Source: Candidatus Moraniibacteriota bacterium | GTDB lineage: Bacteria; Patescibacteriota; Minisyncoccia; Moranbacterales; UBA9337 | Length of the DNA stretch: 64,000 bases | NCBI GenBank assembly: GCA_028695135.1 | Contig: JAQVJM010000002.1 | Location: forward strand, 14,249 to 78,248 | Reading direction: 5' to 3' | Shown: positions 1 through 64,000 of the stretch, piece by piece | Layout of the letters: every line of letters begins with the position of its first letter | Numbering within the stretch: the stretch's first letter is position 1 | Position numbers and translations under genes: made by a program | Notes under the pieces: model-generated | Told to the model about the DNA's origin: nothing | Databases searched by the model: none | Seen by the model: the letters and a program-made list of their open reading frames with translations, nothing else

Positions 1-12
1 TTTTTTGCGGTT

Positions 13-294
13 ATGGTTTTTTATCTGATGATTAACCAGTTCAACAAAAAATCTGAAGAAAGCGATAATTATTTTGACACCAGTATTGATACTAAAGATA
101 GAGAAGGATTTGGAGGAAATGTTTCCACAGATAAAGAAACTCTTTTGAACGTGGTTGAGAATAACAATGATAGTGAGGAAGAAATCGTTCCTCTTGAGAA
201 AAATGAATTATTGGAATTCGTAAAACAGAAGGAAACATCAACTCAAGAGGTTCCGGCTCCAAGCAAGGAAGATTTGTTAAAAAATTTAAAATAA
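13..294 (+). CDS. Acidic hypothetical protein, probably the C-terminal part of a gene that starts upstream of the window
   Basis: ORF track; frame 1 is open from position 1; Asp/Glu/Ser-rich, no recognisable family. Confidence 0.3.
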   Translation: MVFYLMINQFNKKSEESDNYFDTSIDTKDREGFGGNVSTDKETLLNVVENNNDSEEEIVPLEKNELLEFVKQKETSTQEVPAPSKEDLLKNLK

Positions 295-322
295 TCAATA
301 AAAAAATTAATAACATAAGACT

Positions 323-1393
323 ATGTTAGGAAAAATTATAAAAAAAGAAAGCGTTTATTATTGGTCGAGAGTGGCGGTGATAGGAGTTCTGGTCGGAGCG
401 TCTGTCCAATTTGTTTTTGCCTGGGCGGAACCCGAACTTGATCCTCCAGGGGGAAATCTCGAGGCGCCGATCAATGTGTCTGATACGGGGCAGACAAAAT
501 ATGGGACATTGGACATAAATACGAACAATGGCAGTTATTCTGTTTATACGCGGGAGTCCTTGTTGGTAGGAAATCAAATTGTCTCAGGCAGTCATATAAC
601 AGCAGGCGGAAATGTATGGACAGGAAGCGGATATATTTTCAGCGGTCGAGGAGAAGTATTGAGAAGCAATGATACCTGGCTCAGGCTAAACCAAGCCAAT
701 GATCACACTAGCGGAACCTTTACACCCTATCTGATGCGAGCTGACGGAGGATATCAAGTTGACGGAAAATGGGCGATTTCTGCCGATAATAATTGGCACA
801 GAGCCCAATATTCGGACAATACCCGTTATGGCTATTTCGAGGGTCGAAGGCAAGATGGTACTAGAGGTTTTTATCTCGGGTGGGGAAATGGCGGTACGGT
901 GGTGAACCTCGGCCTCGACAATGCGAACTATCTAGATATCACAGGAAACCAATATATCCGCTGGAATAGTCCCCAGGGCTCTAACTTGTTCTACTTCAAT
1001 AATGCTACCGCCACCAAGTCAACCGGTCTTTATTATGATGGCTCGAACCAATTTTCCATAGCGAGATTCGCAAATAACTTCGGAGCTTGGGAAAAGACCC
1101 CATATTTGTTCCAGATGAATGATAATGGCAATCTTGTCATCAATAATAACCATGGACTTAGGATAACGAAATATCCCGGTTGCGGAAAGCTTTATACCGA
1201 TTCCAGCGGAGTGGTGCAGTGTGGGCAAGATCAGACCGGATCAGGTAGAGGACTAAATTTGACAAACTGTTATGGCAAGAATGTCCCTGATAATGTTATG
1301 GTTACTTGCGGATCAGGGGAAGTTATGACAGGCGCTCTGTCTTACGGCCAGAATCAGATGCAAATTATGTGTTGCAGGGCTACTGTTCAATAA
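323..1393 (+). CDS. Hypothetical surface/secreted protein with N-terminal membrane anchor, Gly/Asn/Thr-rich body and C-terminal 8-Cys cluster
   Basis: Hydrophobic segment VAVIGVLVGASVQFVFAWA near N-terminus; C-terminal CGKLY...CGQDQ...CYGKN...CGSGE...MCC pattern; no family recognised. Confidence 0.5.
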   Translation: MLGKIIKKESVYYWSRVAVIGVLVGASVQFVFAWAEPELDPPGGNLEAPINVSDTGQTKYGTLDINTNNGSYSVYTRESLLVGNQIVSGSHITAGGNVWTGSGYIFSGRGEVLRSNDTWLRLNQANDHTSGTFTPYLMRADGGYQVDGKWAISADNNWHRAQYSDNTRYGYFEGRRQDGTRGFYLGWGNGGTVVNLGLDNANYLDITGNQYIRWNSPQGSNLFYFNNATATKSTGLYYDGSNQFSIARFANNFGAWEKTPYLFQMNDNGNLVINNNHGLRITKYPGCGKLYTDSSGVVQCGQDQTGSGRGLNLTNCYGKNVPDNVMVTCGSGEVMTGALSYGQNQMQIMCCRATVQ

Positions 1394-1605
1394 TGCGCAG
1401 AATAATTTTTGTCAAAATAATAAAAAATAGATAAATTAAAGAAAATATATCAAAAAGGAAAAATAAGTATACATAATCTAGAATATCAATTAGGATGTTT
1501 TAAGATATCTTTGATAATTTATTACAAAAACGGATAAAAACGATACTCCAAAAAATAATGGGAGCGGATAAATTATAATTAGATAGAAACAAATTAAATA
1601 AAAAA

Positions 1606-1797
1606 ATGAAAAGAAGCCAAATAAAATCCTTATCGATAATAATCTCGGCGATTGCCATAGTTGTTTTTGTGGCGGTGGTTTTGTATCTGGTAATGAATCA
1701 GTCCAGCAAGCAAAAAAATGAAAAAAATGAAATTTCTCCCGGAAGCATCGAAAAACAAGACGAAGAAATAATTTTTGAAAAACCCGCCTCTATGTGA
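1606..1797 (+). CDS. Small single-pass membrane protein (hypothetical)
   Basis: 63 aa ORF with one hydrophobic helix (LSIIISAIAIVVFVAVVLYLV). Confidence 0.35.
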   Translation: MKRSQIKSLSIIISAIAIVVFVAVVLYLVMNQSSKQKNEKNEISPGSIEKQDEEIIFEKPASM

Positions 1798-2084
1798 TGA
1801 TTCTGCAGAAAAGAATGTCGATTTAAATGTCGACCAACCGGAATTTGCTCCTGAGCTGGAGATGATGATAGAATAATAAAACCGCTTCGTATAATAGGAA
1901 ATTTTTCTATCCAAAGATCATATCTTTTATGTGCTTCTTGACTTTTTATCTTTAAAAAGCTATTATTGTTTTTGTGGTTTTAAGCGACCAAGATAATTTT
2001 TTTTGTTTTATTCATCCTGTTAATAATTTTATTGGAATAAAATTCCGCTCGCCACGGCGAGTCGGATTTAAACAGGGTAAAAAT

Positions 2085-2393
2085 ATGTTAGCGATAATAA
2101 GAACTGGAGGAAAACAGTATAAAATCAAAGAAGAGGACAAGATCAAGATTGAAAAAATAGAGGGAAAAGAGGGAGATAAGGTTAAATTTCCCGAAGTTTT
2201 GTTTATAGGCGACGAAAAAAGCGCCAAAATAGGAACTCCTCTAGTAAAAGGCGCGAAAGTCGAAGGAAAGATAATCGCCCAGAAAAAAGACAAAAAAGTC
2301 TGGGGGATAAAGCACAAGGCCAAAAAAAGATATAAGATCAAATTCGGCCATAAACAGCCGATCACGGAAGTAGAAATAGTAAAGATCGGATAA
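2085..2393 (+). CDS. rplU: 50S ribosomal protein L21
   Basis: MLAIIRTGGKQYKIKEEDKIKIEKIEG...KKVWGIKHKAKKRYKIKFGHKQ matches the L21 family N-terminus and length; start moved to the internal ATG at 2085 after a GC-rich leader hairpin. Confidence 0.85.
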   Translation: MLAIIRTGGKQYKIKEEDKIKIEKIEGKEGDKVKFPEVLFIGDEKSAKIGTPLVKGAKVEGKIIAQKKDKKVWGIKHKAKKRYKIKFGHKQPITEVEIVKIG

Positions 2394-2408
2394 ATATAAT
2401 ATCAAAAG

Positions 2409-2440
2409 AAGCCGCCTCTATAAGGCGGCTTTTAAGTTTT
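2409..2440. terminator. Bidirectional rho-independent terminator between rplU (+) and recR (-)
   Basis: GCCGCCT-CTATA-AGGCGGC hairpin followed by TTTTAAGTTTT. Confidence 0.6.
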
Positions 2441-2454
2441 GATCCAATCGTGTA

Positions 2455-3042
2455 TCAGTTCAATTTTTCCCGATTCGTCAATGCCGAGCTCAGAGTCAGC
2501 TCGTCGGCATACTCGATATCTCCTCCGGTTGAAAGTCCGCGTCCGAGGCGGGTAATTTTTATTTTGAAATTTTGAAGCTTCCTTTTAAGATAAAGAGAAG
2601 TCATATCGCCTTCTGTTGTCGGATTGGTGGCGATTATTATTTCTTTGATTCCTTCTTTTTTAAGCCTCTCCAAAAGCTCCGGTATTTTTAGATCATTTTT
2701 TTCTTCTCCCGCTTCCATTGATCCGCCCAAGACGTGATACAATCCCTTGTAAATCCCTGTCCTCTCTATGGAAATTATATCAAGAGGATCTTCCACCACG
2801 CAGATCGCATCGTCTTCTCTTTGTTTGTTATTGCATATTTCGCAAAGATTCTCTTCCGATATGTTGAAACATCTTTCGCAGTAGCGAAGCTCTTTAAGCT
2901 TGGCCAAATTTTCCGAAAAATCCTTTATTTTTTCCTTGTTCTGTTTGAATAAAAATAAGACCAGCCTTTCGGCCATTTTGGGACCGATGGAGGGAAGTGA
3001 TGAAAAATTATCTATCAGTTTTTGAAATATCTTGGGATACAC
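2455..3042 (-). CDS. recR: Recombination protein RecR
   Basis: N-terminal HhH (SLPSIGPKMAERLVLFL), C4 zinc finger (CERCFNISEENLCEICNN) and Toprim motif (IIATNPTTEGD). Confidence 0.9.
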   Translation of the reverse strand: MYPKIFQKLIDNFSSLPSIGPKMAERLVLFLFKQNKEKIKDFSENLAKLKELRYCERCFNISEENLCEICNNKQREDDAICVVEDPLDIISIERTGIYKGLYHVLGGSMEAGEEKNDLKIPELLERLKKEGIKEIIIATNPTTEGDMTSLYLKRKLQNFKIKITRLGRGLSTGGDIEYADELTLSSALTNREKLN

Positions 3043-3123
3043 GTTAAAAATTCAAAGTGCAAAATTCAAAAATAAAAATTTATAATTTTTTTGAAAATGA
3101 CTTCTTGTTTTATTTTTTTTAAA

Positions 3124-4515
3124 TTATTTATTTTCAGTAGCCATATCTTCTTCCGTATGGGTTCTTTCCAGAGATTTAAATGTCGTGGATTTTTCCTCAA
3201 AATAAAGGCTGGCTTTTCCCAGAGGCCCGTTCCTGTGCTTGGCTATGATGACGTCCACGATGTTTCTGTTGGGAGTATCCGGTTTTTCGCGGTCTTCGCG
3301 GTAAAGCATCAAAACGACGTCGGCGTCTTGTTCGATCGAGCCCGACTCCCTGAGATCGGAAAGTTTCGGAATTTGCGGAGATCGTGATTCAACTTGTCGG
3401 GAGAGCTGGGAGAGGGCGAGAATCGGGATATTCAGTTCCCTGGCAAGTTGCTTAAGGGCGCGCGATATTTCGGAAATTTCCTGGACGCGGTTGTCTCCGG
3501 AGCTTTTTCTTCCTTCCATAAGTTGCAAATAGTCGATTATTATCAGTCCCAGCTTATGCTCTGCCTGAAGCCTCCTGGCCATGGTGCGCATTTCCATAAT
3601 ATTGGCGGAAGCGGCGTCATCGATGTAAATCGGCGCTTCGCTCAAAATACCCATTGCTTCATTCAGTTTCTCAAAATCATTTTCCGTTCCGCTGGATCGC
3701 AGTTTTCCGGTCCGAAGCCTCCAAAGATCAATTCCCGCCTGGGCGGCCAGCATCCTGTCGATAAGCTGATCGGACGACATTTCCAGAGAAAAAATTCCCA
3801 CGGGAACCTTGGTCTGGATTCCTATCTGTCTGGCGATGTCGAGAGCGAGAGTCGTTTTTCCGATTGAAGGCCTGGCGGCCAATATTATCAGATCGGACTT
3901 TTGCAGTCCGGCAAGGATATTGTCGATATCCGGAAATCCTGTAGGCACTCCGCGTATGCTGCTGTCGTCTTTGTGTAATTCATCTATCCTGTTAAAGGCG
4001 CTTTCCAAAATTGATTTGATGGGGACAAAATCCTGCTTTAAATATTTCTGAGAAACTTTGAATATCCCTTGTTCGGCTTCATCCAAAATTTTTTCGACAT
4101 CTTCATTTCCGGAATATCCCATTTCCAGAATATTATCGGCGGCGGTGATAAGCCGGCGAAGCATCCCTTTTTTCTGGACAACCTTAGCGTAATGGGAAAC
4201 ATGAGAAGCGGAAGGGACGGAGTTTACCAGGGAAGCCACGTAACTGGAGCCGCCGATTTCTTCGAGCTGGCTCTTTTCTTCCAGCTTGTTGGATATGCTG
4301 AGTACGTCGATCGGATCTCTTTCTTCATAGAGCTCAAGCATCGCCTCGAATATCTTATTGTGGGATTCCTTGTAAAAATCGCCTGGCTGCAAAAAATCAG
4401 CGACTTTTATAATCGCATCCTTGTCGAGCATAAGAGATCCCAAAACCGACTGCTCAGCTTCGATGTTGTGGGGAGGAACCCTCAATTCGTCTTCATTTTT
4501 ATTGCTTCTGGCCAT
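3124..4515 (-). CDS. dnaB: Replicative DNA helicase DnaB
   Basis: PPHNIEAEQSVLGSLMLD N-terminal motif, Walker A ARPSIGKTTLALDIA, GLIIIDYLQLM, RecA-like C-terminal domain, 463 aa. Confidence 0.9.
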   Translation of the reverse strand: MARSNKNEDELRVPPHNIEAEQSVLGSLMLDKDAIIKVADFLQPGDFYKESHNKIFEAMLELYEERDPIDVLSISNKLEEKSQLEEIGGSSYVASLVNSVPSASHVSHYAKVVQKKGMLRRLITAADNILEMGYSGNEDVEKILDEAEQGIFKVSQKYLKQDFVPIKSILESAFNRIDELHKDDSSIRGVPTGFPDIDNILAGLQKSDLIILAARPSIGKTTLALDIARQIGIQTKVPVGIFSLEMSSDQLIDRMLAAQAGIDLWRLRTGKLRSSGTENDFEKLNEAMGILSEAPIYIDDAASANIMEMRTMARRLQAEHKLGLIIIDYLQLMEGRKSSGDNRVQEISEISRALKQLARELNIPILALSQLSRQVESRSPQIPKLSDLRESGSIEQDADVVLMLYREDREKPDTPNRNIVDVIIAKHRNGPLGKASLYFEEKSTTFKSLERTHTEEDMATENK

Positions 4516-4728
4516 TTGCTTAAAGAAAAAGATAAAGGATATCGCGCGTATCCTTGTATGACAAAATTAAGTATATATTATATAAAAAAGCAAAGCAATG
4601 CTTGACAAAATATGTAAATATGTGCTAATCTATATCGATTGGAAAAATTAATTTTTTCCGAATAAGCGCTGATTTTAAATATGAATTTTCTATATTTTTA
4701 TCATTTTTAACTATAAAAAAGGCTAGCT

Positions 4729-5835
4729 TTGCAAAAACATTTGCCGCTTTTTTTAGTTTATTATTTTATGAAGAATAAATCCATCATTAAAAAAAATTCC
4801 GAAATTTCTCTTTTTGAAAATGCGGTGAAATCCGTTACCGGCGGAATAAACGAAAGAGCTAAAGCGATGATATCTGATCGTTTTGGTTTTTATGGAAAAA
4901 GAATCAAGACCTTGGGTCAAATAGGGCAGGATTACGGCATTACCAGGGAAAGAGTTAGACAGATAATCCAGGAGGCTACAAGCAAGGCCAAGAAGTCTTC
5001 CAAAAAGGATCCTTTTTTCAAAAAAGCGGAAGAAAAAATCAAATTTACAATAGAAAAAAAATATGGTATAATTAATAAAAGCGACCTCATAGATTCCTTT
5101 TTTAAAGGAGAAGATGGAGGTAATTTTTTGGATTTTATCTTATATTGTTCGGATAAATTCGATATGTTTGGAGATAAGGAAAATATGAAAGAATCCGTGG
5201 CGTTAGCCGGATTTAAAAGGGAAGAATGGGATAAGATAATTGGAGAGACTCGAAAAATCTTGGAGGAGAAAAGAAGAGTCTTGAGTTTCAAAGGAATCTT
5301 TAACGAATTCAGAAAATTGTATCCGGATTTCGAGAAGGAAAAACTCGCTTCCTATCTGACCGTTTCCAAGGAAATCAAGAAAGGAGTCTTCGGGAAATGG
5401 GGGATGGCTGACTGGAAGGAGATAAATCCCAAAGGGATGAGACAAAAGGCCTACCTGGTGATAAAGGAATCGAAAAAACCTTTGCATTTCAGAGAAGTCG
5501 CCCGAATGATAGATGAATATAAGCTGAACAAGAAAAAAACTCATCCTCAGACGGTGCACAACGAGCTTATCAAAGACGAAAATTTTGTCTTAGTCGGCAG
5601 AGGGACTTATGCTCTCAAAGAGTGGGGATATCAGAAAGGAACGGTCAAGGATGTCATAGAGGGAATATTGAAGGTCAGCAAAAAACCGGTTTCTCAAGAC
5701 GAAATTATAGAAAAAGTTTTATCGGTAAGAAATGTCAAAGAAGCTACAGTTATAATAAATCTGAATAATTTTTTCAAGAAAATGGACAAAAGGAAATATT
5801 TTTTGAAAAAAAATGAGGTCAAAGATCGCGTTTAA
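4729..5835 (+). CDS. DNA-binding protein with sigma-70 region-4-like HTH (N-terminal) and HARE-HTH-like winged helix (C-terminal)
   Basis: TLGQIGQDYGITRERVRQIIQEATSKAKK resembles sigma70 region 4; FREVARMIDEY...THPQTVHNELIKDENFVLVGRGTYALKEW resembles the HARE-HTH of RNAP delta/Mrr N-terminus; start codon uncertain (alternative ATG at about 4768). Confidence 0.55.
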   Translation: MQKHLPLFLVYYFMKNKSIIKKNSEISLFENAVKSVTGGINERAKAMISDRFGFYGKRIKTLGQIGQDYGITRERVRQIIQEATSKAKKSSKKDPFFKKAEEKIKFTIEKKYGIINKSDLIDSFFKGEDGGNFLDFILYCSDKFDMFGDKENMKESVALAGFKREEWDKIIGETRKILEEKRRVLSFKGIFNEFRKLYPDFEKEKLASYLTVSKEIKKGVFGKWGMADWKEINPKGMRQKAYLVIKESKKPLHFREVARMIDEYKLNKKKTHPQTVHNELIKDENFVLVGRGTYALKEWGYQKGTVKDVIEGILKVSKKPVSQDEIIEKVLSVRNVKEATVIINLNNFFKKMDKRKYFLKKNEVKDRV

Positions 5836-5879
5836 GCGGGATTTCTAAATATCTTTTTGCATAAGCCAAACAAAAATAA

Positions 5880-7154
5880 ATGGAGATAATAATCGAAAGT
5901 TTTTCTGCGCTATTTTCAGAAGAAATGCGACAGGCCGTGGGAGCGAGCTGGTTCATAGTTCTTCCCGTAGCCCTCTATTTCTTGTTCAAAATATTATGGA
6001 TGGATTTCGTCCAGGATAACTTTTGGTCAAATATAGAATGGGATCTTATCGAAATAGTGCCTCCGAATGATATAGAGGCGACTCCTCAGCCGATGGAACT
6101 TATTTATTCCGGAATGCTCGGATCGATGAAGGGAATAAATGCCATAGAAGAATTTGTCAACGGAGAAATGGCGATGTATTACAGTCTTGAGCTGGTGAGT
6201 GACGAGGGCGGGGTTCATTTTTATATAAGAACGCCTAAAAATTTTACTCCTTTGATTGAGTCCAATTTCCATTCCCAATATCCCCAGGCTGAAATCAAAA
6301 TCGTTCCTGATTATGTAAATAACGTTCCAAAATTGGTTCCTAATAAAGAGTGGGATCTCTGGGGAACTGATTTCAAATTGGACAAACCGGATCCCTATCC
6401 GATAAAAAGCTACAGATGGTTTGAAGAAGACATAACCGGAAAAGCTCTTGACCCGTTGGCTTCCATTGTTGAAAGTATGGGGAAAATAGGTCCTGGCCAA
6501 AAATTTTGGCTTCAATTCATCATTACCCCGAAAGACGCCAGCCAATATGATACGGGCAAAGAATTGGCCAACGAGTTGGCCGGAAGGGCGATAGGTAAAA
6601 AAAGAGGATTTTTGGAGGGTGTGTTGGGAGATATCGTTGATGTGGCGATAGGGGCGTTAAAAACATTTTTCGGAGCTCCTCCCGAAGAATCCGCAACCGA
6701 AAAAGGCGAAGAAAATGTTCCCATAGAATTCAGGCTTACTCCCGGAGAAAGAGAAGTTTTAAAAATGGTCGAGGAGGGAATAGGCAAAAGCGCTTTCAAT
6801 GTGAAAATGAGAATGATTTATCTGGGAAGGAGAGAGGCTTTCAATAAAGTCGTCGTAGGTTCAGTGGCGGGAGGCATAAAGCAATTTTCCGATATAAATA
6901 CCAACGGATTTGCCATGGACAATGATACCAAAACATTCGCGCTCCACCTCTTCGTGGAGCAAAGGATGAGATACCGCCAAAGGACGATATTTAGGAGATA
7001 TGTCAAAAGAGATCGTACCGGAAAAACTTTTCATTTGAATACCGAAGAACTGGCTACCATTTTTCATCTTCCTAATATGTCTGTTATCACTCCTTCTCTG
7101 CGCAAGATTGAGACTAAGACCGGAAGTGCTCCGGCTAATCTGCCCATAGGATAA
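5880..7154 (+). CDS. Membrane-anchored hypothetical protein, probable partner of the downstream coupling-type ATPase
   Basis: N-terminal TM (WFIVLPVALYFLFKILWM) then a 380-aa soluble domain; 10-nt gap to the next gene suggests translational coupling. Confidence 0.5.
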   Translation: MEIIIESFSALFSEEMRQAVGASWFIVLPVALYFLFKILWMDFVQDNFWSNIEWDLIEIVPPNDIEATPQPMELIYSGMLGSMKGINAIEEFVNGEMAMYYSLELVSDEGGVHFYIRTPKNFTPLIESNFHSQYPQAEIKIVPDYVNNVPKLVPNKEWDLWGTDFKLDKPDPYPIKSYRWFEEDITGKALDPLASIVESMGKIGPGQKFWLQFIITPKDASQYDTGKELANELAGRAIGKKRGFLEGVLGDIVDVAIGALKTFFGAPPEESATEKGEENVPIEFRLTPGEREVLKMVEEGIGKSAFNVKMRMIYLGRREAFNKVVVGSVAGGIKQFSDINTNGFAMDNDTKTFALHLFVEQRMRYRQRTIFRRYVKRDRTGKTFHLNTEELATIFHLPNMSVITPSLRKIETKTGSAPANLPIG

Positions 7155-7163
7155 ATATAAATT

Positions 7164-9053
7164 ATGCAACAAGATATAACTTTTTTCGCCAAAACAAATT
7201 TCAGAAACCAAAACGTGAAATTCGGCATCAAAACCGAAGATCGGCAACGCCATATTTATGTGATCGGAAAAACCGGAATGGGCAAAACCACCCTTCTGGA
7301 GAATATTGTCATGCAGGATATCGCTAACGGATATGGAGTGGCTTATATCGATCCGCACGGAGATACGGCTGAAAAGCTCATAAAAGCCATACCTGCCAAC
7401 AGGATCAATGATGTGGTTTATTTCAACCCGGCGGATACCGAATATCCGGTCGCTTTTAATATTTTGGAAGCGGTCGATGAAGATAAAAAATATCTTGTCG
7501 CTTCCGGAATGATGGGAGTCTTTAAAAAAATTTGGCCCGATGTTTGGAGCGCCAGGATGGAGTATATACTCAATAACGCTATTTTGGCTCTTTTGGATTA
7601 TCCCGGTTCGACCATGATGGGAGTAAATAGGATGATGTCCGACAAAAAATATCGCCAGCGGGTTTATGAAAAGATAAAAGATCCGATCGTAAAAAGTTTT
7701 TGGATAGATGAATTCGAAACATGGGACGATCGTTTCAGGAAAGAGGCCGTGGCGGCGATACAAAATAAAGTGGGACAATTTCTATCTTCTTTTCTCATAA
7801 GGAATATAGTGGGACAGACCAAATCTACCATAAACATGCGTGATATAATGGAGGAGAACAAGATTTTGATAGTGAATCTTTCCAAGGGAAGAATAGGAGA
7901 GGACGCTATGCGCCTTCTAGGGGGAATGATAGTGACAAAATTGCAATTAGCCGCTATGGAAAGAGTCGATATTCCCGAAGAAAAGAGAAGCAATTTCTAT
8001 CTGACGGTGGATGAATTTCAAAATTTTGTTACGGAATCTTTTGCTAATATTTTATCCGAAGCCAGGAAATACCGCTTAAACTTGCTGGTGGCGCATCAAT
8101 ATATCAATCAGCTGGTTTTTGACGGAAATACGGTAGTGAGGGACGCCATCTTTGGAAATGTGGGAACGATAATCGCTTTTAGAGTGGGGGCGGAGGACGC
8201 CGAATTTTTGGAAAAAGAATTCGAACCTATTTTCATGATGAACGATATTGTCAATCTTCCGAAATACAATATATATTTGAAGCTGATGATTGATGGAATC
8301 GCGGGAAACGCTTTTTCGGCTACCGCTCTTCCTCCGATCGATATCAAGGGCACTGAGGAGAACGCCGAGAAGGTCATAAGGATTTCCAGGGAAAGGTATG
8401 CCAGAATCCGCAAAGATATAGAAGATAAGATTTCTCGATGGACGGGAATGATAGCTAAGGAAGATTTTAAGAGCGTATCCGAGGAAGTCGCAATAAAAAA
8501 GATCCGAGGAACGAATTTAAGAGAAGGCGATTCTAGCTCCAATTACAAGGTTAAGGAGAAACCGCCTTCTGTTTCCGCAGAGGAAATAAGAGAAAAAAAA
8601 GAATCGATTCAAAAAAAAGATAGGGAACAGGGGAAGAAGCATCTTTTTCAAGCCGAATGCGCCACTTGCGGGATAGAGATAGGTGTTCCTTTTAAGCCTG
8701 ACGGAGAAAGGCCGACTTTTTGCAAAGACTGCCTGAAGGATTATCAAAGGGCGATAGCGCGCCTTCAGAATGAAGAGAAAAGATCCAAAGAAAAGCGCGT
8801 TGACGAGGAAAAAAAATTTAAAATTATTGAGAAAAAGGAAGAAGTGAAAAAAGAAAATATCCCGGATAGAATAAAGTCCGGAGTGAGAACGGAGCAGAAG
8901 ATTTATGTCTCCAAAGAAAAGCCTATGAGTCTTTCTCAGACAAGATATGTAGCGCCTAAAAAAATTAAAAATTTGAAGCAGGACATGGGAAAAATAAAGG
9001 AGCTTATAAACAGGAATAGAAAAGCTCAAGGGGATATTGACAAAAAAAATTAA
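7164..9053 (+). CDS. FtsK/HerA-superfamily P-loop ATPase of the VirD4/TraG/TrwB type IV coupling-protein type, lacking N-terminal TM segments, with Lys/Glu-rich tail and CxxC...CxxC zinc ribbon
   Basis: Walker A YVIGKTGMGKTT followed by VAYIDPHGD (cf. TrwB GATGTGKS...IVDPNGD); Walker B FYLTVDEFQNF; ARKYRLNLLVAHQYINQL...IFGNVGTIIAFRVGAEDAEFL matches the T4CP/FtsK C-terminal motor motifs; C-terminal CATCGIEIGVPFKPDGERPTFCKDC. Confidence 0.7.
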   Translation: MQQDITFFAKTNFRNQNVKFGIKTEDRQRHIYVIGKTGMGKTTLLENIVMQDIANGYGVAYIDPHGDTAEKLIKAIPANRINDVVYFNPADTEYPVAFNILEAVDEDKKYLVASGMMGVFKKIWPDVWSARMEYILNNAILALLDYPGSTMMGVNRMMSDKKYRQRVYEKIKDPIVKSFWIDEFETWDDRFRKEAVAAIQNKVGQFLSSFLIRNIVGQTKSTINMRDIMEENKILIVNLSKGRIGEDAMRLLGGMIVTKLQLAAMERVDIPEEKRSNFYLTVDEFQNFVTESFANILSEARKYRLNLLVAHQYINQLVFDGNTVVRDAIFGNVGTIIAFRVGAEDAEFLEKEFEPIFMMNDIVNLPKYNIYLKLMIDGIAGNAFSATALPPIDIKGTEENAEKVIRISRERYARIRKDIEDKISRWTGMIAKEDFKSVSEEVAIKKIRGTNLREGDSSSNYKVKEKPPSVSAEEIREKKESIQKKDREQGKKHLFQAECATCGIEIGVPFKPDGERPTFCKDCLKDYQRAIARLQNEEKRSKEKRVDEEKKFKIIEKKEEVKKENIPDRIKSGVRTEQKIYVSKEKPMSLSQTRYVAPKKIKNLKQDMGKIKELINRNRKAQGDIDKKN

Positions 9054-9098
9054 AAATATAAAATATTTATTGTTTGGTAATAATTAAAAAGCAAAAAA

Positions 9099-9380
9099 AT
9101 GGGAATACAACCTTTAAAAGACAATGTTCTTATTTCTCCGATAAAAGAATCGGAAAAAACAAAAACAGAAGCGGGCATATATCTTCCGGAATCGGCCGAA
9201 GGAATGAATGAAAGGCCTCAAATCGGCAAGGTTGTGGAAGTGGGGGAAAGCAATAAAATTCAAGTAAAAAAAGGGCAAAAAGTAATTTATAATAAATATT
9301 CCGGAACGGAAATAAAATTGGATGGAAAAGATTTTCTGATAGTCAAGAGCGATGATATTCTGGCAGTGATTAAAAAATAG
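9099..9380 (+). CDS. groES: Co-chaperonin GroES (10 kDa chaperonin)
   Basis: IQPLKDNVLISP...EKTKTEAGIYLPESA...GKVVEVGE...KKGQKVIYNKYSGTEIK..DGKDFLIVKSDDILAVI, 93 aa. Confidence 0.9.
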   Translation: MGIQPLKDNVLISPIKESEKTKTEAGIYLPESAEGMNERPQIGKVVEVGESNKIQVKKGQKVIYNKYSGTEIKLDGKDFLIVKSDDILAVIKK

Positions 9381-9390
9381 TCCTAATGAA

Positions 9391-9420
9391 AAAACCGCCA
9401 AAAATGTCGGCGGTTTTTTC
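9391..9420. terminator. Bidirectional rho-independent terminator between groES and the convergent rhodanese gene
   Basis: AAAAACCGCC-aaaaatgtc-GGCGGTTTTTT. Confidence 0.6.
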
Positions 9421-10234
9421 ATTTTTCAATCGGGAATCCTTTTTCTTGCCAGGCCCTAAGTCCGCCTTCAATCGTATAGGTGGCCAGAAATCCTAGATCG
9501 TAGAGCTTGACTCCCGATTGGAAATCAAGCAACTCGGAATCCCCATATACTATTATTTCTTCCATCAAGGGGATATCCTCCTTTTTGCTTTCCAAATCTT
9601 TAAGGGGTATGTTCATAGCTTTGGGTATATGTCCCTGCGAAAAAAGATTTTCCGAACGAGTGTCTATTATTGTTACGGGATATCCGTTGTCTATGGCCAG
9701 CTTTAGCTGTTCCGGAAGTATGTTTTCTATCTTTGCCCTGTCCAAAACGGATTCCGGATCGCCTATGCCCACTGTATTGTTGGATTTTGTTTTCCAAGCG
9801 TAAATTCCTCCCGATAGGGCTAAAACATTCTTGAATCCGGAATCTTTGAAGAATTTGACTGCGCCAGCTTCGGCGTTTTTATCCTCGAAATCATATCCGA
9901 CTATGACTATAAGCTCTTCTTTGTTCAATTTTATTACTTCATCCTTTATTTTTTCTGGCGTTATGTTTACCGAGTCTTCTATGTGCTCCTTTTCATAACT
10001 TACGGCATCCCGAATATCTATTATTTTCAACTTTTCTTTTTTTATTATTTTTTCTCCAAGCTCCTCGGATGTAATATATGCATATTCATAAACTTCTTGT
10101 GTTTGCGGCGGAGCTTCTGTTTTTCCTTTATTAAATTTAAAAACTGGACGCATGAAAGTTATTGTTGCGACTATGAGGATAAGAAGAAAACCTAAGAGGA
10201 AAACTCTATTTTCTTTTTTAATTTTTTCGGACAT
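9419..10234 (-). CDS. Membrane-anchored tandem rhodanese-domain protein; both domains lack the catalytic cysteine
   Basis: N-terminal TM then two rhodanese-like modules (IIDIRDAVSYEKEHIEDSVNI...GGIYAWK and TIIDTRSENLFSQGHIPKAMNIP...GGLRAWQ); the active-site loop positions read VGYDFED and VYGDSEL instead of CxxGxR. Confidence 0.75.
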   Translation of the reverse strand: MSEKIKKENRVFLLGFLLILIVATITFMRPVFKFNKGKTEAPPQTQEVYEYAYITSEELGEKIIKKEKLKIIDIRDAVSYEKEHIEDSVNITPEKIKDEVIKLNKEELIVIVGYDFEDKNAEAGAVKFFKDSGFKNVLALSGGIYAWKTKSNNTVGIGDPESVLDRAKIENILPEQLKLAIDNGYPVTIIDTRSENLFSQGHIPKAMNIPLKDLESKKEDIPLMEEIIVYGDSELLDFQSGVKLYDLGFLATYTIEGGLRAWQEKGFPIEK

Positions 10235-10238
10235 ATTT

Positions 10239-11189
10239 TTATTTTAGCACGCTTCCTATGAAGCCGGGGTATCCGTTTATGAAACTGTTTGCCTCAGTTT
10301 CATTTTTTCCTTCCAGCTGTAATTTTTCTATGATTATGTTTCCTTTGCCTGTTTTTACGCGTATTTTTTTGTCTTCTTTCTGGAAGACTTCTCCCAAATG
10401 CCGTTCGTTTTCATTTTCATTTTCTTCCGCCGATATTGAAGTCAGTGATATTTTTTTAACAGCCCCTTCATTATCCCAAAAAGTATAAATTCCCGGCCAG
10501 ACTCGGAAAGCGCGAAAAGTATTATGAATTTCCGAGGCGCTTTTGCCCCAAAATATTTGCCCGTCGCTTTTTTCTATGAGCTGGCAAAGAGTGGCCTCCC
10601 CATCGTTCTGTTTGACTGGATTTATTTCTCCGTTAATCCATTTGGAAACAGTATGCAATAATAATTTGGATCCTGCTACAGCCAGCTTGCTTGTGAGAGT
10701 TATATAATCGTCATCATCGTTTATAGCTATCTTTTTTTGGGATAATATATCCCCGGTATCAATTCCTTTGTCCATCAGCATTATGGTTATTCCGGTCTCC
10801 TTATCTCCTTGAAGAAGGGAATTTTGAATAGGAGAGGGACCGCGCAATTTTGGAAGAAGCGAAGCGTGGACGTTCAGGGATTTCATTCTGGGTATTTCCA
10901 ATATTTTTTCTGGAATGATTTTCCCATAGGAAGCGACTATAAAAACGTCAGGTCTGAGGCCCTTTATCTCGTTTGTGAAATTTTCATCCAGTTTTTCAGG
11001 CTGGAGTATTTTTATGTTATTTTTCTGGGCGATATCTCTTACCGGATTCGGTAGATTTCCTTTCTTGTCTCTGCTGTCCGGTTGAGTGACTACTGCCGAG
11101 ATTTCATAGGGGCTTCCTGTCAAAGATTCAAGGACGATTCCGGCAAAATCGGAAGTGCCCATGAAAACTATTTTTAATTTTTCTTCCAT
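10239..11189 (-). CDS. fmt: Methionyl-tRNA formyltransferase
   Basis: IVFMGTSDFA, SLNVHASLLPKLRGPSPIQ, GDKETGITIM motifs; located immediately upstream-adjacent to def in the typical def-fmt arrangement. Confidence 0.9.
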   Translation of the reverse strand: MEEKLKIVFMGTSDFAGIVLESLTGSPYEISAVVTQPDSRDKKGNLPNPVRDIAQKNNIKILQPEKLDENFTNEIKGLRPDVFIVASYGKIIPEKILEIPRMKSLNVHASLLPKLRGPSPIQNSLLQGDKETGITIMLMDKGIDTGDILSQKKIAINDDDDYITLTSKLAVAGSKLLLHTVSKWINGEINPVKQNDGEATLCQLIEKSDGQIFWGKSASEIHNTFRAFRVWPGIYTFWDNEGAVKKISLTSISAEENENENERHLGEVFQKEDKKIRVKTGKGNIIIEKLQLEGKNETEANSFINGYPGFIGSVLK

Positions 11190-11327
11190 AATTTCACAAT
11201 CCGAATCTACGGATATAATTCAAATCTACAAATTTTATTCGAATTCCTCTAAATATCGCATCGGATTTATCCGGGATTTAAATTATTGCGATCGGAACGC
11301 TCAAATGTCATTCGTAGATTCGGATTA

Positions 11328-11756
11328 TTATTTATTTATAAAAAGTTTTCCGTTAAGATGGTCTATTTCATGCTGGAGCGCTCTGGCCAGCAGAGCCTCC
11401 GCTTTTATCTTACACTTTTCTCCTTTTTCATTCAAATACCTTACTGTAACTCCGGAAAATCTTTTTATCGGTAGGAATTTCCCGGGGAAACTGAGACATC
11501 CTTCTTCAGAAATATCACATTCTTTCGATTCGGACGTTATTTTGGGATTTATGAAAACATATGATTTTTTATCAATTTCGATAACGCAAAGACGGATTGA
11601 TTTTCCAATTTGAGGAGCCGCCAATCCTATGCCTTTATTTTCTCTCATAGTTTGGATCATGTCGATTATCAGTTTTTGAATCTCGGGATCAAGGGGATTT
11701 TTTATTTTTTCCGATTTTTTTTCCAGTATCGGATCGGGATAGGCTATTATTTTCAT
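11328..11756 (-). CDS. def: Peptide deformylase
   Basis: GIGLAAPQIG, EGCLSFPG, HEIDHLNG metal-binding motifs; 142 aa. Confidence 0.9.
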   Translation of the reverse strand: MKIIAYPDPILEKKSEKIKNPLDPEIQKLIIDMIQTMRENKGIGLAAPQIGKSIRLCVIEIDKKSYVFINPKITSESKECDISEEGCLSFPGKFLPIKRFSGVTVRYLNEKGEKCKIKAEALLARALQHEIDHLNGKLFINK

Positions 11757-11816
11757 TGAATTTCTATAAGTTGCAAATGAATACGAATTTACTAATATGC
11801 AAAATATCTAATCTGC

Positions 11817-12176
11817 TTAGAGTTTCTTATAAATGTTCTTCTCTTCCTTTCCGTGATCAGCCTTTATTTCAAAAAAGTTCCCTTCAGGAAGTCCTTGAAT
11901 CATAACATTTTTAGAATCATTTTTCAATATTTTTATATTTTCCATTTTTATCTTTTTGCCATCGACAATCAGCGACCAGGAGAAATCTTTATCATCGGAA
12001 TAGTTTTCAATAACGAAGCTCATGGAATCATTTTTTGGATTTTCAAAATATAAAAACCATCCGTTTTTAATCCGATGCTGGCGATTTTCCGCGATGCTTA
12101 GGAATAAAAAGCTCGTCAGAACGATCGCCAACGTTGAAACTATTATTATTTTATGGTTTTTCATAATATTCTTCAA
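11817..12176 (-). CDS. Exported hypothetical protein with N-terminal TM/signal
   Basis: N-terminal hydrophobic stretch IIIVSTLAIVLTSFLFLSIA; 4-nt overlap with the upstream GT-C-like gene. Confidence 0.4.
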   Translation of the reverse strand: MKNIMKNHKIIIVSTLAIVLTSFLFLSIAENRQHRIKNGWFLYFENPKNDSMSFVIENYSDDKDFSWSLIVDGKKIKMENIKILKNDSKNVMIQGLPEGNFFEIKADHGKEEKNIYKKL

Positions 12177-14212
12177 TGCCTATAAAATATCTCAATATGC
12201 TTCCCGGAATAAATTTTCCAGAAGTCATCGTTTTTTTCGAATTGGATGCTGTCAAATTCAGGATTTATCACTACAAATCGAGTGCCGGTTCCCGCATAGC
12301 ATCTTTGAGCTTTTTCTGAGGAAGGAGATTCTATCATCCAGAGCGTACACATTTCGCGAGGCTTAGTGGGATCTTCGTATCTCTTGAAAAATCCTCTAGA
12401 CAAAGGATAGCTATAATCTCTCATGAAAGAAAGCTTCATCCAGGCATCTGCTTTTATGTAATTGTGATCCTTTATCGTCATAATCTCGCTGTCAATCCTT
12501 TCGGTCAGATAACCGGAAGCATGAAAGGTTTCCAACGCCGATTGATTGTCAATTCTTCCCGATAAAGATTGGGAATTGTCGTAGTGTCCGGAAGAAAAAA
12601 CAGTAAGCGTCATCAGGAAAAAAAACAGGAGGATGATCTTGGAGGACACTGAAAAATATCCGCTCCCTTTTAAATTTTTTATGAAATAAGCCAGCCAGAC
12701 CAGGGCGAAAGAAGCGGATATGACAAACGGAAAACTTGTATAATTGGCGACTCTTCCCGAAGGTATGTTTATGTAAAGCCAATGAGGCTTGAGGGTCATA
12801 ACCGATAAGGCGATTGTCCAGCCGATGATAAAAGCGGGAGCTAAAATTTTTTCAAAAGTATTCTTTTTTTTGAAATTTTTGTGCGAAAGCGCAATTAGAG
12901 ACAAAAGAAAAATTCCTATCAATCCCAGCGCCAGGCGTGGTTCTCCGACTGCGTATTTGAATTGAGCGGGAGTGAGTCCCGTCCGGGTTGATTTGGAAGG
13001 GGCGCCGACAGCTGTGGAAGTGGCGTCAAAGTTGAGGTAGGAAGGCGTATGGATAAATAAAACAAATATGGATATTGCTGCCAGAAATACTATGTTTTGA
13101 GCGGAGAAAGCGATTTTAAAATATTTTTTCATCAAGTCTGAAAAATCGGAAAAGCGGCTTTTGTTTTCCTTGATTCTTAAAAATGCGATATCGAGCAGAG
13201 ACGCGAATGTGAAAAACAATATTATAAAGATGAAGATAAAGATAAAAATCAGCGAGCTGAGATGATGAAAATAGAACATTCCGCCGCTTGCAAACAGAGC
13301 CAGAGTCATCAGGTTTTTGTTTTCTTCCTTCAACGCTCTGAAAAAAAGATAAAGAGAAAGGGGGATAAGCAGATTGCCGATTATGTTTCCCACAACTCCT
13401 CCGCTTACGAATTTGGCTTGCGGAGAAGATATGGCATAAATCGGACCCATAAGAAGAAGAGCGGCTATGGATATATTCAGCGGGTTTTTAATCAGGCTTT
13501 TGGGAGTGATAAAATTTTTTCTGGAAAAAATTCTAAGGGTCAGGATAAAAATAGCCAGAATGCCGATTATATCTATGAGAAAGAGGACCAGGGTGGGAAA
13601 GTAAGAAATGAAATCAGCTCCGCTCAGGAGATTTATGGCGGAAAAAACCAGATGTTCTCCAATTATAAAATCGGCGATATCGCTTTTTTCCAAAAAATAA
13701 TTTCCCTCGTCTTCAATTATTTCCAGTTTCTCATAATCGGGGAGATTTCCGGTTTCGGAAACAAGTTTAGCCCAGTACATGTGGTGGCCGAGGTCGGTGG
13801 AAGTAGGGAAGATGGCGTCTTTTAGATAAGCGGTTTTTATGAATACGGTAAGAAAAATTATCAGAATTATCAATATAGATTGCTTTTTCGAAAAATCCGC
13901 AAATATCGATTCCTGCCTATCTACTTTATTTTTTTTGTTCTTATTTTTATAAAATAAATAACAAGTTGTCAGAAAAAATCCGATAATTGCCGAGATAGAA
14001 AGTGTCGTTATCGGAATTCCCGTTTTTCCCAGAATTATTATCAAAAAATTTACGGCAATAAGGCTTAATCCGAAAGAAATAGTGAAATTTTCCAAAGGCA
14101 GGAAAATTTTCCTCACATCTTTGCCAAAAATCGCCAGAAGTAAAAAATATCCCGGAAGAAATAGGATGATAATCAAGGATAAATAAAATAGAATTTGTTC
14201 GATAATAAACAT
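12173..14212 (-). CDS. Large polytopic membrane protein, putative GT-C-fold glycosyltransferase (ArnT/PMT-like architecture: ~11-13 TM helices plus C-terminal extracytoplasmic domain)
   Basis: Many TM helices in the first ~520 aa, soluble C-terminal domain; operon context with the GtrB/DPM1-like GT2 and a GT4; no sharp family motif recognised. Confidence 0.5.
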   Translation of the reverse strand: MFIIEQILFYLSLIIILFLPGYFLLLAIFGKDVRKIFLPLENFTISFGLSLIAVNFLIIILGKTGIPITTLSISAIIGFFLTTCYLFYKNKNKKNKVDRQESIFADFSKKQSILIILIIFLTVFIKTAYLKDAIFPTSTDLGHHMYWAKLVSETGNLPDYEKLEIIEDEGNYFLEKSDIADFIIGEHLVFSAINLLSGADFISYFPTLVLFLIDIIGILAIFILTLRIFSRKNFITPKSLIKNPLNISIAALLLMGPIYAISSPQAKFVSGGVVGNIIGNLLIPLSLYLFFRALKEENKNLMTLALFASGGMFYFHHLSSLIFIFIFIFIILFFTFASLLDIAFLRIKENKSRFSDFSDLMKKYFKIAFSAQNIVFLAAISIFVLFIHTPSYLNFDATSTAVGAPSKSTRTGLTPAQFKYAVGEPRLALGLIGIFLLSLIALSHKNFKKKNTFEKILAPAFIIGWTIALSVMTLKPHWLYINIPSGRVANYTSFPFVISASFALVWLAYFIKNLKGSGYFSVSSKIILLFFFLMTLTVFSSGHYDNSQSLSGRIDNQSALETFHASGYLTERIDSEIMTIKDHNYIKADAWMKLSFMRDYSYPLSRGFFKRYEDPTKPREMCTLWMIESPSSEKAQRCYAGTGTRFVVINPEFDSIQFEKNDDFWKIYSGKHIEIFYRH

Positions 14213-14224
14213 TTTTGATTGAAG

Positions 14225-15349
14225 TTAAGCCTCTTTTTCTAATAAGTCTAAATATTTCAAAGCTATTTTTTGCCAAGAAAAATTTTCGATGGTGAATTTC
14301 TGAGCACGTTCTCCAAAAGCCGATCTGAAATCGTCAGCCTCCATAATAGCTTCTATTTTTCTTTTCCATTTGTCTGCGTCCTCGGGATCGACTAAAAATC
14401 CATTTTTTCCGTCATAAATCGCGTCTCTTAATCCTTCCAATCGGGAAGCCACCACTACTTTTCTGCAAGCAGCTCCTTCAATGGCGTTTATCCCGAATCC
14501 CTCCATTGATCCCGGAACCTTAATATTGGGAGAGATGAAAATATCAACGGCGTTAAATAGGACATTCATTTTTTCTTGGGGCATATTAGCAAACAGAAAA
14601 ACCCTATTTTCCAATCCTAATTCTTTTATGACCTTCTCACATTCCGGGTAAATGTCGCTGTCTCCGGCTGTTTTTCTAGCGACTCTGCCTCCGGCGGCAA
14701 TCAGAACATAATCGGAGGAAAGCTTCGGCATCACATTTTTAATAAACCACAGAAGTCCTTTGTGCCTTACAAACCTTCCCACTCTTAGCATAACCTTCTT
14801 TCCTTCTAACCTTATGTTTAACAAGTCTTCCAATTCTTTTCGGGAATGTTTTTCATATATGGAATAAAGATCGAACCCGTTGGGAATGAAGAAGCATTTT
14901 TCTTTTGGAATTCCGGCTTTTTCTGCTTCCGATATTGTATGATTTCCTACCATTATAAGCTTATCAAGTTTTTTAAGCGAAGGAATATTTATTTTTCTAT
15001 ATATCTTTCCCAGGAAGGTATTTTTTTGGGCATAAGTTATATCCAAACCGTGAATAATACTGAAAAATCTTTTTTTGGGATGGAATAATTTAAGCAAAGG
15101 TCCCAAGGGGGACAGGACTCCGTCCCCAAAAAGAACAACATCATATTTCCAGAGAGAAAACAGGGATTGAAAGTAAGCCGAGAGAATGAAAAAGGGAAGG
15201 AATTTTTTCCCCCGCCTATTGGCGATTATTCTTACTTCAGCTATTTGGGACAGCGCCTTTCCGATGCCGTAATTTTGGTTCTCTATTCCTCCGATTACGG
15301 GGGGATAAGCGCGGGAAATAAACAGTATTTTAAAATTTTTTTTATTCAT
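14225..15349 (-). CDS. Glycosyltransferase family 4 (GT-B, retaining)
   Basis: C-terminal EX7E region SMEGFGINAIEGAACRKVVVAS...GKNGFLVDPED; start taken at the second ATG (MNKKNFKILFISRAY) to minimise overlap with the upstream gene; ORF-track start is 15394. Confidence 0.75.
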   Translation of the reverse strand: MNKKNFKILFISRAYPPVIGGIENQNYGIGKALSQIAEVRIIANRRGKKFLPFFILSAYFQSLFSLWKYDVVLFGDGVLSPLGPLLKLFHPKKRFFSIIHGLDITYAQKNTFLGKIYRKINIPSLKKLDKLIMVGNHTISEAEKAGIPKEKCFFIPNGFDLYSIYEKHSRKELEDLLNIRLEGKKVMLRVGRFVRHKGLLWFIKNVMPKLSSDYVLIAAGGRVARKTAGDSDIYPECEKVIKELGLENRVFLFANMPQEKMNVLFNAVDIFISPNIKVPGSMEGFGINAIEGAACRKVVVASRLEGLRDAIYDGKNGFLVDPEDADKWKRKIEAIMEADDFRSAFGERAQKFTIENFSWQKIALKYLDLLEKEA

Positions 15350-16316
15350 TCTTAGGATTTTTTTTAGCTTTCTTGAATTTTTTTGATCTTTCAAAATATG
15401 CCAGATCTTCTATCAGTTTGCGATTAGCTTTTATCATATCGGCAATCAGGGCAAAGACCAAAAACTGAAAACCGACCAGAAGGGAAGTTATCGAAAGCAA
15501 CAGGTAATTTCGGTAAGGAGTTATCTTGAAATCCTGAAGATATAGAGAAAGAAATATGACGATTGAAGCTAAGGATACGAGGAGCAATATGAATCCCGGG
15601 ATGCCGAAAAATTTCATGGGACGGACATCGCGGATAGCTTTTATTATTATCCTGAAGCTATTATTTATATAATTATAGATGCTTTTCACCACTCGGGATT
15701 TCCTTTCTTTGAAATAAGTAACTTCTACGGGTACCCACTTTACTTCCAAATTTTTTCCTATTGCGTCGATTATGGTTTCTTGGGTATAGGTAAAATTTCC
15801 CGGAAGATTGAGGCGCAACATCGTTTCTTGGGAATAGGCCCTGAATCCGCAGGTCAGATCGTTTATCCTGTGGTTCAAAAATTTCCCGATTATTTTGGCT
15901 GCCAGCCGGTTAAGGAAATTTTTTGCCCAAGGCATGTCTTTGGCCTTATGGCTTCCGAATCTGTCGGCGCTCACCATGTCAGCTTTGCCACTAATTATAG
16001 GTTCTACCAGCTTTTGAATGTCCCGGGGGTCGAATTGTCCGTCGGCATCCATATTTACCATTACATCCGCTTCGTTTTTAAGGGATTTAAAAACCGCTCT
16101 CCTGAAAGTTATCCCGATACCCTTGTTGGGAAAATGAGAATACACAAAATCAGCTCCGGCTTTTCTGGAAATTTCGGCTGTCTTGTCTCTTGATCCGTCA
16201 TCGATCACCTGGATCAAGACTTCGTCGAACCCTTTTATGTCGCGGGGGATTTTTCTTATAGTTTCTCCAATTTTGGCCTCTTCGTTAAAGGCCGGCAGAT
16301 TTACGATTAATCTCAT
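15342..16316 (-). CDS. GT2 polyprenyl-phosphate glycosyltransferase (GtrB/ArnC/DPM1-like) with C-terminal TM anchor
   Basis: MRLIVNLPAFNEE...IQVIDDGSRDKT...MVNMDADGQFDP (DxD) and two C-terminal TM helices, the standard GtrB/DPM1 architecture. Confidence 0.8.
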   Translation of the reverse strand: MRLIVNLPAFNEEAKIGETIRKIPRDIKGFDEVLIQVIDDGSRDKTAEISRKAGADFVYSHFPNKGIGITFRRAVFKSLKNEADVMVNMDADGQFDPRDIQKLVEPIISGKADMVSADRFGSHKAKDMPWAKNFLNRLAAKIIGKFLNHRINDLTCGFRAYSQETMLRLNLPGNFTYTQETIIDAIGKNLEVKWVPVEVTYFKERKSRVVKSIYNYINNSFRIIIKAIRDVRPMKFFGIPGFILLLVSLASIVIFLSLYLQDFKITPYRNYLLLSITSLLVGFQFLVFALIADMIKANRKLIEDLAYFERSKKFKKAKKNPKNE

Positions 16317-16510
16317 AATCTAAAATTTACTTATTTATCTTTATTCCAATATTATCCTAATTTTTGGCGATTGACAAATAAAAAATACGGATCAAAAAAT
16401 GAATATCAAATGTTTGGCATTTCGACTTTTTCTGATATAATTGACGTTGAGGAGGAGCCTCGGGTCAAATAAATAAATAAATAAACCCGCATTCTTAAAG
16501 TAGCTGAAAT

Positions 16511-17320
16511 ATGAAGAGAGGATTAAAAAGATTATTTATCATATTCATATATCTGATGATTTTTTCCGCGATAGGACTTTTTTTCTATATGGTACTAAAG
16601 CCTAATCCGACTTGTTTTGACGGAGAGCAGAATCAAGCCGAAGACGGAATCGATTGCGGGGGGCCGTGCCAGCCGTGCGAAAAAGAAATCGTCGTCCAAG
16701 AAATGGAAATCTTGGAAAAGTATTTCGTGCAGGGAACCGGAGAGTTTTATGATGTTATGGCCAAATTGGACAATCCCAACAATAGATACGGGGCGGCTAA
16801 ATTTTATTACGAATTCAATCTGGTGGACAAAGAAGGAAATTCTTTGGCCAATAGGAGAGGGGAAAGTTTCATCCTTCCGGGAGAAACTAAATATGTCATA
16901 GAGCTCAATCTGCAGTCGCAGGTACATCCCTATACGGCTAAGTTTGAGATAATCGATGTCGCTTGGGAAGAATTTTTAAATTATGAAGAGCCAAGGCTTA
17001 GCATTTACAACAAAAATTATGCAGAAGAGAGCGGAAAAAGCGAAGTTTTCGGACTGATGAAGAATGAAAGCTATTTTGACTTCAACTCGATTGAGATCGA
17101 TATAATCCTGAGGGACGAGAGTGGAAATCCTCTGGCATTGGGAAAAAACGAGATGCGGACGATCAGCTCCCAGCAGGAGAGGGACTTCAGGGTTTTTTGG
17201 CCGTATAATTTTTCCAGGGAAGTGCGAGATATTGAAATCAGGGCGGAAGCTGACGTGTTTGATCCCAATAATAGCTATGTAAAAAAATATATGCCCCAGA
17301 GGTTCCGAGACTATAGGTGA
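16511..17320 (+). CDS. Exported hypothetical protein with N-terminal TM and Cys-rich segment
   Basis: LFIIFIYLMIFSAIGLFFYMV TM; CFDGEQNQAEDGIDCGGPCQPCEKE. Confidence 0.45.
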   Translation: MKRGLKRLFIIFIYLMIFSAIGLFFYMVLKPNPTCFDGEQNQAEDGIDCGGPCQPCEKEIVVQEMEILEKYFVQGTGEFYDVMAKLDNPNNRYGAAKFYYEFNLVDKEGNSLANRRGESFILPGETKYVIELNLQSQVHPYTAKFEIIDVAWEEFLNYEEPRLSIYNKNYAEESGKSEVFGLMKNESYFDFNSIEIDIILRDESGNPLALGKNEMRTISSQQERDFRVFWPYNFSREVRDIEIRAEADVFDPNNSYVKKYMPQRFRDYR

Positions 17321-17389
17321 GCTGGATCATAATTTTGAAATTGAAAATTTGAAATTATGTATAAATTATAAATAAAAAATGCGATGATA

Positions 17390-17416
17390 AAAAACCCGCC
17401 AGAGCGGGATTTTATG
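17390..17416. terminator. Hairpin terminator between convergent genes (stronger T-run for the minus-strand gene)
   Basis: CCCGC-CAGA-GCGGG flanked by A-run and T-run. Confidence 0.5.
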
Positions 17417-18551
17417 ATTTTGGATTTTTCTTTGCCCTTAGGCTTGCGTCGAATCTGATTCCCCCGGGATTCAATGCTTCGATTGCGCTCATTATTTCAT
17501 GGTTTTCCAAGCCTCTTCCTATCCTGTTTTCCATTTTCTTTATTTTTTTCAAGTAATCCATTATTAATTTTTTTCTTATCTCATCATCTTCTTTGGTTTT
17601 AAATCTGTCTATTTCCAAAGTTAAATGTCTGGCCAATTTTCTTTTGTCAGTTTTAAAATGCATCGCTTCTATCCCGTCGCTTATTTCTTTCAAAAAATTC
17701 AGATGCCTTTCCGGTCGCTCGTGATAATCCTTGGCCGGTTTCGTTTTTATAAAATTGGGCTTTTTCTTTATAAGAGTAGGCCCTTCCTTATAAGCCGTTA
17801 TTATCTTTTTCAGAGCCTTTTCCCTGTCTCCCGCTTCGTATTCTTCTTTTCCTATGCCGTATATCTTATATAACATAGCGACGTAGATCGCCCCAAAAGC
17901 TCGTCCGTGTCGAGGGCTCTCTTTTATTATCTTTTTTATTTTTTCCAGCTTTGCGGTCGACTGGAGATTGCTGTGGGGATTTATCTCTCTGTAATCGACC
18001 AGCCGGTGGAGCTTCTCGATGATATCTCTTGTGGCCGCTTCTCGCAGTTGCATCACTCCGAAGGCCCCTTTGTTTTCCAACGGTTCAGGGTTTCTCACAT
18101 TTTTTATGCTTCCTCCGGATTCTCTTAGCTCTATGGCATCGACGAGATGATCGTTTACCAGATCTTCCGGCAGAAAGCCTTTTTTATCATAAATCTCGTG
18201 TGATATCTCTATCATTTTATCTGCCAATTCCCGGGCGTTCAATTTTTCCAGATCGATCGTTTCATATTTTTCATTTTTGATTTCCGAAGCATCATATTTT
18301 TTTTCTGTCAATCCTTCCTTATTTTCTGCATAATTCTTTCTGCGGAAAAATTTTCCTATAGCTTCTATGATGCTGGTCACTTTTCTCGGTTCCTGAGTTA
18401 TTGCTGTAGCCGATAAAGCGGTGACAGCAAATCCAAATAAAAAATCCCGCCTGCTGAGCATCGTTTTTTCGAAATTTCCTGCCATAGGTTTTTCAGAGCT
18501 GTTTTCCTCAGGCTTATTTTTTTTCGGCGATACATAAGATTCTATTTTCAT
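17412..18551 (-). CDS. Lytic-transglycosylase-like (SLT-domain) protein with twin-arginine-like signal peptide
   Basis: LSRRDFLFGFAVTALSATA resembles a Tat motif; ELRESGGS...GAFGVMQL matches the SLT catalytic E-S...GAxGxMQ signature. Confidence 0.55.
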   Translation of the reverse strand: MKIESYVSPKKNKPEENSSEKPMAGNFEKTMLSRRDFLFGFAVTALSATAITQEPRKVTSIIEAIGKFFRRKNYAENKEGLTEKKYDASEIKNEKYETIDLEKLNARELADKMIEISHEIYDKKGFLPEDLVNDHLVDAIELRESGGSIKNVRNPEPLENKGAFGVMQLREAATRDIIEKLHRLVDYREINPHSNLQSTAKLEKIKKIIKESPRHGRAFGAIYVAMLYKIYGIGKEEYEAGDREKALKKIITAYKEGPTLIKKKPNFIKTKPAKDYHERPERHLNFLKEISDGIEAMHFKTDKRKLARHLTLEIDRFKTKEDDEIRKKLIMDYLKKIKKMENRIGRGLENHEIMSAIEALNPGGIRFDASLRAKKNPKS

Positions 18552-18706
18552 ATTTTTATTATATAATAATAAACAAAATGAGCCAATAAAAATAATAAAT
18601 AAAAATCACGCGAAAATACGGTCGTCAGTTTATGTGAAGGAAATAAAAAATCAATATACTTGATTGAAAGAGGTTTTTTATATAGTATGGACTTATTGGA
18701 AATTTA

Positions 18707-18879
18707 TGGGGATTAGCCAAGCGGTAAGGCAGCTAGTGGCGCCTGTCCTGCTTAAAGTTCCGAGATCGTCTAATGGTAGGACGACGGGTTCTGGTCCCGT
18801 TAATCCTGGTTCGAGTCCAGGTCTCGGAACTTTGCGCGGGAGTCCCCGTCATGCGGGGGTTCGAATCCCTCATCCCCAG
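18707..18879 (+). pseudogene. Disrupted bacterial-type tRNA-Gln-like gene. The 5' part (18707-18731) carries acceptor strand plus D arm; the 3' part (18836-18879) carries an anticodon-stem hairpin with a 4-nt loop, T arm and 3' acceptor strand. The halves are separated by ~104 nt that contain a complete tRNA gene
   Basis: 5' TGGGGATTAGCCAAGCGGTAAGGCA is nearly identical to the E. coli tRNA-Gln 5' end (UGGGGUAUCGCCAAGCGGUAAGGCA). 3' GCGGG-AGTC-CCCGT CATGC GGGGGTTCGAATCCCTC ATCCCCA G is perfectly complementary to the 5' acceptor strand with U1:A72. The anticodon loop is only 4 nt. Confidence 0.5.
18759..18829 (+). tRNA. tRNA-Gln (anticodon CUG), Glu-like body, U1:A72
   Basis: Cloverleaf TCCGAGA TC GTCT AATGGTA GGAC G ACGGG TTCTGGT CCCGT TAAT CCTGG TTCGAGT CCAGG TCTCGGA A; anticodon loop TT-CTG-GT; D arm resembles tRNA-Glu. 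Confidence 0.8.
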
Positions 18880-18963
18880 CAAGAAAAACCAGAAGGGATT
18901 TGAAGGGCGTGAGTGGGTCGAGCGCCCAGATCCGAAGGGGAATACCTTATTCCCAATATAAAA

Positions 18964-18988
18964 AGACACTCTCGGTGTCTCTTTTTTA
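18964..18988 (+). terminator. Rho-independent terminator after the tRNA cluster
   Basis: AGACAC-TCTCG-GTGTCT followed by CTTTTTT. Confidence 0.65.
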
Positions 18989-19000
18989 TTTATTCATATT

Positions 19001-19897
19001 TTACGGCTGTAAGATATCCTCGGTTCTTCCATCGATCGAAATCACGACATTTTCAACTGTCGGAAATTGTTTCAAGGTTTCGGTTATCTGGGCGCGGATG
19101 GCTGTCACTCGGCAGGATCCTCCGACAGCTCTTTCCAGCTGTTCATCAAAGTCGGCATAGGCGGTTCCGTTCTGGATGGTTATTTTTTGCAGTTTGACAT
19201 CCGGATTTATGGAGGTGAAATATCCCGAATCTTTTTCTTCCCGGGTCGGGCCGACCAAAAGTTCTTCTATGGCTCTTTTGCCGACTGCCTGGGTTCGAGT
19301 GATCGTTCTTTCCCGCGCATACATCTCAGAGCACAGGTCGACGTCGTTATCATTGCCGAAAAAAACTTTTACCGTCATTGTTTCTGTCGGAGCGAATCTT
19401 ATCGGAATCTCTAGCGAATCGTCGAGCTCGCGCATATCGGACGGATTATCTTTTTGAAAAATCAATTTTCCTTCTTGCGCTCCTCGGGAATCGAATTCCA
19501 GAAAGGCCGTGAAGGGGACGAATTCCTCGGTCATCCATTCTTCCTGGGCCGTGGCTATGGCGCTTCCCAGCTCCTGTCCGTTTTCGTTCAGGAGAATTAT
19601 AGGAAAGCTGGCTTCAAAATACCAAGTCCCGCGAGCTTCACCGGATATTTCCAAGGGACTGGATATTTCATCTCCGGCGGACAAGTCCTTGACCCGGATG
19701 AGATCATTTTTTTCTGTTTCAGAAGTCTCTTTCCCGATCTCTTTGCCTTCTTGATCTTCTTCAGAAACGGGAATCCGATCCGTTTCCGGCGGGATGCCGG
19801 AATCATTCTTATTTTTATTAAAAAAATAAAAAGCGAAAAATACCAGAAAAAGGACTGCCGTTGCGATGTAAAAAAGTTTTTTCGTATTTTCCGCCAT
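19001..19897 (-). CDS. GerMN-domain protein (LpqB/Gmad2-like), membrane-anchored
   Basis: N-terminal TM; C-terminal GTREEKDSGYFTSINPDVKLQKITIQNGTAYADFDEQL...GGSCRVTAIRAQITETLKQFPTVENVVISIDGRTEDILQP is typical of the GerMN domain. Confidence 0.6.
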   Translation of the reverse strand: MAENTKKLFYIATAVLFLVFFAFYFFNKNKNDSGIPPETDRIPVSEEDQEGKEIGKETSETEKNDLIRVKDLSAGDEISSPLEISGEARGTWYFEASFPIILLNENGQELGSAIATAQEEWMTEEFVPFTAFLEFDSRGAQEGKLIFQKDNPSDMRELDDSLEIPIRFAPTETMTVKVFFGNDNDVDLCSEMYARERTITRTQAVGKRAIEELLVGPTREEKDSGYFTSINPDVKLQKITIQNGTAYADFDEQLERAVGGSCRVTAIRAQITETLKQFPTVENVVISIDGRTEDILQP

Positions 19898-20083
19898 ATT
19901 TTTTTATTGAATCATATACTATTATAGCAGTAAATTATGGAAATAACCAACAAATATGTCGGACCGGTGCGGCATTAGATTTTTAAAGAAAAAAATGCTA
20001 TTATAAAGAAGGTCTTGGAGGCTTCTATAGAGGCCTCTATAGAAGCCTCTATTTTTAAAATCATTTTTTAAAATCGATATAGT

Positions 20084-20308
20084 ATGCTAATTTACGCATA
20101 TGCGCAAATTAGCATAATTATAAATTATGATATGAGAGCAGGCAACAAAAAAGCGGTCTGTAAGATAAAAAAATCAAGCGCATACAGCTATTCCATAACC
20201 ATTCCCAAAAAAATGATGGATAAATATGATTGGCGGGAAAAACAGAAAATGGTGATAGAAGACAAGGGCGGGGGAAAGTTGGAAATCAGGGATTGGCACA
20301 GCAGATAA
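20084..20308 (+). CDS. Small hypothetical protein
   Basis: 74-aa ORF followed by a 34-bp perfect palindrome and T-run; no family recognised. Confidence 0.3.
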   Translation: MLIYAYAQISIIINYDMRAGNKKAVCKIKKSSAYSYSITIPKKMMDKYDWREKQKMVIEDKGGGKLEIRDWHSR

Positions 20309-20326
20309 TCGGTCTCATAATTTTTT

Positions 20327-20360
20327 TCTACAGTATCGTTCGATCGAACGATACTGTAGA
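20327..20360. terminator. 34-bp perfect palindrome (17-bp stem) followed by a T-run, either a terminator or an operator
   Basis: TCTACAGTATCGTTCGA|TCGAACGATACTGTAGA then AATAAGTTTTTTT. Confidence 0.5.
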
Positions 20361-20377
20361 ATAAGTTTTTTTAGGGT

Positions 20378-20584
20378 ATGGAAGAAAGTGTATTGAATAA
20401 ACTTGAAAATCAAGAGAAAAAGATAGACGAAATATATAAGTCCGTAGAAAAAACCAGGAAATATTTTTTATGGACGCTGATAATTTCCGCGGGAGCGATC
20501 CTTATTCCGCTTGTCGGACTCATGATCATAGTTCCTTGGTTTTTGAAAGCGATAAGCTCCGCTTATTCCGGATTAGGGATATAG
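20378..20584 (+). CDS. Small membrane protein (hypothetical)
   Basis: 68 aa with one long hydrophobic segment. Confidence 0.3.
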   Translation: MEESVLNKLENQEKKIDEIYKSVEKTRKYFLWTLIISAGAILIPLVGLMIIVPWFLKAISSAYSGLGI

Positions 20585-20629
20585 CTGCGCATCCAAGAAA
20601 AAAATTTTTTATCTTTAAGTTTGTTCCTA

Positions 20630-20733
20630 TATGATGAGAATATATTATTTTATGAACCTGTAGGCAACCTAGCGCTTTTTTATTAGAATAAGGAGCATTC
20701 CTGGGGTTCATAAAATAATATATTCTCATCTCT
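20630..20733. repeat. Long perfect inverted repeat (28-bp arms, 46-nt spacer) forming a large hairpin, MITE-like or a structured RNA
   Basis: TATGATGAGAATATATTATTTTATGAACC ... GGTTCATAAAATAATATATTCTCATCTC. Confidence 0.6.
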
Positions 20734-20788
20734 TAAAATTATTTAAAATTCGAGCATCGTTGTAAGAATTACAAAATTAGTATATTCG

Positions 20789-20808
20789 CCTGCCTGCCGG
20801 CAGGCAGG
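20789..20808. repeat. GC-rich REP-like perfect palindrome CCTGCCTGCCGGCAGGCAGG (copy 1), nested in a longer AT-rich inverted repeat
   Basis: Exact 20-bp palindrome; identical copy at 22270-22289; related copies at 29197-29218 and 33196-33262. Confidence 0.7.
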
Positions 20809-20833
20809 TACAAATTTGTAATTTCGTAAAGAT

Positions 20834-21955
20834 ATGAAGATTGCCATTCAAGCGGCTGATCTGGACAACAACAGGATAGACGGGACGCGCGTCTATCTTT
20901 TAAATGTGCTTAAATATCTGGGAAAAATTTCCCCGGAAGATGATTTTTTTATTTATCATAAAAAGGAATTTAATCCGGAACTAGTTCCGCCAGAGTTTAC
21001 GAATTACGTAATCAAAAAAGTGTCATCTCCTTTCCTATGGACGCAGACAAGATTTGCTTGGGAGGTTTGGAAGGAAGGTGTCGATGTCTTGTGGATGCCG
21101 ATGCATAATGCGCCACTTTTTGGAAGCAAGAAAACAAAAAAGGTCGTAACGATCCACGATTTGGCTTTCAAGAGATTTTCTGAAGCTTTCACCAAGGGAG
21201 ACCTGTTCAAATTAAACCTGCTTACGGAGCTGGCGATAAAAAAAGCCGACAAAATTATCGCTGTTTCGCAGTCCACCAAAAGAGACATACTGGAATTTTA
21301 TCCGGAAATAAATCCAGAAGATATTAGAGTTATCTATCACGGATTTGACGCTGAATTATTTGAAAAAAGATATTCAGAAGAAAAGAGGAACAGCGTCCTA
21401 AAAAGCTATAAGTTAAAAGCTAAAAGCTACATTCTCTATGTCGGCGCGATCCAACCGAGAAAAAACTTGAAGACCCTAATAAGGGCTTTCGAATCGTTGA
21501 AGGGAAGCGGGGAAGCGGAAGATCTTAAATTGGTCATTTCCGGAAGCAAGGCTTGGCGCTGGGAAGACACGATCGAAGCGGTGGAAAAAAGCAGCCAGAG
21601 GGAAAACATAATTTTAACCGGTAGGGTTTCTTTTGAAGATCTTTCGATTATCTATAGGGGCGCGTCGGTTTTTGTTTTTCCTTCCCTGTATGAAGGTTTC
21701 GGCATTCCGGTTTTGGAAGCTTTTGCTTCGGGCGTTCCGGCCGTCGTTTCCAGAAATTCCAGCCTTGAGGAAGTGGGAGGGGAGGCGGTAGAATATTTCG
21801 ACGGATCGGATGCCGGAGACCTTTCGAAAAAAATAGGAAATATTTTGAAAAGCGATGAGATTCAAAGATCAATGGTTGAAAAAGGGAAAAAACGATTGAA
21901 AAATTTTTCTTGGGAGAAATGCGCGAGGGAGACTTTGGGTTTTTTGAAAAGTTAA
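20834..21955 (+). CDS. Glycosyltransferase family 4
   Basis: GT-B fold; C-terminal SLYEGFGIPVLEAFASGVPAVVS...EEVGGEAVEYFD (EX7E). Confidence 0.8.
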   Translation: MKIAIQAADLDNNRIDGTRVYLLNVLKYLGKISPEDDFFIYHKKEFNPELVPPEFTNYVIKKVSSPFLWTQTRFAWEVWKEGVDVLWMPMHNAPLFGSKKTKKVVTIHDLAFKRFSEAFTKGDLFKLNLLTELAIKKADKIIAVSQSTKRDILEFYPEINPEDIRVIYHGFDAELFEKRYSEEKRNSVLKSYKLKAKSYILYVGAIQPRKNLKTLIRAFESLKGSGEAEDLKLVISGSKAWRWEDTIEAVEKSSQRENIILTGRVSFEDLSIIYRGASVFVFPSLYEGFGIPVLEAFASGVPAVVSRNSSLEEVGGEAVEYFDGSDAGDLSKKIGNILKSDEIQRSMVEKGKKRLKNFSWEKCARETLGFLKS

Positions 21956-22008
21956 AAAGCGCTTCTCTTTCCCCGAAAGGGCTGAAGCGCAGTTCATTTA
22001 TATTCTCA

Positions 22009-22040
22009 AATATGCCCGTTTTCTTTCTCGCCAAAGAAAA
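22009..22040. terminator. Strong 13-bp hairpin downstream of the GT4 gene (putative terminator, weak T-run)
   Basis: GCCCGTTTTCTTT-ctcgcc-AAAGAAAACGGGC. Confidence 0.4.
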
Positions 22041-22059
22041 CGGGCAAAAAGAAACCGCA

Positions 22060-22200
22060 TCCTGACAACCTCGGCGATAAGATCAAGCTTCATTCTTTAA
22101 AATTTCATATTCCCCCGCTCGCCTAGGCGAGCGGGTCCATTTCACTGAAATTTTAAATCATTCAGCCTGATCTTATGACGCCTCGGTTGTCGCGGATGAA
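22060..22200. repeat. Long imperfect hairpin element centred on a CTCGCC-TAG-GCGAG stem and bounded by CCTCGG...CGCCTCGG repeats
   Basis: Arms GATAAGATCA/TGATCTTAT and TTAAAATTTCA/TGAAATTTTAA around CCCCGCTCGCCTAGGCGAGCGGG; ends with the CCTCGGTTGTCGCGGA motif. Confidence 0.5.
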
Positions 22201-22269
22201 TGATAATTAATTCGAGATTAAATTGTGCAAAAATCCGCCCGTCTGCACATGTCATTCTGAACGAATTGA

Positions 22270-22289
22270 ACCTGCCTGCCGGCAGGCAG
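22270..22289. repeat. REP-like palindrome CCTGCCTGCCGGCAGGCAGG (copy 2)
   Basis: Identical to 20789-20808; the two copies bracket the GT4 gene 20834-21955. Confidence 0.7.
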
Positions 22290-22352
22290 GAAATCTCTGT
22301 TTATTTAGATGAGATCATTCTCTGCGCCCAGGATGACATTTGAGAAATGTCA

Positions 22353-22453
22353 CTTCTTGACGCTCAAAAGCTAAAATTTGGAAACGCACTTGCGATGTGC
22401 GGAATGCAGCTGATCGTTCAGTCTAATTTTATTATACCTCGGTTGTCGCGGAC
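22353..22453. repeat. Intergenic repeat element (copy 1): TTCTTGACGCTCAAAAGCTAAAATTTGGAAACGCACTTGCGATGTGCGGA ... CCTCGGTTGTCGCGGA
   Basis: Near-identical copy at 62998-63100 downstream of another GT4 gene. Confidence 0.65.
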
Positions 22454-22477
22454 GGAGCGAAAGAATTTTATTTGTAT

Positions 22478-22855
22478 TTAATTGTCTATAAAAAGAACTT
22501 TAAAAAAGTAATAGATTATAAAAAGCGAAGTTGTCGTTATTATTATAATTTCTGACCAGTGAAATTTGATCAGAGAAAGGGAAATTATGATTATTCCAAA
22601 AATGGCGGCAATCGCGCAGTGCCATTTTTTTATCTTTAAATCGAATGATAAACCCAGAATTTTCCCTAGCGCAGACAGCATAACTATCAGAATCAAGGAG
22701 AATATAGCCAGCCTCAGAAAACTGAGATGGGCGGATATTAATCCGGGCAGGATGCTTTCGGCCAGAAGCGCCGCGGACCATACGAAAAAAGCAAGAAATA
22801 TTATGATTTCCAAAATTTTATAAATCAATAGTTTTTTATTTTTGTCCAGTTCCAT
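22478..22855 (-). CDS. Polytopic small membrane protein (hypothetical)
   Basis: 125 aa, 3-4 hydrophobic helices. Confidence 0.4.
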   Translation of the reverse strand: MELDKNKKLLIYKILEIIIFLAFFVWSAALLAESILPGLISAHLSFLRLAIFSLILIVMLSALGKILGLSFDLKIKKWHCAIAAIFGIIIISLSLIKFHWSEIIIITTTSLFIIYYFFKVLFIDN

Positions 22856-22955
22856 TTTTTTATGATTAAAATTTATAATCCGTCATGGCGGATCGGATCC
22901 TTCGAATATGCGGTTCAGGATATTTGAATATCATTTTTTGTAGATTCGTATTATA

Positions 22956-23900
22956 TCATAATTTTTCTCCCGTAAATCTCGCTCTTATTTTATTCTTGGT
23001 ATCGGCAAGGAAGAGAAAGAGGTTGCTTTTATTGGGCGTCTTTTTGAATTCCAAATCTATTTTTGCTATTTTTACACTTTTGGGAATGTCGGACAATTCG
23101 AAACGGTAATCCTTTCCGGAAAATCGCGATAATTTTTCTGCGGATATTGTGCAGGAATATCTCCTTTTAAAAAACGGATGCTGATCCGGATGGCAAACTT
23201 CTCCTATGGCCAAGCTTCCTTCCTGGACTGATATGTTATTTTTAAAATCTTTCACATAAGGATATTCGGAGAGATTTATCTTTTTCTTGAATCCGTTTTC
23301 TATCAGGTAATAGTTGTCCTTATCAGTATGAAGTATCGTTCCTTCAGGATGGGCGGACGAGATATTAAGAAGATCTTCTTTCTCATATTCGCTAAGGTCA
23401 ATCTCTCCTGTTTCTCTGTTTTCAAAAGCATATCCTAATCCGGTTAGAGTGAGAGGGTTGTCTATGGGGTTCTTTTGGCGGTTTCCCGCGATGAAATAAG
23501 ATTCCTCCGAGGCCACTAAGAGATTTTCTTGGATATCCGTTCCAAGGCTCTCCCGCAGTTCAGCTTCCGGGTAAAAGAATGACTTGTAGGATTTTTTTAC
23601 GTTTATTTGAGATACGGAAATCGGATCGGATTTTTTTTCCAAATTGATTGAAATATCTATTTTTGAAAAATCTTGCGGAGTAGAAGCAAAGAATGAAATG
23701 GAATTTTCCGATTGGGAAACGTCAGTCACAGTGTTTTTCAGGCTGTTCATATTCCTAAAAGACTGCATAAAATATTCCGAAGGGAAAAGAAGACGGTAAA
23801 AGAAGCAGAGGGAGCCTAAGATGAAAATTGTAAAAATAAAAAGAACGGAAATCCTAAAATTTTTTTTGTTTTTTTCATCCAGCTTGAGATTATTTTTCAT
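22956..23900 (-). CDS. Exported hypothetical protein with N-terminal TM anchor
   Basis: ISVLFIFTIFILGSLCFFY TM then soluble domain; directly downstream of (3 nt from) the big membrane protein gene. Confidence 0.4.
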   Translation of the reverse strand: MKNNLKLDEKNKKNFRISVLFIFTIFILGSLCFFYRLLFPSEYFMQSFRNMNSLKNTVTDVSQSENSISFFASTPQDFSKIDISINLEKKSDPISVSQINVKKSYKSFFYPEAELRESLGTDIQENLLVASEESYFIAGNRQKNPIDNPLTLTGLGYAFENRETGEIDLSEYEKEDLLNISSAHPEGTILHTDKDNYYLIENGFKKKINLSEYPYVKDFKNNISVQEGSLAIGEVCHPDQHPFFKRRYSCTISAEKLSRFSGKDYRFELSDIPKSVKIAKIDLEFKKTPNKSNLFLFLADTKNKIRARFTGEKL

Positions 23901-23903
23901 AGG

Positions 23904-25790
23904 CTATTTTTTTATTTCAAAAATTTCTCCCTTTACATGAATATTTTCTTTTTTAGGAAATGAAAAATCTTTTGGCGGATCGATAAGCGCATTGGTGACG
24001 AAGGAATAGGAATTGACGGATATAAGCTTGTCTCCTAGATAGCTTTCCTTGTAGTATTTTACATTGCTTTTGGGAGTTATCAAATATATTTTCTCATATT
24101 TTTGAGTATTGAGACGCTTCAAGTCATCGGGATTGAAAAAATAAACGGCATTTTTTTCAAAAAGGAAGTTCATAGGAGCGGCGATCATTTCTTGGCTGTT
24201 TCCCCCGGATTTTTGATCTACGAGAATCAGATCGTTCTCGGTGAAATTCTGGCTTATATTCCTGGTATCCTCCATGAGGTTCATTCCGGGGACATAAGAG
24301 AAAAAATAAATGGCGGCCGGGAGGTTAAGAATAATTATAAAAAGCAGGATAATTTTATAATAAAGCGCTTGTGCGGGTTTTTTGAAAAAAGCGCAGAGCA
24401 AAAGAGGGGAATATAATATCGCAGCCGGCAGGACGGCGAAGACGAATCTTCTCAGCATCCATGGATGGTCGGGGGTTATCTGTGGATTGAGTATATATAT
24501 GAAAGAGGGGAGAGCGATAAAAAAGGGAACAAGTTTTACGTAGTCTCTTTTTTTGAAAAAATATATTACGGAGACGAATCCCAAAAGAAGGGGCGCCAAT
24601 ATTCCGTAAAGCGCAAAGATTTTAAAAAGGTTGAGAGAGGAGATGGCGTAATCGCCGGTAATCTTTGCGGCGTTTCCGGAAAAATCTTTTGCCAAAGCTT
24701 TAATGATAGCTTTGTAAAAATAAACATCCGCGACCAAATTCCAAGCGAAGAAAAAGACGAGCAATGCAATAGCCGGTAAAATGATCTTTAGGAAATTTAT
24801 TCTAAAATATCTAGCAGTGTTTTTGTGGAGAAGAAGGATAAAAATCATTGCTACAAAGAAGGCCAAACCTTCAATCCGAGTAAAGACCAACAATCCGAAA
24901 CTCATAAATAAAACAAGCAACGTTATCGCATTTTTGTAAAAGCTTTCTACTTTTGATCCGGTCAGATAAATCATCTGAAGAATTCCTATCCAAAGGAGGG
25001 CCAGTGCCATATTTTCCGTGAGAGTGAATTTGGCAAACCAGAAAAAGGAAAAGGATGTGGCGACAATAGACAAGGTTGCAATTGATGCAAAAAGAGCCTC
25101 TTTTTTCCCGAGGGGTTTTGCGAGACTGAAAGAAATCAAAAATATGGATAGGAGAAAAATATAAAGGAGAATGGCGTTGGCGATTATGAATCCGGCCAGA
25201 CCCAAAAAGGAATAAAAAAATGAAAGCCATGATATGTAGACTAAGGGAAATTGGGTAGATAGATTTCCATCCGGTGTGTAAAAAAATCCGGGAAAATTCA
25301 GCGCTTTTCCGGAAGCATCGGCGTGGCAGTAAAATCCATCCAGTTTTTCTTTCAAGGAGCGGTTATCTTTTTCAGTCAGGCCTTTTTCTTTGATACAGCC
25401 GGCCATTTTGTCCCGGGGCGCGGAATTTATCTCAAAAAAATCTCGGGATACCGGATTGGAAAATTCCAGCTGATTGTTCTGTGAGAGCCTGATGGCGGCT
25501 TCGCTTATGGATCCCTGGTCGCGTCCGGAAAAGACAGTCGGATTTACATAGACAGAAAAAGCGGTGACAATTATAAATAAGCTTAAGTTGACGATTACGA
25601 AAGTCCGGGATGATTTTAGGAGAGGTTTCAAGAAAAACCTTATTCCCAGAGCTACTACAAGCGCTATAAACAAGACAAGGATCCACCAGTAAAAAGCGCC
25701 CAATAGGGTGATAATAAAAGCCAGCCATCCGAGAGCCAGCCAGAAAAGTAAAAATATATTAAAAGATTCAAAGTCATTTTTGTTTAGCAT
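23904..25790 (-). CDS. Large polytopic membrane protein (~14 TM), possible GT-C/ArnT-like glycosyltransferase or related
   Basis: Multiple TM helices across 500 aa then a C-terminal soluble domain; the architecture resembles 12173-14212. Confidence 0.45.
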   Translation of the reverse strand: MLNKNDFESFNIFLLFWLALGWLAFIITLLGAFYWWILVLFIALVVALGIRFFLKPLLKSSRTFVIVNLSLFIIVTAFSVYVNPTVFSGRDQGSISEAAIRLSQNNQLEFSNPVSRDFFEINSAPRDKMAGCIKEKGLTEKDNRSLKEKLDGFYCHADASGKALNFPGFFYTPDGNLSTQFPLVYISWLSFFYSFLGLAGFIIANAILLYIFLLSIFLISFSLAKPLGKKEALFASIATLSIVATSFSFFWFAKFTLTENMALALLWIGILQMIYLTGSKVESFYKNAITLLVLFMSFGLLVFTRIEGLAFFVAMIFILLLHKNTARYFRINFLKIILPAIALLVFFFAWNLVADVYFYKAIIKALAKDFSGNAAKITGDYAISSLNLFKIFALYGILAPLLLGFVSVIYFFKKRDYVKLVPFFIALPSFIYILNPQITPDHPWMLRRFVFAVLPAAILYSPLLLCAFFKKPAQALYYKIILLFIIILNLPAAIYFFSYVPGMNLMEDTRNISQNFTENDLILVDQKSGGNSQEMIAAPMNFLFEKNAVYFFNPDDLKRLNTQKYEKIYLITPKSNVKYYKESYLGDKLISVNSYSFVTNALIDPPKDFSFPKKENIHVKGEIFEIKK

Positions 25791-25887
25791 ACTTAAACTA
25801 TAAACGCAAAATCTTCGGTTGACAAGGTTGCCGGGTTTTGTAAATCAGGCTAATATTAGGGAAGGCGAGCATTTTTAATCATTTTTT

Positions 25888-26262
25888 ATGTCTATAAGAT
25901 TTTACATCTGGGGCCTTGTGTTTAGCACGATCCTATCTCTGGCGGCGTGGGTCTTTGTCATCTTCTATATCGATCCGGAAGAAGCGGGAGTATTCGGGAA
26001 ATTTTTCTTCTTTGCCAGCTTGTTTCTTTTCCTTTCCGGGCTGTTTGTGACTTTTCTGGTATGGCTCAGAATGAAATTTATGGGCGAAGAAGTCGCGGCG
26101 GAAACTATCGGGCTTAGCTCAAGGCAGGGAATTCTCTCGGCTTTATTTTTTACTGCAGTTATTGTTTTATTCGGATCCGGATACCTGGTTTGGTGGAACG
26201 CCCTTTTGGTTTTGGCGGGAATATTGTTGGTTGAATTTTATTTCTTGAGCCGGGATAAATAG
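25888..26262 (+). CDS. Four-TM small membrane protein (hypothetical)
   Basis: Hydrophobicity pattern. Confidence 0.4.
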   Translation: MSIRFYIWGLVFSTILSLAAWVFVIFYIDPEEAGVFGKFFFFASLFLFLSGLFVTFLVWLRMKFMGEEVAAETIGLSSRQGILSALFFTAVIVLFGSGYLVWWNALLVLAGILLVEFYFLSRDK

Positions 26263-26353
26263 ATTTGACTTAGGGCATAAAGGATGCAAGAATAAGTCAA
26301 CCAAAAATGGTTGTTTTTTAGTTTTTTTGAAAATTTACATAAGGAGAAGAAAA

Positions 26354-26545
26354 ATGGAGATTAAAAAATTCAAAAAGAACGGACTGAATGTTATTAAGAT
26401 CTACGGAACGATGGCCGGGAAACTCAGATATCCTATTACATTGATCGATACTCCGGGCGCAATTATAATCGATATCGAGAAGCCGGAGCTGCTAAGCATC
26501 AAGGGCTATAGGATCGTTAAGGAAGAGAATATTTCTTCACGTTGA
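26354..26545 (+). CDS. Small hypothetical protein upstream of thyX
   Basis: AGGAG RBS 6 nt upstream of the ATG at 26354 (MEIKKFKKNG...); the ORF track begins at 26327. Confidence 0.3.
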   Translation: MEIKKFKKNGLNVIKIYGTMAGKLRYPITLIDTPGAIIIDIEKPELLSIKGYRIVKEENISSR

Positions 26546-26677
26546 TGCTGCGGCAGAAATGCGCGCAAAGATATTCTTTGAGATAAAGACTGCTCCGGAA
26601 AGTTTTAAAAGAACCTGATGACCAAGGCGAGGTTTTTGGGTAGTGATAAAATTCAAATATGAGGAGGAAAGCGGATT

Positions 26678-27661
26678 ATGAAAAAATATTACAAACCTAA
26701 GGTTGTTTCTCCTTCTTTTGAGATAGTTCCCGATGATATCGGCTTGGCCGTAAGGATAGAGTTTACCGGCCGGGTTTGCTACAAGAGCGAGGACAGGATA
26801 AGTGCCGACTCTTCAGCCGGATTTTGCCGGGGAATGGTAAATCACAAACACAATTCCGTTCTCGAAATGGGCGTGCGCACCTGTGAGGTGAAAGCCAGGA
26901 CTAAGTCGCATATGCGCGAGATAATCATGGCTATGCCGAAGTATCTTTTTATCGATGATTTTCCTTTTGAAAAAAGGACTCTGATAACCGGAAGCGTGCG
27001 CGCTTTCCGGGAAATGCTGATGAGACTTCCTGGAAATGAGATAATAAGGACGATTGCTTTTGACATGAATAAAAATCATCCTTATTTTTTTGAGGATATA
27101 GCATCTTTGCTTCCGGTGAAAAGATCAAGAAAGATTTCTTGTCGGCAAGTTTCCCTAGAGGAAATCGATCAGATGGAACCGGAAATCCAGGCTCGCCATC
27201 GACATTTGGCGGTCAAGTTTATCGTCAGTCGCGCGGTGACTCATGAAATCGTCCGGCATCGCCCTTGCTCTTTTCTGCAAGAGAGCCAGCGATATTGTTG
27301 CTATAGCGATGGAAAATTCGGTTCTCGCATTACTTTCATCAAACCTGTATTTTTCAAAGAGGACAGCGAGGATTATGAGATATGGGGGAAAGAATGTTTA
27401 TCAGCCGAGGCCGTCTATATGAAGTTGATAAAAAACAATTCCCCCCAGGCGGCTCGCACGGTTCTTCCAAATTCCTGTAAGACGGAAATATTTGTCTATG
27501 CGAATCTGGCAGAGTGGCATCATATTCTTCATATGCGCACAAGCAAGGCTGCCGAGCCTTCAATGCGGGAAGTTATGATCCCCCTGCAAAAAGAACTTAT
27601 GAAAAGATTTCCCGAACAGAATTTTGGAGAGCCTCTCCGGATGCCGGAGGGCTATGTGTAG
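26678..27661 (+). CDS. thyX: Flavin-dependent thymidylate synthase ThyX (with N-terminal extension)
   Basis: Signature EIVRHRPCSFLQESQRY (RHR-X7-S...QRY) plus LPNSCKTEIFVYANLAEWHHILHMRTS C-terminal ThyX region. Confidence 0.85.
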   Translation: MKKYYKPKVVSPSFEIVPDDIGLAVRIEFTGRVCYKSEDRISADSSAGFCRGMVNHKHNSVLEMGVRTCEVKARTKSHMREIIMAMPKYLFIDDFPFEKRTLITGSVRAFREMLMRLPGNEIIRTIAFDMNKNHPYFFEDIASLLPVKRSRKISCRQVSLEEIDQMEPEIQARHRHLAVKFIVSRAVTHEIVRHRPCSFLQESQRYCCYSDGKFGSRITFIKPVFFKEDSEDYEIWGKECLSAEAVYMKLIKNNSPQAARTVLPNSCKTEIFVYANLAEWHHILHMRTSKAAEPSMREVMIPLQKELMKRFPEQNFGEPLRMPEGYV

Positions 27662-27776
27662 AAAAAAAACAATGAGGAATTTATCCGCTTATGCTAGAAG
27701 GGCATAAGCGGCCTTTTATTTTTACAAGCTGATGTGGTAAAATAAAATACGGTGTCTTTTAAATTTTAATGAGATA

Positions 27777-29141
27777 ATGATGAATAATGAAAAAAATAAT
27801 CACGTGATCAGAGATTTGGACAACGGCGGGTTCGTCTTGGTTCTGAATAACGGAGCCGAGATCGACGGGCAGGCGGAAGCCATGCTCCAAGCGCTCCATT
27901 CGCGTTCCACCGGGGGAATAAAAAGCCATCTGAAAATATTGGAAGAGAAGGGCGCGGAGGATTTTATGGAAAAGTTTTATGTGGGCTACGGGCATAAATC
28001 CATAGGAGATTGCGGCAGCGCGACCGTTTTTGTGGAAGGAATATCGATGCTGGCCGCCAAAGCCATTCAGGACTGGCGGCTTTATTCGGGGCAGGAAGCT
28101 TCGACCAGATACGTTGATTTTTCCAAGCAGAAATTCTTGGATCCCACCGGCAAGGAAGAAGGAAAAGAAGTTTTGGAGAATTGGAGGAAATTTTATCTTA
28201 AAGCCCAAGAGCCCGTAAGAAAACATCTAAAAAAACAATTTCCGAAGGGAAAGGAAGAAGATATAAATATATATGAAAAAGCGATTAAGGCGAGAGCCTT
28301 TGATATTACCAGATCATTTCTCCCGGCCGGAGCGACTACCAATGTAGCCTGGAGGATGAATTTTCGCCAGTTTGCCGATGAGCTGATGCTTCTCAGACAT
28401 CATCCGCTTAAAGAGGTTCGGGATATTGCCGAGAAAACCGAAGAAGCTCTCAAGGAAATGTACCCCAGTTCTTTCGGGCACGAAAGATTTGCGCATACCG
28501 AAGAATACAATAAAAAATGGATGCGAGATAAATATTATTATAAGAATGAAAGTGCCGGAGACTTCGAATTGATTTACGATAATGTTGATAGGAAAATGCT
28601 TTCCGAATATGGAGAAGTTTTGAAATCAAGACCTATGAAGACGGAGTTGCCTGCGGCAATCGGAGAGTGCGGGACAGTAGCTTTTGAATTTTTATTGGAT
28701 TTCGGGTCTTTCAGGGACTTCCAGAGACATCGCGCAATCGTACAAAGGATGCCTCTCTTAGTGATGATCCACGGATTCAATGAGTGGTATTTGGACGCTT
28801 TGCCGGAAAATTTAAGAGAAAAGGCTGAAAAATTCATCAAAGAGCAGGAAAGAAAAATTGAAAAGATCGATGCTTCTGAAACAGACAAGCAATATTTCAT
28901 GGCGATGGGGTATCGGGTTCCATGCAGGTTTTCAGGAGATTTAAAAGCGCTGGTTTATCTGACTGAACTCCGATCGACCCGATTCGTCCATCCGACATTA
29001 GTTGAACAGATACTTAAAATGATCAATAATATGAAGGAATTATTTGAAAAAGACGGGTTGGTATTCCACCTAGACGAGGAGCCGAACAGGTTTGACGTAA
29101 GAAGAGGGGAGCAAGACATAATTGAAAAACATAAATCATAA
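27777..29141 (+). CDS. Tandem-duplicated ThyX-like protein (two ThyX-fold halves fused). Half 1 retains S-x-Q-E-x-S-x-RY but lacks RHR; half 2 retains RHR but lacks the Ser/RY part
   Basis: Half 1: GFVLVLNNGAEIDGQAEAMLQALHSRS...GHKSIGDCGSATVFVEGISMLAAKAIQDWRLYSGQEASTRY...RSFLPAGATTNVAWRMNFRQFADELMLLR. Half 2: GSFRDFQRHRAIVQRMP...MAMGYRVPCRFSGDLKALVYLTELRSTRF. Confidence 0.7.
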   Translation: MMNNEKNNHVIRDLDNGGFVLVLNNGAEIDGQAEAMLQALHSRSTGGIKSHLKILEEKGAEDFMEKFYVGYGHKSIGDCGSATVFVEGISMLAAKAIQDWRLYSGQEASTRYVDFSKQKFLDPTGKEEGKEVLENWRKFYLKAQEPVRKHLKKQFPKGKEEDINIYEKAIKARAFDITRSFLPAGATTNVAWRMNFRQFADELMLLRHHPLKEVRDIAEKTEEALKEMYPSSFGHERFAHTEEYNKKWMRDKYYYKNESAGDFELIYDNVDRKMLSEYGEVLKSRPMKTELPAAIGECGTVAFEFLLDFGSFRDFQRHRAIVQRMPLLVMIHGFNEWYLDALPENLREKAEKFIKEQERKIEKIDASETDKQYFMAMGYRVPCRFSGDLKALVYLTELRSTRFVHPTLVEQILKMINNMKELFEKDGLVFHLDEEPNRFDVRRGEQDIIEKHKS

Positions 29142-29179
29142 TGTAGCAGGTATTAATCATTAAGTGGTATAATATAACA

Positions 29180-29809
29180 ATGGAAGGGGAAAATATCCTG
29201 CCTGCCGGCAGTCAGGGAAAATTCATAGTTTTTGAAGGATTGGACGGATCGGGACAGAGCACGCAGATAAGTTTTTTGGAGAAATATCTGAGGGACAAGG
29301 GGGAAAAATTTCACACCACTTCTGAGCCTTCCGGCAGCCTGATCGGCGGATTGATCAGGTCGGTTCTTGCCAAGCAATGGACGCTGAGCAATACCGGAAT
29401 ACAGCTGCTTTATGCTGCTGACAGGGCGCATCATTTGGAATCAGAAGTCCGGCCGGCTTTGGAGAAAGGCAATCACGTCATTTCCAGCCGTTATTATTTT
29501 TCCACTTTTGCTTTTGGATCTCTGGAAAATGACGTGGAATGGCTGGAAAAGATAAACGAGAAGTTTCGTGCTCCGGATATAACCATCTATATAAAAGTTT
29601 CACCGGAAGAATGCATCAGGAGAATAGAGGATTCCAGATTTCGCCGAGAGCTTTTTGAAGAAAAGGAAAAATTGGAAGAAGTTTCTAAGATGTATGACAA
29701 AATTTATACTAGCGGAAAGTATGATAATTTTCACGTTGTAGACGGGGAGAGGTCAGTCGAGGAAGTTTTTAAAGACGTGATCGGAATAATCGATAAATAT
29801 ATAGATTAA
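29180..29809 (+). CDS. tmk: Thymidylate kinase
   Basis: FIVFEGLDGSGQSTQ P-loop, DRAHHLE, lid region; N-terminal ~12 codons contain a copy of the REP-like palindrome. Confidence 0.85.
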   Translation: MEGENILPAGSQGKFIVFEGLDGSGQSTQISFLEKYLRDKGEKFHTTSEPSGSLIGGLIRSVLAKQWTLSNTGIQLLYAADRAHHLESEVRPALEKGNHVISSRYYFSTFAFGSLENDVEWLEKINEKFRAPDITIYIKVSPEECIRRIEDSRFRRELFEEKEKLEEVSKMYDKIYTSGKYDNFHVVDGERSVEEVFKDVIGIIDKYID

Positions 29810-29824
29810 GATATATATAAAAAT

Positions 29825-30154
29825 ATGGATTTCAAAGAATACCAGGAAAAGTCGAGAAAGACCGCCCTCTATCCGGACAAGGATAATAATTTTATTTATC
29901 CCACTTTGGGACTCTCCGGAGAGGCCGGGGAAGTTTCTGAAAAGATAAAAAAAGTCATCCGGGATAAGGAGGGAAAAATTGACGAGGAAACTCGGGAAAT
30001 GATAAAGAAGGAATTGGGGGATGTGCTTTGGTATGTCGCGCAGTTGGCGACGGAGCTGGGATTGGATATGGACGAAGTCGCCGGGAGCAATATCGAGAAG
30101 CTATATAGCCGTCTGGAGAGGGGAAAGATCGGAGGAAGCGGTGATGACAGATAA
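29825..30154 (+). CDS. MazG-like all-alpha NTP pyrophosphohydrolase
   Basis: LGLSGEAGEVSEKIKK...ELGDVLWYVAQLATELGLDMDEV (EExxE/D metal motifs of the MazG/HisE superfamily), 109 aa. Confidence 0.7.
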   Translation: MDFKEYQEKSRKTALYPDKDNNFIYPTLGLSGEAGEVSEKIKKVIRDKEGKIDEETREMIKKELGDVLWYVAQLATELGLDMDEVAGSNIEKLYSRLERGKIGGSGDDR

Positions 30155-30182
30155 AAACAATAGCAGTAATCAAAAATATATA

Positions 30183-30210
30183 TTTTACCATATTACGTAA
30201 TATGGTAAAA
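30183..30210. promoter_or_regulatory. 28-bp perfect palindrome immediately upstream of gatB (candidate operator)
   Basis: TTTTACCATATTAC|GTAATATGGTAAAA, 30 nt upstream of the gatB ATG. Confidence 0.4.
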
Positions 30211-30241
30211 TGAGTATGATGGAGTTATAGCGGGAAAAATT

Positions 30242-31765
30242 ATGAGCAAATATAGCGCTACAATCGGGATGGAAATACATGTTGAGCTCAAGACCGAGTC
30301 CAAGATGTTTTGCAAATGCAAGAACGGGATGGGGGCGGAAAAGGAGCCGAATAAGAATATCTGCGAAGTTTGCACCGCTCATCCGGGGACTCTTCCTGTG
30401 CCTAATGAAAAAGCCGTTAGATTTGTCCAACTTGCAGGAATGGCGCTCAATTGTGAATTGCGAAAGGAGTCGAAATTTGACAGAAAGAATTATTTTTATC
30501 CGGATATTCCGAAGGGTTATCAGATTTCCCAGTACGACCAACCTCTATGCCAAAACGGAGTTTTGGAAATTCGAAATTCAAAATCCGAAATCCTAAACAA
30601 TAATCAAATTCAAAATTCAAATATTCAAACTAAAAAGATAGGTATTACTAGGATTCATCTTGAAGAAGATACCGGTAAGCTAACTCATCCCAAAGGAACT
30701 GGCTATTCTTTAGTAGACTTTAACCGTGCCGGTGTTCCGCTTATGGAGCTTGTGACCGAACCGGATTTTGAGAGCGGGGAGGAGGCCAGAATATTTTGCC
30801 AGAAGCTCCAGCAGATCTGCCGCTATATCGGCATAAGCGATGCCGATATGGAAAAAGGGCATATGCGTTGCGAGGCCAACATTTCTCTTCATAAAGAAGG
30901 CGAGGATAAGTTGAGCGGGACAAAAGTCGAAGTCAAGAATATAAATTCATTCAAATTTGTAGAAAAAGCGATCAATTACGAGATAGAGCGCCAGGCGGAA
31001 GCTTTGGACAAAGGCGAAAAAATTGTCCAGGAAACCAGAGGCTGGGATGCGAATCGGAACGCGACGATTTCTCAGCGAACCAAGGAGACCGCGGCCGATT
31101 ACAGATATTTCCCCGAGCCGGATATCCCGCCGATGAAATTCAGTGATGGCTATATTGAAAAATTAAAAAGGAATCTTCCCGAGCTTCCGGATCAAAAAAT
31201 CAAGAGATTCATGGAACAATATGGGATTTCCCAGGAAAATGCGGAGCTTCTTACGATGGAAAAGGGCTTGGCTGATTATTTTGAAAAAACCATAAGCGAG
31301 ATAGCAGAGAAAAGAGATGCGGGAGAAATTAAGGCCGAGGAAGAGAAGCTGATAAAGCTGGTTGCAAATTATATAAATACTGAATTGAGAAAGTATCTTT
31401 TTGAAAGCCAGGAAAAGATAGAAAGCATCAAAATTACTCCGGAAAATTACGCTGAGCTCATCGGAATTGTGGCGGATGGAAAAATTAATTCCAGCGCCGC
31501 CCAGACAGTTCTCAAAGAGATGTATGAAACCGGAGGGGATCCGTCCCAAATTATTGAAGAAAAGAATTTGGCGCAAATGGAAGATGATGGAGAAATGGAA
31601 AATATTATTGATAAAATCTTAGTGGATAACCAGTCTTCTGTTGATGATTACAAGTCAGGAAAAGAAAATGCTTTGAAGTTCTTGATGGGGCAAGTTATGA
31701 AAGAGACACAAGGAAAAGCCAATCCGCAAAAGGCGATGGAGATGATAAGGGAAAAATTGAAATAG
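30242..31765 (+). CDS. gatB: Asp/Glu-tRNA amidotransferase subunit B, with a ~20-aa low-complexity in-frame insertion
   Basis: YSATIGMEIHVELKTESKMFCKC, IGITRIHLEEDTGKL, C-terminal GatB/YqeY domain; insertion NSKSEILNNNQIQNSNIQT encoded by 30565-30630. Confidence 0.9.
   Translation: MSKYSATIGMEIHVELKTESKMFCKCKNGMGAEKEPNKNICEVCTAHPGTLPVPNEKAVRFVQLAGMALNCELRKESKFDRKNYFYPDIPKGYQISQYDQPLCQNGVLEIRNSKSEILNNNQIQNSNIQTKKIGITRIHLEEDTGKLTHPKGTGYSLVDFNRAGVPLMELVTEPDFESGEEARIFCQKLQQICRYIGISDADMEKGHMRCEANISLHKEGEDKLSGTKVEVKNINSFKFVEKAINYEIERQAEALDKGEKIVQETRGWDANRNATISQRTKETAADYRYFPEPDIPPMKFSDGYIEKLKRNLPELPDQKIKRFMEQYGISQENAELLTMEKGLADYFEKTISEIAEKRDAGEIKAEEEKLIKLVANYINTELRKYLFESQEKIESIKITPENYAELIGIVADGKINSSAAQTVLKEMYETGGDPSQIIEEKNLAQMEDDGEMENIIDKILVDNQSSVDDYKSGKENALKFLMGQVMKETQGKANPQKAMEMIREKLK
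30565..30630 (+). repeat. Copy of the AT-rich rRNA IVS repeat family embedded in frame in gatB
   Basis: AAAATCCGAAATCCTAAACAAT is 22/22 identical to 23S IVS1 (35898-35919); continued similarity (CAAATTCAAAATTCAAATATT) to IVS3. Confidence 0.7.
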
Positions 31766-31875
31766 GCGCTTGATATGATTTATTTGATCCTCTATCTATA
31801 TTTTCTATAAAAAAATCCCACTTCGCCGGCTAGCGGATAAGCGGGTTTATCGGTCTGCACGATACTATAATCTTT

Positions 31876-32112
31876 TTACATAAAATGCTTTCTTATGAAT
31901 GCCCTGCCCGAACCTGATTTTAGATATTTTTCGAATTCAAAAGCTTTGTATTTACCAGAAAAAGATGTATAGCACATCAATTTCACTGGCAATCTACCCT
32001 TAGTTGAATCAATATATCCCTTTCCATGTCTTTCAATCCTATCTTTCAAATCATTAGTACAACCTGTGTATAGATTGCCATCAGAACATACTAATATGTA
32101 AACATAGAACAT
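31876..32112 (-). CDS. GIY-YIG nuclease-domain small protein (UPF0213/YhbQ-like)
   Basis: MFYVYILVCSDGNLYTGCTNDLKDRIERHGKG...GRLPVKLMCYTSF; start moved to the internal ATG because the upstream part of the ORF overlaps tRNA-Ser. Confidence 0.7.
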   Translation of the reverse strand: MFYVYILVCSDGNLYTGCTNDLKDRIERHGKGYIDSTKGRLPVKLMCYTSFSGKYKAFEFEKYLKSGSGRAFIRKHFM

Positions 32113-32124
32113 ATGCGAATCTCT

Positions 32125-32185
32125 CCTTCGCGGCGAACCACTGGCGGACTTGTCCGCCGTAGCTCGCCGTTTCGGCGAGCGAAGG
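32125..32185 (-). ncRNA. GC-rich multi-hairpin structured element in the tRNA-Ser trailer/GIY-YIG leader (tRNA-like three-way junction)
   Basis: On the minus strand: CCTTCGC [CTCGCC-GAAA-CGGCGAG] CTAC [GGCGGA-CAAG-TCCGCC] AGTGGTTCGCC GCGAAGG; ~70% GC in an AT-rich genome. Confidence 0.4.
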
Positions 32186-32272
32186 CGGAGAGAGAGGGAT
32201 TCGAACCCCCGGTACCCTTTCGGGCACAACGGTTTTCAAGACCGTCGCATTCGACCACTCTGCCATCTCTCC
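32186..32272 (-). tRNA. tRNA-Ser (anticodon UGA), class II with long variable arm
   Basis: Minus-strand GGAGAGA TG GCAG AGTGGTCGAAT GC.. ACGGT CTTGAAA ACCGT TGTGCCCGAAAGGGTACC GGGGG TTCGAAT CCCTC TCTCTCC G. Confidence 0.8.
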
Positions 32273-32395
32273 AAAAATCTTTTACATTTTTATTTCAGAG
32301 ATTACTATAACAGTTGCCGGCCTGTTTGTAAACCGCTTATCTTTTGTCTGCATAATTTTAATGTGCTATAATTAATAAAATTTAAATTTCATATT

Positions 32396-32962
32396 ATGAA
32401 TATCGACTTACGGAGAAGCGGGCATAAAAAAAACAATATCCGCATAAATCATGAAGGGGATTATCTCGAAAAACCCCATGATTTTATGATTTCTGAGCAT
32501 AGCGACGTGCTTATCGAATGGCAGGGTCCGGAATATGAGCATTATCCCAAGGAAAAAGTCTGGTATTTAGTGGCTTCGCTTATTTTGGCGGCGATAGTAT
32601 TTTACGCGCTCATAAACAATAGTCCCATCATGGCGATACTTTTCATCCTGATAGGGATAGTGGGCTATATCCAACTGGAAAAGCATCCCCGAGTTCTAGA
32701 TTTCAAAATTACTCATGAAGGAGTCATGGCAGGAAATGAATTGTATGATTTTGACAGCGTAGAATCTTTTTGGATTTTTTATGAGCCGCCCCATACGAAG
32801 ATTTTAAGCCTTCATACGGACGCTCTCCTCGTTCCTTATGTCCATATACCGGTTCACCAGATCGATCCTGTAAAATTAAGGGAGGTCTTGATGGATTTCA
32901 TTCCGGAAAAGAAGCAAAAACCTACGATGATAGACACGATAGAGAGACTTTTGCATATATAG
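32396..32962 (+). CDS. Two-TM membrane protein (hypothetical)
   Basis: Hydrophobic helices VWYLVASLILAAIVFYALI and IMAILFILIGIVGYI. Confidence 0.4.
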   Translation: MNIDLRRSGHKKNNIRINHEGDYLEKPHDFMISEHSDVLIEWQGPEYEHYPKEKVWYLVASLILAAIVFYALINNSPIMAILFILIGIVGYIQLEKHPRVLDFKITHEGVMAGNELYDFDSVESFWIFYEPPHTKILSLHTDALLVPYVHIPVHQIDPVKLREVLMDFIPEKKQKPTMIDTIERLLHI

Positions 32963-33108
32963 GATAAATTAAAATTTCAAAATACAAATTAAAAGTCGTG
33001 TAATTTTTTTAATCATTCTTATTATACAATTCCTGTGCGGTCGCAAGATAATGGTATAATGTTATGCGCTTGATATTCGCGCCATTTTGTGGTTGAATTC
33101 TTTTGCAT

Positions 33109-33182
33109 GTTCCCATAGCTCAGTTGGATAGAGCGTTGGCTTGCGGAGCCAAAGGTCGGAGGTTCGAATCCTCCTGGGAACA
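33109..33182 (+). tRNA. tRNA-Arg (anticodon GCG as read; U33 and purine-37 context)
   Basis: GTTCCCA TA GCTC AGTTGGATA GAGC G TTGGC TTGCGGA GCCAA AGGTC GGAGG TTCGAAT CCTCC TGGGAAC A. Confidence 0.75.
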
Positions 33183-33190
33183 CAATTGAG

Positions 33191-33335
33191 GTTCCCTGCC
33201 TGCCGGTCGTACGCCGCCATAGGCTTTGGCCGACGGAGCGCCGGCAGGGATTCCTCACGAGGGCACAGGCATAGGCAGGCGGGGAGCGTTGGCTTGAGGA
33301 GTCAAAGGTCGGAGGCTCGAATCTTCTCGGGGACA
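33191..33335 (+). pseudogene. Degenerate tRNA-Arg-like duplicate interrupted after the 5' acceptor strand by a ~75-nt GC-rich palindromic (REP-like) insertion
   Basis: GTTCCCT + [GCCTGCCGG...CCGGCAGGGATTCC...] + CATAGGCAGGCGGGGAGCGTTGGCTTGAGGAGTCAAAGGTCGGAGGCTCGAATCTTCTCGGGGACA aligns to the upstream tRNA-Arg with multiple stem-breaking substitutions. Confidence 0.55.
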
Positions 33336-33557
33336 CGGAATAATTCTGACGATTATCCAGTCTTGAACATACTATAGTATGTTCAAAGGTATGTTCATCG
33401 GTATGTTATTTTTTGTATTTTAAAATTAATGCAAAAGTAAAATCGTATATGAATTTTTTTTAAATCTGGATTTTAAGAGGGGATTTTGAAAGTTAGTTTG
33501 TATGGCAAGAAGAGTATGGTAGAATAAAGATGACAGGCTAAATATAGTCATAATATC

Positions 33558-34004
33558 ATGGATACTCAAATAAGAATCAGGGAGGCCTCGATAGACGAGG
33601 TCATAAAAATCGGGAAAAAGGTTCTCGGCGCTGAGAAAATGAAGCCCCGGGAGCATTTTGAGGAGAGATATAAAGACAAATATCATCTGATTACGGTTGC
33701 TTACCTGGGGGATAATCCGGCCGGATATGCGGTGTGGTATGACAAATATGGCGACGGGTCGCTTTATTGCTGGATGACTGGAGTAAGTCCAGATTTCAGA
33801 AGGAAAGGAATTCTTAAGGGACTTATGGCTTTCGGATTGGCGATAGCCAGGAATAAAAGATATGAAAAAATAAAAACCAAAGTGAGAAACAGCGAACGGG
33901 GCATGCTGGCTTATCTGACTAAATACGGATTTTCAATCACCGATTTCGAAGAACGTCCGAATAATGAAGACAGCAAAATAAGTTTCGAAAAAGATCTGGA
34001 ATGA
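33558..34004 (+). CDS. GNAT-family N-acetyltransferase
   Basis: HLITVAYLGDNPAGYAVWY...GVSPDFRRKGILKGLMAFGLAIA (acetyl-CoA-binding R-x-x-G-x-G/A motif region). Confidence 0.7.
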   Translation: MDTQIRIREASIDEVIKIGKKVLGAEKMKPREHFEERYKDKYHLITVAYLGDNPAGYAVWYDKYGDGSLYCWMTGVSPDFRRKGILKGLMAFGLAIARNKRYEKIKTKVRNSERGMLAYLTKYGFSITDFEERPNNEDSKISFEKDLE

Positions 34005-34156
34005 TACGGATCTTCATGAAATTTATCAGACAAGGCGCGATAGGTTAAATCGCGTTTTTTGATCCAGGGGGAATTGTATTGCAATTTAGCATTTGCAGAA
34101 TTTGTAGGCATTTCTCTTTTTTAAGAGGGTGTGGTAAAATTAATGAAAATAAGAAT

Positions 34157-35074
34157 ATGTCGAGCTTAGACGGCAAAAGATTACAAATAACTCCCAAAGA
34201 CTATATTTCGGCTGATAATAGCAACTATGGTTTTGAGTTTGAAGAGCCGAGTTATGTGGAAAATGAAGGGACCGGAATTGAGGAAAGAATGAATCAGATG
34301 AACGGTTGGGAAAAGGCCTCGGCGCATCTTTCGAGAGTGGGCGATTATATGAGAATTACCAAAAATCCGGACTTGAAAAAAGCATTTGATGAAAAAAGGG
34401 AATATTTGAACGAAAAGGTCGCTGAATTGGAGATAGCGTCCGGATTAGAAAAAGAAGAAATATTAAGGGCTTATTCCGGCATGAGTGAAAATCCCGGGCT
34501 TGCCTTGGAAAAAATCAAAGAGGTTGTGGAAGTCTCTCCCGATCATGCCAGGGGCAAAGGCCTTGCAGGATTTGTCTCATGGATAAAAAAAGAGAGATAT
34601 TCCGATCCGAAAAGAACGGCATCCATAGCATCTGCGTTGATAATTCTAGTCGCTCTTGAGGGGGAGGCGTTTTTTTCAAATGAGGCGGAAAATGATATTG
34701 AGGAAAATATTCCAGCGGGAGAGGGCGGGTCGGAAAATGATCCTGAAAAAGACATTACCGTGGAGGAAAAAGAAATTCTTCCTAAAATTACAAAAAAAGA
34801 AGAAATAGCTCTTATAAAATCTTTATTCGATATCAAGCTCTACGCCCATTATCCGTCTTCCATAATCATAGATTCCCCGAAAGGATTTCCGGAAGATATT
34901 TACGAGATTTTCAATAAGCTCAAAAAAACAGACGGTTATGCGGTCAAGCCGTTCATCGATCTTTTGAAGGAAAATTCCGGAAAATTTGAGCCCGGAGAAT
35001 TGGAAAGGCTGGACGATTATTTGTCTCATGAATTTACCAGAAATTTTTCTTCGGAAAAAAATAATCATACTTAG
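34157..35074 (+). CDS. Acidic hypothetical protein
   Basis: ORF 34079-35074; start chosen at MSSLDGKRLQ; no family recognised. Confidence 0.35.
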   Translation: MSSLDGKRLQITPKDYISADNSNYGFEFEEPSYVENEGTGIEERMNQMNGWEKASAHLSRVGDYMRITKNPDLKKAFDEKREYLNEKVAELEIASGLEKEEILRAYSGMSENPGLALEKIKEVVEVSPDHARGKGLAGFVSWIKKERYSDPKRTASIASALIILVALEGEAFFSNEAENDIEENIPAGEGGSENDPEKDITVEEKEILPKITKKEEIALIKSLFDIKLYAHYPSSIIIDSPKGFPEDIYEIFNKLKKTDGYAVKPFIDLLKENSGKFEPGELERLDDYLSHEFTRNFSSEKNNHT

Positions 35075-35147
35075 GCTTTTTCTGGGCAACAAAGACAGCC
35101 ATATTGGAATCGTTCCGTCGAGCTGTCAACAAATCGCCAAAAAGGCC

Positions 35148-35176
35148 TTGACACATTTTTAGCCGTTTGTTATTAT
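35148..35176 (+). promoter_or_regulatory. Near-consensus sigma-70 promoter (TTGACA-17-TATTAT) upstream of the 23S-5S operon
   Basis: TTGACA at 35148-35153, 17-nt spacer, TATTAT at 35171-35176. Confidence 0.5.
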
Positions 35177-35880
35177 GTATGAGCGTTCAAGATTTTTATT
35201 ATGATGTAATTTTTTAAAGATAATAAATTACTTGAAAAGACAACAAAACAAATCTAAATACAAAAGCGGGTGAATTTTTTTACAGCTATTTTTTAGTTGT
35301 CAAGAGATTGCTCGCCATTAAGGCGAGTTTTTTATTTGGTCCTGCGGATGGCGGAATTATGCGGAAGTCTGGACAAAATAATGTAAAATAGGAGTTGTGC
35401 CGAAATACTTTTTTGTGAATATTTCATGAAAAAATATTTCCGCGCAAATCCGGTAAGAATGATCCGGATGAAGCGAACCTTAAAAATTTAATATTGACCT
35501 ATTGAGTAGCTTTGATCCAGATCAAGCAATTGCGGAAAATCTGATCGGGGCCAAGAAATAGGCGTAGGTAAATCCTGCCGCTTTATCGGCGGCGGGAAAC
35601 AAAGCAATTGCAGTTGACGATCTTAAATGATTGTTAACTGTTAACTTTACCCCGTGTAATCCAGCTTTGCTGGTCTCGCTTGCGAGAATTTCACGGGGTG
35701 AATCCTGCCGCTTTCGAGCGGTGGGAAAAACAACAAAAAGGTTACTTAAGCGTATGGTGGATGCCTAGACTCGTGTGAGCGATGAAGGACGTAGCAGATT
35801 GCGATAAGCCTCGGGGAGCTGTCAAGCAAGCTTTGATCCGGGGATTTCCGAATGGGGAAACCCAGCCGTACATAGCACAG

Positions 35881-36012
35881 AAAATCCGAAATTTAAAATC
35901 CGAAATCCTAAACAATTTTAAAGTCCAAATAATTTAAATTTAAAAACTTTTTAAATTTAGAATTTGGAAAATTTTAATTTATTTAGAAATTGATGCTTTG
36001 AATTTCGAATTT
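35881..36012 (+). repeat. 23S intervening sequence IVS1 (AT-rich hairpin element family) in the helix 9/10 hairpin loop
   Basis: Interrupts the loop of stem CCGTACATAGCACAG/CCGTGTTGTGTGCGG; begins AAAATCCGAAATTTAAAATCCGAAATCCTAAACAAT, ends ...GAATTTCGAATTTC; internally self-complementary. Confidence 0.7.
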
Positions 36013-36382
36013 CCGTGTTGTGTGCGGTTACTATTATCTGAATTCATAGGATAATGGAGCAAACCCAGTGAACTGAAACATCTTAGTAGCTGGAGGAATA
36101 GAAATCAATAGAGATTCCGCAAGTAGTGGCGAGCGAACGCGGAACAGTCTAAAACTCGTCGCCCTCGGGCGACGGGTGGTTGCGAGATAATTGTACTCGT
36201 TTAATCGGGATTGCCTCATATTTTTTAGCAGAACGTTCTGGAAAGAACGGCCAAAGGAAGTAATAGCCTTGTATGCGAAAAAAAATATGAAGCGATGAAA
36301 TTATTCTCAAGTAAGGCGGGACCGGAGAAATCCCGTCTGAATCCGGGAGCACTAACTTCCAAGACTAAATATTACACGAGAT

Positions 36383-36419
<37 letters not shown>

Positions 36420-36492
36420 CATCCCGATAAGGGAGATGAAATAGTATCTGAAACCATATGTTAACAAGGAGTCAGAGCCGTACGTAGTACGG

Positions 36493-36623
36493 AAATCCGA
36501 ATATTAAAATCCGAAATCCGAAACAATATCAAAATTCGAATTGCAAAAATTCAAAAAAATTTTGAATTTAGAATTTTGAAAATTATGATTTGTTTAGAAT
36601 TTCGTGTTTAGAGTTTAGAATTT
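36493..36623 (+). repeat. 23S intervening sequence IVS2 (same family) in the helix 25 loop
   Basis: Interrupts stem GCCGTACGTAGTACGG/CCGCACTGCGCACGGC; begins AAATCCGAATATTAAAATCCGAAATCCGAAACAAT. Confidence 0.7.
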
Positions 36624-37817
36624 CCGCACTGCGCACGGCGATGGCGTGCTTTTTGCAGAACGAGCCAACGAGTTAGTTTTATACGGCTTGCATAAATTAC
36701 TCTGTAAGATATGCATAGTGAAAGCGAGGCTTAACCGCCGATTTTGTCGTATGGACTAGACCCGAATCCAGGCGAGCTACGCATGGGCAGGGCGAACCCC
36801 GAGTAACATCGGGGGGAGGCCCGCACCCACTGATCGTTCGACATCAGGGGATGACCTGTGCGTAGGGGAGAAATTCCAATCGAGCTTGGCTATAGCTGGT
36901 TCTCTCCGAAATAGCTTTGGGGCTAGCGTTCGTTAAATGAGCGCGGGAGGTAGAGCTACTGGATGAGTGTTCGCGGTTCGCCGTAGAACACTCAACCAAA
37001 CTCCGAATTCTTGCGTTTCTTATTCGAGCAGTCAGAAATCCGGCTCTAAGGTCGGATCTCAAAAGGGAAAAAGCCCAGACCATAATCTAAGGTCCCTAAA
37101 TTCATATTAAGTGGCAAAGGAAGTAGAGTTTCTTAAACACCTAGTAGGTTGGCTTAGAAGCAGCCATCCTTTAAAGAGTGCGTAATAGCTCACTAGCTTA
37201 GAGACTTTGCGCCGAAGATGTAACGGGGCTAAATATGATACCGAAGATATGGACCTGTCGCTCTCGAGCGACGGGTGGTAGGAGAGCGTTCTCTGTGAGC
37301 CGAAGCCAAAGGCGTGAGCCATGGTGGATCGCAGAGAAGTGAGAATGTTGGCATGAGTAACCGCAATGTGAGTGAGATCCTCACACCCCGAAAGTTCAAG
37401 GTTTCCTGGGCAATGGCAATCATCCCAGGGTTAGTCGGTCCTAAGGCGAGGCTGAAAGGCGTAGTCGATGGACATACGGTTAATATTCCGTGACTATGAT
37501 TACAATCGATGGAGTGACGCATTTTAGTAACTGTCGCATGTTATTGGATTCATGTAGGTTTTCTGAGGATGTATAGCAGGCAAATCCGTTATACATTAAG
37601 TCCAAGGAAAATCTGGACGCTTCTCTTCGGAGGAGCTAACGACAGCCAGCAGAGTGCCAGGAAAAACTTCTAAGATTATTGTTTTCATATCCGTACCGCA
37701 AACCGACACAGGTGAACAGGGCGAGTAGCCTAAGGGGAACGGGAGAACCTTCGCTAAGGAACTCGGCAAAAAATCTAGACGTAAGTTCGCGAGATGTCTT
37801 GCCAGTGCTTAGCACTA

Positions 37818-37938
37818 AAAATTCGAAATCCGAATATCGAAATCCGAAACAATATCAAAATTCAAATAATTAAGGGCCGTTTTGAATTTAAAAAATTTGA
37901 AAATTATAATTTGTTTTGAGTTTCGTATTTTGATATTC
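37818..37938 (+). repeat. 23S intervening sequence IVS3 (same family) in a domain IV variable helix (helix 63 region)
   Basis: Begins AAAATTCGAAATCCGAATATCGAAATCCGAAACAATATCAAAATTCAAAT; ends ...TTTTGAGTTTCGTATTTTGATATT. Confidence 0.65.
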
Positions 37939-38123
37939 GTGCTTTTGGTGCTATGCATTGGCCGCAGCTAAAGATTCCAAGCGACTGTTTATCAAAAACA
38001 CAGGTCTCTGCAAACCCGTAAGGGGATGTATAGGGGCTGACGCCTGACCAGTGCTGGAACGTTAACGGGAGCGGTGCAAGCCAATCCCCGAAGCGCCAGT
38101 GAACGTCGGCGATAACTATAATC

Positions 38124-38155
<32 letters not shown>

Positions 38156-38384
38156 ATTCCGACCCGCATCAAAGGCGTAACGACTTGGAAACTGTCTCAG
38201 TGAAGGACCCGGTGAAATTGCAATAACGGTAAAGATGCCGTTTACCTACGGCAAGACGAGAAGACCCCGTGGAGCTTTACTACAACTTGGCATTGAATTA
38301 AGATTCTGGCTGCCGAGAATAGGTGGGAGACTTTGAAACCGCGATCCAGGTCGCGGTGGAGTCGCCAGTGGAATACCACCCTGT

Positions 38385-38525
38385 CATTATTTTAATTCTA
38401 ACCCTGTGCTGTTAAGAGTTTGGTAGAAAGTATAAAGTAGCAAGTATAAAGTATGGCAAACCACAATATATATCTTAGTGTCTGAACATAATACATACTA
38501 CATAATACTTCCTGCTTGATTCTTA
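38385..38525 (+). other. ~90-nt expansion in the 23S helix 79 region containing (AAGTATAAAGTA)x2
   Basis: About 140 nt where E. coli has ~50 nt between GAAATACCACCC and CAGTGTCTGGTGGGTAGTTTGA. Confidence 0.45.
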
Positions 38526-38742
38526 CCAGCACGGGAACAGTGCCTGGTGGGTAGTTTGAGTGGGGCGCTCGCCTCCTAAATGGTAACGGAGGCGCTTACA
38601 AAGGTTGGCTAAGTCCGGATGGAAATCGGACTGATAGTACAAAAGCATAAGCCAGCTTTACTGAAAGACTAATAAGTCGCTCAGTTACGAAAGTAGAATT
38701 TAGTGAACCGACCATCGCTTGTAGGAGCGTGGAAGATCATCA

Positions 38743-38774
<32 letters not shown>

Positions 38775-38907
38775 AGTGCCCAAGAGTTCATATCGACGGC
38801 ACTGTTTGGCACCTCGATGTCGGCTCATCTCATCCTGGGGCTGGAGCAGGTCCCAAGGGTTTGGCTGTTCGCCAATTAAAGAGGTACGCGAGCTGGGTTC
38901 AAACCGT

Positions 38908-39166
38908 AAAATGGCTTTTTAGCTTTTAGAAAAAGGAAATTTTACAGTTTGAATCCGAGGTTATAGACATCACATCATGGCGGCTTTTGTTAGCAATAAC
39001 AAAAGAGAAGCTAACTAATATCGGTAGAATCCTAGCGAGTAATCGCGGACAATACCGAGGGAATTTGTCTAATTTGACAAAGCCCGTAGAGACTAGACGT
39101 TAGCCTCCATAATTATTTGTGGATGAAGTTATAGTCCAATGCACGCAGTAATGCGTGAAAAACATG
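38908..39166 (+). other. 259-nt ORF-less group-I-intron-like insertion at the classic 23S homing site (between ...AACCGT and CGTGAGACAG, E. coli ~2593)
   Basis: Exon junction matches E. coli GAACGT|CGTGAGACAG; 5' exon ends in U, insert ends in G; core-like elements AGAGACTAGAC (R-like) and AAGTTATAGTCC (S-like, cf. AAGAUAUAGUCC). Confidence 0.55.
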
Positions 39167-39572
39167 CGTGAGACAGGTTGGTCTCTATCTGCCGTAGGCG
39201 TTATTACTTGAGAGGATTCTTTCCTAGTACGAGAGGACCGGAAAGAGCGAACCTCTGGTGCATCGGCTGTTCCGCCAGGAGCAATGTCGAGTAGCTATGT
39301 TCGTAAGGGATAACCGTTGAAAGCATCTAAACGGGAAGCCTACCTCAAGATAAGGTAATTTATGTTTTCCTAGAAGAAGACTAGGTTGATAGGCTCTAGG
39401 TGTAAGCGTAGTGATACGTTTAGCCGAGGAGTACTAATAAACTAAAACCTTTTTTTGTTTTTGCTTAGTGGCATACTATAGTAGCCATTAGGAAAAAAGT
39501 TAACAGTTAACAGCCATTTATATACATCTGGCTGGAGCTTTTTAAAACCTACAATTTTTTTGAATATATGAT

Positions 39573-39686
39573 TCTTGGTGTCTCTAGCGAAGGGGGTACA
39601 CCTGATCCCATTCCGAACTCAGCAGTTAAGCCCTTCAGCGCCGATGATACCCGGTTTTTCCGGGGAAAGTAGGTCGGTGCCAAGAA
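39573..39686 (+). rRNA. rrf: 5S ribosomal RNA
   Basis: TCTTGGTGTCTCTAGCGAAGGGGGTACACCTGATCCCATTCCGAACTCAGCAGTTAAGCCCTTCAGCGCCGATGATAC...GTAGGTCGGTGCCAAGA; flanked by complementary ATATGATTCTTGG/CCAAGAATCATAT processing stem. Confidence 0.85.
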
Positions 39687-39703
39687 TCATATATTCAAAT
39701 TAG

Positions 39704-39731
39704 AAACCGCTTTAAAAGGCGGTTTTTTTTA
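39704..39731 (+). terminator. Rho-independent terminator of the rRNA operon
   Basis: ACCGC-TTTAAAAG-GCGGT followed by TTTTTTT. Confidence 0.65.
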
Positions 39732-39823
39732 ATCTCTGCCTGCCTGCAGTGCTTTGCGCATGCATTGCAAGCGGGCGATTACGAATCTTTATGAATCTCT
39801 TTGGCTGGATATTTTTTTAGATT

Positions 39824-40921
39824 ATGGCTATAATGGATATGCTAAATTTAAACCAGAAAATTTTTATGATAAATCGCAGAAAAACCAAAAAGATAAAAGT
39901 CGGCAACATGTATATCGGCGGAGATGCTCCAGTTTCAGTTCAGTCAATGTGCAATACCGATACCCGAGACGTTGATGCGACTGTTGCCCAAATAAAGCAA
40001 TTGATCCAGGCGGGCTGTGAGATTATCCGCGTGGCTGTGCCCGATATGGAAGCGGCTAAAGCTTTGGGAAATATTAAAAAACAGATTAATATTCCGTTGG
40101 TAGCTGATATTCATTTTTCTGCCGAATATGCTATGGAAGCGATAAGACAGGGAGTGGACAAGCTTCGTATCAATCCGGGAAATATCGGATCCAGAGAAAA
40201 AGTCGAGATGCTCGTAAAAGAATGCAAGAACAAAAAAATTCCTATTAGGATCGGAATAAATGCAGGATCTCTGGAAAAAGAAATTTTAGAGAAATATGAT
40301 GGGAAAGTGACGTCTGAGGGGATGGTCGAATCGGCTATGGGACACATAAAAATTTTAGAAGAGAATGACTTTTATGATATCGCAGTTTCTCTTAAGGCCA
40401 ATGACATAGAAAGAACCGTCGAGGCCTATAGGTTGCTTTCAGAAAAAGTTGATTACCCTCTCCACATAGGAATAACGGAAGCCGGGACAAGTTTTCGCGG
40501 AACAGTTATGTCTTCAGTCGGACTGGGCATTTTGCTTTATGACGGAATAGGGGATACAATGAGGGTATCGCTTACTGCTGATCCGGTCGAGGAAATAAGG
40601 GTTTGCTGGGAAATCCTCAAGTCTTTGGGGCTTCGCAAAAAAGGAATTTCCGTAACGAGCTGTCCCACTTGCGGGAGGACTGAAATTGATCTCGTGAGCC
40701 TAGCCCAAAAAGTTGAAAAATCTCTGGAAGGAATAGACAAGGATATCAGGGTGGCGGTAATGGGATGCGTGGTAAATGGTCCCGGTGAAGCCAGAGAAGC
40801 CGATCTGGCTATAATCGGAGGGAAAGGTGTAGGCCTTATAATGAAAAAAGGGAAATTGCTCAAAAAAGTGGATGAGAAAGATCTGCTTGATGAGTTTATC
40901 AAAGAAGTGGATAAGTTTTAG
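39824..40921 (+). CDS. ispG: 4-hydroxy-3-methylbut-2-enyl diphosphate synthase (IspG/GcpE)
   Basis: IKVGNMYIGGDAPVSVQSMCNTDTRD, RINPGNIG, C-terminal TSCPTCGRT...MGCVVNGPGE Fe-S motif. Confidence 0.9.
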   Translation: MAIMDMLNLNQKIFMINRRKTKKIKVGNMYIGGDAPVSVQSMCNTDTRDVDATVAQIKQLIQAGCEIIRVAVPDMEAAKALGNIKKQINIPLVADIHFSAEYAMEAIRQGVDKLRINPGNIGSREKVEMLVKECKNKKIPIRIGINAGSLEKEILEKYDGKVTSEGMVESAMGHIKILEENDFYDIAVSLKANDIERTVEAYRLLSEKVDYPLHIGITEAGTSFRGTVMSSVGLGILLYDGIGDTMRVSLTADPVEEIRVCWEILKSLGLRKKGISVTSCPTCGRTEIDLVSLAQKVEKSLEGIDKDIRVAVMGCVVNGPGEAREADLAIIGGKGVGLIMKKGKLLKKVDEKDLLDEFIKEVDKF

Positions 40922-41106
40922 TTTAGGTTTCGGGTAGAAATCCCCCTTTTCTAAAGGGGGTGCCTGTGAAGTATGCGGGGGATTTGAAAGGTTTTCAAAT
41001 TAGCAGACGTTTGCGTTGATTTAAAGTTTTTCAAATCCCTCTGTCTCGTCGCGGCGAGACATATCCCTTTTCCAAAGGGAGATAATAATAATTTAAATAA
41101 TTTAAT

Positions 41107-41493
41107 ATGTTTAAAGATTTTAAAAAATTTGCCATAAAAGGCAATGTTGTCGATCTGGCAATCGGAGTAGTCATCGGAACCGCTTTCAGCAAAATAGTGA
41201 GTTCCTTTGTCTCCGATATCATTATGCCTCCGCTAGGAGTGCTTACCGGGGGAGTGGATTTTTCAGATTTATCATTGACCCTAAAAAAAGCCACGGAAGA
41301 TTCTCAGGCAGTTGCTATGAATTACGGATTGTTCATCGATGCAGTGATAAATTTCTTCATAATTTCCTTCTCTATATTCATTGTAATAAGACAATTTGAG
41401 CGTTTCAAGAAAAAAGAAGAGAAGAAGCCCCAGCGGCCGCCGGAAGAAGTCAGGTTGCTCAGGGAGATAAGGGATGAGCTGAAGAAAAGATGA
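41107..41493 (+). CDS. mscL: Large-conductance mechanosensitive channel MscL
   Basis: MFKDFKKFAIKGNVVDLAIGVVIGTAFSKIVSSFVSDIIMPPLG, 128 aa. Confidence 0.85.
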   Translation: MFKDFKKFAIKGNVVDLAIGVVIGTAFSKIVSSFVSDIIMPPLGVLTGGVDFSDLSLTLKKATEDSQAVAMNYGLFIDAVINFFIISFSIFIVIRQFERFKKKEEKKPQRPPEEVRLLREIRDELKKR

Positions 41494-41566
41494 AATTAAT
41501 AAGTTATTCGAGAAGATAGCAATAAAAAAGTGTATCTTTAAAGATACACTTTTTTAAATTGTCTTT

Positions 41567-42106
41567 TTAATTTTTCAATTGCTGATTATCAATTATATCC
41601 TCCGTGATCCTGTTTTGGCATACTTCTTTTATTTTGGAATCTTCTATCTTTTGACAGATTGAAAAATCGGTTTTTCTTACCGCTTCGTCTTTCCAGCAAT
41701 AGTCTCTTTCTAGTCCGCTTAAGGCATCGCAACCGTTATCCTGTGGATCTGTCGGAGCGCTCAGCCCGCAGACTTGTTTGCAATAGTCCCTTTCTTTTTC
41801 GATTTCGAAATAAATGCACTCATTGTCGCAGTCAACAGGTGTAATTTCCAGAAACATGTTGCCTTGTTCCGATTCCGGAAAATTAACATCTCCTTCTTTT
41901 GGCCCAGGTTCGTTTTTATTGCCGTTTTCCGCAGTGGAATAAGAGTCTGCCGATCCATTTTTTAAGGCATCTTTATTCTCTTGCGATGAAGATATTTCCG
42001 CATCTTTTCCACCGTTAAAATAGCGCTCTTTTATTACGGGATAAGCCCAGTAAGTTATGGCGCTAAGGCCTACGATGTATAAAAATAATGCCAGTTTTCT
42101 TTTCAT
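41567..42106 (-). CDS. Secreted Cys-rich hypothetical protein
   Basis: N-terminal signal/TM, repeated (E)RDYC motifs, 10 Cys. Confidence 0.4.
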   Translation of the reverse strand: MKRKLALFLYIVGLSAITYWAYPVIKERYFNGGKDAEISSSQENKDALKNGSADSYSTAENGNKNEPGPKEGDVNFPESEQGNMFLEITPVDCDNECIYFEIEKERDYCKQVCGLSAPTDPQDNGCDALSGLERDYCWKDEAVRKTDFSICQKIEDSKIKEVCQNRITEDIIDNQQLKN

Positions 42107-43542
42107 ATTTTTTTAATTTCGTATTTTTCTTCCAGGTCTTTTATTTCATAGCCTTTCTCTTTGAGCTTATCTCTGATTTTGTCGGCTTTTTTGAAATCTT
42201 TTTCTTTCCGGGCACTTTCTCTTTCTTCCGCCAGTTCTTTTATCTCATCAGGGACAGCTTCCTCTTTTTCATATAATCTCAGCCCCAAAACATCATTAAT
42301 TTTTTCCCAGAAATTCAGAATATCTTTCACCTGATCGGCGCTTATTTTTTTATCATTCATGAGCTTATTTACTTCTGTTATCATTTCGTAAATCGCGCTA
42401 AGAGCCAGGGGAGTATTTAGGTCATCGTCCATAGCTGATTCGAATTTGTCTTGATAGCCTTTCAGCTTTTTGTCATCAAACTTCCCTTTTTTTGATAATT
42501 CCATCGGCTCGACAGATTTTAGTTTTTTAATAAATTCGGATATTCTATCCAAGTTTTTTTTGGCTTGGTCCATCGCGTCCCAAGAAAAATTTAAAGAAGA
42601 TTTATAATGAGATGAAATAAGCAACATCCTTAAATCCATAGCGGTGTATCCTTTTTTCTTTATATCTTCAATCAAATATAAATTTCCTTTGGATTTGCTC
42701 ATTTTTTCGCCCTTTTCCTGCAACATTCCTCCGTGAAACCAATAATTAACAAACTGTTTTCCTGTAAAACATTCGGTTTGAGCTATTTCCGCTTCATGAT
42801 GGGGAAAAATATTGTCTTCTCCGCCGGTGTGGATGTCGATGGTCTCTCCCAGGTATTCTGTGCTCATGGCGCTGCATTCGATGTGCCAGCCCGGGTAGCC
42901 GATCCCCCAAGGACTTTTCCATTTCATCAGGTGTTCTTCGGGCGCCTTGAGCCAAAGGGCGAAGTCCCAGGGATTTTTTTTGTCGGGATGTTCTTCGAGC
43001 CTGGCGCCTACTTTTAAGTTTTCCAGAGTGTTTCCGGAAAGTTTTCCGTAATCTTTAAATTTTGAGATATCAAAAAATACATTGCCATTTTTTTCGTAGG
43101 CATATCCTTTTTCTATGAGACCTTCTATTATTTTAATCATTTGAGGAACATGGGCGGTAGCTCTCGGAAAATACTGAGCCGGAAGGATATGCATCTCATT
43201 TTCCACGCTTCTGAAATAACTTTCATAGAAATCGGCGATTTCCTGGGGGGTTTTCTTTTCGCTCAAAGCTTTTTTTATGAGCTTGTCCTCGCCACTATCC
43301 CCTTGGGCTAAATCATCATCCGTTAGATGTCCGACGTCCGTGATGTTTTTTATATGGCGGACCTCATATCCGGCATACTCAAGATAACGTCTGAGGATGT
43401 CCGCATTGGTGTAGGCGCGAATATTTCCGATATGGATGTAGCCGTAAACCGTCGGACCGCAAGTGTACATGCCGACTTTTCCGGGATGTATCGGTTTAAA
43501 TTCTTCTTTTCTGTTGGTGAGAGTATTGTATATATGCAACAT
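42103..43542 (-). CDS. cysS: Cysteinyl-tRNA synthetase
   Basis: [18 protein letters not shown] (HIGH), KMSKSKGN, zinc ligands; start taken at MLHIYNTL (the ORF track extends to 43563). Confidence 0.9.
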
Positions 43543-43701
43543 GTAGCATGCGACACGTGACATGGAGCATTTTTTATCTTTTTAATGTCCAATGTTTTAT
43601 GTCCAATGATATGCTTTTAGCTTATTATAAAAACCGCTTGATAACAAGTAATTGCAAAAAATTAAATCCTTGTCCCATGTCGCATGTCTCTTGTCACTTG
43701 A

Positions 43702-44610
43702 TCAAAGCCATTTTTTAATTTTAAACATTACTATAGTAAAAAGTGATATAAAAAACATTATTCCTATATGGATCCAAAAACCGAAAGGGTGGGATGCGAA
43801 AGGTATTTTGGCGCTCATGGCCAGGATGTTGGAATAAACCGTCATCGGAAGCATTATGGCGGAAAAAATCGTCAAAACTTTCATGGTAAGGTTCAATTTA
43901 TTAGAAAGCAGAGAATTGTTGGTTTCCTCCAGGGACTCGATCGTTTCCTTGGCGCTTTCCAGAGAGCTCCAAAGCCTTATATTGGTGCCGATCAGGTCTT
44001 GGTAATAAGGTTTAAGTTCGCTCGGTATGAACCTCGTTTCCATCTGAGCCAATGATTCCAAAATCGATCTCTGAGGCTTTAAAGTCCTTCTGAAGTTTAA
44101 AATATCTCTTTTGGCGAGAGAAATTTCACGAACCATTTCTGTTTCGTCTCCGTTAAAGACGTGCCCCTCGATTACATCTATATTTTTATGGATGTGAGCC
44201 AACCTGGGGAAGCAGGATTCTATAAGCATTTCCAATATATGGTAGAGGAGATGGGCAGGGGTCTCATTCATATAAAGTTTTTTTCTGCCTTCGCTTGATT
44301 CCAATTTTCTGAAAAAATCGGTTAGCTGATAAATGTCTTGCTTGTGCCCCGTAATAAGATGATTTTTGGTTATTACTATATCGAGTTCTCCCGGATAAGT
44401 CGTTCTCTCTACGGCATCGAAAAGAGGGATATGGACGGTCAAAAATATGCAGTTATTGTATTCCGTAGCCCTGGGTCTTATGGTAGGCGTGACAAATTCT
44501 TCAATGGCCAACGGATGGATATTGAAGTTTTCTTGCAAATAATAAGTGCTTTCCTTATCGGGATTTTCAAAGTCTATCCAGTTTATATTTTTGTATTTGA
44601 CTTCTCTCAT
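43702..44610 (-). CDS. CorA-family divalent cation transporter homolog with the GMN signature replaced by AMS
   Basis: CorA architecture (cytoplasmic N-domain plus 2 C-terminal TM); TM1 end reads MPMTVYSNILAMSAKIP where CorA/ZntB have (Y/F)GMN. Confidence 0.6.
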   Translation of the reverse strand: MREVKYKNINWIDFENPDKESTYYLQENFNIHPLAIEEFVTPTIRPRATEYNNCIFLTVHIPLFDAVERTTYPGELDIVITKNHLITGHKQDIYQLTDFFRKLESSEGRKKLYMNETPAHLLYHILEMLIESCFPRLAHIHKNIDVIEGHVFNGDETEMVREISLAKRDILNFRRTLKPQRSILESLAQMETRFIPSELKPYYQDLIGTNIRLWSSLESAKETIESLEETNNSLLSNKLNLTMKVLTIFSAIMLPMTVYSNILAMSAKIPFASHPFGFWIHIGIMFFISLFTIVMFKIKKWL

Positions 44611-44693
44611 TTTTGTTTAGGTCTTAGGCATGAATCTAAATATAAAATTATTATACATTTTATTTGACTAATTGGCAAAAGTTTTATAAAATT

Positions 44694-44948
44694 ATGCGAA
44701 TGAAGAAATTTTTGCTGTTTTTAATAAGGCTTTATCAGAAATTCCTGTCTCCGGATCAGGGGATTTTTAGCTTTATTTTTTCCGAAAGATTCTGCCGTTT
44801 TCATCCGACCTGTTCTGAATATACCTATCAGGCTGTAGAAAGATTCGGTATCCTTAAGGGAGGTTTCTTGGGATTTAAAAGAGTGATAAGATGCCACCCG
44901 TGGAATGAGGGAGGCTATGATCCGATACCGCCGAAACATAAATCATAA
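44694..44948 (+). CDS. yidD: Membrane protein insertion efficiency factor YidD
   Basis: LIRLYQKFLSP...CRFHPTCSEYTYQAVERFG...GFKRVIRCHPWNEGGYDPIP; start chosen at MRMKKFLL. Confidence 0.75.
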   Translation: MRMKKFLLFLIRLYQKFLSPDQGIFSFIFSERFCRFHPTCSEYTYQAVERFGILKGGFLGFKRVIRCHPWNEGGYDPIPPKHKS

Positions 44949-45073
44949 AGCATGAAGCATAGAACATTCGTAATGATGCTTCATGTTATATGTTGTATGT
45001 TCAATGAAATAGCTTTCAAATTTTTTGGAAGTCAGATTTTAGAAAAAAGTTCCTTGAAAAAAGAGGTGAAATT

Positions 45074-45376
45074 ATGGGCGAAAGCAACGTCAGGAATTTG
45101 CTGGGAGGCCTGTTTACTATTTTAGTAGGAGGCTTTGTCCTTTATCTTTCGTTAACTGTTTTTGCGCTTGTTTTTTGTGAAAGGGCGCAGGATAACTTTT
45201 GCGGCTTGATCTTGCCGAATATTATTATTGGGCTAGCTATTTTGGCCGTTTATTCATTCTGGAGGAAAGTAAGGGAGTATGAAAATTATCCAGAGTTTCT
45301 CAAAGATGAATTGTCAAAGACAAGCCCGATATTCGTATGGATTTATAAAGCGATAAGGAGGATCGCCCATGAATAG
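45074..45376 (+). CDS. Two-TM membrane protein (hypothetical)
   Basis: Hydrophobicity; overlaps the next ORF by 8 nt. Confidence 0.35.
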   Translation: MGESNVRNLLGGLFTILVGGFVLYLSLTVFALVFCERAQDNFCGLILPNIIIGLAILAVYSFWRKVREYENYPEFLKDELSKTSPIFVWIYKAIRRIAHE

Positions 45377-45749
45377 CGGTAAGATAGACAGAGGGATGGA
45401 ACTCATCCTTGTGCCTTTGTGCATATTGATTGTAGCGGCCACGGTTTTTCACAATTTTCCGGCAAGAAATTTTTTTCTCGTACTGTCCATCGTGATAGCA
45501 TCCGGATGCGCCATGGTGCTGATCTTCATCTCTCCGATCGTTTCCCGATACGAGGAATTGCAGAGGAATATCCGAAGCGCCAGTTTCTCTTCCAGGGATT
45601 CTCCATATTGCAATGAAATGAGGCAGAGGATAATGGAAGAGATAGAGGAGTTCAAGAAAAAGCATCCGCTGATAATAAGGTTAGCGGAAGAAAATGAATC
45701 CGAGGAGAAGAGCGATGAAAAATTTGATAGGAAAAAAAGTTATTATTGA
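45369..45749 (+). CDS. Two-TM membrane protein (hypothetical)
   Basis: Hydrophobic N-terminal half, charged C-terminal tail. Confidence 0.35.
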   Translation: MNSGKIDRGMELILVPLCILIVAATVFHNFPARNFFLVLSIVIASGCAMVLIFISPIVSRYEELQRNIRSASFSSRDSPYCNEMRQRIMEEIEEFKKKHPLIIRLAEENESEEKSDEKFDRKKSYY

Positions 45750-45912
45750 TTATTATGACAGCGTCGGCGAGGGTTCGATCGTTCAAGGAAGTTTGCCGGG
45801 GTTTCCCCTGGATGTTGCTGACAGCCAGGGAAGGACGGTGACTTTTCTTAGTTTGTCCGAAATCGAAATCCTCAATAGCAAAGGAGCGCTGCGGGATATT
45901 CGGCTGGCGTAA
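45715..45912 (+). CDS. Small hypothetical protein
   Basis: ORF 45694-45912, start chosen at MKNLIGKK; no family. Confidence 0.25.
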   Translation: MKNLIGKKVIIDYYDSVGEGSIVQGSLPGFPLDVADSQGRTVTFLSLSEIEILNSKGALRDIRLA

Positions 45913-46097
45913 AAAATATTTTGCTCTTCAAAAAATGGGAGTCTTCGAATCATCGACAGACTCCTTTTTAAATTTATTGAAAAATGCTAGAATGACATAG
46001 AGTATGGAGCACATAGCACATAGCATGGAGTATAAAGCGTTGCGAGTTACACGCCATAGATTATATATTGCACGCTACGCGTTATGTGATACTAGAT

Positions 46098-46931
46098 ATG
46101 CGATTTGATATAATCACAATTTTTCCAAATATTTTTGATTCATATTTCAGCGAGTCGATTTTAGCGCGGGCGCAGAAAGAAAAGTTGGTCGTAATCAACG
46201 TGCATAATTTGAGAGATTACGCCCGGGATAAGCATAAGACTGTCGATGATACTCCGTATGGCGGAGGAGCGGGGATGGTGATGAAAGTGGAACCGATTTT
46301 TAATTGCGTGGAAACAATTAAAAATGTTCTAGATGTTGAAAATGTTGCAAGTGTTGAAGATGAAACAATACAACGAGCAAAGCGATTTAACAAGCAAGGC
46401 GATGGAACATTTAGAACAATATTGTTTTCTGCTAAGGGAAAAAAATATACGCAGGAAGATGCCAAGCGTTTTTTGAATTATGATAATATAATTATGATAT
46501 GCGGGCGGTATGAAGGGGTGGACGAACGGGTGGCCGAGCATATAGCGGACGAAGAAATTTCGATAGGAGATTATGTCCTGACCGGAGGAGAAATTCCGGC
46601 GATGGCAGTTGTCGATTCGGTCACAAGGCTTCTTCCGGGAGTATTAGGAAATCCGGAGTCCCTTGATCAAGAGAGCTTTAATGATGTTCAAGTTGTTATA
46701 GATGTTCAAGGTGTTGAAAATGTTCAAGATGTTAAAAATGAATCAATTCAACAAGCGAAGCAATATGACAAGCGAAGCAATATGACAAGCGAAGCGATGA
46801 AGAATTTGGAATATCCCCAGTATACCAAACCGGAAGAATTCAATGGTTGGAAGGTGCCGGAAGTCCTCCTTAGCGGGAACCATGCGGAGATTGAGAAATG
46901 GAGGGAAAAAACAATGACAAGGCATAAGTGA
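46098..46931 (+). CDS. trmD: tRNA (guanine37-N1)-methyltransferase TrmD carrying two repetitive in-frame insertions
   Basis: [67 protein letters not shown]; insertions at ~46325-46370 and ~46684-46800 built from GATGTT/GTTGAAAATGTT and 17-nt tandem repeats. Confidence 0.85.
46751..46799 (+). repeat. 17-nt tandem repeat (ACAAGCGAAGCAATATG x2.9) inside trmD
   Basis: Direct reading of 46751-46799. Confidence 0.7.
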
Positions 46932-47074
46932 TATGCAACAAGGCATGATGGGACAGGAGAGAAGAAGGTAATTTAGCGATGTAGCAAAGCGGTAAGGTTA
47001 TTATATCGTTAGTTTAGTCTTAAAAACTATTTATAAAACGATTCGTAGTTTCATAAAATTCGTAATTTGTAGAG

Positions 47075-48181
47075 ATGTCAAACACAAAAAAACAATTCGA
47101 TAAAACCTTGCTTACCCTGGCTTTAACCCTGGCTGTTTTTGGTTTGATCATGATTGCTAGCGCCGGAGTGCTTTATTCCCAAACCCGCTTTGAGGATCCC
47201 AACTATTTTATCAAGCATCAATTTTTATTTGGCTTCATCCCGGGACTTTTTTTCCTTTATTTGTTCAGCAAAATCGATTATCATTTTTGGAAAAAGTTTT
47301 CCATTCCGTTTTTTTTCGCTTCTCTTTTTGCTTTGGTTTTGGTTTTTATACCCGGGATAGGAAGCGACATCTATGGAGCCAGCCGTTGGATAAATCTGGG
47401 GTCGATATCCTTCCAGCCTTCCGAAATGGCAAAAATCTCAATCATATTATACTTGGCGGCCTGGCTGGAAAATAAAGGGACGGAAAAGATAAAAGATATA
47501 TATGAGGGCACGATTCCCTTTTTGACCATATTGGCGATAGCCGGTTTTTTGATCATCCGCCAGCCGGACACGGGAACTCTAGGAGTGATCATCATGATTG
47601 CGGTTTCAATGTATTTCGTTTCAGGAGCCAGTGTGGGACATATTTTTGGAATATTTCTGGCCGGCTTGGCCGGACTGGCAGCGCTTATCATGATAGCGCC
47701 TTATCGCATGAATCGTTTTTTGGTTTTTCTCAATCCTGAGCACGATCCGCAAGGAGTGGGATACCAGATAAATCAAGCGCTTTTGGCAATCGGATCGGGA
47801 GGGATATTCGGACTCGGCTTGGGGCACAGCCGTCAGAAATTCAATTATCTTCCCGAACCGGTGGGGGACTCTATTTTTGCGATAATCGGGGAAGAGCTGG
47901 GGCTTCTGGGCGCCGGAATAGTTGTCATAATTTTCGTCCTTCTTACCCTTAGGATATTAAAGATCGCCAAAGCCGCGCCGGATAACTTCGGAAGAATTGT
48001 CGCCATCGGAGTAGCTTCATGGATATTCTTCCAAGCTTTCGTAAATATTGCGGCGGTCACGGCCATTATGCCCTTGACCGGAATCTCTCTTCCTTTTATA
48101 AGTTACGGGGGAACCTCTCTAATATTTTTGATGGCGGCGATAGGATTATTGCTCAATATCTCGAAGCAGAGTAAAATATAG
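47075..48181 (+). CDS. ftsW: SEDS-family peptidoglycan glycosyltransferase FtsW/RodA
   Basis: 10-TM pattern, GSDIYGASRWINLG, QPSEMAKI, C-terminal LPFISYGGTSL. Confidence 0.8.
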   Translation: MSNTKKQFDKTLLTLALTLAVFGLIMIASAGVLYSQTRFEDPNYFIKHQFLFGFIPGLFFLYLFSKIDYHFWKKFSIPFFFASLFALVLVFIPGIGSDIYGASRWINLGSISFQPSEMAKISIILYLAAWLENKGTEKIKDIYEGTIPFLTILAIAGFLIIRQPDTGTLGVIIMIAVSMYFVSGASVGHIFGIFLAGLAGLAALIMIAPYRMNRFLVFLNPEHDPQGVGYQINQALLAIGSGGIFGLGLGHSRQKFNYLPEPVGDSIFAIIGEELGLLGAGIVVIIFVLLTLRILKIAKAAPDNFGRIVAIGVASWIFFQAFVNIAAVTAIMPLTGISLPFISYGGTSLIFLMAAIGLLLNISKQSKI

Positions 48182-48278
48182 TTAGCTTCATTGGCTTATA
48201 GCTTCTAGCTGATAGGTTTTCGGGTTTAATTTTATAAATAATACATAAGCTGATAGCCAAAAGCTAAAAGCTAATAAA

Positions 48279-49373
48279 ATGATTTCACAAGTACAAAACA
48301 TCCCTGAAGTTATCGATATTTTGAAAGTTCTTTCAACCGGAATGATAGTTTTTGCGTTTGCTTTTATGATTACGCCTATTTGGACCAATATTCTCTACAG
48401 ATATAAAATAGGCATAAAGATAAAGAAGAATTCGGTTGACGGAGAAAAATTAAGTATAGTAAATAAATTTCACGCGAAAAAAGCGGGAACTCCTACTATG
48501 GGCGGAGTGATAATCTGGTTCAGCGTTTTTGCGGTCATATTTATTTCAGAATACGTCTTTCCTTGGTTCGCCACTTTGACTGATACGAATTTTATCGCTC
48601 GGCTTGATTTTTTGGACAGATCCCAAACGTGGCTTCCCCTTTTCGCCTTGATCTCTGCGGGAGTTTTGGGATTTTTTGACGATATTATGAGCGTTCGAGG
48701 CTGGGGGTCGAACAAAGGAGGAGGGATGAGGTTTGCAATGAGGTTTTGGTGGCTTTTTGCGATTGCTTTTGGCGGCGCTTGGTGGTTCTATTCAAAATTA
48801 GGATGGGATCAGCTCCATGTTCCCGCTGTGGGTGATTTTGCCATAGGATGGCTCTATATCCCTCTTTTTATTTTTGTCATTCTTTTTACCGCCATTTCTT
48901 CAAACGAAACGGACGGCCTTGACGGCTTGAACGGCGGGGTGCTTTTTATCGCTTTTTCATCTTTTGCGATAATTTCCTTCGCTCAGAATCACGTCAATCT
49001 GGCTTCTTTTTGCGCCGCAGTGGCAGGAGCTCTCTTGGCTTTCCTGTGGTTCAATATTCCTCCGGCCAGGTTTTTTATGGGAGATACTGGGGCGGTTTCC
49101 CTGGGGACGACTTTGGGCGTGGTGGCTATGCTCAATAATTCCATCATCCCGCTTTTTTTCATAGTTTTCATATATATTCTTGAATCAGGGAGCGCGGCCG
49201 CTCAGTTGTTGAGCAAGAAATTCCTTGGAAGAAAAATTTTTTTGGCAGCGCCTATCCATCATCATTTCGAGGCCAAGGGATGGCCGGAGTCGAAAATAGT
49301 TATGCGGGCTTGGATATTTTCTATCGTTATGGCCGCATTCGGGGTGATTATCGGAATTTTGGGGATGGGTTAA
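48279..49373 (+). CDS. mraY: Phospho-N-acetylmuramoyl-pentapeptide transferase MraY
   Basis: KKAGTPTMGG, DDIMSVRG, NETDGLDGL, FMGDTGAVSLG motifs. Confidence 0.9.
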   Translation: MISQVQNIPEVIDILKVLSTGMIVFAFAFMITPIWTNILYRYKIGIKIKKNSVDGEKLSIVNKFHAKKAGTPTMGGVIIWFSVFAVIFISEYVFPWFATLTDTNFIARLDFLDRSQTWLPLFALISAGVLGFFDDIMSVRGWGSNKGGGMRFAMRFWWLFAIAFGGAWWFYSKLGWDQLHVPAVGDFAIGWLYIPLFIFVILFTAISSNETDGLDGLNGGVLFIAFSSFAIISFAQNHVNLASFCAAVAGALLAFLWFNIPPARFFMGDTGAVSLGTTLGVVAMLNNSIIPLFFIVFIYILESGSAAAQLLSKKFLGRKIFLAAPIHHHFEAKGWPESKIVMRAWIFSIVMAAFGVIIGILGMG

Positions 49374-49433
49374 CCCAGCTTTTATTAACGTAGCTTATAG
49401 CTTTTAGGTTTAAAATAAGATAAAAATAAAAAC

Positions 49434-50510
49434 ATGGAGCTGAAAAAAATACAAGACGCAAATTTAAAAGGAAAAAATGTTTTGGTACGGGTCGATTTTA
49501 ACGTGCCTCTGAAGAAGGGAGGAGGAATCGAGGAGACTTATAAGATAAGATCGGCCAAGGCGACTGTGGATCACATATTGTCGAAAGAGGGAGCGGTGAC
49601 TCTGATTTCCCATCTGGGAAGACCTTTGGAGCAGCATAAAGATAATCTCGGATCGGGCATAGAAAGCATGGGTGAATTTTCCCTGAAAAAAATCATTCCT
49701 GACGCAAGAGATATTTTGGGTGTGGATATCAAGCTTATTTCCAGTTGTGATTCCAATGTGATTAAAAAGAGCAGGAAAGAGTCAGGCGATGAAAATCGGG
49801 TCTTTCTTCTGGAAAATATAAGATTCTATAAGGAGGAAGAAGAAAATGATGAAAATTTTTCTGCCGATCTGGCGGAGAATTTCGATATTTTTATCAATGA
49901 AGCTTTCAGCGTCTGTCATAGGGCGCATGCCTCCGTCGTGGGAGTGGCCAAAAATCTGCCGAGCTATGCCGGTTTTCATCTGCAAAGAGAAGTGGAAAAT
50001 TTGGAAAGAGTTAAAAATTATCCGGAGCATCCGGCCGTGGCTATTATCGGAGGGGCAAAGATTGAAACAAAGCTGCCCTTAATAAAATCTTTGAGCGACA
50101 ATTACGATTTCATATTGGTAGGAGGAAAGATCGCCAATGAAGCCATCGATCAGGGGATAAAATTTGATGAAAAAGTTATCTTGCCGTTTGATTTTGCGGA
50201 TGCCGATAGGTTTGATATCGGTCCGAAAACGATCGATAAGTTTATAGAGGTCATCGATCAGGCGGAAACCATCGTCTGGAACGGTCCGATGGGAATGTTT
50301 GAAAAAGAGCCTTTTGACAGGGGGACGAGAAAAATCTTGGAAGCGGTTATCGGAAGCGGAGCCTTTGCGGTTGTTGGCGGAGGCGAATCGATCCAGGCCA
50401 TCGAGCAGGGAGGATTTATGGATAAATTATCTTTCGTTTCCACCGGAGGCGGTGCGATGCTTGAATTTCTAAGCGGGGAAAAAATGCCGGGGCTGGAGGT
50501 TTTGGAATAA
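49434..50510 (+). CDS. pgk: Phosphoglycerate kinase
   Basis: GKNVLVRVDFNVP, ISHLGRP, FVSTGGGAMLEFL. Confidence 0.85.
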   Translation: MELKKIQDANLKGKNVLVRVDFNVPLKKGGGIEETYKIRSAKATVDHILSKEGAVTLISHLGRPLEQHKDNLGSGIESMGEFSLKKIIPDARDILGVDIKLISSCDSNVIKKSRKESGDENRVFLLENIRFYKEEEENDENFSADLAENFDIFINEAFSVCHRAHASVVGVAKNLPSYAGFHLQREVENLERVKNYPEHPAVAIIGGAKIETKLPLIKSLSDNYDFILVGGKIANEAIDQGIKFDEKVILPFDFADADRFDIGPKTIDKFIEVIDQAETIVWNGPMGMFEKEPFDRGTRKILEAVIGSGAFAVVGGGESIQAIEQGGFMDKLSFVSTGGGAMLEFLSGEKMPGLEVLE

Positions 50511-50622
50511 TATTGATTCAGCGACGAGGGATAATGAATGCAGATGGTTATTTTCTTGATTCTATTTTCGATTTTAGACTTTCATGTTATATTTAAGGTG
50601 TAAATATTAATATTTAATTTTT

Positions 50623-51180
50623 ATGGAAAGCCTGAAATTTGAAACTGCTTTTAAATACCCTTTCAACAGGGCAAAGGGAATGTGGAATATTTTGTGGATT
50701 TTTGTGCCGATTGTAGGTTGGTTTGCATTAGGAGGTTATAGTGTCAGGATTGTAAAAGAATTTGTGGGTGGAAAATTTGACAAACTTCCGAGCTTTAGTT
50801 TCAGCAACGATCTGAGCTTGGGATTTATGATGCTTATTAAGGCTGTCCCGTTCATGGTAGTCTATGGGGTGTTTGATGCAGTCGTGGGCAAAGCAGGGGA
50901 TATTACAATGACACTGGCCAATATACTCGTCGGGGTGTTCGTAATACCCATACTTAGCATAAACTTCTTCAATAAGGAGACCGTAGCCTCTTTCTTTGAA
51001 TTCAAGATAGTGGGGGATGTTTTTAACAATATCGGGGATTATTTGATGGCAGTCCTCAAAAGCATCCTGCTTAGCCTCGTGTTTTTGGTCCTAAGTTTGG
51101 TATTGGTGGGTATTCCTGCGGGGGCTTTTACAAAAAATATTTTCTTGGCGGATTTTTACAGAAGAAGGGTAGGAAAATAA
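50623..51180 (+). CDS. Four-TM membrane protein (hypothetical)
   Basis: Hydrophobicity pattern. Confidence 0.4.
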   Translation: MESLKFETAFKYPFNRAKGMWNILWIFVPIVGWFALGGYSVRIVKEFVGGKFDKLPSFSFSNDLSLGFMMLIKAVPFMVVYGVFDAVVGKAGDITMTLANILVGVFVIPILSINFFNKETVASFFEFKIVGDVFNNIGDYLMAVLKSILLSLVFLVLSLVLVGIPAGAFTKNIFLADFYRRRVGK

Positions 51181-51228
51181 TTTAAACATACCATTGAACA
51201 TACTATTGAACATACCTTTGAACATACC

Positions 51229-51259
51229 AAGATACGTGTCTCAGCACGTATCTTTTTTG
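51229..51259 (+). terminator. Rho-independent terminator preceded by CATTGAACATAC x3 repeats
   Basis: AAGATACGTG-tctcagc-CACGTATCTTTTTTG. Confidence 0.6.
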
Positions 51260-51274
51260 TCTCAAATTCTTGCG

Positions 51275-51326
51275 GTACATAATTACACGACCGCGGAATT
51301 GTGCACCACCCGACTTGCCGGGTCGG
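51275..51326 (+). ncRNA. Conserved two-hairpin element (copy 1) upstream of eno
   Basis: GGTACATAATTACACGACCGCGGAATTGTGCACC + CCGACTTGCCGGGTCGG; a second copy is at 62676-62715. Confidence 0.4.
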
Positions 51327-51508
51327 AGTACGAAAAAAGCACCCCCATATTTTAATATATAGGAGTATCTTATTCTTCTAGATTTATGCCTCGCCCCCGC
51401 GCATTTTGTCTGAAATTTTTAGGATCAGGCGGAAATAGCGCCCCGGCTTGTTTAAAGCATAAAAAAACGTTAAAATGAAAGAGTGGTAAATCTTAATACA
51501 AAAAATCA

Positions 51509-52771
51509 ATGAGTAATATAAAAGAAATTAAGGCTAGGGAGATTTTGGATTCCCGGGGTAATCCGACCGTGGAAGTCGAAGTAATTTTGGAAGACGGCAG
51601 TGCAGGCGTGGCGGCGATCCCGTCCGGGGCATCGACCGGATCGCATGAGGCGCTGGAGCTTCGAGACGGGGACGGCGGACGTTATGGAGGAAAAGGAGTG
51701 CTTAAAGCCGTGGAAAATGTCAAAACTAAGATTTCCGAGGCGGTTATCGGAATGGAAGCTGCCAATCAAGAAGAAATTGATAAGAAAATGATCGGACTTG
51801 ACGGTACGGAAAACAAATCCAATCTGGGAGCCAACGCTATTTTGGGAGTATCTCTGGCGGTTTGCCGGGCGGCAGCCGAAAGCAAAGGCAAAGAGCTTTA
51901 TGAATACATTGGTGAAAAATTCAAAATTCAAAATTCAAAATTCAAAATTCCATATCCGATGTTTAATATTATTAACGGAGGAGAGCATGCCGATAACGGG
52001 CTTTGCATCCAGGAATTTAAGCTGGTTCCGAGGGGGATTGAGGGATATCCCGAGCAATTAAGGGCGGGAAGCGAAATTTTTCACGCTCTTGAAAAAATAC
52101 TTTCATCCAGGGGACTTAGCACGGCGGTCGGCGATGAGGGAGGATTTGCGCCAAAAATGGAAAGCAATTCCCAAACGCTTGAAACCATAAACCAAGCCAT
52201 AGAAGAAGCCGGATATAAGCCGGGAAATGAAGTTTTCGTAGCACTGGACGCGGCGGCCAATTCATTTTATGAAACGGAAAGCGGACAATATATGCTAAAA
52301 CCGGAAAACGAAAAAATAAACAAAGAAAATCTTATAAATCTCTATAAAGAATGGATAGAAAAATACAATGTAATTTCGGTCGAGGACGGACTCCATGAGG
52401 AGGATTGGGAGGGGTGGAGAATGATGAATGAAAAACTCGGGGAGGGAATAATGAATATCGGAGACGACCTCTTGGTTACCAATGTAAAAAGATTGGAAAA
52501 AGCGATCGAAGAGAAAGCTTGTAATAGTGTCCTGATAAAAGTCAATCAGATCGGAACTCTGACTGAAACTATCGAGTGTATAAAGTTGGCCAAAAAAAAT
52601 GATATGAAAACAGTTATTTCTCACAGAAGCGGAGAAACTACTGACGATTTCATTTCCGATCTGGCTGTCGGGATGATGGCCGATTATATGAAAAGCGGAT
52701 CGCTTTCAAGGGGTGAAAGGATTTGCAAATATAATAGATTGCTTAAGATAAACGAAATTTTAGCTTCTTAG
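51509..52771 (+). CDS. eno: Enolase, with a short in-frame insertion encoded by a heptanucleotide tandem repeat
   Basis: IKAREILDSRGNPTVEVEV, SGASTGSHEALELRDGD, NIINGGEHADN, IKVNQIGTLTET; insertion KFKIQNSKFKI. Confidence 0.9.
   Translation: MSNIKEIKAREILDSRGNPTVEVEVILEDGSAGVAAIPSGASTGSHEALELRDGDGGRYGGKGVLKAVENVKTKISEAVIGMEAANQEEIDKKMIGLDGTENKSNLGANAILGVSLAVCRAAAESKGKELYEYIGEKFKIQNSKFKIPYPMFNIINGGEHADNGLCIQEFKLVPRGIEGYPEQLRAGSEIFHALEKILSSRGLSTAVGDEGGFAPKMESNSQTLETINQAIEEAGYKPGNEVFVALDAAANSFYETESGQYMLKPENEKINKENLINLYKEWIEKYNVISVEDGLHEEDWEGWRMMNEKLGEGIMNIGDDLLVTNVKRLEKAIEEKACNSVLIKVNQIGTLTETIECIKLAKKNDMKTVISHRSGETTDDFISDLAVGMMADYMKSGSLSRGERICKYNRLLKINEILAS
51916..51950 (+). repeat. (AAAATTC)x5 heptanucleotide tandem repeat inside eno
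   Basis: Direct reading; related to the CAAAATTCAAAT motifs of the rRNA IVS family. Confidence 0.8.
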
Positions 52772-52869
52772 ATTTTAATAAATTTTTTCACTCGAAATAT
52801 TATTTTTTCTCGCCTTTCGTTTCACCCGACAGTTCGAAAAAATAATATATTCTCGGAAAAAATTAAAAA

Positions 52870-54435
52870 ATGAAAATAAACAAAAAACCACTGGTCCTTA
52901 TGATTTTGGACGGTTGGGGAGAAGCTCCGAAAAGTCGGAGCAATGCGATTTCTCTTTCCAAGACGCCTTTTTTTGAAGAAGCGAAAAGGAAGTATCCCTT
53001 CACTGTTCTCGGCGCTACCGGAAGAGATGTCGGATTGGACATGGATCAGATGAGCGGATCGGAAGCCGGGCACATCAATATCGGCGGAGGAAGGGTGGTG
53101 GAGCAGGAATCCTATATCATCGATAAGGCTGTGGAAAATGGCAGTTTTTTTACCAATCCCGTCATGGCGGACGCGATAAAAAATTGCCATATGAAAAACA
53201 GCAATCTTCATGTCATGGGTCTTATGAGCACTTATGACAGCCAACACATAAATCCGGGACACTTCAGGGCCGTGTTGAAATTAGCCAGAAAAAAAGGCAT
53301 CAAGGAAGTTTATTGCCATTTATTTACCGACGGCAGGGATTCTTATGACAAAACCGCTCTCAATCATCTTAAAGATTACAGAAAAATGATGGAAGAAGAA
53401 AAAATCGGAAAAATCGCCTCCCTCTCCGGAAGATACTGGGCGATGGACAGAGCCAAAAATTGGGATAGGCTGGCCAAGGCTTATGAGGCTATAGTTTTCG
53501 GCAAAGGGGAAGAGGCCGGCACTGCCGAGGAAGCCATCGAAAGAGCTTATAAAAGAGGAGAAGGAGACGAGACATTGCTACCGACGGTCATTGTCGAAAA
53601 CGGAAAGCCGATTATGACTTTGAAAAAAAATGATACGATGATTTTTTACAATTTCCGTTCTGACAGAGCCAGGCAGTTCACCAAATTATTCGTTGAAGTA
53701 AGCGATGAGATAAAAGCCAAAAACCATCTGCCTAAGTTAGAAAAGATGGAAGGCCTGTATTTTGTCGCCATGAGCGATTTTGGACCGGATATGGATGTGC
53801 ATACCGCTTTTTTGGGAGAGACATTGGAGGGCACGCTTCCGATGGTTCTCAAGAATCACAGGCAGCTTTACATAAGCGAAGATGAAAAGTACGCTCACAT
53901 AACTTATTTTTTCAACGGGGGATTCCCCGATCCTGTCGGAGGGGAAGACAGGGTCACTATTCCTTCTCCGATAGTCAAGTCTTATGCGGACGCGCCGGAA
54001 ATGTCTGCTAAAAAATTGACGGACTATGTGGTCGGCAAACTGAAAAAAGACGAATACGATTTTATCGCTCTCAACTTTGCCAATTCGGACATGGTCGGAC
54101 ATACCGGAAACATAAAATCTGCGGTCAAAGCCATAGAATTTGTCGACAAGCAGATGATAAGAATAAACAAAGTCGTTTCAGAAAAAGAAGGCTGCGTGCT
54201 TATAACTTCCGATCATGGAAACGCCGATAATATGATCGATCGCATAGACGGCAAAGATGTCGCAAATACATTCCACACGAAAAACAAAGTGCCTTTCTGC
54301 GTCGTGAGTGAAAAATGCAAAGGAAGAAAACTTTATGACGGAGGAGTGCTGGGAAATATCGCTCCCACCATTCTTGATATTATGAATATTGAAAAACCCG
54401 CTGAAATGGAAAAGAGATCTCTTTTTATAAGCTGA
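52870..54435 (+). CDS. gpmI: 2,3-bisphosphoglycerate-independent phosphoglycerate mutase
   Basis: PLVLMILDGWG, GxxxMSGSEAGHINIGGGR, TSDHGN motifs; 521 aa. Confidence 0.9.
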   Translation: MKINKKPLVLMILDGWGEAPKSRSNAISLSKTPFFEEAKRKYPFTVLGATGRDVGLDMDQMSGSEAGHINIGGGRVVEQESYIIDKAVENGSFFTNPVMADAIKNCHMKNSNLHVMGLMSTYDSQHINPGHFRAVLKLARKKGIKEVYCHLFTDGRDSYDKTALNHLKDYRKMMEEEKIGKIASLSGRYWAMDRAKNWDRLAKAYEAIVFGKGEEAGTAEEAIERAYKRGEGDETLLPTVIVENGKPIMTLKKNDTMIFYNFRSDRARQFTKLFVEVSDEIKAKNHLPKLEKMEGLYFVAMSDFGPDMDVHTAFLGETLEGTLPMVLKNHRQLYISEDEKYAHITYFFNGGFPDPVGGEDRVTIPSPIVKSYADAPEMSAKKLTDYVVGKLKKDEYDFIALNFANSDMVGHTGNIKSAVKAIEFVDKQMIRINKVVSEKEGCVLITSDHGNADNMIDRIDGKDVANTFHTKNKVPFCVVSEKCKGRKLYDGGVLGNIAPTILDIMNIEKPAEMEKRSLFIS

Positions 54436-54797
54436 TATCCATCCATTCGATCGCCACATTCCAATTTTTAAAGGCATGGTTTTTAAAAAATCCATGCCTT
54501 TTCAAGCGTTTCTTGGGATTAAAAGCGCCGAGATTATATTTTCCCTGATATCATCCGGCAATCGCAGATTTCTGTCCTTGCATTTTCCGTCGCACGAGCC
54601 GATTTTTCTTATGTAAGTTATTTCTTTGCGCAGAGATGAATAGCGGGCACAATAATGTTTTCCGTCGATACAGACGAAATAGGTTATTCCCCCTCAGCAG
54701 CATTTCGAACAAAAAAAATTAAATTTGTTTTTAAGTGGCATTTCCATAACTTACTCCTTTTTGACGATGATTTTTTCAAAAAACTGTCGATATTTTT

Positions 54798-57140
54798 TTA
54801 AGGCATCTTTATCCTGAAGATCTCGCTGTCTGTTGATAGGTACGCCCAACCGTTTTTCTCGTCGATCCAGAGATTTTCAGATTTTAAAATTTCCTGATTT
54901 GACCATTGTGATTCCATGGAGCCGTCCTTTCTGAATCTTATCAACTCTCCGTTCTGCCTGTCTATGGCGTACAAAAAGTCCGTATTCTCATTGGTAAAAA
55001 TATTCTTTATATCCGAGTTTTCGTCTTTTTTCAGACCAAAATCTTCCTTTCTCCCTCCTGAAAGCCTGATGACGTTGTTATTTTCAATTAAATATATATT
55101 CTCATCGATTGCTATTGAAGCCGTGTTTTCAAGATTCAAACCTTCCCTGAGCCAATCCACCTTTTCTCCAAATCCTCCCTCGGCTCTCGGATAGCGGTAA
55201 ATCTGGCTGTTTTTTGAATCTACCAGATATATATATGTGAGATACGTTCCTATTGCCGGTATCTGCGCATCTTCAGGAATGTCGATGTTGTTTTGGCTGA
55301 AATTTTTTGAAATCGGGCTGAAGCTGGAGATTTTTTTATCTTTGTTTATCAAGAATATGAGGTTTAGATCTTCCATAAAAGAAAAAGCTTCCGCTTCCCG
55401 GGCATAGTCAGGCAAGTAATATTCTTTCATATTTCCGTTTTCGGAGAGAACCACCTTTTCTTCCGTTATTATGAAAATATTTCCCTCAAAGGGGATCGCT
55501 CCGATTATATTTTCTCCGAAATATATTTTTTCCGCTTCGATATAATGGCCGGATGAAGGATTCACCAGCATTTCTTCTCGATGATTTTTTACCTCTTCCA
55601 CCTTGCTTATGATCTCATTTTTTTTATTTTGAATCTTTATTATGAAAATCGGGGCGATAAATATCGCCGCTATCAGTCCCAAAGCGTAAATTTTTTGTTT
55701 TTTGCTCAGTTTTATGAAAAATCTTTTGGCCTTCGAAAAGCTCGGAATAATTTTTCTCATCGAATGCGAAAAATGTCCGGATTTCTTAGGGGCAAAGATT
55801 CTTTCCGGCCCTTTCTCATATCCAAAAGAAATCTTATCCGGAGCGGAAATTTTTATTTTTTCCGAAATTATCTTGTCCAAAAAACTCTCCGATTTTTTTT
55901 CCGGCTTATCTTCGCCCGATCCCTTGAGCTCGACGTCTATCTTTTGCGGTTTTTCGGGAATGATCCTCCTTGCAAAATTTCCGGCAGAAATGAAAAATCC
56001 GGAGAATAAACTTCCGACTGATTTGAAAATCCCAGCCGCGCCTCCCCAGACCGTTTCTTTGAAAAAATAAGCGGCTTTTTCTTTTATATCGAGATTGCTC
56101 GAAGAAAGACTTTTCCTTATTTTATAGCTACCTTTTTCCAAATAGCGATCCTTCAGCCAGAAGCAAAAGCCCGACATTCTTTCCTTGCAGGTAAAGGAAA
56201 ATTTCTTGACTAAGTTTTCATTCTCTTCTTCGTAATTTTCCGCGGAAGAATCCTTTACGTAGATATGGCCGGTTTTTTTGTTCGTATATTCTTCTTTCTC
56301 GGTTCCATCCGGGGGAGAAACCTCTTCCGGGACGGATTTTTTATCGGAAACGGGTTTTTGGAAAGTTTTATTGCTGAAGGCATTGATATTTTGAGCGATA
56401 ACCTTTTCTTCATCCTCTTTCGCTTTTTTTATTTCCGGAATTTTTTCTTCTATCTCTTTCTCTCTTATATCGACGATTATCGTTCCGGCGATATCAAGCT
56501 CATTGATGAGAGCGGTTTTTAAAAATCTCAAAAAATCCTTCTTTTCAAAAGATAGGGCATGCTTTTCCAGATCTCCGAAGCTGAAAAGGTGGAAAATATC
56601 TTCCGTTGTCAGTATCAGCTTGTCTCCGTCCTTAAGCTTTCCGCTGGCGATGTCGGTAAAAGTTTTTATCGGATTTATCGCCTCGTCCTTCGGAGAAAGT
56701 CCGTTGCTTATCTCGCTTAGTCTCCCTTCTCTCAGAAGGAGTATTTTGGCGTCTCCGGAAACTGTAAAATTTATTTCTTTATCGTCGATGGAGCAGATCG
56801 CAGCGTCTATCTTTCCGATCCAATTGACATTTCCGTGTTTTGCCACTTCCGATAGCGACAGATTAAGGCGATAAAGAGTGGCTTCGAAGCTTTCCAGCGC
56901 CGTTCTGTGGTGGCTGGCAAAATAGGTTTTTTTGCATACAGAAGCCAAAAAATTGACGATGTAAGCGGAATCTTCCGAAGTATCTTTTATTTCGAATATT
57001 CCAAGGATCGTCCCCAGTTTTTTTTGGTCTATATTTTGATAGGAAAAATTTACGGACTCGATATAGGGAGCCAGTTTCTTATTGTTGACTATGAGTATTT
57101 CGGAAATTTCCTTTTCCAATATTTTTTGTTTTAGGGGCAT
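54798..57140 (-). CDS. Large bitopic hypothetical protein: cytoplasmic N-domain (weak PP2C-like pattern), central TM, C-terminal repeat-rich extracytoplasmic domain (beta-propeller-like)
   Basis: TM KIYALGLIAAIFIAPIFIIKI; C-terminal repeated ...IY.../...LY... blades; N-domain ...VSGDAKILLLREGRLSEIS...TIIVDI is only weakly PP2C-like. Confidence 0.45.
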   Translation of the reverse strand: MPLKQKILEKEISEILIVNNKKLAPYIESVNFSYQNIDQKKLGTILGIFEIKDTSEDSAYIVNFLASVCKKTYFASHHRTALESFEATLYRLNLSLSEVAKHGNVNWIGKIDAAICSIDDKEINFTVSGDAKILLLREGRLSEISNGLSPKDEAINPIKTFTDIASGKLKDGDKLILTTEDIFHLFSFGDLEKHALSFEKKDFLRFLKTALINELDIAGTIIVDIREKEIEEKIPEIKKAKEDEEKVIAQNINAFSNKTFQKPVSDKKSVPEEVSPPDGTEKEEYTNKKTGHIYVKDSSAENYEEENENLVKKFSFTCKERMSGFCFWLKDRYLEKGSYKIRKSLSSSNLDIKEKAAYFFKETVWGGAAGIFKSVGSLFSGFFISAGNFARRIIPEKPQKIDVELKGSGEDKPEKKSESFLDKIISEKIKISAPDKISFGYEKGPERIFAPKKSGHFSHSMRKIIPSFSKAKRFFIKLSKKQKIYALGLIAAIFIAPIFIIKIQNKKNEIISKVEEVKNHREEMLVNPSSGHYIEAEKIYFGENIIGAIPFEGNIFIITEEKVVLSENGNMKEYYLPDYAREAEAFSFMEDLNLIFLINKDKKISSFSPISKNFSQNNIDIPEDAQIPAIGTYLTYIYLVDSKNSQIYRYPRAEGGFGEKVDWLREGLNLENTASIAIDENIYLIENNNVIRLSGGRKEDFGLKKDENSDIKNIFTNENTDFLYAIDRQNGELIRFRKDGSMESQWSNQEILKSENLWIDEKNGWAYLSTDSEIFRIKMP

Positions 57141-57475
57141 ACTCCAAAATTAAAACGAATATATGATCGGCGCCAAAGCCGATTTTCTGCCTTTATAATT
57201 ATACCAAATATTTAAATGGTGTTAAAGGCTTTCTTCCTTGCATCTTTTCAATCATCATCTTTCTCCATCTGCTGAGGCGTTTTTCGCATGAAATGTTTTT
57301 CGAGATTGAGATTTTTTTCGAAAAATATTATCCGAACTTGTCATGCCGGATATATCCGCCTAAGCGAATGGCGAGGAAGGATCGCAATTTAACGGGGTTT
57401 ACTTTTTGTTTTTTTAGTATTAGACTGTATTTTAGCGGGATGTGAATAATTTTTTAAATTTTCTTTCATAAAAAT

Positions 57476-58084
57476 ATGTCGACGACAGAAGTTTTGGAAG
57501 TGCTATTCGGATCAAAGACCAGGGCTAGGATGATGCGTTTCTTCATCCTTAACCCAAAGGGAGAGTACACTTTTCCCGAGATTTTGAGAAAAAATTTATT
57601 GAAATCTCCCGAAGCCAGAAAGGAGCTGAACATATTTAAAAAAGCCAGATTTACCAAAGAAAGGAAAAAAGGAGGGAAAAAATATTATTTTATAAATCCG
57701 GATTTTCCCTTTTACAAGGAGATAGAGAGACTGATAGTGAGATCGGATATTTTTCCCCAGTGCAAAAGTTTGTCAATGATAAAAAAAGTAGGCAACGTAA
57801 AATTGGCGGTGACTACCGGAGTTTTTTTGAATTATGAAAAAGGCGATGTCGATCTGCTTATAGTCGTCGATGGAGTAAGTCGGGCGAAGCTTAAAAAGAT
57901 GATAGCCAACTTGGAGGCCGAAGTGGGCAGAGAGATAAGATATATGATTATCGACAACGAGGAACTGACCTACCGCTTAAATATGCTGGACAGGTTCATA
58001 ATTGATATGTTCAAGGGGCCTCATGAAATCATAATAAACAAAGCTCCCAAGGTTAAGCAAATAATATCCAGACTGGAAAAATAA
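57476..58084 (+). CDS. Winged-helix plus minimal nucleotidyltransferase (MNT)-like protein
   Basis: N-terminal wHTH-like SKTRARMMRFFILNPKGEYTFPEIL; GS...GDVDLLIVVDG resembles the NTase fold G-S...D-x-D motif. Confidence 0.4.
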   Translation: MSTTEVLEVLFGSKTRARMMRFFILNPKGEYTFPEILRKNLLKSPEARKELNIFKKARFTKERKKGGKKYYFINPDFPFYKEIERLIVRSDIFPQCKSLSMIKKVGNVKLAVTTGVFLNYEKGDVDLLIVVDGVSRAKLKKMIANLEAEVGREIRYMIIDNEELTYRLNMLDRFIIDMFKGPHEIIINKAPKVKQIISRLEK

Positions 58085-58092
58085 GATCCAAA

Positions 58093-58455
58093 ATGCATCT
58101 CGAAAATTTGAGACAATTTATAAAAAACCCCTTACTATCTCTTATTTTTGGCATTTCGATATTGATCAACTTGATAAATTTTACGGCGCTTTTCCTTTTT
58201 TTAAGAAGGCTTAACAATGTCATAATTCTCCATTACAACGTTTATCTCGGCGTCGATATTTTCGGCCACAGACGGCAGGCTCTTTTTATGCCTTTTGTGG
58301 GTTTCTTTTTTATTTTAGTCAATTTGATCCTGGCCTATTATTTTTTCAGCCAGAAAGAAAGGCTTATTTCCCATGTTTTATCCCTAACCACCCTGATAAT
58401 CCAGCTGGGCTTGACTGTCGCCGGGGCATCGATTATTATGGTGAATTATCTATGA
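58093..58455 (+). CDS. Three-TM membrane protein (hypothetical)
   Basis: Hydrophobicity. Confidence 0.35.
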   Translation: MHLENLRQFIKNPLLSLIFGISILINLINFTALFLFLRRLNNVIILHYNVYLGVDIFGHRRQALFMPFVGFFFILVNLILAYYFFSQKERLISHVLSLTTLIIQLGLTVAGASIIMVNYL

Positions 58456-58546
58456 AGTAGGAATTATCAGGTAGCAAGTAGCAGGCCTATTTTCGTTCTC
58501 TATCTTATACTTTCTACTTTCTATCTTATACTTTCTGTTTAACCAT

Positions 58547-60226
58547 ATGTTCAAATTTCCAAGTCCGCTACCCGACAATCCAAAGGACAAAAAAGCCCAG
58601 AGATATCTGGAAGTGATTCCGGGGATTTTGACTTGGGGAACTCTGATAAGTATGCCTCTTTTGTCTTTTCTGCTTCCGGTCTGGATAGCGATCTTCATAA
58701 TCCTTTTTGACATTTATTGGATCCACAGGACTATTTTCATATCTTTTTATTCGGTAACGGCTTACAAAAAGTTGCAGAGAGGAAAAAATCTAGACTGGTG
58801 GGGGAGATGCCAAAATATAAGCGAGCCGAGGAAATACGCGGAAACCCTGAACGCCCGGATAGAAGATCTCAAAAGAATGTTAAGCGAGAATATTTCTTTC
58901 AAGAAAAAAAGTAAAATAAAAAAAGAGATCAAGCTTCTCGGGGACGACAAGAAAGAAGTCGAGAAACTGGAAGGCATAAAGGATCAGATCTGGGATTGGA
59001 GAAAAATAATCCATGTGGTCGCGCTTCCTACAGCCGGAGAGCCGGCCGAAGTCATCGAGCCAGCCATCCAGGCGGTGGCGGACAGCAATTTCCCCAATAA
59101 GCAGATAATAATACTTCTGGCTACGGAGGAACATGAGCCGGAAGAAAGACGGCTTAAGAAAGTGAATTATCTGAAGAATAAATTTGAAGGAGTATTCAGA
59201 GATTTCCTGGTTACGACTCATATAGTTCAGGAAGGAGAGATGAAATGCAAGGCTTCAAACATGACTTTTGCAGCCAGAGAGCTTAAGAAATATTTGGAAG
59301 AGCGCGGTGTAGATTTTAAGCGGGTCATATTTTCTAATTTTGATTGCGACAGCGTCTGCCACAAGGAATATTTTGCGGCGCTTACTTATTCCTATATAAC
59401 CGATCCCAAAAGGCTTCAGCGTTCCTATCAGCCGATTCCGGTCTATCACAACAATCTTTGGGACACCAACGCCTTTGTGAGAGTGATTGTCACCAGTTCT
59501 TCTTTTTGGCATATGTATCAGAGCACCAGGAAGGAAATGGTCACTTTTTCCTCTCATAGCGAGCCTTTCGATACTTTGGTGAAGGTGGACTTCTGGCCAG
59601 TCAATATGATCAGCGAAGACTCGATAATTTATTGGAAATGTTTTTCTTATTACCACGGAGATTACCGGGTTACGCCTATTTATCTGCCGATTTCCTTGGA
59701 CGCGGTTCTGGCCGACACTTATTGGAAGACCATCAAAAACCAATATTTCCAGAAAAGGCGCTGGGCATACGGGGTGGAAAATTTTCCTATTATAATGAGA
59801 GCCATCTGGAATGACAAGAAGGTCAAGTTCCTGAAGAAAATGAGGATCGCTTTTGAAATGCTGGAAGGCCATCATTCATGGGCTACGGCGCCTTTCATCC
59901 TGGCGATTCTCGGATGGTTGCCGCTGATTTTCGGAGGAACTCAATTTAATGAAAGCGTTTTGGCGCACAATCTTCCTTTTATTACCAGGAATCTTATGAG
60001 CTTAGCCATGGTCGGACTTCTTATTTCCATGTCATTGAGCTTTATCCTGATGCCGGAAAGGCCTAAAAAATATTCCCGTGTGAAATACGTCTACATGTTT
60101 TTGCAGTGGCTCTTGGTTCCGGTCATCGCGCCGACACTGGGAGCGATGCCGGCCATAGATTCCCAGACAAGGATTTTAACTAAAAAATATTTCACGGAAT
60201 TTTGGGTGACGCCTAAAAATAAATAG
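58547..60226 (+). CDS. Processive family-2 beta-glycosyltransferase (cellulose/chitin/hyaluronan-synthase-like) with QxxRW motif and flanking TM helices
   Basis: N-terminal TMs, cytoplasmic GT-A domain (ILLATEEHEP..., FDCDSV), FQKRRWAYG (QxxRW), C-terminal TMs. Confidence 0.7.
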   Translation: MFKFPSPLPDNPKDKKAQRYLEVIPGILTWGTLISMPLLSFLLPVWIAIFIILFDIYWIHRTIFISFYSVTAYKKLQRGKNLDWWGRCQNISEPRKYAETLNARIEDLKRMLSENISFKKKSKIKKEIKLLGDDKKEVEKLEGIKDQIWDWRKIIHVVALPTAGEPAEVIEPAIQAVADSNFPNKQIIILLATEEHEPEERRLKKVNYLKNKFEGVFRDFLVTTHIVQEGEMKCKASNMTFAARELKKYLEERGVDFKRVIFSNFDCDSVCHKEYFAALTYSYITDPKRLQRSYQPIPVYHNNLWDTNAFVRVIVTSSSFWHMYQSTRKEMVTFSSHSEPFDTLVKVDFWPVNMISEDSIIYWKCFSYYHGDYRVTPIYLPISLDAVLADTYWKTIKNQYFQKRRWAYGVENFPIIMRAIWNDKKVKFLKKMRIAFEMLEGHHSWATAPFILAILGWLPLIFGGTQFNESVLAHNLPFITRNLMSLAMVGLLISMSLSFILMPERPKKYSRVKYVYMFLQWLLVPVIAPTLGAMPAIDSQTRILTKKYFTEFWVTPKNK

Positions 60227-60360
60227 GAAGCAGGAGGCAAGTGACATGAGACAGGTGATAAGAGACAACAGATATGATATTTGATTTATGAGACGCAAGC
60301 TATGAGTTATAAGATACGAAGTTGCTAAAAGCCATAACATAAAAGCTATAAGCTAAGAAA

Positions 60361-60948
60361 ATGGAACTGAAAGAATACATAAAAATATTCAAAAATAACT
60401 TCAAATTTTTCGCGCTGATTGTCGCAAGCGTTTTGGTTTCCGGCATCGCTTTTCAGGAATTTATGCCGGAAAAATACAGAGTCGAAGCCAATCTGGATGT
60501 CACTCGGTCAGGACTGCAGAAAGAGACTTCAGATTATCGATATGATGAATTTTATCGCCTGCAAGCTGATGAGCGCTTCGCCGATACGGTCGTGCGCTGG
60601 ATAGGTTCAGGAAGGATCAGAGAGGATATTTCCACGGAATCGAAAGGCGCCGGCTTTGAAAAGTTGAAAGCCGAGAGGCTTTCTTCCCAGCTGGTAAGGA
60701 TAACTTTTGTCGTTTCCGATGTGGAGGATTCAAAAAAGATTGTTGCGGCGATTGAAAAAGTTCTGAATGATAAGACGCAGGAACTTAATAAGGATCAAAA
60801 TAATCCCAACTGGTTCAAGATAATAGTAAGCAATCCCGTGGTTTCCCCGCATAAGCTTCCTTTCGCCAGACTCTTTTTTATGATGTCGGCCCTGGGAATT
60901 TTTGTCGGATTCTGGTCGGTATTGGCGAGGCATTATTTGGAAGAATAG
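60361..60948 (+). CDS. Wzz/PCP-like protein (N- and C-terminal TM, periplasmic middle), putative polysaccharide chain-length/co-polymerase
   Basis: TM at 14-32 and 170-190; position between a processive GT2 and a GT4. Confidence 0.4.
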   Translation: MELKEYIKIFKNNFKFFALIVASVLVSGIAFQEFMPEKYRVEANLDVTRSGLQKETSDYRYDEFYRLQADERFADTVVRWIGSGRIREDISTESKGAGFEKLKAERLSSQLVRITFVVSDVEDSKKIVAAIEKVLNDKTQELNKDQNNPNWFKIIVSNPVVSPHKLPFARLFFMMSALGIFVGFWSVLARHYLEE

Positions 60949-61027
60949 GCATAATCGATATGCGACAAGCGACAAGGTTTGGTGCATCGGTATATTTGTA
61001 AAAAATTAGCAATTAGCAAAGAATTTC

Positions 61028-62179
61028 ATGAGGATAGGCATCGATGTGCGTTGCCTCTATGAGGGCCGGCAGACCGGAGTGGAGGAGTACGCAGTGAATT
61101 TATTAAAAAATATTTTTAAGGAGGACAAACGCAACAGGTATGTTCTTTTTTTTAACGCTTTCAAGAAAAGCAAGGCCGATTTCGGATGGATAAAGGATTA
61201 TTCCAACGTCGAGCTGAAGACATTCCGCTATCCCAACAAGCTTTTGAATTTTTTGTTCTGGTACCTGAAATATCCCAAGGCCGACAGGATGCTCGGAGGG
61301 GTGGATTATTTTTTTATGCCCAACATCAATTTCATCGCTCTTTCCAGGAAAGCGAAACTGATCTTGACGATCCATGATCTTTCTTTTAAGCATTTTCCGG
61401 AGACTTTTCCTTTCAAGACGCGCCTTTGGCATTGGTTCGTAAATCCGAAGACGCTGGCGCGAAATGCCCAGAAAATCATTGCTGTATCCCGATCCACCAA
61501 GGAGGACTTGGAGCGCATCTATAAAATTCCGGAAGAGAAGATAGAAGTGATTTATAACGGAATTTCGGAAAAATTGGGAGTTATTGACAGGAACAATCCC
61601 AGGCTCCTGGAGGTAAAAGAAAAATACGACTTGCCTTTCAATTTTATATTGTTTTTGGGAACTTTCGAGCCTAGGAAAAACATAATCGGGGCGGTCAGGG
61701 CTTACGAGATTTTGCGGAGACGAGGAGGGAAAGATATGGAAAGATTCAAGCTGGTGATTGCCGGAGCGAGGGGATGGAAATCCAGGAAGATAAAAAAAGA
61801 TATCGGCAGGTCAGAATTTAGAGAGGATATTCTGCTTTTGAATTTCATCGAAGAAGATGATAAGACTTATCTTTACAACCTGGCTTCGCTTTTTGTCTAT
61901 CCTTCTTTTTTCGAGGGTTTCGGAATTCCGCCTTTGGAAGCGATGAAGTGCGGAATAAACGTGGTGGCGTCCAATAATTCTTCCATGCCGGAAGTAGTGG
62001 GGGGAGGGGGAATCTTGGTCGATGCCGACCGACCGGATGAGATCGCCATCGCGATGAGAGAGCTTATTTTGGACAAAAAGGCCAAGGAGGAAATTTCTCG
62101 CGAAAGGATGCGCCAGGTCCAGAAGTTTTCCTGGGGCAGATCGGCCCGGGAATTTATAAGAATGCTGGAATCTTTCTAG
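61028..62179 (+). CDS. Glycosyltransferase family 4
   Basis: GT-B; SFFEGFGIPPLEAMKCGINVVASNNSSMPEVVGGGGILVD (EX7E). Confidence 0.8.
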   Translation: MRIGIDVRCLYEGRQTGVEEYAVNLLKNIFKEDKRNRYVLFFNAFKKSKADFGWIKDYSNVELKTFRYPNKLLNFLFWYLKYPKADRMLGGVDYFFMPNINFIALSRKAKLILTIHDLSFKHFPETFPFKTRLWHWFVNPKTLARNAQKIIAVSRSTKEDLERIYKIPEEKIEVIYNGISEKLGVIDRNNPRLLEVKEKYDLPFNFILFLGTFEPRKNIIGAVRAYEILRRRGGKDMERFKLVIAGARGWKSRKIKKDIGRSEFREDILLLNFIEEDDKTYLYNLASLFVYPSFFEGFGIPPLEAMKCGINVVASNNSSMPEVVGGGGILVDADRPDEIAIAMRELILDKKAKEEISRERMRQVQKFSWGRSAREFIRMLESF

Positions 62180-62314
62180 ACAATTGAATGTGTATCTTTA
62201 AAGATACACTTTTTAAGGATTTTTTTAGAATTATTTTTTGACAAAGAGATCTTTTTAAGATATATTTTTATGTCTGAGTTATTTTAAAAAAGCCCGAGAA
62301 GGGGCAATTCCCAA

Positions 62315-62665
62315 ATGGAGGAAAAAATGAAAAAGATAGGTTGCTTTCTGGCAGTGGCGTTTGTGTTGGCGTTTTTCTCTTTTGCTTCGGCAGAAGAGAT
62401 GGGAGTTTCCACCAAAAGTTTTGAGCTGGAATGCGGATCGGATAATCTTATACAGGATCTGGGCAACGGATTTACACTGATTGTCGATACCAGTGAAAAT
62501 GATTCCGAGGTTTGCGGATCATACAAAGTTTTCAAGTCGGAATATATACTTATCGAGGGAAGGATACCGAAGGATGATCCGCGATCCAGCGTGTCGATCA
62601 ACGAATATATCTGGGTCACCTTCCAGCCATCGGAAGACGGCCGGAGAGTTTTGGTCAAGTGGTAG
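62315..62665 (+). CDS. Small secreted hypothetical protein
   Basis: Signal peptide MKKIGCFLAVAFVLAFFSFASA; 116 aa. Confidence 0.4.
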   Translation: MEEKMKKIGCFLAVAFVLAFFSFASAEEMGVSTKSFELECGSDNLIQDLGNGFTLIVDTSENDSEVCGSYKVFKSEYILIEGRIPKDDPRSSVSINEYIWVTFQPSEDGRRVLVKW

Positions 62666-62675
62666 TTTATATGTG

Positions 62676-62715
62676 GGTACATAATTCTACGACCGTGGAA
62701 TTATGTAACCGGATG
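62676..62715 (+). ncRNA. Conserved hairpin element (copy 2), followed by a T-run
   Basis: GGGTACATAATTCTACGACCGTGGAATTATGTAACC (9-bp stem ACATAATTC/GAATTATGT) + GGATGTCGGTTGCTTTTT. Confidence 0.4.
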
Positions 62716-62997
62716 TCGGTTGCTTTTTAAAAAAAACATGGCGCGGGTCTGAAAACAGATTTGCGCCGTTTTTTAAATTATTATATATTTTTTGGTCAGT
62801 GTAGGCTTATTTTCTCCACTTTCTTTGACAGCAAAGAAAGTGGATGAAAGAAACTGCGCTCCGTGCTCCACCGCTAAAGCTTTAGGCGGCACGCGGTCGG
62901 CCAAAGCTCGCCTAGGCGAGCGGCGTGCGACCGCACGTGCTTAGTGCTGGCCAAATTTCTTGACGCTTTTTCACTGAAGTTCCACGCGCTTCGCTGT

Positions 62998-63100
62998 GAA
63001 ACTTCTTAACGCTCAAAAGCTAAAATTTGGAAACGCATTTGCAATGTGCAGATAATATTTGATAGTTTGCCTGATTTCTTTACGCCTCGGTTGTCGCGGA
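62998..63100. repeat. Intergenic repeat element (copy 2): TTCTTAACGCTCAAAAGCTAAAATTTGGAAACGCATTTGCAATGTGCAGA ... CCTCGGTTGTCGCGGA
   Basis: ~90% identical to 22353-22453; also preceded by a CTCGCC-TAG-GCGAG hairpin (62895-62912) like the one at 22120. Confidence 0.65.
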
Positions 63101-63456
63101 TTAAAGAATATAGCATCACTGATATTTCCCATTTGATTTTTATAGTAAAATCAAAGATTCTGATAAAAAGAAAAAAGCCCTCAATGCGGGAAGAGCGTAT
63201 GGCTTGTCCGCCATGCCCTAGCGCGCATAAAGCGATTAAGGCAGGCAGAATCCCTTGAAAAATATTGTCGGAAAAAATAAATTTTTTCCCTGAAAATCCA
63301 GGTGGGATCCAATTTTTCACTCCTCCGTTCTGAAGGCTCCGATCTGATTGTAGCATAAATCGAGCTTGCTGTCATTTCGATAATTTTTTAAAAACATTTT
63401 CGGATTTACACAATCAGCTTTTTATGTTAAAATGCTATAACTAAAAAATAAAAAAG

Positions 63457-64000
63457 ATGTTTGAAAAAATTCCGACAAAAAATTGGATCTTTTTGGGAAT
63501 ATTTTTATTGATCGCTGGAGCTTCAACTTTCTTGATCTTGCAAGAAATAGACAAAAGAACGGAAATAAGAATAGAAGAGCAGAAAAAGCTTCAGGAGGAA
63601 GCGGAATTCGAGGCGATAGAAATGAAATATGATAAGCTGATCAAAGAGCGAGAAGCGTCTCTTCCTATCGAGCCTCTTTTTGATCCGCCTCCGCCTCCGG
63701 ATATGGAAAGGATAAAAAGAGAGGGGTGCGTGGCGGATGGCCTTCTTAACGGATACAGCAAAGGAACGGAGGAGGCCGTAAAGCTCATCAATAGATCCAA
63801 TTGTTATTATCTCCATCGTTCTGTCGAGACTTGGCTTGAGACGCCGGATTTTGAGGAAATAAAAGAGACGATGGACAAGATAAAGAAAGAAGACATCGTT
63901 TATGGGATGTTCATCGCAGAGGCGATCGATACCAAGGCTGATTATTTTTACGAAACCAGGAACAGGGAATTCGATTTTTCCAGAATGTGCCGTGACGGAA
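63457..64000 (+). CDS. Hypothetical membrane-anchored protein (3' end beyond window)
   Basis: ATG at 63457, open to the window end; N-terminal TM IFLGIFLLIAGASTFLIL; PPPPP stretch. Confidence 0.35.
   Translation, partial: MFEKIPTKNWIFLGIFLLIAGASTFLILQEIDKRTEIRIEEQKKLQEEAEFEAIEMKYDKLIKEREASLPIEPLFDPPPPPDMERIKREGCVADGLLNGYSKGTEEAVKLINRSNCYYLHRSVETWLETPDFEEIKETMDKIKKEDIVYGMFIAEAIDTKADYFYETRNREFDFSRMCRDG

Follow-up and report, generated by a model that had tools for sequence, protein, structure and literature searches.

A gene pair in the genome of a Candidatus Moraniibacteriota bacterium encodes a type IV coupling protein (T4CP)-like ATPase devoid of transmembrane helices and, directly upstream, a single-pass membrane protein assigned through its close homologues to the DUF8128 family. 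With roughly even confidence we read the module as a chromosomal, vertically inherited split derivative of a monoderm-type conjugative T4CP, which would act as a membrane-tethered, relaxase-independent nucleic-acid translocase. Both halves occur fused in proteins of mobile elements, and in Patescibacteria a third gene, with Sigma70_r4 and HARE-HTH domains, stands in fixed order with the pair.

Organisation of the locus

The window, i.e. the whole stretch of DNA analysed, comprises 64,000 nt of contig JAQVJM010000002.1 (assembly GCA_028695135.1). The relevant features are the following.

4729..5835, + strand: Sigma70_r4 and HARE-HTH gene (368 aa, longest ORF), first gene of the conserved three-gene module
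5880..7154, + strand: gene of the DUF8128 protein (424 aa)
5931..6014, + strand: transmembrane helix of the DUF8128 protein (about aa 18-45, by hydropathy)
7128..7148, + strand: APANLPI, invariant C-terminal tail motif of the DUF8128 protein
7164..9053, + strand: ATPase gene, whole ORF (629 aa)
7164..8450, + strand: T4CP-type ATPase core, without transmembrane helix (aa 1-429)
8451..9053, + strand: Lys/Glu-rich C-terminal tail of the ATPase

The 424 and 629 amino acid reading frames lie on the + strand where an earlier note on this DNA had placed them, with a spacer of 9 nt (stop codon ending at 7154, ATG at 7164) instead of the 10 nt given there. In the 368 amino acid ORF Pfam recognises Sigma70_r4 (34.0 bits, aa 40-86) and HARE-HTH (52.8 bits, aa 239-299), and the true start of this gene is likely the ATG at 4768. 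Beside the HARE-HTH and DUF8128 genes, groES is a further neighbour of the ATPase gene. The neighbours named in the earlier note, dnaB, recR and the sigma-r4/HARE-HTH gene, are all present, but dnaB and recR are not conserved in related loci and only the last is a conserved neighbour. The genes surrounding the module are housekeeping genes, the composition is flat and unremarkable, and integrase and other mad genes are absent around the module. The description as an orphan proved correct: a Pfam scan of ORFs and tblastn with reference T4SS proteins detected no recognisable VirB4, relaxase or other T4SS gene in the 64-kb window, nor did a low-sensitivity tblastn of 84 related loci detect VirB4, TrsD, PrgI or MOBC relaxase up to 6 kb from the pair.

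The ATPase

The ATPase shares with the P-loop motors of the TrwB (R388)/VirD4 type (PDB 1E9R, 1GL6) the TrwB_AAD_bind and TraG-D_C signatures. Pfam TrwB_AAD_bind is matched at 36.9 bits (cut-off 20.5; aa 23-342 on profile positions 10-311 of 387), DUF87 at 28.8 bits (cut-off 23.2) and TraG-D_C at 25.9 bits (cut-off 22). The motifs from which a T4CP-like protein had been proposed are present: VIGKTGMGKTT...VAYIDPHGD, which keeps the Walker A context G.TG.GK(S/T)...DP.GD of TrwB/VirD4 (Walker A GKTGMGKT, nt 7266-7289), YLTVDEF (Walker B YLTVDE, about nt 7998-8015) and AHQYINQL...FGNVGTIIAFRVGAEDAEF. TrwB and DotL are the top matches among solved structures, and only in the surroundings of Walker A does the sequence resemble TrwB significantly. 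A largely helical insert between Walker A and Walker B, as in TrwB, is predicted for aa 96-216 in an unreliable AF2 model (pLDDT 49). Since the NCBIfam equivalog and subfamily models (SXT_TraD, CD1115, TraD) all stay below their cut-offs, the protein is assigned to the T4CP superfamily and to no named subfamily; NCBIfam CedD gives a weak match.

TrwB carries a two-helix N-terminal transmembrane domain on the same chain. This domain, typical of T4CPs, is missing from the Moranbacterial ATPase, in which, as had been noted, no hydrophobic segment is found (maximum Kyte-Doolittle 19-residue mean 1.14), and one transmembrane helix is present in the separate DUF8128 protein. Further differences from TrwB are the added zinc-finger tail, the DUF8128 partner itself, and the lack of a relaxase or T4SS nearby. 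The treble-clef CxxC-x17-CxxC zinc finger (nt 8640-8741, aa 493-526), a motif which the earlier note had recognised in the tail, is matched above cut-off by Pfam zf_Tbcl_2 (PF23477; 41.3 bits, cut-off 27, aa 493-525) and by NCBIfam TIGR04272 (45.6 bits, cut-off 36). Its cysteines C499, C502, C520 and C523 hardly vary among 20 homologues, and tail and core share one ORF in 68 of 70 loci.

Other identities for the motor were considered and rejected. FtsK/SpoIIIE and HerA pumps are ring translocases that fall, like the ATPase, in the broad ASCE division, and the DUF87 (HerA central) profile is matched above cut-off. Nevertheless FtsK_SpoIIIE is unmatched (no PF01580, PF13491 or PF09397 match at E up to 0.1), a gamma domain is lacking, HerA_C reaches only 12.8 bits against a cut-off of 22, and NurA, the partner of HerA, is not among the neighbours. 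A VirB4/TraC ATPase was rejected because TIGR00929 (VirB4_CagE) is matched at the P-loop only, with 18.6 bits against a cut-off of 643, whereas the T4CP profiles are matched over the length of the motor; the hhalign alignment with TrsE likewise covers 43 columns around Walker A. The best PADLOC match is mad8 of the MADS defence system (66.6 bits, E 7e-19), but no mad model at all matches either neighbouring protein scanned.

Across 83 loci the identity of the ATPase core is 62-91%, and it is 86-91% where that of GroES is 59-74%. Conservation of this strength is not what one expects of a gene that cultured cells can do without, and it weighs against the function favoured below.

The DUF8128 protein

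The 424 amino acid protein has exactly one hydrophobic helix (about aa 18-45, the one place where the Kyte-Doolittle mean over 19 residues reaches 1.6 or more), which in the AF2 model (pLDDT 71, pTM 0.68) falls inside a long N-terminal helix (2-51). The membrane protein announced by the earlier note is thus confirmed, as a single-pass anchored and not a polytopic one, with a large soluble portion of about 370 residues. Among the matches listed, all 120 relatives of the protein (47-77% identical over the full length) carry a precomputed PF26449 annotation and the counterpart gene in one related locus (L001) is labelled DUF8128, from which we infer membership of DUF8128 (PF26449), a family of 2,903 representatives of 50%-identity clusters.

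Comparison of the DUF8128 model with the PDB by Foldseek returned TrwK/VirB4 of R388 as 14 of the 14 top matches (E 3e-5 to 3.5e-3), a likeness based on Foldseek probability (1.0), whereas the TM-scores are low (about 0.33) and the model is of moderate quality. In BFVD the model matches gp156 of Bacillus phage G (9e-16) and the VirB4-like gp155 of the same phage (5e-7). The soluble part is accordingly predicted to have a fold like the VirB4 N-terminal domain. In TrsD of pGO1 and of the Patescibacterial T4SS, a separate protein that is remote kin of the N-terminal part of VirB4 likewise adjoins its ATPase; at the sequence level, however, hhalign found no similarity of the DUF8128 protein to pGO1 TrsD or TrsE. 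The combined architecture of the pair would be a VirB4-like N-terminal domain plus a T4CP-type motor. The proposal that the partner supplies the missing anchor agrees with its transmembrane helix, but the large DUF8128 domain makes it more than an anchor. The very C-terminal end, also in variants whose linkers run to about 100 amino acids, is formed by the APANLPI motif, whose A417, P418, N420, L421 and P422 are invariant in 21 sequences and which may be a docking peptide.

Coupling proteins without a transmembrane domain and with a separate membrane protein, such as TraJ-TraI of pIP501, form class iii in the classification of Llosa and Alkorta, as quoted in PMC7431656. There, as would be the case in the Moranbacterial pair, a soluble motor is attached to the membrane via a second protein; TraJ-TraI-type pairs, however, belong to active conjugative plasmids, whereas the Moranbacterial partner is a 424 amino acid protein with a predicted VirB4-N-terminal-domain-like fold.

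Fused relatives in phages and plasmids

The earlier description of the module as split is right because both genes are fused in phage G gp156 and in phrog_5156. The latter spans both proteins colinearly, with DUF8128 on positions 73-358 and the ATPase on 396-815 (E 4e-59 for the core). By hhalign the DUF8128 protein matches the N-terminus of gp156 (E 4e-9) and the ATPase core its C-terminal half (E 6e-31). The core also matches the C-terminal half of a T4CP of an Embleya plasmid (WP_331738717; E 2e-43), which is probably a fused form as well, although the match of DUF8128 to its N-terminus is not significant (E 0.009, probability 4%). These mobile-element proteins (phage G gp156, SPO1 gp27.4/phrog_5156 and the Embleya protein) are homologous to and colinear with the Moranbacterial pair in both halves, the N-terminal match being significant for phage G only and the motor being 23-32% identical to the Moranbacterial one; they are single polypeptides of 812-906 amino acids, while the Moranbacterium has two separate genes.

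In phages and plasmids the fused relatives adjoin genes for VirB4-like proteins and/or Replic_Relax proteins (PF13814, the MOBC relaxase class). The cluster of the Embleya plasmid reads PrgI, VirB4-like, the 812 amino acid T4CP, Replic_Relax and NlpC/P60, and in SPO1 a Replic_Relax protein comes after gp27.4. On a Pontibacillus plasmid the halves are arranged in the split order, adjoining a conjugal pilin-like gene.

Conservation of the three-gene module

The related loci surveyed, 84 from two classes of Patescibacteria, are all chromosomal. The DUF8128 and ATPase genes are adjacent in every locus whose contig permits, and they form one functional unit, in agreement with the earlier note, which had made their conservation together a test of its reading. 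Neither of the two outcomes by which that note would have been refuted, best profile matches to a family other than DNA translocases or a pair not conserved together, was observed. The Sigma70_r4/HARE-HTH gene is located directly upstream of the DUF8128 gene in 80 of 81 species-level loci, precedes the pair wherever a locus extends far enough, and effectively makes the module a trio. The sequence of genes HARE-HTH, DUF8128, ATPase recurs in three loci of the class ABY1 (Kerfeld- and Komeilibacteria), where secDF is an additional syntenic neighbour, and from locus to locus the three proteins vary together in identity (Spearman 0.46-0.63). A published gene table gives the same gene order in a Saccharibacterium, so that synteny covers two CPR classes by direct locus analysis and a third by inference from that table.

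Distribution in Patescibacteria and published data on Southlakia epibionticum

That orphan T4CP homologues occur in Patescibacteria is already known. A survey (PMC12102498, 2025) found T4CP homologues in 2,918 of 3,035 genomes (96%), which it left unexplained, with only 148 of 5,713 near virB4, and VirB4 in 2,417 genomes. The split, the VirB4-like partner and the linkage to the sigma/HARE gene appear undescribed in the literature searched.

In Southlakia epibionticum (Saccharibacteria) SEML1_0294 has the same two domains as the Moranbacterial Sigma70_r4/HARE-HTH protein and is followed by the T4CP-like gene SEML1_0293, a probable orthologue of the ATPase as judged by synteny and domain layout. 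As SEML1_0293 has 921 amino acids with the motor starting near aa 360-400, compared to the 629 amino acids of the split Moranbacterial ATPase, it is probably an unsplit form. Both genes are flagged as core, Patescibacteria-enriched families. According to published Tn-seq data SEML1_0294 and the T4SS genes are essential, as is SEML1_0142, a second T4CP-like protein, and SEML1_0293 is non-essential; its mutants drop about 4-fold from T0 to T2, a trend like that of recF and recA and unlike that of comEC, read counts of comEC and dprA mutants being flat. These data do not favour either of the roles suggested before, DNA uptake or segregation. The gene listing of the same organism includes a canonical FtsK, encoded separately, as well as ComFC, ComEC and DprA, but not ComFA (K02240).

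Proposed function and alternatives

In the scheme that we favour, the ancestor would have been a single protein of about 800-900 amino acids composed of a DUF8128 N-terminal domain and a TrwB/VirD4-type motor, a fused form that Bacillus phages still carry, as an actinomycete plasmid probably does. The present DUF8128 protein would be its detached N-terminal half, tethering the soluble ATPase to the membrane and probably aiding its assembly. The ATPase, judging by its family, would form a hexameric ring in which ATP drives nucleic-acid movement, while the K/E-rich zinc-finger tail and the co-transcribed Sigma70_r4/HARE-HTH protein would likely provide substrate recognition; the three proteins would interact physically. 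The module would operate without a relaxase, would probably not be the essential motor of the Patescibacterial T4SS, and may serve in DNA handling, a role both conserved and conditionally dispensable. Because T4CPs can carry proteins too, DNA is not necessarily what is moved, and the RNA-polymerase-associated domains of the HARE-HTH partner would be as compatible with a link to transcription as with DNA targeting.

More tentatively, the trio may be a machine of a new kind, Patescibacteria-wide and independent of T4SS and relaxase, domesticated once from a MOBC-type element, in which the essential sigma-like DNA- or RNA polymerase-binding protein recruits the membrane-tethered ring ATPase. It could then be a DNA import or processing pump standing in for the missing ComFA, or else a chromosome-handling device particular to ultra-small epibionts.

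It is unlikely that the Patescibacterial T4SS (VirB4, TrsD, PrgI, VirB6, pilins) has its true coupling protein in this ATPase, encoded elsewhere on the chromosome and delivering DNA or effectors in trans. CPR T4SS clusters have no T4CP of their own, T4CP genes of other systems are often far from virB4, and the fused homologues adjoin VirB4-like and PrgI genes in conjugative clusters; in R388 the VirB4 domain docks onto VirB3 and VirB8, and it is this domain that the predicted DUF8128 fold resembles. Yet genomes with T4CP homologues outnumber those with VirB4, the conserved synteny is with the sigma4/HARE gene (plus secDF in ABY1) and never with T4SS genes, and in S. epibionticum the T4SS genes are essential while SEML1_0293 is not, SEML1_0142 being a candidate for the real T4SS partner.

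We consider it improbable that the ATPase is the cytoplasmic-side motor of natural transformation, pulling DNA through ComEC in place of the seemingly absent ComFA. The idea gains from the lifestyle of Patescibacteria, which rely on scavenged nucleotides and are naturally competent (PMC10633639). It is consistent with ComFA being unlisted beside ComFC, ComEC and DprA, and with SEML1_0293 being, like comEC, dispensable for growth. T4SS-family ATPases import DNA elsewhere (Ced system, ComB4), and the ATPase has its weak match to CedD. Competence genes, however, are nowhere conserved neighbours, and since SEML1_0293 mutants fall while comEC and dprA mutants stay flat, SEML1_0293 does something beyond ComEC-dependent uptake.

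The same fitness pattern, following recF and recA, would suit a remodelling ATPase linked to transcription or the nucleoid, a partner of the Sigma70_r4/HARE-HTH protein that would act at the membrane, on chromosomal DNA or on RNA polymerase, and transport nothing across it, which we hold to be distinctly improbable. The sole universally conserved neighbour joins sigma region 4 to an RNA polymerase delta-type HARE-HTH domain, both associated with RNA polymerase elsewhere, and its S. epibionticum counterpart is essential. SEML1_0293, however, is not, and the membrane anchor and the conjugative ancestry argue instead for a translocation machine. We know of no precedent for a T4CP-type ATPase acting on RNA polymerase. 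As S. epibionticum already has a true FtsK, any chromosomal role must differ from that of FtsK.

An origin of the module as the relic of an integrated phage or conjugative element, or a part for it in anti-phage defence, is strongly disfavoured: homologues do occur in phages and plasmids and mad8 is the best PADLOC match, but the family is near-universal, two CPR classes plus the third of the published table share synteny in gene order and position, GroES is less conserved than the ATPase core, integrase, relaxase and other mad genes are absent, and the composition is unremarkable.

Significance

Patescibacteria make up a large share of bacterial diversity and have tiny genomes in which few genes are kept without reason. 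What our analysis adds on their widespread T4CP homologue is a DUF8128 part, separate or fused, with a predicted VirB4-N-terminal-domain-like fold, a gene-order lock to a sigma4/HARE-HTH gene that Tn-seq data, which exist for one CPR bacterium, mark as essential there, and a motor conserved more strongly than GroES. A coupling-protein clade with a VirB4-like N-terminal domain, as predicted here, would bear on the divergence of the VirB4 and VirD4 families. The vague notion of an exapted T4CP is replaced by a defined three-gene module, which is directly testable in the genetically tractable Saccharibacteria.

Organisation and setting of the module

The module is composed of three genes:

4729..5835, + strand: gene with Sigma70_r4 and HARE-HTH domains
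5880-7154, + strand: gene of the 424-aa DUF8128 protein
7164-9053, + strand: gene of the 629-aa T4CP-type ATPase

The last two open reading frames are present as an earlier note had described them. The intergenic spacer between them measures 9 nt, and the ATPase is identical to an NCBI entry of a Candidatus Moranbacteria MAG. Promoter and terminator scans of the module stayed at background level, and no obvious terminator was found between the three genes. The window appears to belong to a Patescibacteria (CPR) chromosome: GC content is about 0.37-0.44, with no local anomaly, and the gene content is that of a housekeeping region (dnaB, recR, groES, fmt, def, gatB, cysS, eno, pgk, ftsW, mraY and a 23S-5S rRNA unit). 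The module has no relaxase or T4SS neighbours: neither VirB4, TrsD, PrgI nor a MOBC relaxase was detected in the 64-kb window or in 84 related loci.

Some further features of the window were recorded. The groES gene (9099-9380), which lies 3' of the ATPase in only 9 of the 84 related loci, has no groEL after it; the adjoining gene (9419-10234) runs in the opposite direction and is putatively rhodanese-like, judged from its translation. At 35735-39685 the 23S rRNA is about 3.7 kb long, compared to 2.9 kb for the model, with a group I intron match inside it at 38961-39158 and the 5S 3' of it at 39574-39685; as the 16S is absent directly upstream of the 23S, the rRNA genes seem unlinked. Two ORFs next to each other at 26678-29141, of 327 and 454 aa, each have a ThyX (Thy1) domain. 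Large ORFs (379-780 aa) without a Pfam match at E<=1e-4 are located at 17412-18551 (-), 23904-25790 (-), 54798-57140 (-) and 58547-60226 (+).

The ATPase

The ATPase belongs to the T4CP motor family. In profile searches of the kind that the earlier note had proposed for 7164-9053, it scores above the Pfam gathering thresholds for TrwB_AAD_bind, whose alignment spans almost the entire core, DUF87 and TraG-D_C; the same holds for the treble-clef zinc finger zf_Tbcl_2, and the NCBIfam CxxC-x17-CxxC model is above its cut-off. The only solved structures matched are TrwB and DotL/IcmO, around Walker A. No hydrophobic segment is present in the protein, and its N-terminus (FFAKTNFRN...FGIK) is invariant. 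Comparison by hhalign of the ATPase profile to single T4CP and VirB4 sequences of pGO1 was weak and non-discriminating, and the AF2 model (alignment A2) was poor (pLDDT 49, pTM 0.34) and was left out of the fold search. Outside CPR the motor has its nearest relative, at 40% identity, on a Sulfitobacter plasmid, alone beside transposases, where it is uninformative on function.

The zinc-finger tail is within the same ORF as the ATPase core in 68 of 70 loci. In the other two (L001, 9395-11207; L076, 6137-8451) it is in a separate ORF overlapping the core; a frameshift, misassembly or a genuine second split may account for this.

The DUF8128 protein

The 424-aa protein itself has no match in the Pfam, NCBIfam or PADLOC libraries searched; its relatives carry PF26449 (DUF8128). 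An exhaustive profile search yielded 2,903 representatives of 50%-identity clusters, 928 of them at E<=1e-30. Each of the best 150 among the 2,903 is a stand-alone protein, with lengths of 224-566 aa, and source names of the relatives, where given, are all CPR (Moran-, Kerfeld-, Falkow- and Komeilibacteria, Parcubacteria).

The only hydrophobic helix of the protein lies at about aa 18-45. In the AF2 model (pLDDT 71, pTM 0.68) one can distinguish a long N-terminal helix, two alpha/beta regions with a charged, poorly predicted insert between them, and a disordered tail. With this model the 14 top Foldseek matches in the PDB are TrwK/VirB4 chains of R388 (E 3e-5 to 3.5e-3), with probability 1.0 for the best 13 and 0.95 for the 14th and a TM of only about 0.33; there was no other PDB match at E < 0.01. 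Among predicted viral structures gp156 of phage G matches best (9e-16); the large ATPases of phages JL and Slash are top matches too, as is gp155 of phage G, which is VirB4-like (5e-7). Sequence-profile comparison was negative, both against PDB sequences and by hhalign against TrsD and TrsE (VirB4) of pGO1. It is on the structural matches that we assign to DUF8128, with moderate confidence, a fold like that of the VirB4 N-terminal domain. The single TM helix fits the membrane anchor proposed earlier; by its predicted fold the protein is more than an anchor.

The C-terminus of DUF8128 proteins is formed by an invariant (A/P)PxNLP(I/F/V) tail (7128-7148 in the window; proteins P0279-P0383). In longer members this motif occurs twice, once behind the domain and once at the very end of the protein, and the two copies are separated by a variable charged linker that sometimes contains a D(Y/F)DNDYFExRFA motif.

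Homologues in phages and plasmids

That the two genes form one unit, as had been proposed, is confirmed by proteins carrying both halves colinearly. On the 824-position profile of PHROG family 5156 (phrog_5156) the DUF8128 protein aligns to 73-358 (E 5e-6) and the ATPase to 396-815 (E 4e-59). By tblastn and hhalign the two halves also lie, in this order, within gp156 of Bacillus phage G (825 aa), with E 4e-9 for the N-terminal and 6e-31 for the C-terminal half. Related large proteins are encoded by SPO1-like and CP-51-like Bacillus phages.

The neighbours of these genes are of the conjugation type. In phage G (L082, 2196-6338) a VirB4/TraG-P-loop gene immediately precedes gp156, and in SPO1 (L083, 3747-7284) gp27.4, a fused DUF8128-T4CP protein, is followed directly by a Replic_Relax gene (PF13814), a domain of the MOBC relaxase class (PMC5357655). 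An Embleya (Streptomycetaceae) plasmid carries, in this order, PrgI/VirB3, XF1762, a VirB4-like ATPase, an 812-aa T4CP, Replic_Relax and NlpC/P60; the C-terminal half of this T4CP matches the ATPase profile (E 2e-43), and its N-terminal half gives with DUF8128 a colinear hhalign match below significance. In a Pontibacillus plasmid a stand-alone DUF8128 gene is followed by ATPase fragments, with a conjugal pilin-like gene close by. With such neighbours, the DUF8128-T4CP protein of monoderm mobile elements sits where a conjugation-type gene set would have its coupling protein. Both SPO1 and phage G, in which such gene sets are present, are lytic Bacillus phages.

Conservation in Patescibacteria

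Scanning one genome per GTDB species identified 422 species with a DUF8128 relative, of which the best 80 were fetched. By tblastn the order Sigma70_r4/HARE-HTH, DUF8128, ATPase core, zinc-finger tail is found throughout these 80 loci, with gaps only at contig ends. Conservation is uneven across loci, the ATPase core having a median identity of 69% (range 62-91%) compared to 49% in DUF8128 and 44% in the HARE-HTH protein; the three identities co-vary (Spearman 0.46-0.63), which fits co-inheritance. In the nine loci that also have groES the ATPase is 86-91% identical, whereas GroES is 59-74% identical. Three ABY1-class loci (Kerfeld- and Komeilibacteria; L087, L088 and L089) keep the order of the trio with a DUF8128 only about 30-36% identical to that of the window, and have secD-secF directly 5' of it (~2000-4750).

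An mnmA-like tRNA methyltransferase gene is found a few genes 3' of the trio in three distant genomes (L001, L087, L088; ~11300-12700). Many related records (L002, L017, L018 and others) bear the title 'uncultured Bdellovibrionales bacterium', although by gene content and nearest relatives they are Moranbacteria-like Patescibacteria; the titles are probably wrong.

The orphan status of Patescibacterial T4CP homologues is already published. A 2025 survey of 3,035 Patescibacteria genomes reported 5,713 VirD4-type T4CP homologues in 2,918 of them, only 148 being near virB4, and VirB4 in 2,417 genomes; its authors, for whom an exaptation of the t4cp genes 'cannot be ruled out', also describe TrsD, a separate protein adjoining virB4, as remotely related to the VirB4 N-terminal part (PMC12102498). 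Neither DUF8128 (PF26449) nor its linkage to a HARE-HTH gene in CPR came up in the literature searched.

Probable counterparts in Southlakia epibionticum

Normalised reads at T0, T1 and T2 in the Tn-seq supplementary tables of the Saccharibacterium S. epibionticum (PMC10633639)
SEML1_0294, Sigma70_r4 and HARE-HTH, 349 aa: 31, 4, 14; essential at all three time points
SEML1_0293, directly downstream of SEML1_0294, 921 aa, TrwB_AAD_bind at aa 402-719: 5,817, 2,940, 1,372; non-essential
SEML1_0142, second T4CP-like protein, 1,019 aa: 556, 172, 141; essential
SEML1_0096, canonical FtsK: 33, 3, 4; essential at T1 and T2
comEC, competence channel: 12,586, 11,147, 12,301 (flat); non-essential
dprA, DNA processing: 3,729, 5,337, 6,061 (not falling); non-essential

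Judged by synteny, domain positions and length, the DUF8128-ATPase pair most likely has its orthologue, in unsplit form, in SEML1_0293, whose N-terminus would by the same reasoning correspond to DUF8128. The pair would then be fused in Saccharimonadia and split in Paceibacteria and ABY1. SEML1_0293 and SEML1_0294 are both flagged as core, Patescibacteria-enriched families (PMC10633639). SEML1_0142 has an FtsK-like P-loop domain at aa 381-800 after a long N-terminal extension (Tables S1 and S2 of PMC10633639); it adjoins gyrB and gyrA and is preceded by two small genes, SEML1_0141 (essential) and SEML1_0140 (growth-defect) (PMC10633639).

Possible function

The motor would be a ring ATPase moving nucleic acid. 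DUF8128 may tether it to the membrane and aid its assembly, by analogy to the VirB4 N-terminal domain of R388 and to T4CPs without a TMD that have a membrane partner, such as TraJ/TraI of pIP501 as quoted in PMC7431656. The (A/P)PxNLP tail is a candidate docking peptide, and the basic/acidic zinc-finger tail together with the sigma4/HARE-HTH protein may select the substrate.

A nucleoid- or transcription-linked role, in which the motor would work with its essential sigma-like partner, is conceivable. Function as a ComFA-like uptake motor is attractive, and ComFA is not listed for S. epibionticum (PMC10633639), but the falling reads of SEML1_0293 are unlike those of comEC. The module may couple to a T4SS in trans, but the contrast between the T4SS genes, essential in S. 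epibionticum (PMC10633639), and the non-essential SEML1_0293 weakens this reading, as does the second, essential paralogue SEML1_0142, which may be the real partner of that T4SS. Replacement of FtsK is rejected, at least in Saccharibacteria, since the FtsK of S. epibionticum is both complete and essential, and a defence-island or integrated-element origin is rejected on synteny, conservation and neighbourhood.

The split, orphan T4CP-like module of the earlier note stands as an observation, and its interpretation stands in part, refined as to the partner and the companion gene. We read it as a coupling ATPase that has been split and domesticated, whose partner has a predicted VirB4-N-terminal-domain-like fold and whose conserved companion is the sigma4/HARE-HTH protein; in its lineage the module is near-universal.

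Follow-up and report, generated by a model that had tools for sequence, protein, structure and literature searches.

The stretch of 64,000 nucleotides analysed here (the window), which comes from a Moranbacteria genome, contains a complete gene for a tRNA-Gln(CUG) that lies between the halves of another tRNA-Gln gene, and this enclosing gene possesses no anticodon (Table 1). We consider it likely that a tRNA-Gln unit of a foreign type took the place of a resident tRNA-Gln gene at its own locus, and that the outer halves are the relic of the displaced gene. An earlier note on this DNA had offered, as one of two readings, an old Gln-type tRNA gene that was split by a tRNA-Gln and is now a pseudogene; this proposal is borne out in substance, as the gene is intact in related genomes, its copy here has no anticodon, and its remains are not called as a tRNA.

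Table 1. Features of the nested tRNA-Gln locus, in window coordinates
Feature	Position	Strand	Details
Promoter-like site	18660-18688	+	TTGATT (18660-18665), 17-nt spacer, TAGTAT (18683-18688)
5' half of the resident 'type i' tRNA-Gln	18707-18731	+	TGGGGAT-TA-GCCAAGCGGTAAGGC-A, sequence reading; acceptor 5' strand 18707-18713, positions 8-9, D arm 18716-18730, A26
Linker GCTAGTGGCGCCTG	18732-18745	+	Between outer 5' half and helix leader
Helix leader strand	18746-18758	+	TCCTGC-TT-AAAGT; pairs with 18829-18841 in the MFE fold; alignment A2 columns 12-24
Complete 'type ii' tRNA-Gln(CUG), inner	18759-18829	+	ARAGORN, Rfam RF00005; anticodon CTG 18791-18793; discriminator A 18829
Helix trailer strand	18829-18841	+	A-CTTT-GC-GCGGGA; begins with the discriminator, paired to T18758
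3' half of the resident type-i tRNA-Gln	18836-18879	+	Sequence reading; anticodon-arm relic GCGGG-AGTC-CCCGT 18836-18849 (4-nt loop, no anticodon), variable loop CATGC 18850-18854, T arm GGGGG-TTCGAAT-CCCTC 18855-18871, acceptor strand ATCCCCA 18872-18878, discriminator G 18879
Conserved downstream hairpin element GGGATTTGAAGGGCGTGAGTGGGTCGAGCGCCCAGATCC	18895-18935	+	Counterpart in L125
Intrinsic-terminator-like hairpin and T run	18964-18990	+	7-bp stem, then CTTTTTTATT; predicted to end the transcription unit

ARAGORN recognizes a single tRNA-Gln(CUG) at the locus (span 18759-18830), and the Rfam model RF00005 gives the inner gene 61.5 bits (gathering score 29); both programs agree with the earlier description of this segment as a complete tRNA-Gln(CUG). 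As read from the sequence, the inner tRNA carries the tRNA-Gln hallmark U1:A72 (T1 and A72 in the gene) and a seven-nucleotide anticodon loop, TTCTGGT, in which U33 is present and position 37 is a purine. Its TCGTCTAATGGTAGGAC D arm and its variable loop of 4 nt are those of a tRNA-Gln class that we designate type ii and that is widespread among bacteria; at least 119 metagenome contigs contain ordinary tRNA-Gln genes with this D arm and anticodon arm, and the description of the inner tRNA as Glu-like and Glu-derived was therefore wrong. Among the sequences compared, its nearest counterpart is the inner tRNA of contig L253 (62/70). The other class, type i, is used by Moranbacteria and Peregrinibacteria MAGs and by the syntenic relatives of the window discussed below. 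One phage contig of 323 kb carries type-ii tRNA-Gln(CUG) genes that have neither the flanking helix nor the outer shell described below.

The outer gene is unable to decode. Its acceptor strands are paired at 7 of 7 positions and its D and T arms possess the G18G19 and TTCGAAT elbow motifs, while the place of the anticodon arm is taken by a hairpin that has a 4-nt loop and no anticodon; the full complementarity of the acceptor strands and the 4-nt loop, both pointed out in the earlier note, were confirmed in the sequence. ARAGORN does not call the outer gene in its default, intron or -ps modes; the intron and pseudogene modes return only the inner tRNA, apart from a single spurious minus-strand call made at a low threshold, and the Rfam tRNA model has no match to the outer gene either. 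When the outer halves are joined in silico, the construct is not called by ARAGORN at the normal threshold and yields only 'tRNA-??? (gt)' at a lowered one; repair of its loop in silico converts it into an ARAGORN tRNA-Gln(ctg). The nesting itself stands, in that no alternative fold gives three independent tRNAs, and the remainder of 18300-19300 contains no match to the tRNA model at E<=10, barring an 18-nt T-arm match to tmRNA. The linker downstream of the outer 5' half could derive from the host anticodon arm as a degenerate remnant (cf. CTAGG-TTCTGG of L124), a homology that is only suggestive, and the same caution applies to the motif ..GGC.C.TG directly upstream of the helix that is common to the window, L134, L250 and L253.

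The genome was derived from a metagenome and misassembly at repeated tRNA sequences can occur, but an assembly chimera or a sequencing artefact is scarcely credible as the source of this arrangement: at least five assemblies made independently, from different samples and with different pipelines (ENA, JGI, Logan), show 100% identity over the 350-nt region of the locus, and elsewhere they depart from the window by 1-10 SNPs (99.95-99.97% identity). Strains that differ by just 0.03-0.05% are uninformative on selection.

The identity of the outer gene follows from two related contigs, L124 and L125, which share the gene neighbourhood of the window and hold an ordinary, intact tRNA-Gln(CUG) at the corresponding place, a finding that fits the split-gene reading. 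The joined outer halves are identical to the tRNA-Gln(CUG) of L125 at 58 of 69 positions, which confirms the earlier suggestion that the two flanks are pieces of a second tRNA-Gln; the two differ in three acceptor pairs (all compensatory), in A27G, in the shortened loop and in the discriminator. The D arm, the variable loop and the T arm are identical to those of the tRNA-Gln(CUG) genes of both relatives, as are positions 8-26 as a whole, and the 3'-half segment CCCGTCATGCGGGGGTTCGAATCCCTC is identical to L125. In local alignments against the type-i D arm, the outer D arm scores 18 (background <=8). The outer gene is the orthologue of the lineage's type-i ('E. coli/Bacillus-like') tRNA-Gln(CUG) and, since the gene is uninterrupted in both relatives, the nested state of the window was acquired and not inherited. 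The inner tRNA would be charged either with Glu that GatCAB then converts to Gln, or directly by GlnRS; GatB was seen in one of these relatives only, L125. Further relatives sought via the GerMN neighbour (P0011, P0012) proved to be non-syntenic and contain no tRNA.

Both flanks of the locus are native, because the upstream promoter block is common to L124 and the downstream element to L125. At the putative promoter, the block TTGATTGA.AG.G.TTTTTT.TATAGTAT is also present upstream of the intact tRNA-Gln(CUG) in L124. The promoter-like site matches the consensus at 8 of 12 positions, a value under the threshold of the promoter scanner, and its conservation suggests that it would drive the whole composite transcript. 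The downstream element folds at -25.5 kcal/mol (z -2.65) and has its L125 counterpart at 11783-11850, downstream of the tRNA-Gln; it is predicted to be part of the same transcript, ahead of the terminator, and marks the 3' flank as native. The neighbouring genes encode GerMN, glycosyltransferases, a MazE-like protein and hypothetical proteins.

The inner tRNA is accompanied by a leader-trailer helix of 13-14 bp that prolongs its acceptor stem in register, through a -1:73 pair; in the window, 12 of the 14 columns are paired, and the helix runs on from the acceptor stem without a break, with one mismatch. The pairing of AAAGT with ACTTT, recognized in the earlier note as an extension of the acceptor helix, is real, but it represents just the proximal part of this longer structure, and it is not an incidental feature of the insertion site: it belongs to a conserved helix that travels with the type-ii tRNA-Gln class. 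The same helix is found at the FtsX-tRNA-YidC locus of seven contigs (L134, L246, L247, L250, L253, L254, L261) and around a type-ii tRNA-Gln in L197. In the alignment of these helices, 97% of the cells are paired, whereas shuffles reach 82% and slid controls 34-54%; two-sided changes occur at 10 of the 14 flank pairs, and a de novo prediction with RNAalifold recovers the same structure. Model R1, built from seven training sequences including that of the window, separates the two kinds of gene: helix-flanked units score 116-130 bits versus no more than 87 bits for ordinary type-ii genes, with 116.6 bits for the window unit (18735-18852), itself a training sequence, and 119.7 bits for L261, which was unseen in training.

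The helix is a conserved, covarying feature of the type-ii tRNA-Gln class in Buchananbacteria-like CPR, and leader-trailer helices of a similar kind flank unrelated CPR tRNAs as well (Gly-CCC and type-i Gln). Its compensatory change in place at the orthologous FtsX-YidC loci argues for a function at the RNA level rather than for active terminal repeats; both this in-place evolution and the similar helices around other tRNAs weaken the idea that the paired strands are the terminal inverted repeats of a transposon. We also considered whether the CTTTG that follows the inner tRNA could be a displaced UUG anticodon loop, and rejected this notion because the orthologous loci carry TAGTG or GCCTG at this place, paired with the leader. 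The helix would constitute a conserved precursor feature around the tRNA-Gln, and apparently some tRNA-Gly, of CPR bacteria, and we found no prior description of bacterial pre-tRNA leader-trailer helices in the literature searched.

The second reading in the earlier note was a tRNA whose tRNA-containing intervening sequence is spliced out, with ligation of the outer exons to a functional tRNA. The 23S gene of the window itself contains a group I intron, and the flanks of the insert are mutually paired; we nevertheless regard splicing as highly improbable and do not retain this reading. The segment 18300-19300 has no Intron_gpI or group II match even at E<=10 in the very search that finds the 23S group I intron, and an insert of ~104 nt, from which the 70-nt tRNA must be subtracted, leaves no room for a ribozyme. 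The point of insertion is not in the loop but between A26 and the anticodon stem; on rejoining, the exons form a 4-nt loop and fail to be called as a tRNA, the intron mode of ARAGORN finds none, and the helix does not have the geometry of a bulge-helix-bulge motif.

In the replacement that we favour, the lineage's type-i tRNA-Gln(CUG) would have been broken open after position 26, ahead of the anticodon arm, with loss of the anticodon loop, by an insert of ~104 nt that represents a complete type-ii transcription and processing unit, consisting of the 70-nt tRNA body, its leader and its trailer. The composite would be transcribed from the promoter of the old gene to the terminator at about 18990, and the helix-flanked inner tRNA would be cut out of the precursor, presumably by RNase P and 3' processing, which a double-strand-specific cut or an unwinding of the helix possibly precedes. 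The inner tRNA would then serve as the decoder of CAG, probably as the only tRNA-Gln(CUG) of the genome, and the outer halves would be by-products of a gene that we assume to have been inactivated recently. Two observations weigh against this account. The outer halves are flawless, with their full set of acceptor pairs and intact D and T arms, a state that selection would also give; moreover, the exact boundaries of the insert are ambiguous, since the last 6 nt of the trailer (GCGGGA) belong at once to the helix and to the host anticodon-arm relic, in which they form the 5' strand.

The flawless state of the outer halves leads to the question of whether the shell has been kept as a working structure, either as a tRNA-shaped handle (for RNase P, RNase Z, the CCA enzyme or the stability of the precursor) or as a two-piece, non-decoding RNA. 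The perfect outer acceptor stem, the elbow motifs, the compensatory nature of all three acceptor pairs that differ from the relatives, and the good fold of the whole 173 nt (-81.6 kcal/mol, z -4.6) are in keeping with such a function. We deem it very unlikely, however: the compensatory acceptor changes may predate the disruption, the outer gene is without an anticodon, and Rfam holds no RNA family of this kind. Elsewhere, helix-flanked tRNA-Gln genes exist with no outer shell at all (L247, L250) or are accompanied by decayed pieces, which take the form of a D arm (CCAAAAGCGGTAGGGCA, score 11, background <=8) in L254, of a 3' partial copy in L134, and of a degenerate T arm plus acceptor in L197. 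It is because the outer-gene remnants of these other lineages have decayed that we prefer a relic to a working scaffold.

A search of metagenomes with the inner D arm plus anticodon arm had retrieved at least two of these helix-flanked cases, L134 and L197. The split type-i gene was also sought with the pattern CCAAGYGGTAAGGC-N{104,134}-CATGCNNNNNTTCRAATC. In 185,579 species genomes, which do not include that of the window, none of the matches listed is nested; the 115 matches listed are tandem tRNA pairs, mostly Gln-Gln, or intact tRNA-Gln genes beside a partial copy. Viral contigs gave no match to this pattern, to the nested signature or to the leader-tRNA junction, and nothing relevant on nested bacterial tRNA genes was found in the literature searched. 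The view that the arrangement is highly unusual for bacteria therefore holds as far as its rarity is concerned, but it is not unique, given that CPR contigs repeatedly show relics of tRNA-Gln genes around a helix-flanked tRNA-Gln.

This recurrence gives some appeal to another explanation, in which resident tRNA-Gln genes are the target of a small mobile or 'homing' element made up of the helix-flanked tRNA-Gln unit, either alone or together with the tRNA-Gln pieces beside it. Such a cassette could enter via a site-specific recombinase with the anticodon arm as its core, or through homologous recombination at the D-arm and T-arm sequences, which are universally conserved, and would be tolerated because it supplies a working tRNA-Gln. 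At least three CPR lineages whose gene neighbourhoods differ share this flank architecture around type-ii tRNA-Gln (the window; L134, L254 and their relatives; L197), several helix-flanked units adjoin tRNA-Gln-like remnants, and the interruption in the window was acquired relative to L124 and L125. In both the window and L134, it is exactly nucleotides 32-36 that are missing from the relic, and the distal helix strands resemble tRNA-Gln anticodon-stem strands in swapped order, as would arise from a duplicated recombination core. Partial tRNA-Gln copies beside intact genes are, furthermore, common in many genomes. We nonetheless hold a mobile element to be an unlikely explanation. No integrase, transposase or endonuclease gene lies within about 3 kb of the locus, and both the viral contigs and the listed pattern matches in the species genomes are devoid of nested cases; the compensatory change of the orthologous FtsX-YidC helices in place, and the similar helices around unrelated tRNAs, count against it too. 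The junction homology between lineages is short and only suggestive. Segments 18733-18751 (CTAG..TGG..TCCTGC) and 18836-18849 might represent two copies of the anticodon arm, the first of them degenerate, with a similarity too short to score. We hold to be unlikely as well the extended version, in which the unit is a minimal, selfish 'cuckoo' tRNA cassette that repeatedly kills CPR tRNA-Gln genes and brings with it a novel bacterial route of pre-tRNA processing.

Replacement in place, the reading that we prefer, would mean that an essential tRNA gene can be exchanged at its own locus for an isoacceptor of another structure, with the old promoter passing to the newcomer, and that such a turnover of tRNA genes leaves a recognisable shell. 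The halves of this shell could be mistaken for a split or an intron-containing tRNA during genome annotation. Should the recurrent association with tRNA-Gln relics turn out to reflect targeted insertion, it would point to a mobile element of a new kind, and a very small one.

Integrative elements leave fragments of tRNA genes behind as attL/attR scars, with the anticodon arm or the T arm as the crossover core. The locus in the window resembles such scars in that the pieces of one tRNA gene flank inserted DNA and that the breakpoint is at the anticodon arm. It differs from them in the small size of the insert, in the lack of a recombinase gene nearby and of a clean direct repeat, and in the nature of the insert, which is a whole tRNA of another class and provides no replacement 3' part for the interrupted tRNA.

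Several systems in which tRNA genes are interrupted or stable RNAs are flanked by paired sequences invite comparison as well. The tRNA introns from the same phylum that are reported in PMC13011429 (2026) are ribozymes of a few hundred nucleotides in the anticodon loop (for instance at 35/36), and splice to a working tRNA. The two cases share the phylum and an interrupted tRNA gene that is missed by standard annotation, but the insert described here shows no ribozyme signal and lies at another position, and its exons cannot form a working tRNA. Archaeal intron-containing, split and permuted tRNAs with their bulge-helix-bulge motif (PMC7714728) likewise combine a leader-trailer helix beside the mature ends with tRNA parts that are separated in the gene. 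The host of the window is a bacterium, however, its separated outer halves are without an anticodon, and the helix is, by inspection, continuous and does not contain two 3-nt bulges that are 4 bp apart. In bacterial rRNA operons, leader and trailer sequences form a processing helix (e.g. PMC10250234), and the nested locus corresponds to these operons in that the sequences flanking a stable RNA form a long precursor helix that is kept by compensatory change; here, in contrast, the helix encloses a single tRNA, is only 13-14 bp long, includes a -1:73 pair, and has no nuclease tied to it. An ordinary tRNA pseudogene, or the displacement of a tRNA gene by an isoacceptor gained through horizontal transfer, also entails a dead resident gene for which a gene with the same anticodon substitutes. 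What sets the nested locus apart from these is that the substitute resides inside the dead gene, and not elsewhere in the genome, and would rely on its putative promoter.

The composite locus, 173 nt between a 379-aa ORF and a GerMN-domain gene of an organism annotated at source as a Candidatus Moranbacteria MAG, consists of a complete tRNA-Gln(CUG) gene lodged between the two halves of another tRNA-Gln gene. This nested arrangement, proposed in an earlier note, is confirmed: ARAGORN finds a single tRNA in 18707-18879, a tRNA-Gln(CUG) at 18759-18830, the Rfam tRNA model also calls the inner gene (Table), and the outer halves are legible in the sequence, their acceptor strands being complementary at 7 of 7 positions as had been claimed. 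A fold into three independent tRNAs, envisaged as a refutation of the nesting, fails, as a search of 18300-19300 with Rfam (E ≤ 10) gave no further tRNA-like or intron-like match. An assembly artefact can be dismissed because a region of 350 nt is identical across at least five independent assemblies (ENA, JGI, Logan), which carry 1-10 SNPs relative to the window elsewhere.

Two syntenic relatives, L124 (379-aa neighbour 51% identical, shared neighbourhood) and L125 (GerMN neighbour 62% identical, about 20 genes in the same order), both possess an ordinary, unsplit tRNA-Gln(CUG) at this locus. The joined outer halves agree with that of L125 (TGGGTCGTAGCCAAGCGGTAAGGCAACGGGTTCTGGTCCCGTCATGCGGGGGTTCGAATCCCTCCGACCCAA) at 58 of 69 positions; the mismatches comprise three acceptor pairs with compensatory changes, A27G, the discriminator and a shortened anticodon loop, which reads TTCTGGT in L125 and AGTC in the window. 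Since the promoter-like block recurs in L124 and the downstream hairpin in L125, both flanks are native, and the change took place within the gene. Judged by this comparison, the outer gene represents the original tRNA-Gln(CUG) of this lineage. It is evidently dead: the anticodon is missing, neither the intron nor the pseudogene mode of ARAGORN recognizes the gene, and the halves joined in silico by deletion of the insert are likewise not called at default settings; with a 7-nt loop restored in silico, ARAGORN reports a tRNA-Gln(ctg). The earlier note had left open whether an old gene was split by an insertion and damaged in its anticodon loop or whether a tRNA carries a tRNA-containing intron; the unsplit relatives, the AGTC loop and the missing call support the former, and neither the joined exons nor the Rfam search lends support to the latter.

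The inner tRNA had been regarded as Glu-like, a view that does not hold. Its D and anticodon arms (TCTAATGGTAGGAC..CGGGTTYTGRTCCCG) are present in at least 119 metagenome contigs, and among the matches listed all genes carrying them are stand-alone tRNA-Gln genes with U1:A72. These arms place the inner tRNA in a different structural class of ordinary tRNA-Gln, here called type ii; type i (GCCAAGYGGTAAGGC) is the class of the syntenic relatives and of the Moranbacteria and Peregrinibacteria MAGs retrieved. Among the relatives compared, its nearest counterpart (62 of 70 positions) is that of L253, a locus described below. A phage contig of 323 kb (L126, IMG/VR UViG_3300037722_000745) contains the type-ii arms twice as well; it has 21 tRNA genes within 8.8 kb, and neither of its two type-ii tRNA-Gln(CUG) genes has the flanking helix.

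The pairing AAAGT/ACTTT around the inner tRNA exists as first described, but it is only the proximal part of a longer helix that continues as TCCTGC/GCGGGA and is also selected by the minimum-free-energy fold of the locus. One metagenome match, L134, has the same architecture as the window, and through its FtsX neighbour Buchananbacteria-like CPR were found to carry orthologous FtsE-FtsX-tRNA-Gln(UUG)-YidC loci (L246, L247-L249, L250, L252-L255 and L261, the last from a named Ca. Buchananbacteria genome). Every such locus with both flanks, thus leaving out L252 (which ends inside the tRNA) and L246 (which ends partway through the trailer strand), has a helix of 13-14 bp that begins at the -1:73 pair, in register with the acceptor stem. 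In an ungapped alignment of seven lineages, 97% of cells are paired (shuffles, 82%; slid partners, 34-54%), both-sided changes occur at 10 of the 14 flank pairs, and column 23/96 is GC, CG, AU or UA depending on the lineage; RNAalifold arrives de novo at an identical fold, with a 21-bp stem and the cloverleaf. Under a covariance model built for the unit, helix-flanked loci score 116-130 bits, including L261 (119.7 bits), which was absent from model building, and ordinary type-ii genes no more than 87 bits, with L222 (102 bits) and L218 (94 bits) as intermediates. Among 110 distinct type-ii loci, such a helix is confined to those named here, and re-paired flanks seldom reach a score above 5. 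Because similar helices of 8-10 bp surround two tRNA-Gly(CCC) genes and a type-i tRNA-Gln, the flanking helix seems to be a property of certain CPR tRNA precursors, not the ends of a transposon; the window's tRNA-Ser and tRNA-Arg have no leader-trailer helix. In L247 and L248, an archease gene (RtcB-type RNA ligase cofactor) follows the helix-flanked tRNA-Gln at a distance of about 1.4 kb.

Features of the composite locus, its surroundings and related contigs
Feature	Location	Strand	Remarks
379-aa ORF	17412-18551	minus	left neighbour
Promoter-like block	18660-18688		TTGATT-17-TAGTAT
Composite locus	18707-18879		
Outer 5' half	18707-18731		acceptor strand TGGGGAT, TA, D arm GCCAAGCGGTAAGGC, A; read from sequence
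Flanking helix	18746-18758 / 18829-18841		
Inner tRNA-Gln(CUG)	18759-18829		61.5 bits (Rfam tRNA model)
Outer 3' half	18836-18879		GCGGG-AGTC-CCCGT, CATGC, T arm GGGGG-TTCGAAT-CCCTC, acceptor strand ATCCCCA, G; read from sequence
Downstream hairpin element	18895-18935; L125 11783-11907		GAAGGGCGTGAG...CGCCCAG
Terminator	18964-18990		predicted end of transcription unit
GerMN-domain gene	19001-19897	minus	right neighbour
Adjoining ThyX (Thy1-domain) genes	26678-27661; 27777-29141	+	327 and 454 aa
23S rRNA gene	35735-39456	+	3722 nt vs 2925-nt model
Group I intron match	38961-39158		in 23S gene; RF00028, 54.1 bits
5S rRNA	39574-39685		3' of 23S gene
Type-i-like 5' part	46973-46998	+	GCGATGTAGCAAAGCGGTAAGGT; D arm 13/15, TA before
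tRNA-Gly(CCC) with helix	L247 2188-2259; L250 2142-2216		Buchananbacteria-like
Type-i tRNA-Gln(CUG) with helix	L042 3708-3780		Peregrinibacteria MAG
Archease gene	L247 5522-5929; L248 3400-3807		
Leader duplicate	L253 ~1875-1985		upstream of helix-flanked tRNA-Gln

As to the origin of the insertion, identity to the relatives is complete over 18 nt in the D arm and over 27 nt spanning the variable loop and T arm, and these stretches could have acted as arms for recombination. GCGGGA, the trailer strand, is shared with the host anticodon-arm relic, in which it forms the 5' strand, and the leader strand resembles a 3' anticodon-stem strand; two anticodon-arm copies bordering the insert, like leftovers of a recombinase core, could therefore make up the distal helix. 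Nucleotides 32-36 are missing from the relics of both the window and L134, junction homology between lineages rests on short sequences, and the neighbourhood of the composite locus contains no recombinase gene. That the helix-flanked tRNA-Gln acts as a targeted 'replacement cassette' appears to us improbable. Many genomes commonly have partial tRNA-Gln copies (5' or 3' parts) no more than about 100 nt from an intact gene. Such copies occur in Gammaproteobacteria, Eremiobacterota and CPR (L040, L042, L052, L066, L067, L082, L084, L098, L105, L116, L222), a few having unusual anticodon arms, for example CCCCG-CCTTGG-CGGGG, and show that recombination at tRNA-Gln genes is frequent. In L253, the leader strand and the initial 13 nt of the tRNA occur a second time, split by a 37-nt hairpin-forming insert.

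Elsewhere, the outer shell is absent or decayed, which fits eroding relics and not a required scaffold. L247 and L250 have the helix-flanked tRNA-Gln without any shell; L254 retains CCAAAAGCGGTAGGGCA upstream (type-i D arm score 11; background ≤8, n = 125); L134, whose 5' remnant is weaker, repeats 26 nt of its 3' part downstream, ahead of ..CCCCCCA; and L197, a further helix-flanked case, is followed by a T arm and acceptor strand in degenerate form. If the halves are relics, their flawless state in the window would be explained by recency; the sampled strains are at least 99.95% identical. A type-i-like 5' part at 46973-46998, with nothing tRNA-like on its 3' side, may be another tRNA-Gln relic. 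The conserved hairpin element with GAAGGGCGTGAG occurs downstream of tRNA-Gln only in the window and L125; its L125 copy closes with the tRNA 3' end repeated (ATCCCTCCGACCCAACAT), which forms an acceptor-like minihelix, and the element resembles debris from a tRNA or a scar of the att type.

We envision that transcription from the old gene's promoter would run through to the terminator and that the precursor would fold into a 21-bp stem, composed of the 14-column flank helix (12 columns paired in the window) and the 7-bp acceptor stem, topped by the inner cloverleaf. Because position -1 pairs with 73 and the helix runs on, RNase P would probably require its prior opening or cutting; the inner tRNA would then be set free to decode CAG, and the outer halves would be discarded.

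Neither the nesting of tRNA genes in bacteria nor a leader-trailer helix on a pre-tRNA was described in the literature searched, and the interest of the locus lies chiefly in the apparent in-place replacement of a tRNA and in the conserved precursor helix thereby uncovered. The insert is neither a BHB-type intron nor of the kind of the group I introns described for Patescibacteria tRNAs (PMC13011429). An att-site scar is similar in pattern; the insert, however, is tiny and brings in a whole tRNA in place of restoring the host. The flanking helix of the tRNA-Gln unit, in turn, resembles the leader-trailer helices of rRNA precursors (PMC10250234).

Follow-up and report, generated by a model that had tools for sequence, protein, structure and literature searches.

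The locus examined here lies in a window of 64,000 nucleotides (the whole stretch of DNA that was analysed) from a Candidatus Moraniibacteriota bacterium. It raises the question of why a gene for a textbook-looking flavin-dependent thymidylate synthase (ThyX) is followed, on the same strand, by a gene for a 454-aa protein made of two ThyX-like halves, neither of which carries the complete ThyX motif. Our analysis points to the following answer, to which we assign a probability of about 0.72: the 454-aa protein is itself a flavin-dependent thymidylate synthase, a fused pseudo-heterodimer whose halves share out a composite active site and which is the standard enzyme in Patescibacteria, and the upstream thyX (thyX327) was acquired and is not its partner. 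The four open reading frames of the cluster are all present between 26678 and 30154 (window ORF check), and the locus is laid out as follows:

26321..27731, no strand assigned: lineage-specific segment (small ORF, thyX327 and terminator) without counterpart in the related locus L088 (blastn)
26678..27661, + strand: thyX327, a long-type single-domain ThyX of 327 aa with the complete RHR...SxRY motif (Pfam Thy1, TIGR02170)
27685..27711, + strand: hairpin resembling a terminator, immediately after thyX327 (stem of 11 bp, 6 GC pairs, T-run)
27721..27748, + strand: promoter-like site TTTACA-16-TAAAAT before the fused gene (10/12 consensus match)
27777..29141, + strand: fused two-domain ThyX of 454 aa, a candidate conserved thymidylate synthase of Patescibacteria (homologues, AF2, Foldseek)
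29180..29809, + strand: tmk, dTMP kinase (TIGR00041 and Pfam Thymidylate_kin)
29825..30154, + strand: small MazG-family NTP pyrophosphohydrolase of 109 aa (Pfam MazG)
30242..31765, + strand: gatB, the downstream neighbour, given for context only (Pfam GatB_N, 2e-116)

A preliminary description of the sequence had named the first gene as thyX and the last two of the cluster as tmk and a MazG-like pyrophosphatase, and these assignments hold. thyX327 matches Pfam Thy1 with E = 5e-35 and just passes the TIGR02170 cut-off (88.2 bits against 87.9). It is about 100 residues longer than a minimal ThyX of 220 aa, and all of its catalytic equivalents are present (R193-H194-R195 ... S203-x-R205-Y206, R260 and R287). 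The tmk product scores 157.7 bits with TIGR00041, against an equivalog cut-off of 83.25, and matches Pfam Thymidylate_kin at 7.5e-44. The 109-aa protein passes the gathering score of Pfam MazG (PF03819; E 5.8e-13, 49.4 bits against 22), and its PDB matches are weak and are to MazG-like proteins of 100-114 aa (5ie9, 2q73 and 2q5z). In most of the 85 related loci that we compared, the fused gene has tmk no more than a few kb away; mazG follows tmk in many relatives of the locus as well, and the position of gatB is conserved in related loci L001-L008, L088 and L089.

The 454-aa protein had been described as two ThyX-fold halves with complementary motif loss, and both parts of this description are borne out. 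Its parts are the following:

27777..28490, + strand: N half, residues 1-238, a ThyX domain with the putative substrate-loop and FAD-phosphate roles (Pfam Thy1, hhalign)
28071..28112, + strand: N-half motif D99-W-R-L-Y-S-G-Q-E-A-S109-T-R111-Y112, with S-x-R-Y retained and RHR gone (HMMER alignments)
28491..29141, + strand: C half, residues 239-454, a ThyX-fold domain with the putative RHR and R174 roles (hhalign, AF2, Foldseek)
28713..28733, + strand: C-half motif R313-D-F-Q-R317-H318-R319, after which the S-x-R loop is deleted
28971..28991, + strand: C-half R399...H405, where R399 aligns as the equivalent of the uracil-activating R174 of T. maritima and R199 of M. tuberculosis

Residues 44-230 of the N half match Pfam Thy1 (E = 1e-21, or 1e-20 when the N half is scanned alone), and hhalign places this half on the ThyX profile with 94% probability. 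The C half scanned alone against Pfam gave no Thy1 match, and profile-profile comparison and structure prediction were therefore needed for it. Against the canonical ThyX profile it reached 92% probability (hhalign, E = 7e-7); modelled alone (AF2 pLDDT 94.6) it had 153 PDB matches at E <= 1e-3, and the 50 listed were all ThyX. The AF2 monomer model of the whole protein (pLDDT 95.9, pTM 0.92) likewise has ThyX structures as its top PDB matches in Foldseek. Thus, by profile and predicted structure, both halves are of the ThyX (Thy1) fold and two such domains lie in one polypeptide. At the sequence level no similarity between the halves can be recognised, hhalign giving only a weak 51-column match (E = 0.012), and the whole protein scores 49.6 bits with TIGR02170, below the equivalog cut-off of 87.9.

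Canonical ThyX is a homotetramer in which three subunits contribute to each site: subunit A provides the RHR motif (to FAD phosphates, isoalloxazine and dUMP) and a uracil-activating arginine, subunit B a serine and an arginine to the FAD phosphates, and subunit C the S-x-R-Y substrate loop (PMC6514825). In M. tuberculosis ThyX these are RHR(A) and R199(A), S71(B) and R190(B), and S105, R107 and Y108(C) (PMC6514825 section 3.1); a ThyX site has also been described with Q75 and R182 from monomer A and S88 and Q89 from monomer B (PMC3498832). We mapped the N half by aligning it with HMMER to ThyX of C. glutamicum and M. tuberculosis and the C half through one hhalign alignment plus motif identity, and took conservation from 100 diverse fused homologues of 34-79% identity. 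The N half contains S75, R197, S109, R111 and Y112 as the equivalents of M. tuberculosis S71, R190, S105, R107 and Y108, respectively, and conservation is 100% for S75, S109 and R111, 98% for E107 and Y112, 96% for H73, 91% for R179 and 81% for R197. The serine of GHxS is retained in this half, as mostly is the R165-equivalent arginine. At the three positions of RHR, the N half has D (77%), a variable residue and P (57%); most family members lack the arginine of this 'DWR' (R 8%, P 57%), and the N half has thus lost RHR completely. The C half shows the complement. R313, D314, R317 and R319 are found in 100% of the homologues, and H318 in 88%, with Q in the other 12% (e.g., RQR in P0327). R399 and H405 are also 100% conserved, and R207, the N-half equivalent of R399, only 33%. 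T. maritima S88-Y91 falls opposite a gap in the C half, where both the S-x-R loop and GHxS are deleted.

By these alignments, the catalytic residues are cleanly partitioned between the halves, with the opposite positions degenerate or deleted. Neither domain alone contains RHRx7SxR(Y), and the motif is complete only with the halves combined; so combined, the residue set of one composite site (RHR, R174, S88, R90, Y91 and the FAD-phosphate serine and arginine) is present and 81-100% conserved. We looked for a fold other than ThyX in the second protein and for full conservation of both halves, and found neither. The proposal of a pseudo-dimer that keeps a composite site therefore stands, in that the complementary losses are consistent with composite sites. 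The C half would carry only the residues of subunit A and the N half only those of subunits B and C, and therefore two live and two dead sites are expected per dimer of the fusion. Judging from this partition, two fused chains would form a pseudo-tetramer in which each live site is built from one C half and both N halves. The enzyme most likely converts dUMP to dTMP, which Tmk would then phosphorylate, with dUMP presumably supplied by a dCMP or dCTP deaminase of the type found in neighbouring positions and possibly also by the MazG pyrophosphatase.

The distribution of the fused gene agrees with such a role. The homologues number 3956 at E <= 1e-3; those nearest to the protein are 73-83% identical and about 450 aa long, and the family forms 492 clusters at 50% identity (E < 1e-30). 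We count the fusion in no fewer than 579 species genomes, and the named records are all from Patescibacteria, covering many of its classes; a search with P0308, a family member of 521 aa, also returned only Patescibacteria names, Absconditabacterales among them. The family includes high-GC members, such as P0327. The neighbours of the fused gene are tmk, dCMP deaminase or DCD (dCTP deaminase), AAA_17/18 kinases, MazG and gatB, and in most of the 85 loci tmk, the deaminases, the kinases and MazG adjoin it, which is a context of dTMP/dTTP synthesis. The locus had been likened to a nucleotide-modification module, but these conserved neighbours form an ordinary dTTP-synthesis cluster. Whether the fusion is conserved next to thyX was also checked: canonical thyX was absent within 8 kb of the fused gene in all 85 related loci. 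Elsewhere in Patescibacteria, tmk has a long single-domain thyX as its neighbour near secE-nusG-rplK. Because these thyX-tmk loci lack the fused gene, the two forms of ThyX seem to be interchangeable. Overall, it seems that Patescibacteria ordinarily use the fused protein as their thymidylate synthase.

What, then, is thyX327? Alignment of window positions 19000-32500 with the closest syntenic relative, L088, by blastn matched the flanks 23038-26320 and 27732-29135. In L088, the slot filled by thyX327 in the window is a 1020-bp gap that contains a BtpA gene (237 aa), of which tblastn found no remnant in the variable slot of the window. The hairpin directly after thyX327 heads the list of terminator-like sites from a scan of 25700-32000 and has the longest stem, and the promoter-like site before the fused gene is located where synteny with L088 resumes. 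The nearest relatives of thyX327 are from a few Patescibacteria at 63-68% identity (five clusters among the matches listed), followed by Desulfobulbaceae at 55-58%. Based on the synteny break, the terminator- and promoter-like sites between the two genes and the patchy phylogenetic neighbours, we read thyX327 as an insertion that was probably acquired horizontally. It would then be a second thymidylate synthase, transcribed separately and no partner of the fused protein. We also considered whether tmk and thyX327 arrived together, from a module such as the tmk-thyX pairs of L086 and L087, and found no support for this: the Tmk of the window is only 25-32% identical to theirs.

The regulatory partnership raised in the preliminary description would make the fused protein a non-catalytic or regulatory component of hetero-assemblies that include the single-domain ThyX encoded next to it. 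The two genes are indeed adjacent and on the same strand in the window, and hetero-oligomers are conceivable for an enzyme whose sites lie between subunits, but the distribution of the fusion largely refutes this idea: it occurs without a nearby thyX in 85 of 85 related loci, the slot of thyX327 holds a BtpA gene in L088, and in the window the stretch between the two genes contains a terminator-like hairpin and a promoter-like site. Together with the 98-100% conservation of the catalytic residues of the fusion (n=100), this makes a partnership highly improbable. Just as remote is the view of the protein as a pseudoenzyme, a duplicate in decay with no live site among the four of the pseudo-tetramer. 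Although neither half has a complete ThyX motif, identity is 73-83% among Moranbacteria, the catalytic residues are invariant across homologues of 34-79% identity, the losses match in complement the architecture of a three-subunit site and are not random, and the operon position is stable.

A ThyX-derived enzyme with another substrate or product (e.g., methylation of UMP or dCMP, or hydroxymethylation) in a modification module, with thyX327 or some other enzyme making dTMP, is unlikely as well. It has a precedent in the neofunctionalisation of a ThyX paralogue, PolB, which methylates UMP, and it draws on full-length homologues in jumbo Vibrio phages and Microcystis phage Ma-LMM01, on the score below the TIGR02170 cut-off and on several family-specific invariant residues that are without explanation. 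But R399, S109, R111 and Y112, by which the uracil of dUMP is bound and activated, are conserved, and the uracil- and dUMP-contacting residues as a set (the equivalents of S88, R90, Y91 and R174) are 98-100% conserved (n=100), which speaks against the altered pyrimidine chemistry suggested earlier. Moreover, the neighbours supply dU nucleotides (dCMP/dCTP deaminase) and consume dTMP (tmk), most relatives have no other thymidylate synthase nearby, and cultivated Chloroflexi are reported to have a duplicated ThyX and no other thymidylate synthase (PMC3224940). More speculatively, the fused enzyme may be a natural half-of-sites enzyme whose degenerate sites are repurposed, e.g., as allosteric nucleotide-binding or partner-docking pockets, and in this genome the acquired ThyX and the fusion may serve different conditions or substrates and not be redundant; we give this a small chance. 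If true, repurposed dead sites would account for the family-specific invariant residues S42, R43, D176, D314, Y338, H405 and R443.

If the fused protein is a thymidylate synthase with shared-out sites, as we favor, it has practical value. ThyX is an antibacterial target whose three-subunit active site is hard to dissect, and the fusion would offer a widespread, naturally asymmetric system with subunit roles on two domains, in which residues could be assigned to roles and one could examine whether cells grow with only two sites per four domains. It also corrects the reading of the locus: it is the long, low-scoring protein that is the candidate for the core enzyme of dTMP synthesis in Patescibacteria, and the thyX of textbook appearance would be the later arrival. 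The point bears on metabolic reconstructions: with an equivalog model blind to the fused form, the lineage could be scored as being without dTMP synthesis.

Compared with canonical ThyX/FDTS (T. maritima TM0449, M. tuberculosis Rv2754c, PBCV-1 A674R; PF02511, TIGR02170), both fused halves have the same fold, the catalytic residue set equals the sum of the two halves, the association with tmk and dU-nucleotide supply is shared, and the FAD- and CH2-THF-dependent chemistry is presumably the same. In contrast to canonical ThyX, the fusion has two domains per chain and no domain with RHRx7SxR, its C half has diverged so far that Pfam misses it, and the full-length fusion stays under the TIGR02170 cut-off. 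Since A-role and B/C-role residues lie on different domains, two sites and not four would be expected per four domains. Chlamydial ThyX is about 530 aa long. It has no sequence identity to other ThyX proteins (PMC6171736). In most Chloroflexi, a domain-duplicated ThyX is the only thymidylate synthase (Valas and Bourne 2009, PMC3224940), a situation that matches our inference for Patescibacteria; that paper contains no sequence analysis. This remark of 2009 was the only one that our literature searches turned up on fused, tandem or duplicated ThyX. Domain-duplicated ThyX has thus been known since then as uncharacterised, and the protein in the window belongs to a known subfamily that has gone unstudied.

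Tandem ThyX-like proteins are also found in phages. ORF269 of Vibrio phage BONAISHI is 34% identical to the fusion over 93% of the length and has the same split motifs (QDFVFYNGQECSTRY; WRDLQRHR; ELRS...HP), and the BFVD model A0A6B7EUB9 matches the whole fused fold with a TM of 0.89. Microcystis phage Ma-LMM01 gp020 is a far more remote relative (19% identity, TM 0.70). Unlike the fusion, these phage genes (BONAISHI ORF269, those of the vB_VmeM-Yong phages and Ma-LMM01 gp020) lie among hypothetical genes and not in a tmk/deaminase operon. PolB of polyoxin biosynthesis, which methylates UMP, is like the fusion a ThyX-fold paralogue that coexists with another ThyX, but it is single-domain and belongs to an antibiotic gene cluster, nothing resembling which is present at the fusion locus. 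Finally, in the 2004 PNAS work of Leduc et al. (cited in PMC5954106), inactive ThyX mutants with different defective residues reportedly complement each other between subunits. The principle is the same, namely sites built from residues of different subunits, but there engineered mutants of a single gene were mixed, whereas in the fusion the complementary defects have been fixed by evolution in two fused domains.

The four open reading frames named in the preliminary description are present as described:

26678-27661, + strand, single-domain thyX (thyX327), 327 aa, Pfam Thy1 at E = 5e-35
27777-29141, + strand, fused ThyX, 454 aa, Thy1 match in the N half only
29180-29809, + strand, tmk, TIGR00041 at 157.7 vs 83.25 bits
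29825-30154, + strand, MazG-family protein, 109 aa, Pfam MazG at 49.4 vs 22 bits

The fused gene is followed by tmk, the small MazG gene and then gatB. thyX327 is a long-type ThyX with about 100 extra residues, narrowly passing the NCBIfam thyX equivalog cut-off (TIGR02170; 88.2 vs 87.9 bits), and all canonical residues lie within its one domain (R193-H194-R195, S203, R205, Y206, R260 and R287). The fused ThyX scored 49.6 bits, far under that cut-off; its Thy1 match covers residues 44-230 (Pfam, E = 1e-21), and a Pfam scan of the isolated C half (residues 239-454) gave no match.

Profile alignments and AF2 models nevertheless agree that both halves have the ThyX fold, as had been proposed. Taking T. 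maritima TM0449 (sequence checked as identical to PDB 1kq4/1o26) as the anchor of a canonical ThyX profile, we obtained 94% probability (E = 9e-8) against the N-half profile (residues 1-238) and 92% (E = 7e-7) against the C-half profile; compared directly, the two halves are only weakly similar (E = 0.012 over 51 columns). The whole protein, modelled with 100 diverse homologues, reached a pLDDT of 95.9 and a pTM of 0.92, and its best PDB matches were ThyX without exception. The C half modelled alone (pLDDT 94.6) gave 153 PDB matches at E <= 1e-3, and the 50 listed were all ThyX, from PBCV-1 and T. maritima. Because both halves match ThyX profiles and structures, the possibility that the second protein is not of ThyX fold fails.

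Each ThyX active site is made from three subunits (M. tuberculosis numbering): subunit A contributes R199, a dUMP contact, and the RHR triad (95-97), which contacts dUMP as well as the isoalloxazine ring and phosphates of FAD; the FAD phosphates are also contacted by S71 and R190 of subunit B; and S105, R107 and the Y108 lid come from subunit C (PMC6514825). A PBCV-1 inhibitor structure agrees, with Q75 and R182 from one monomer and S88 and Q89 from another (PMC3498832), and S88, R90, Y91 and R174 are catalytically important in T. maritima (PMC8316439). We then traced these roles through 100 proteins of the fused family, whose identity with the window's fused ThyX is 34-79%.

Conservation of active-site roles in the two halves (roles named by canonical ThyX residues; percentages given for residues of the window fused ThyX)
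A role (RHR, R174, R74), C half: R317 100%, H318 88%, R319 100%, R399 100%, R313 100%
A role, N half: D 77%, variable and P 57% at RHR; R207 33%
B role (FAD-phosphate Ser and Arg), N half: S75 100%, R197 81%
B role, C half: gap; not conserved
C role (S-x-R-Y loop, E86), N half: S109 100%, R111 100%, Y112 98%, E107 98%
C role, C half: loop deleted

The complementary motif loss noticed earlier thus holds across these 100 proteins, with A-role residues on the C half and B- and C-role residues on the N half. A simple tandem with both halves fully conserved was tested and fails, the reciprocal positions being degenerate or deleted. HMMER alignment to M. tuberculosis ThyX equates S75, R197, S109, R111 and Y112 with S71, R190, S105, R107 and Y108, and H73 (T. 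maritima H53, 96%) and R179 (T. maritima R147, 91%) are found in the N half only. RQR replaces RHR in the C half of about 12% of the family, including the member P0327 (L091:762-2243), which, like P0383, is of high GC and apparently non-Patescibacteria.

With D2 symmetry a site needs one A-competent and two B/C-competent domains, and therefore two fused chains would give exactly two complete sites. Judging from the residue split, such a pair (two N and two C halves) would hold two complete and two dead sites. In the proposed route dCMP or dCTP would be deaminated; a search of the 64-kb window found no deaminase, and one adjoins the fused gene in many related loci. The small MazG, going by its family, may turn dUTP or dCTP into the monophosphate. 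The fused dimer would then methylate dUMP at its two composite sites with FAD and CH2-THF, and Tmk would phosphorylate the dTMP, with thyX327 as a second, conventional dTMP route. We assign this overall explanation a probability of about 0.72, and are more confident of a working thymidylate synthase role than of the exact two-site assembly. A dead pseudoenzyme is highly improbable given such strong and patterned conservation. Altered pyrimidine chemistry, a suggestion of the preliminary description, would fit the existence of phage homologues and several family-specific invariant residues that lack explanation, but the uracil-binding residues are conserved and the neighbours serve dTMP synthesis, making a changed substrate or product unlikely.

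The fused family is large, with 3956 matches at E <= 1e-3, 492 clusters (50% identity) at E < 1e-30 and presence in at least 579 GTDB species genomes. Its closest matches (73-83% identical, about 450 aa) are Candidatus Moranbacteria proteins annotated "FAD-dependent thymidylate synthase". Every record naming a phylum-level lineage is Patescibacteria, including Moraniibacteriota, Paceibacterota, Kaiser-, Uhr-, Magasanik-, Komeili-, Nomura-, Dojka- and Buchananbacteria, and also Absconditabacterales. A fused-ThyX locus of the usual Patescibacteria kind, its protein 54-79% identical to that of the window, also turns up in several GTDB records whose titles read Bdellovibrionales, Gammaproteobacteria or Burkholderiales (L008, L010, L014, L028, L031, L040, L042, L054 and L072); these titles may be mislabelled. 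In 85 related loci, whose ORFs were called and searched with window proteins and relatives' neighbour proteins, the typical flanks are tmk, a dCMP deaminase or DCD-family dCTP deaminase, AAA_17/18 nucleotide kinases, MazG and gatB. Between the kinases and the deaminase of the Moranbacteria cluster lies a conserved 262-aa protein of no Pfam family (L001:3973-4761, also L002-L004 and L006), absent from the window. The fused ThyX appears to be the standard enzyme of the Patescibacteria lineage, not an accessory one. A 2025 study counts dTMP synthesis in the minimal Patescibacteria repertoire and mentions lateral acquisition of thymidylate synthase genes (PMC12455944).

The single-domain gene has a different history. 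L088, the closest syntenic relative (fused proteins 82% identical), aligns with window 20426-26320 and 27732-29135, on either side of a gap:

26321-27731, lineage-specific segment with thyX327, a small ORF upstream of it and a terminator-like hairpin; L088 has a 237-aa BtpA-family gene there
27685-27711, + strand, terminator-like hairpin, 11-bp stem and T-run, top-listed and longest stem in the region
27721-27748, + strand, promoter-like site TTTACA-16-TAAAAT, after the hairpin and before the fused gene

The hairpin and promoter calls are consensus matches, not functional proof. The small ORF (26327-26545, 72 aa) has no similarity to the L088 BtpA gene of the same slot. thyX327 has relatives in a few scattered Patescibacteria (63-68% identity), then in Desulfobulbaceae and cable bacteria (55-58%); its GC (0.45 vs 0.43 for the fused gene) is unremarkable. 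From these comparisons thyX327 is the apparent newcomer, and the unusual pairing of both types (a ThyX327-like gene within 8 kb of the fused gene in 0 of the 85 loci) is most simply explained by lateral acquisition. A Campbellbacteria contig has a 334-aa thyX327 relative beside tmk, directly after secE-nusG-rplK, in a locus that lacks the fused gene, and in Moranbacteria the fused-gene cluster comes after secE-nusG-rplK-rplA; the two types look positionally interchangeable. The distribution of the two types, the break in synteny and the signals between the genes contradict a regulatory hetero-complex of the fused protein with its neighbour, an earlier proposal that we now consider very improbable.

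Other features of the region were also recorded. The window tmk product is 60% identical to the L010 Tmk and 25-32% to those of other relatives, including L088, and its segment (29136-29813) has no DNA-level alignment to L088 though both flanks align; this slot too seems to have undergone replacement or very rapid evolution. Within 31876-32272, a tRNA-Ser(TGA) (32184-32272, - strand) is followed by a same-strand short ORF whose N terminus is GIY-YIG-like (MFYVYILVCSDGNLYTGCTNDLKDRIERH...); as listed, the 117-aa ORF overlaps the tRNA, so its true start is probably an internal Met. In another Patescibacteria locus (L087:153-3839, GCA_018821685.1), tmk, a 337-aa thyX327 relative, a 478-aa protein and NUDIX follow one another; the 478-aa protein is an unusual ThyA fusion (PF00303 with pterin-binding DUF4346), giving three potential thymidylate-related enzymes consecutively.

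The fused architecture is annotated as FAD-dependent thymidylate synthase in thousands of genomes, and duplicated ThyX was remarked on in 2009 as uncharacterised (Valas and Bourne, PMC3224940). The same paper reports a domain-duplicated ThyX as the sole thymidylate synthase of most Chloroflexi. In the searchable literature we found no account of A-role and B/C-role residues split between two domains, or of the implied two-site pseudo-tetramer. Full-length fused ThyX also occurs in jumbo Vibrio phages, including the vB_VmeM-Yong phages, among hypothetical genes. ORF269 of the Vibrio jumbo phage BONAISHI (L090:4902-6344) is 34% identical over 93% of the length with the same split motifs, and BFVD model A0A6B7EUB9 matches the fused fold at TM 0.89; the more distant annotated ThyX of Microcystis phage Ma-LMM01 (gp020, TM 0.70) has the same two-domain shape. 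The window locus is one more case of this already known, unstudied fused ThyX.
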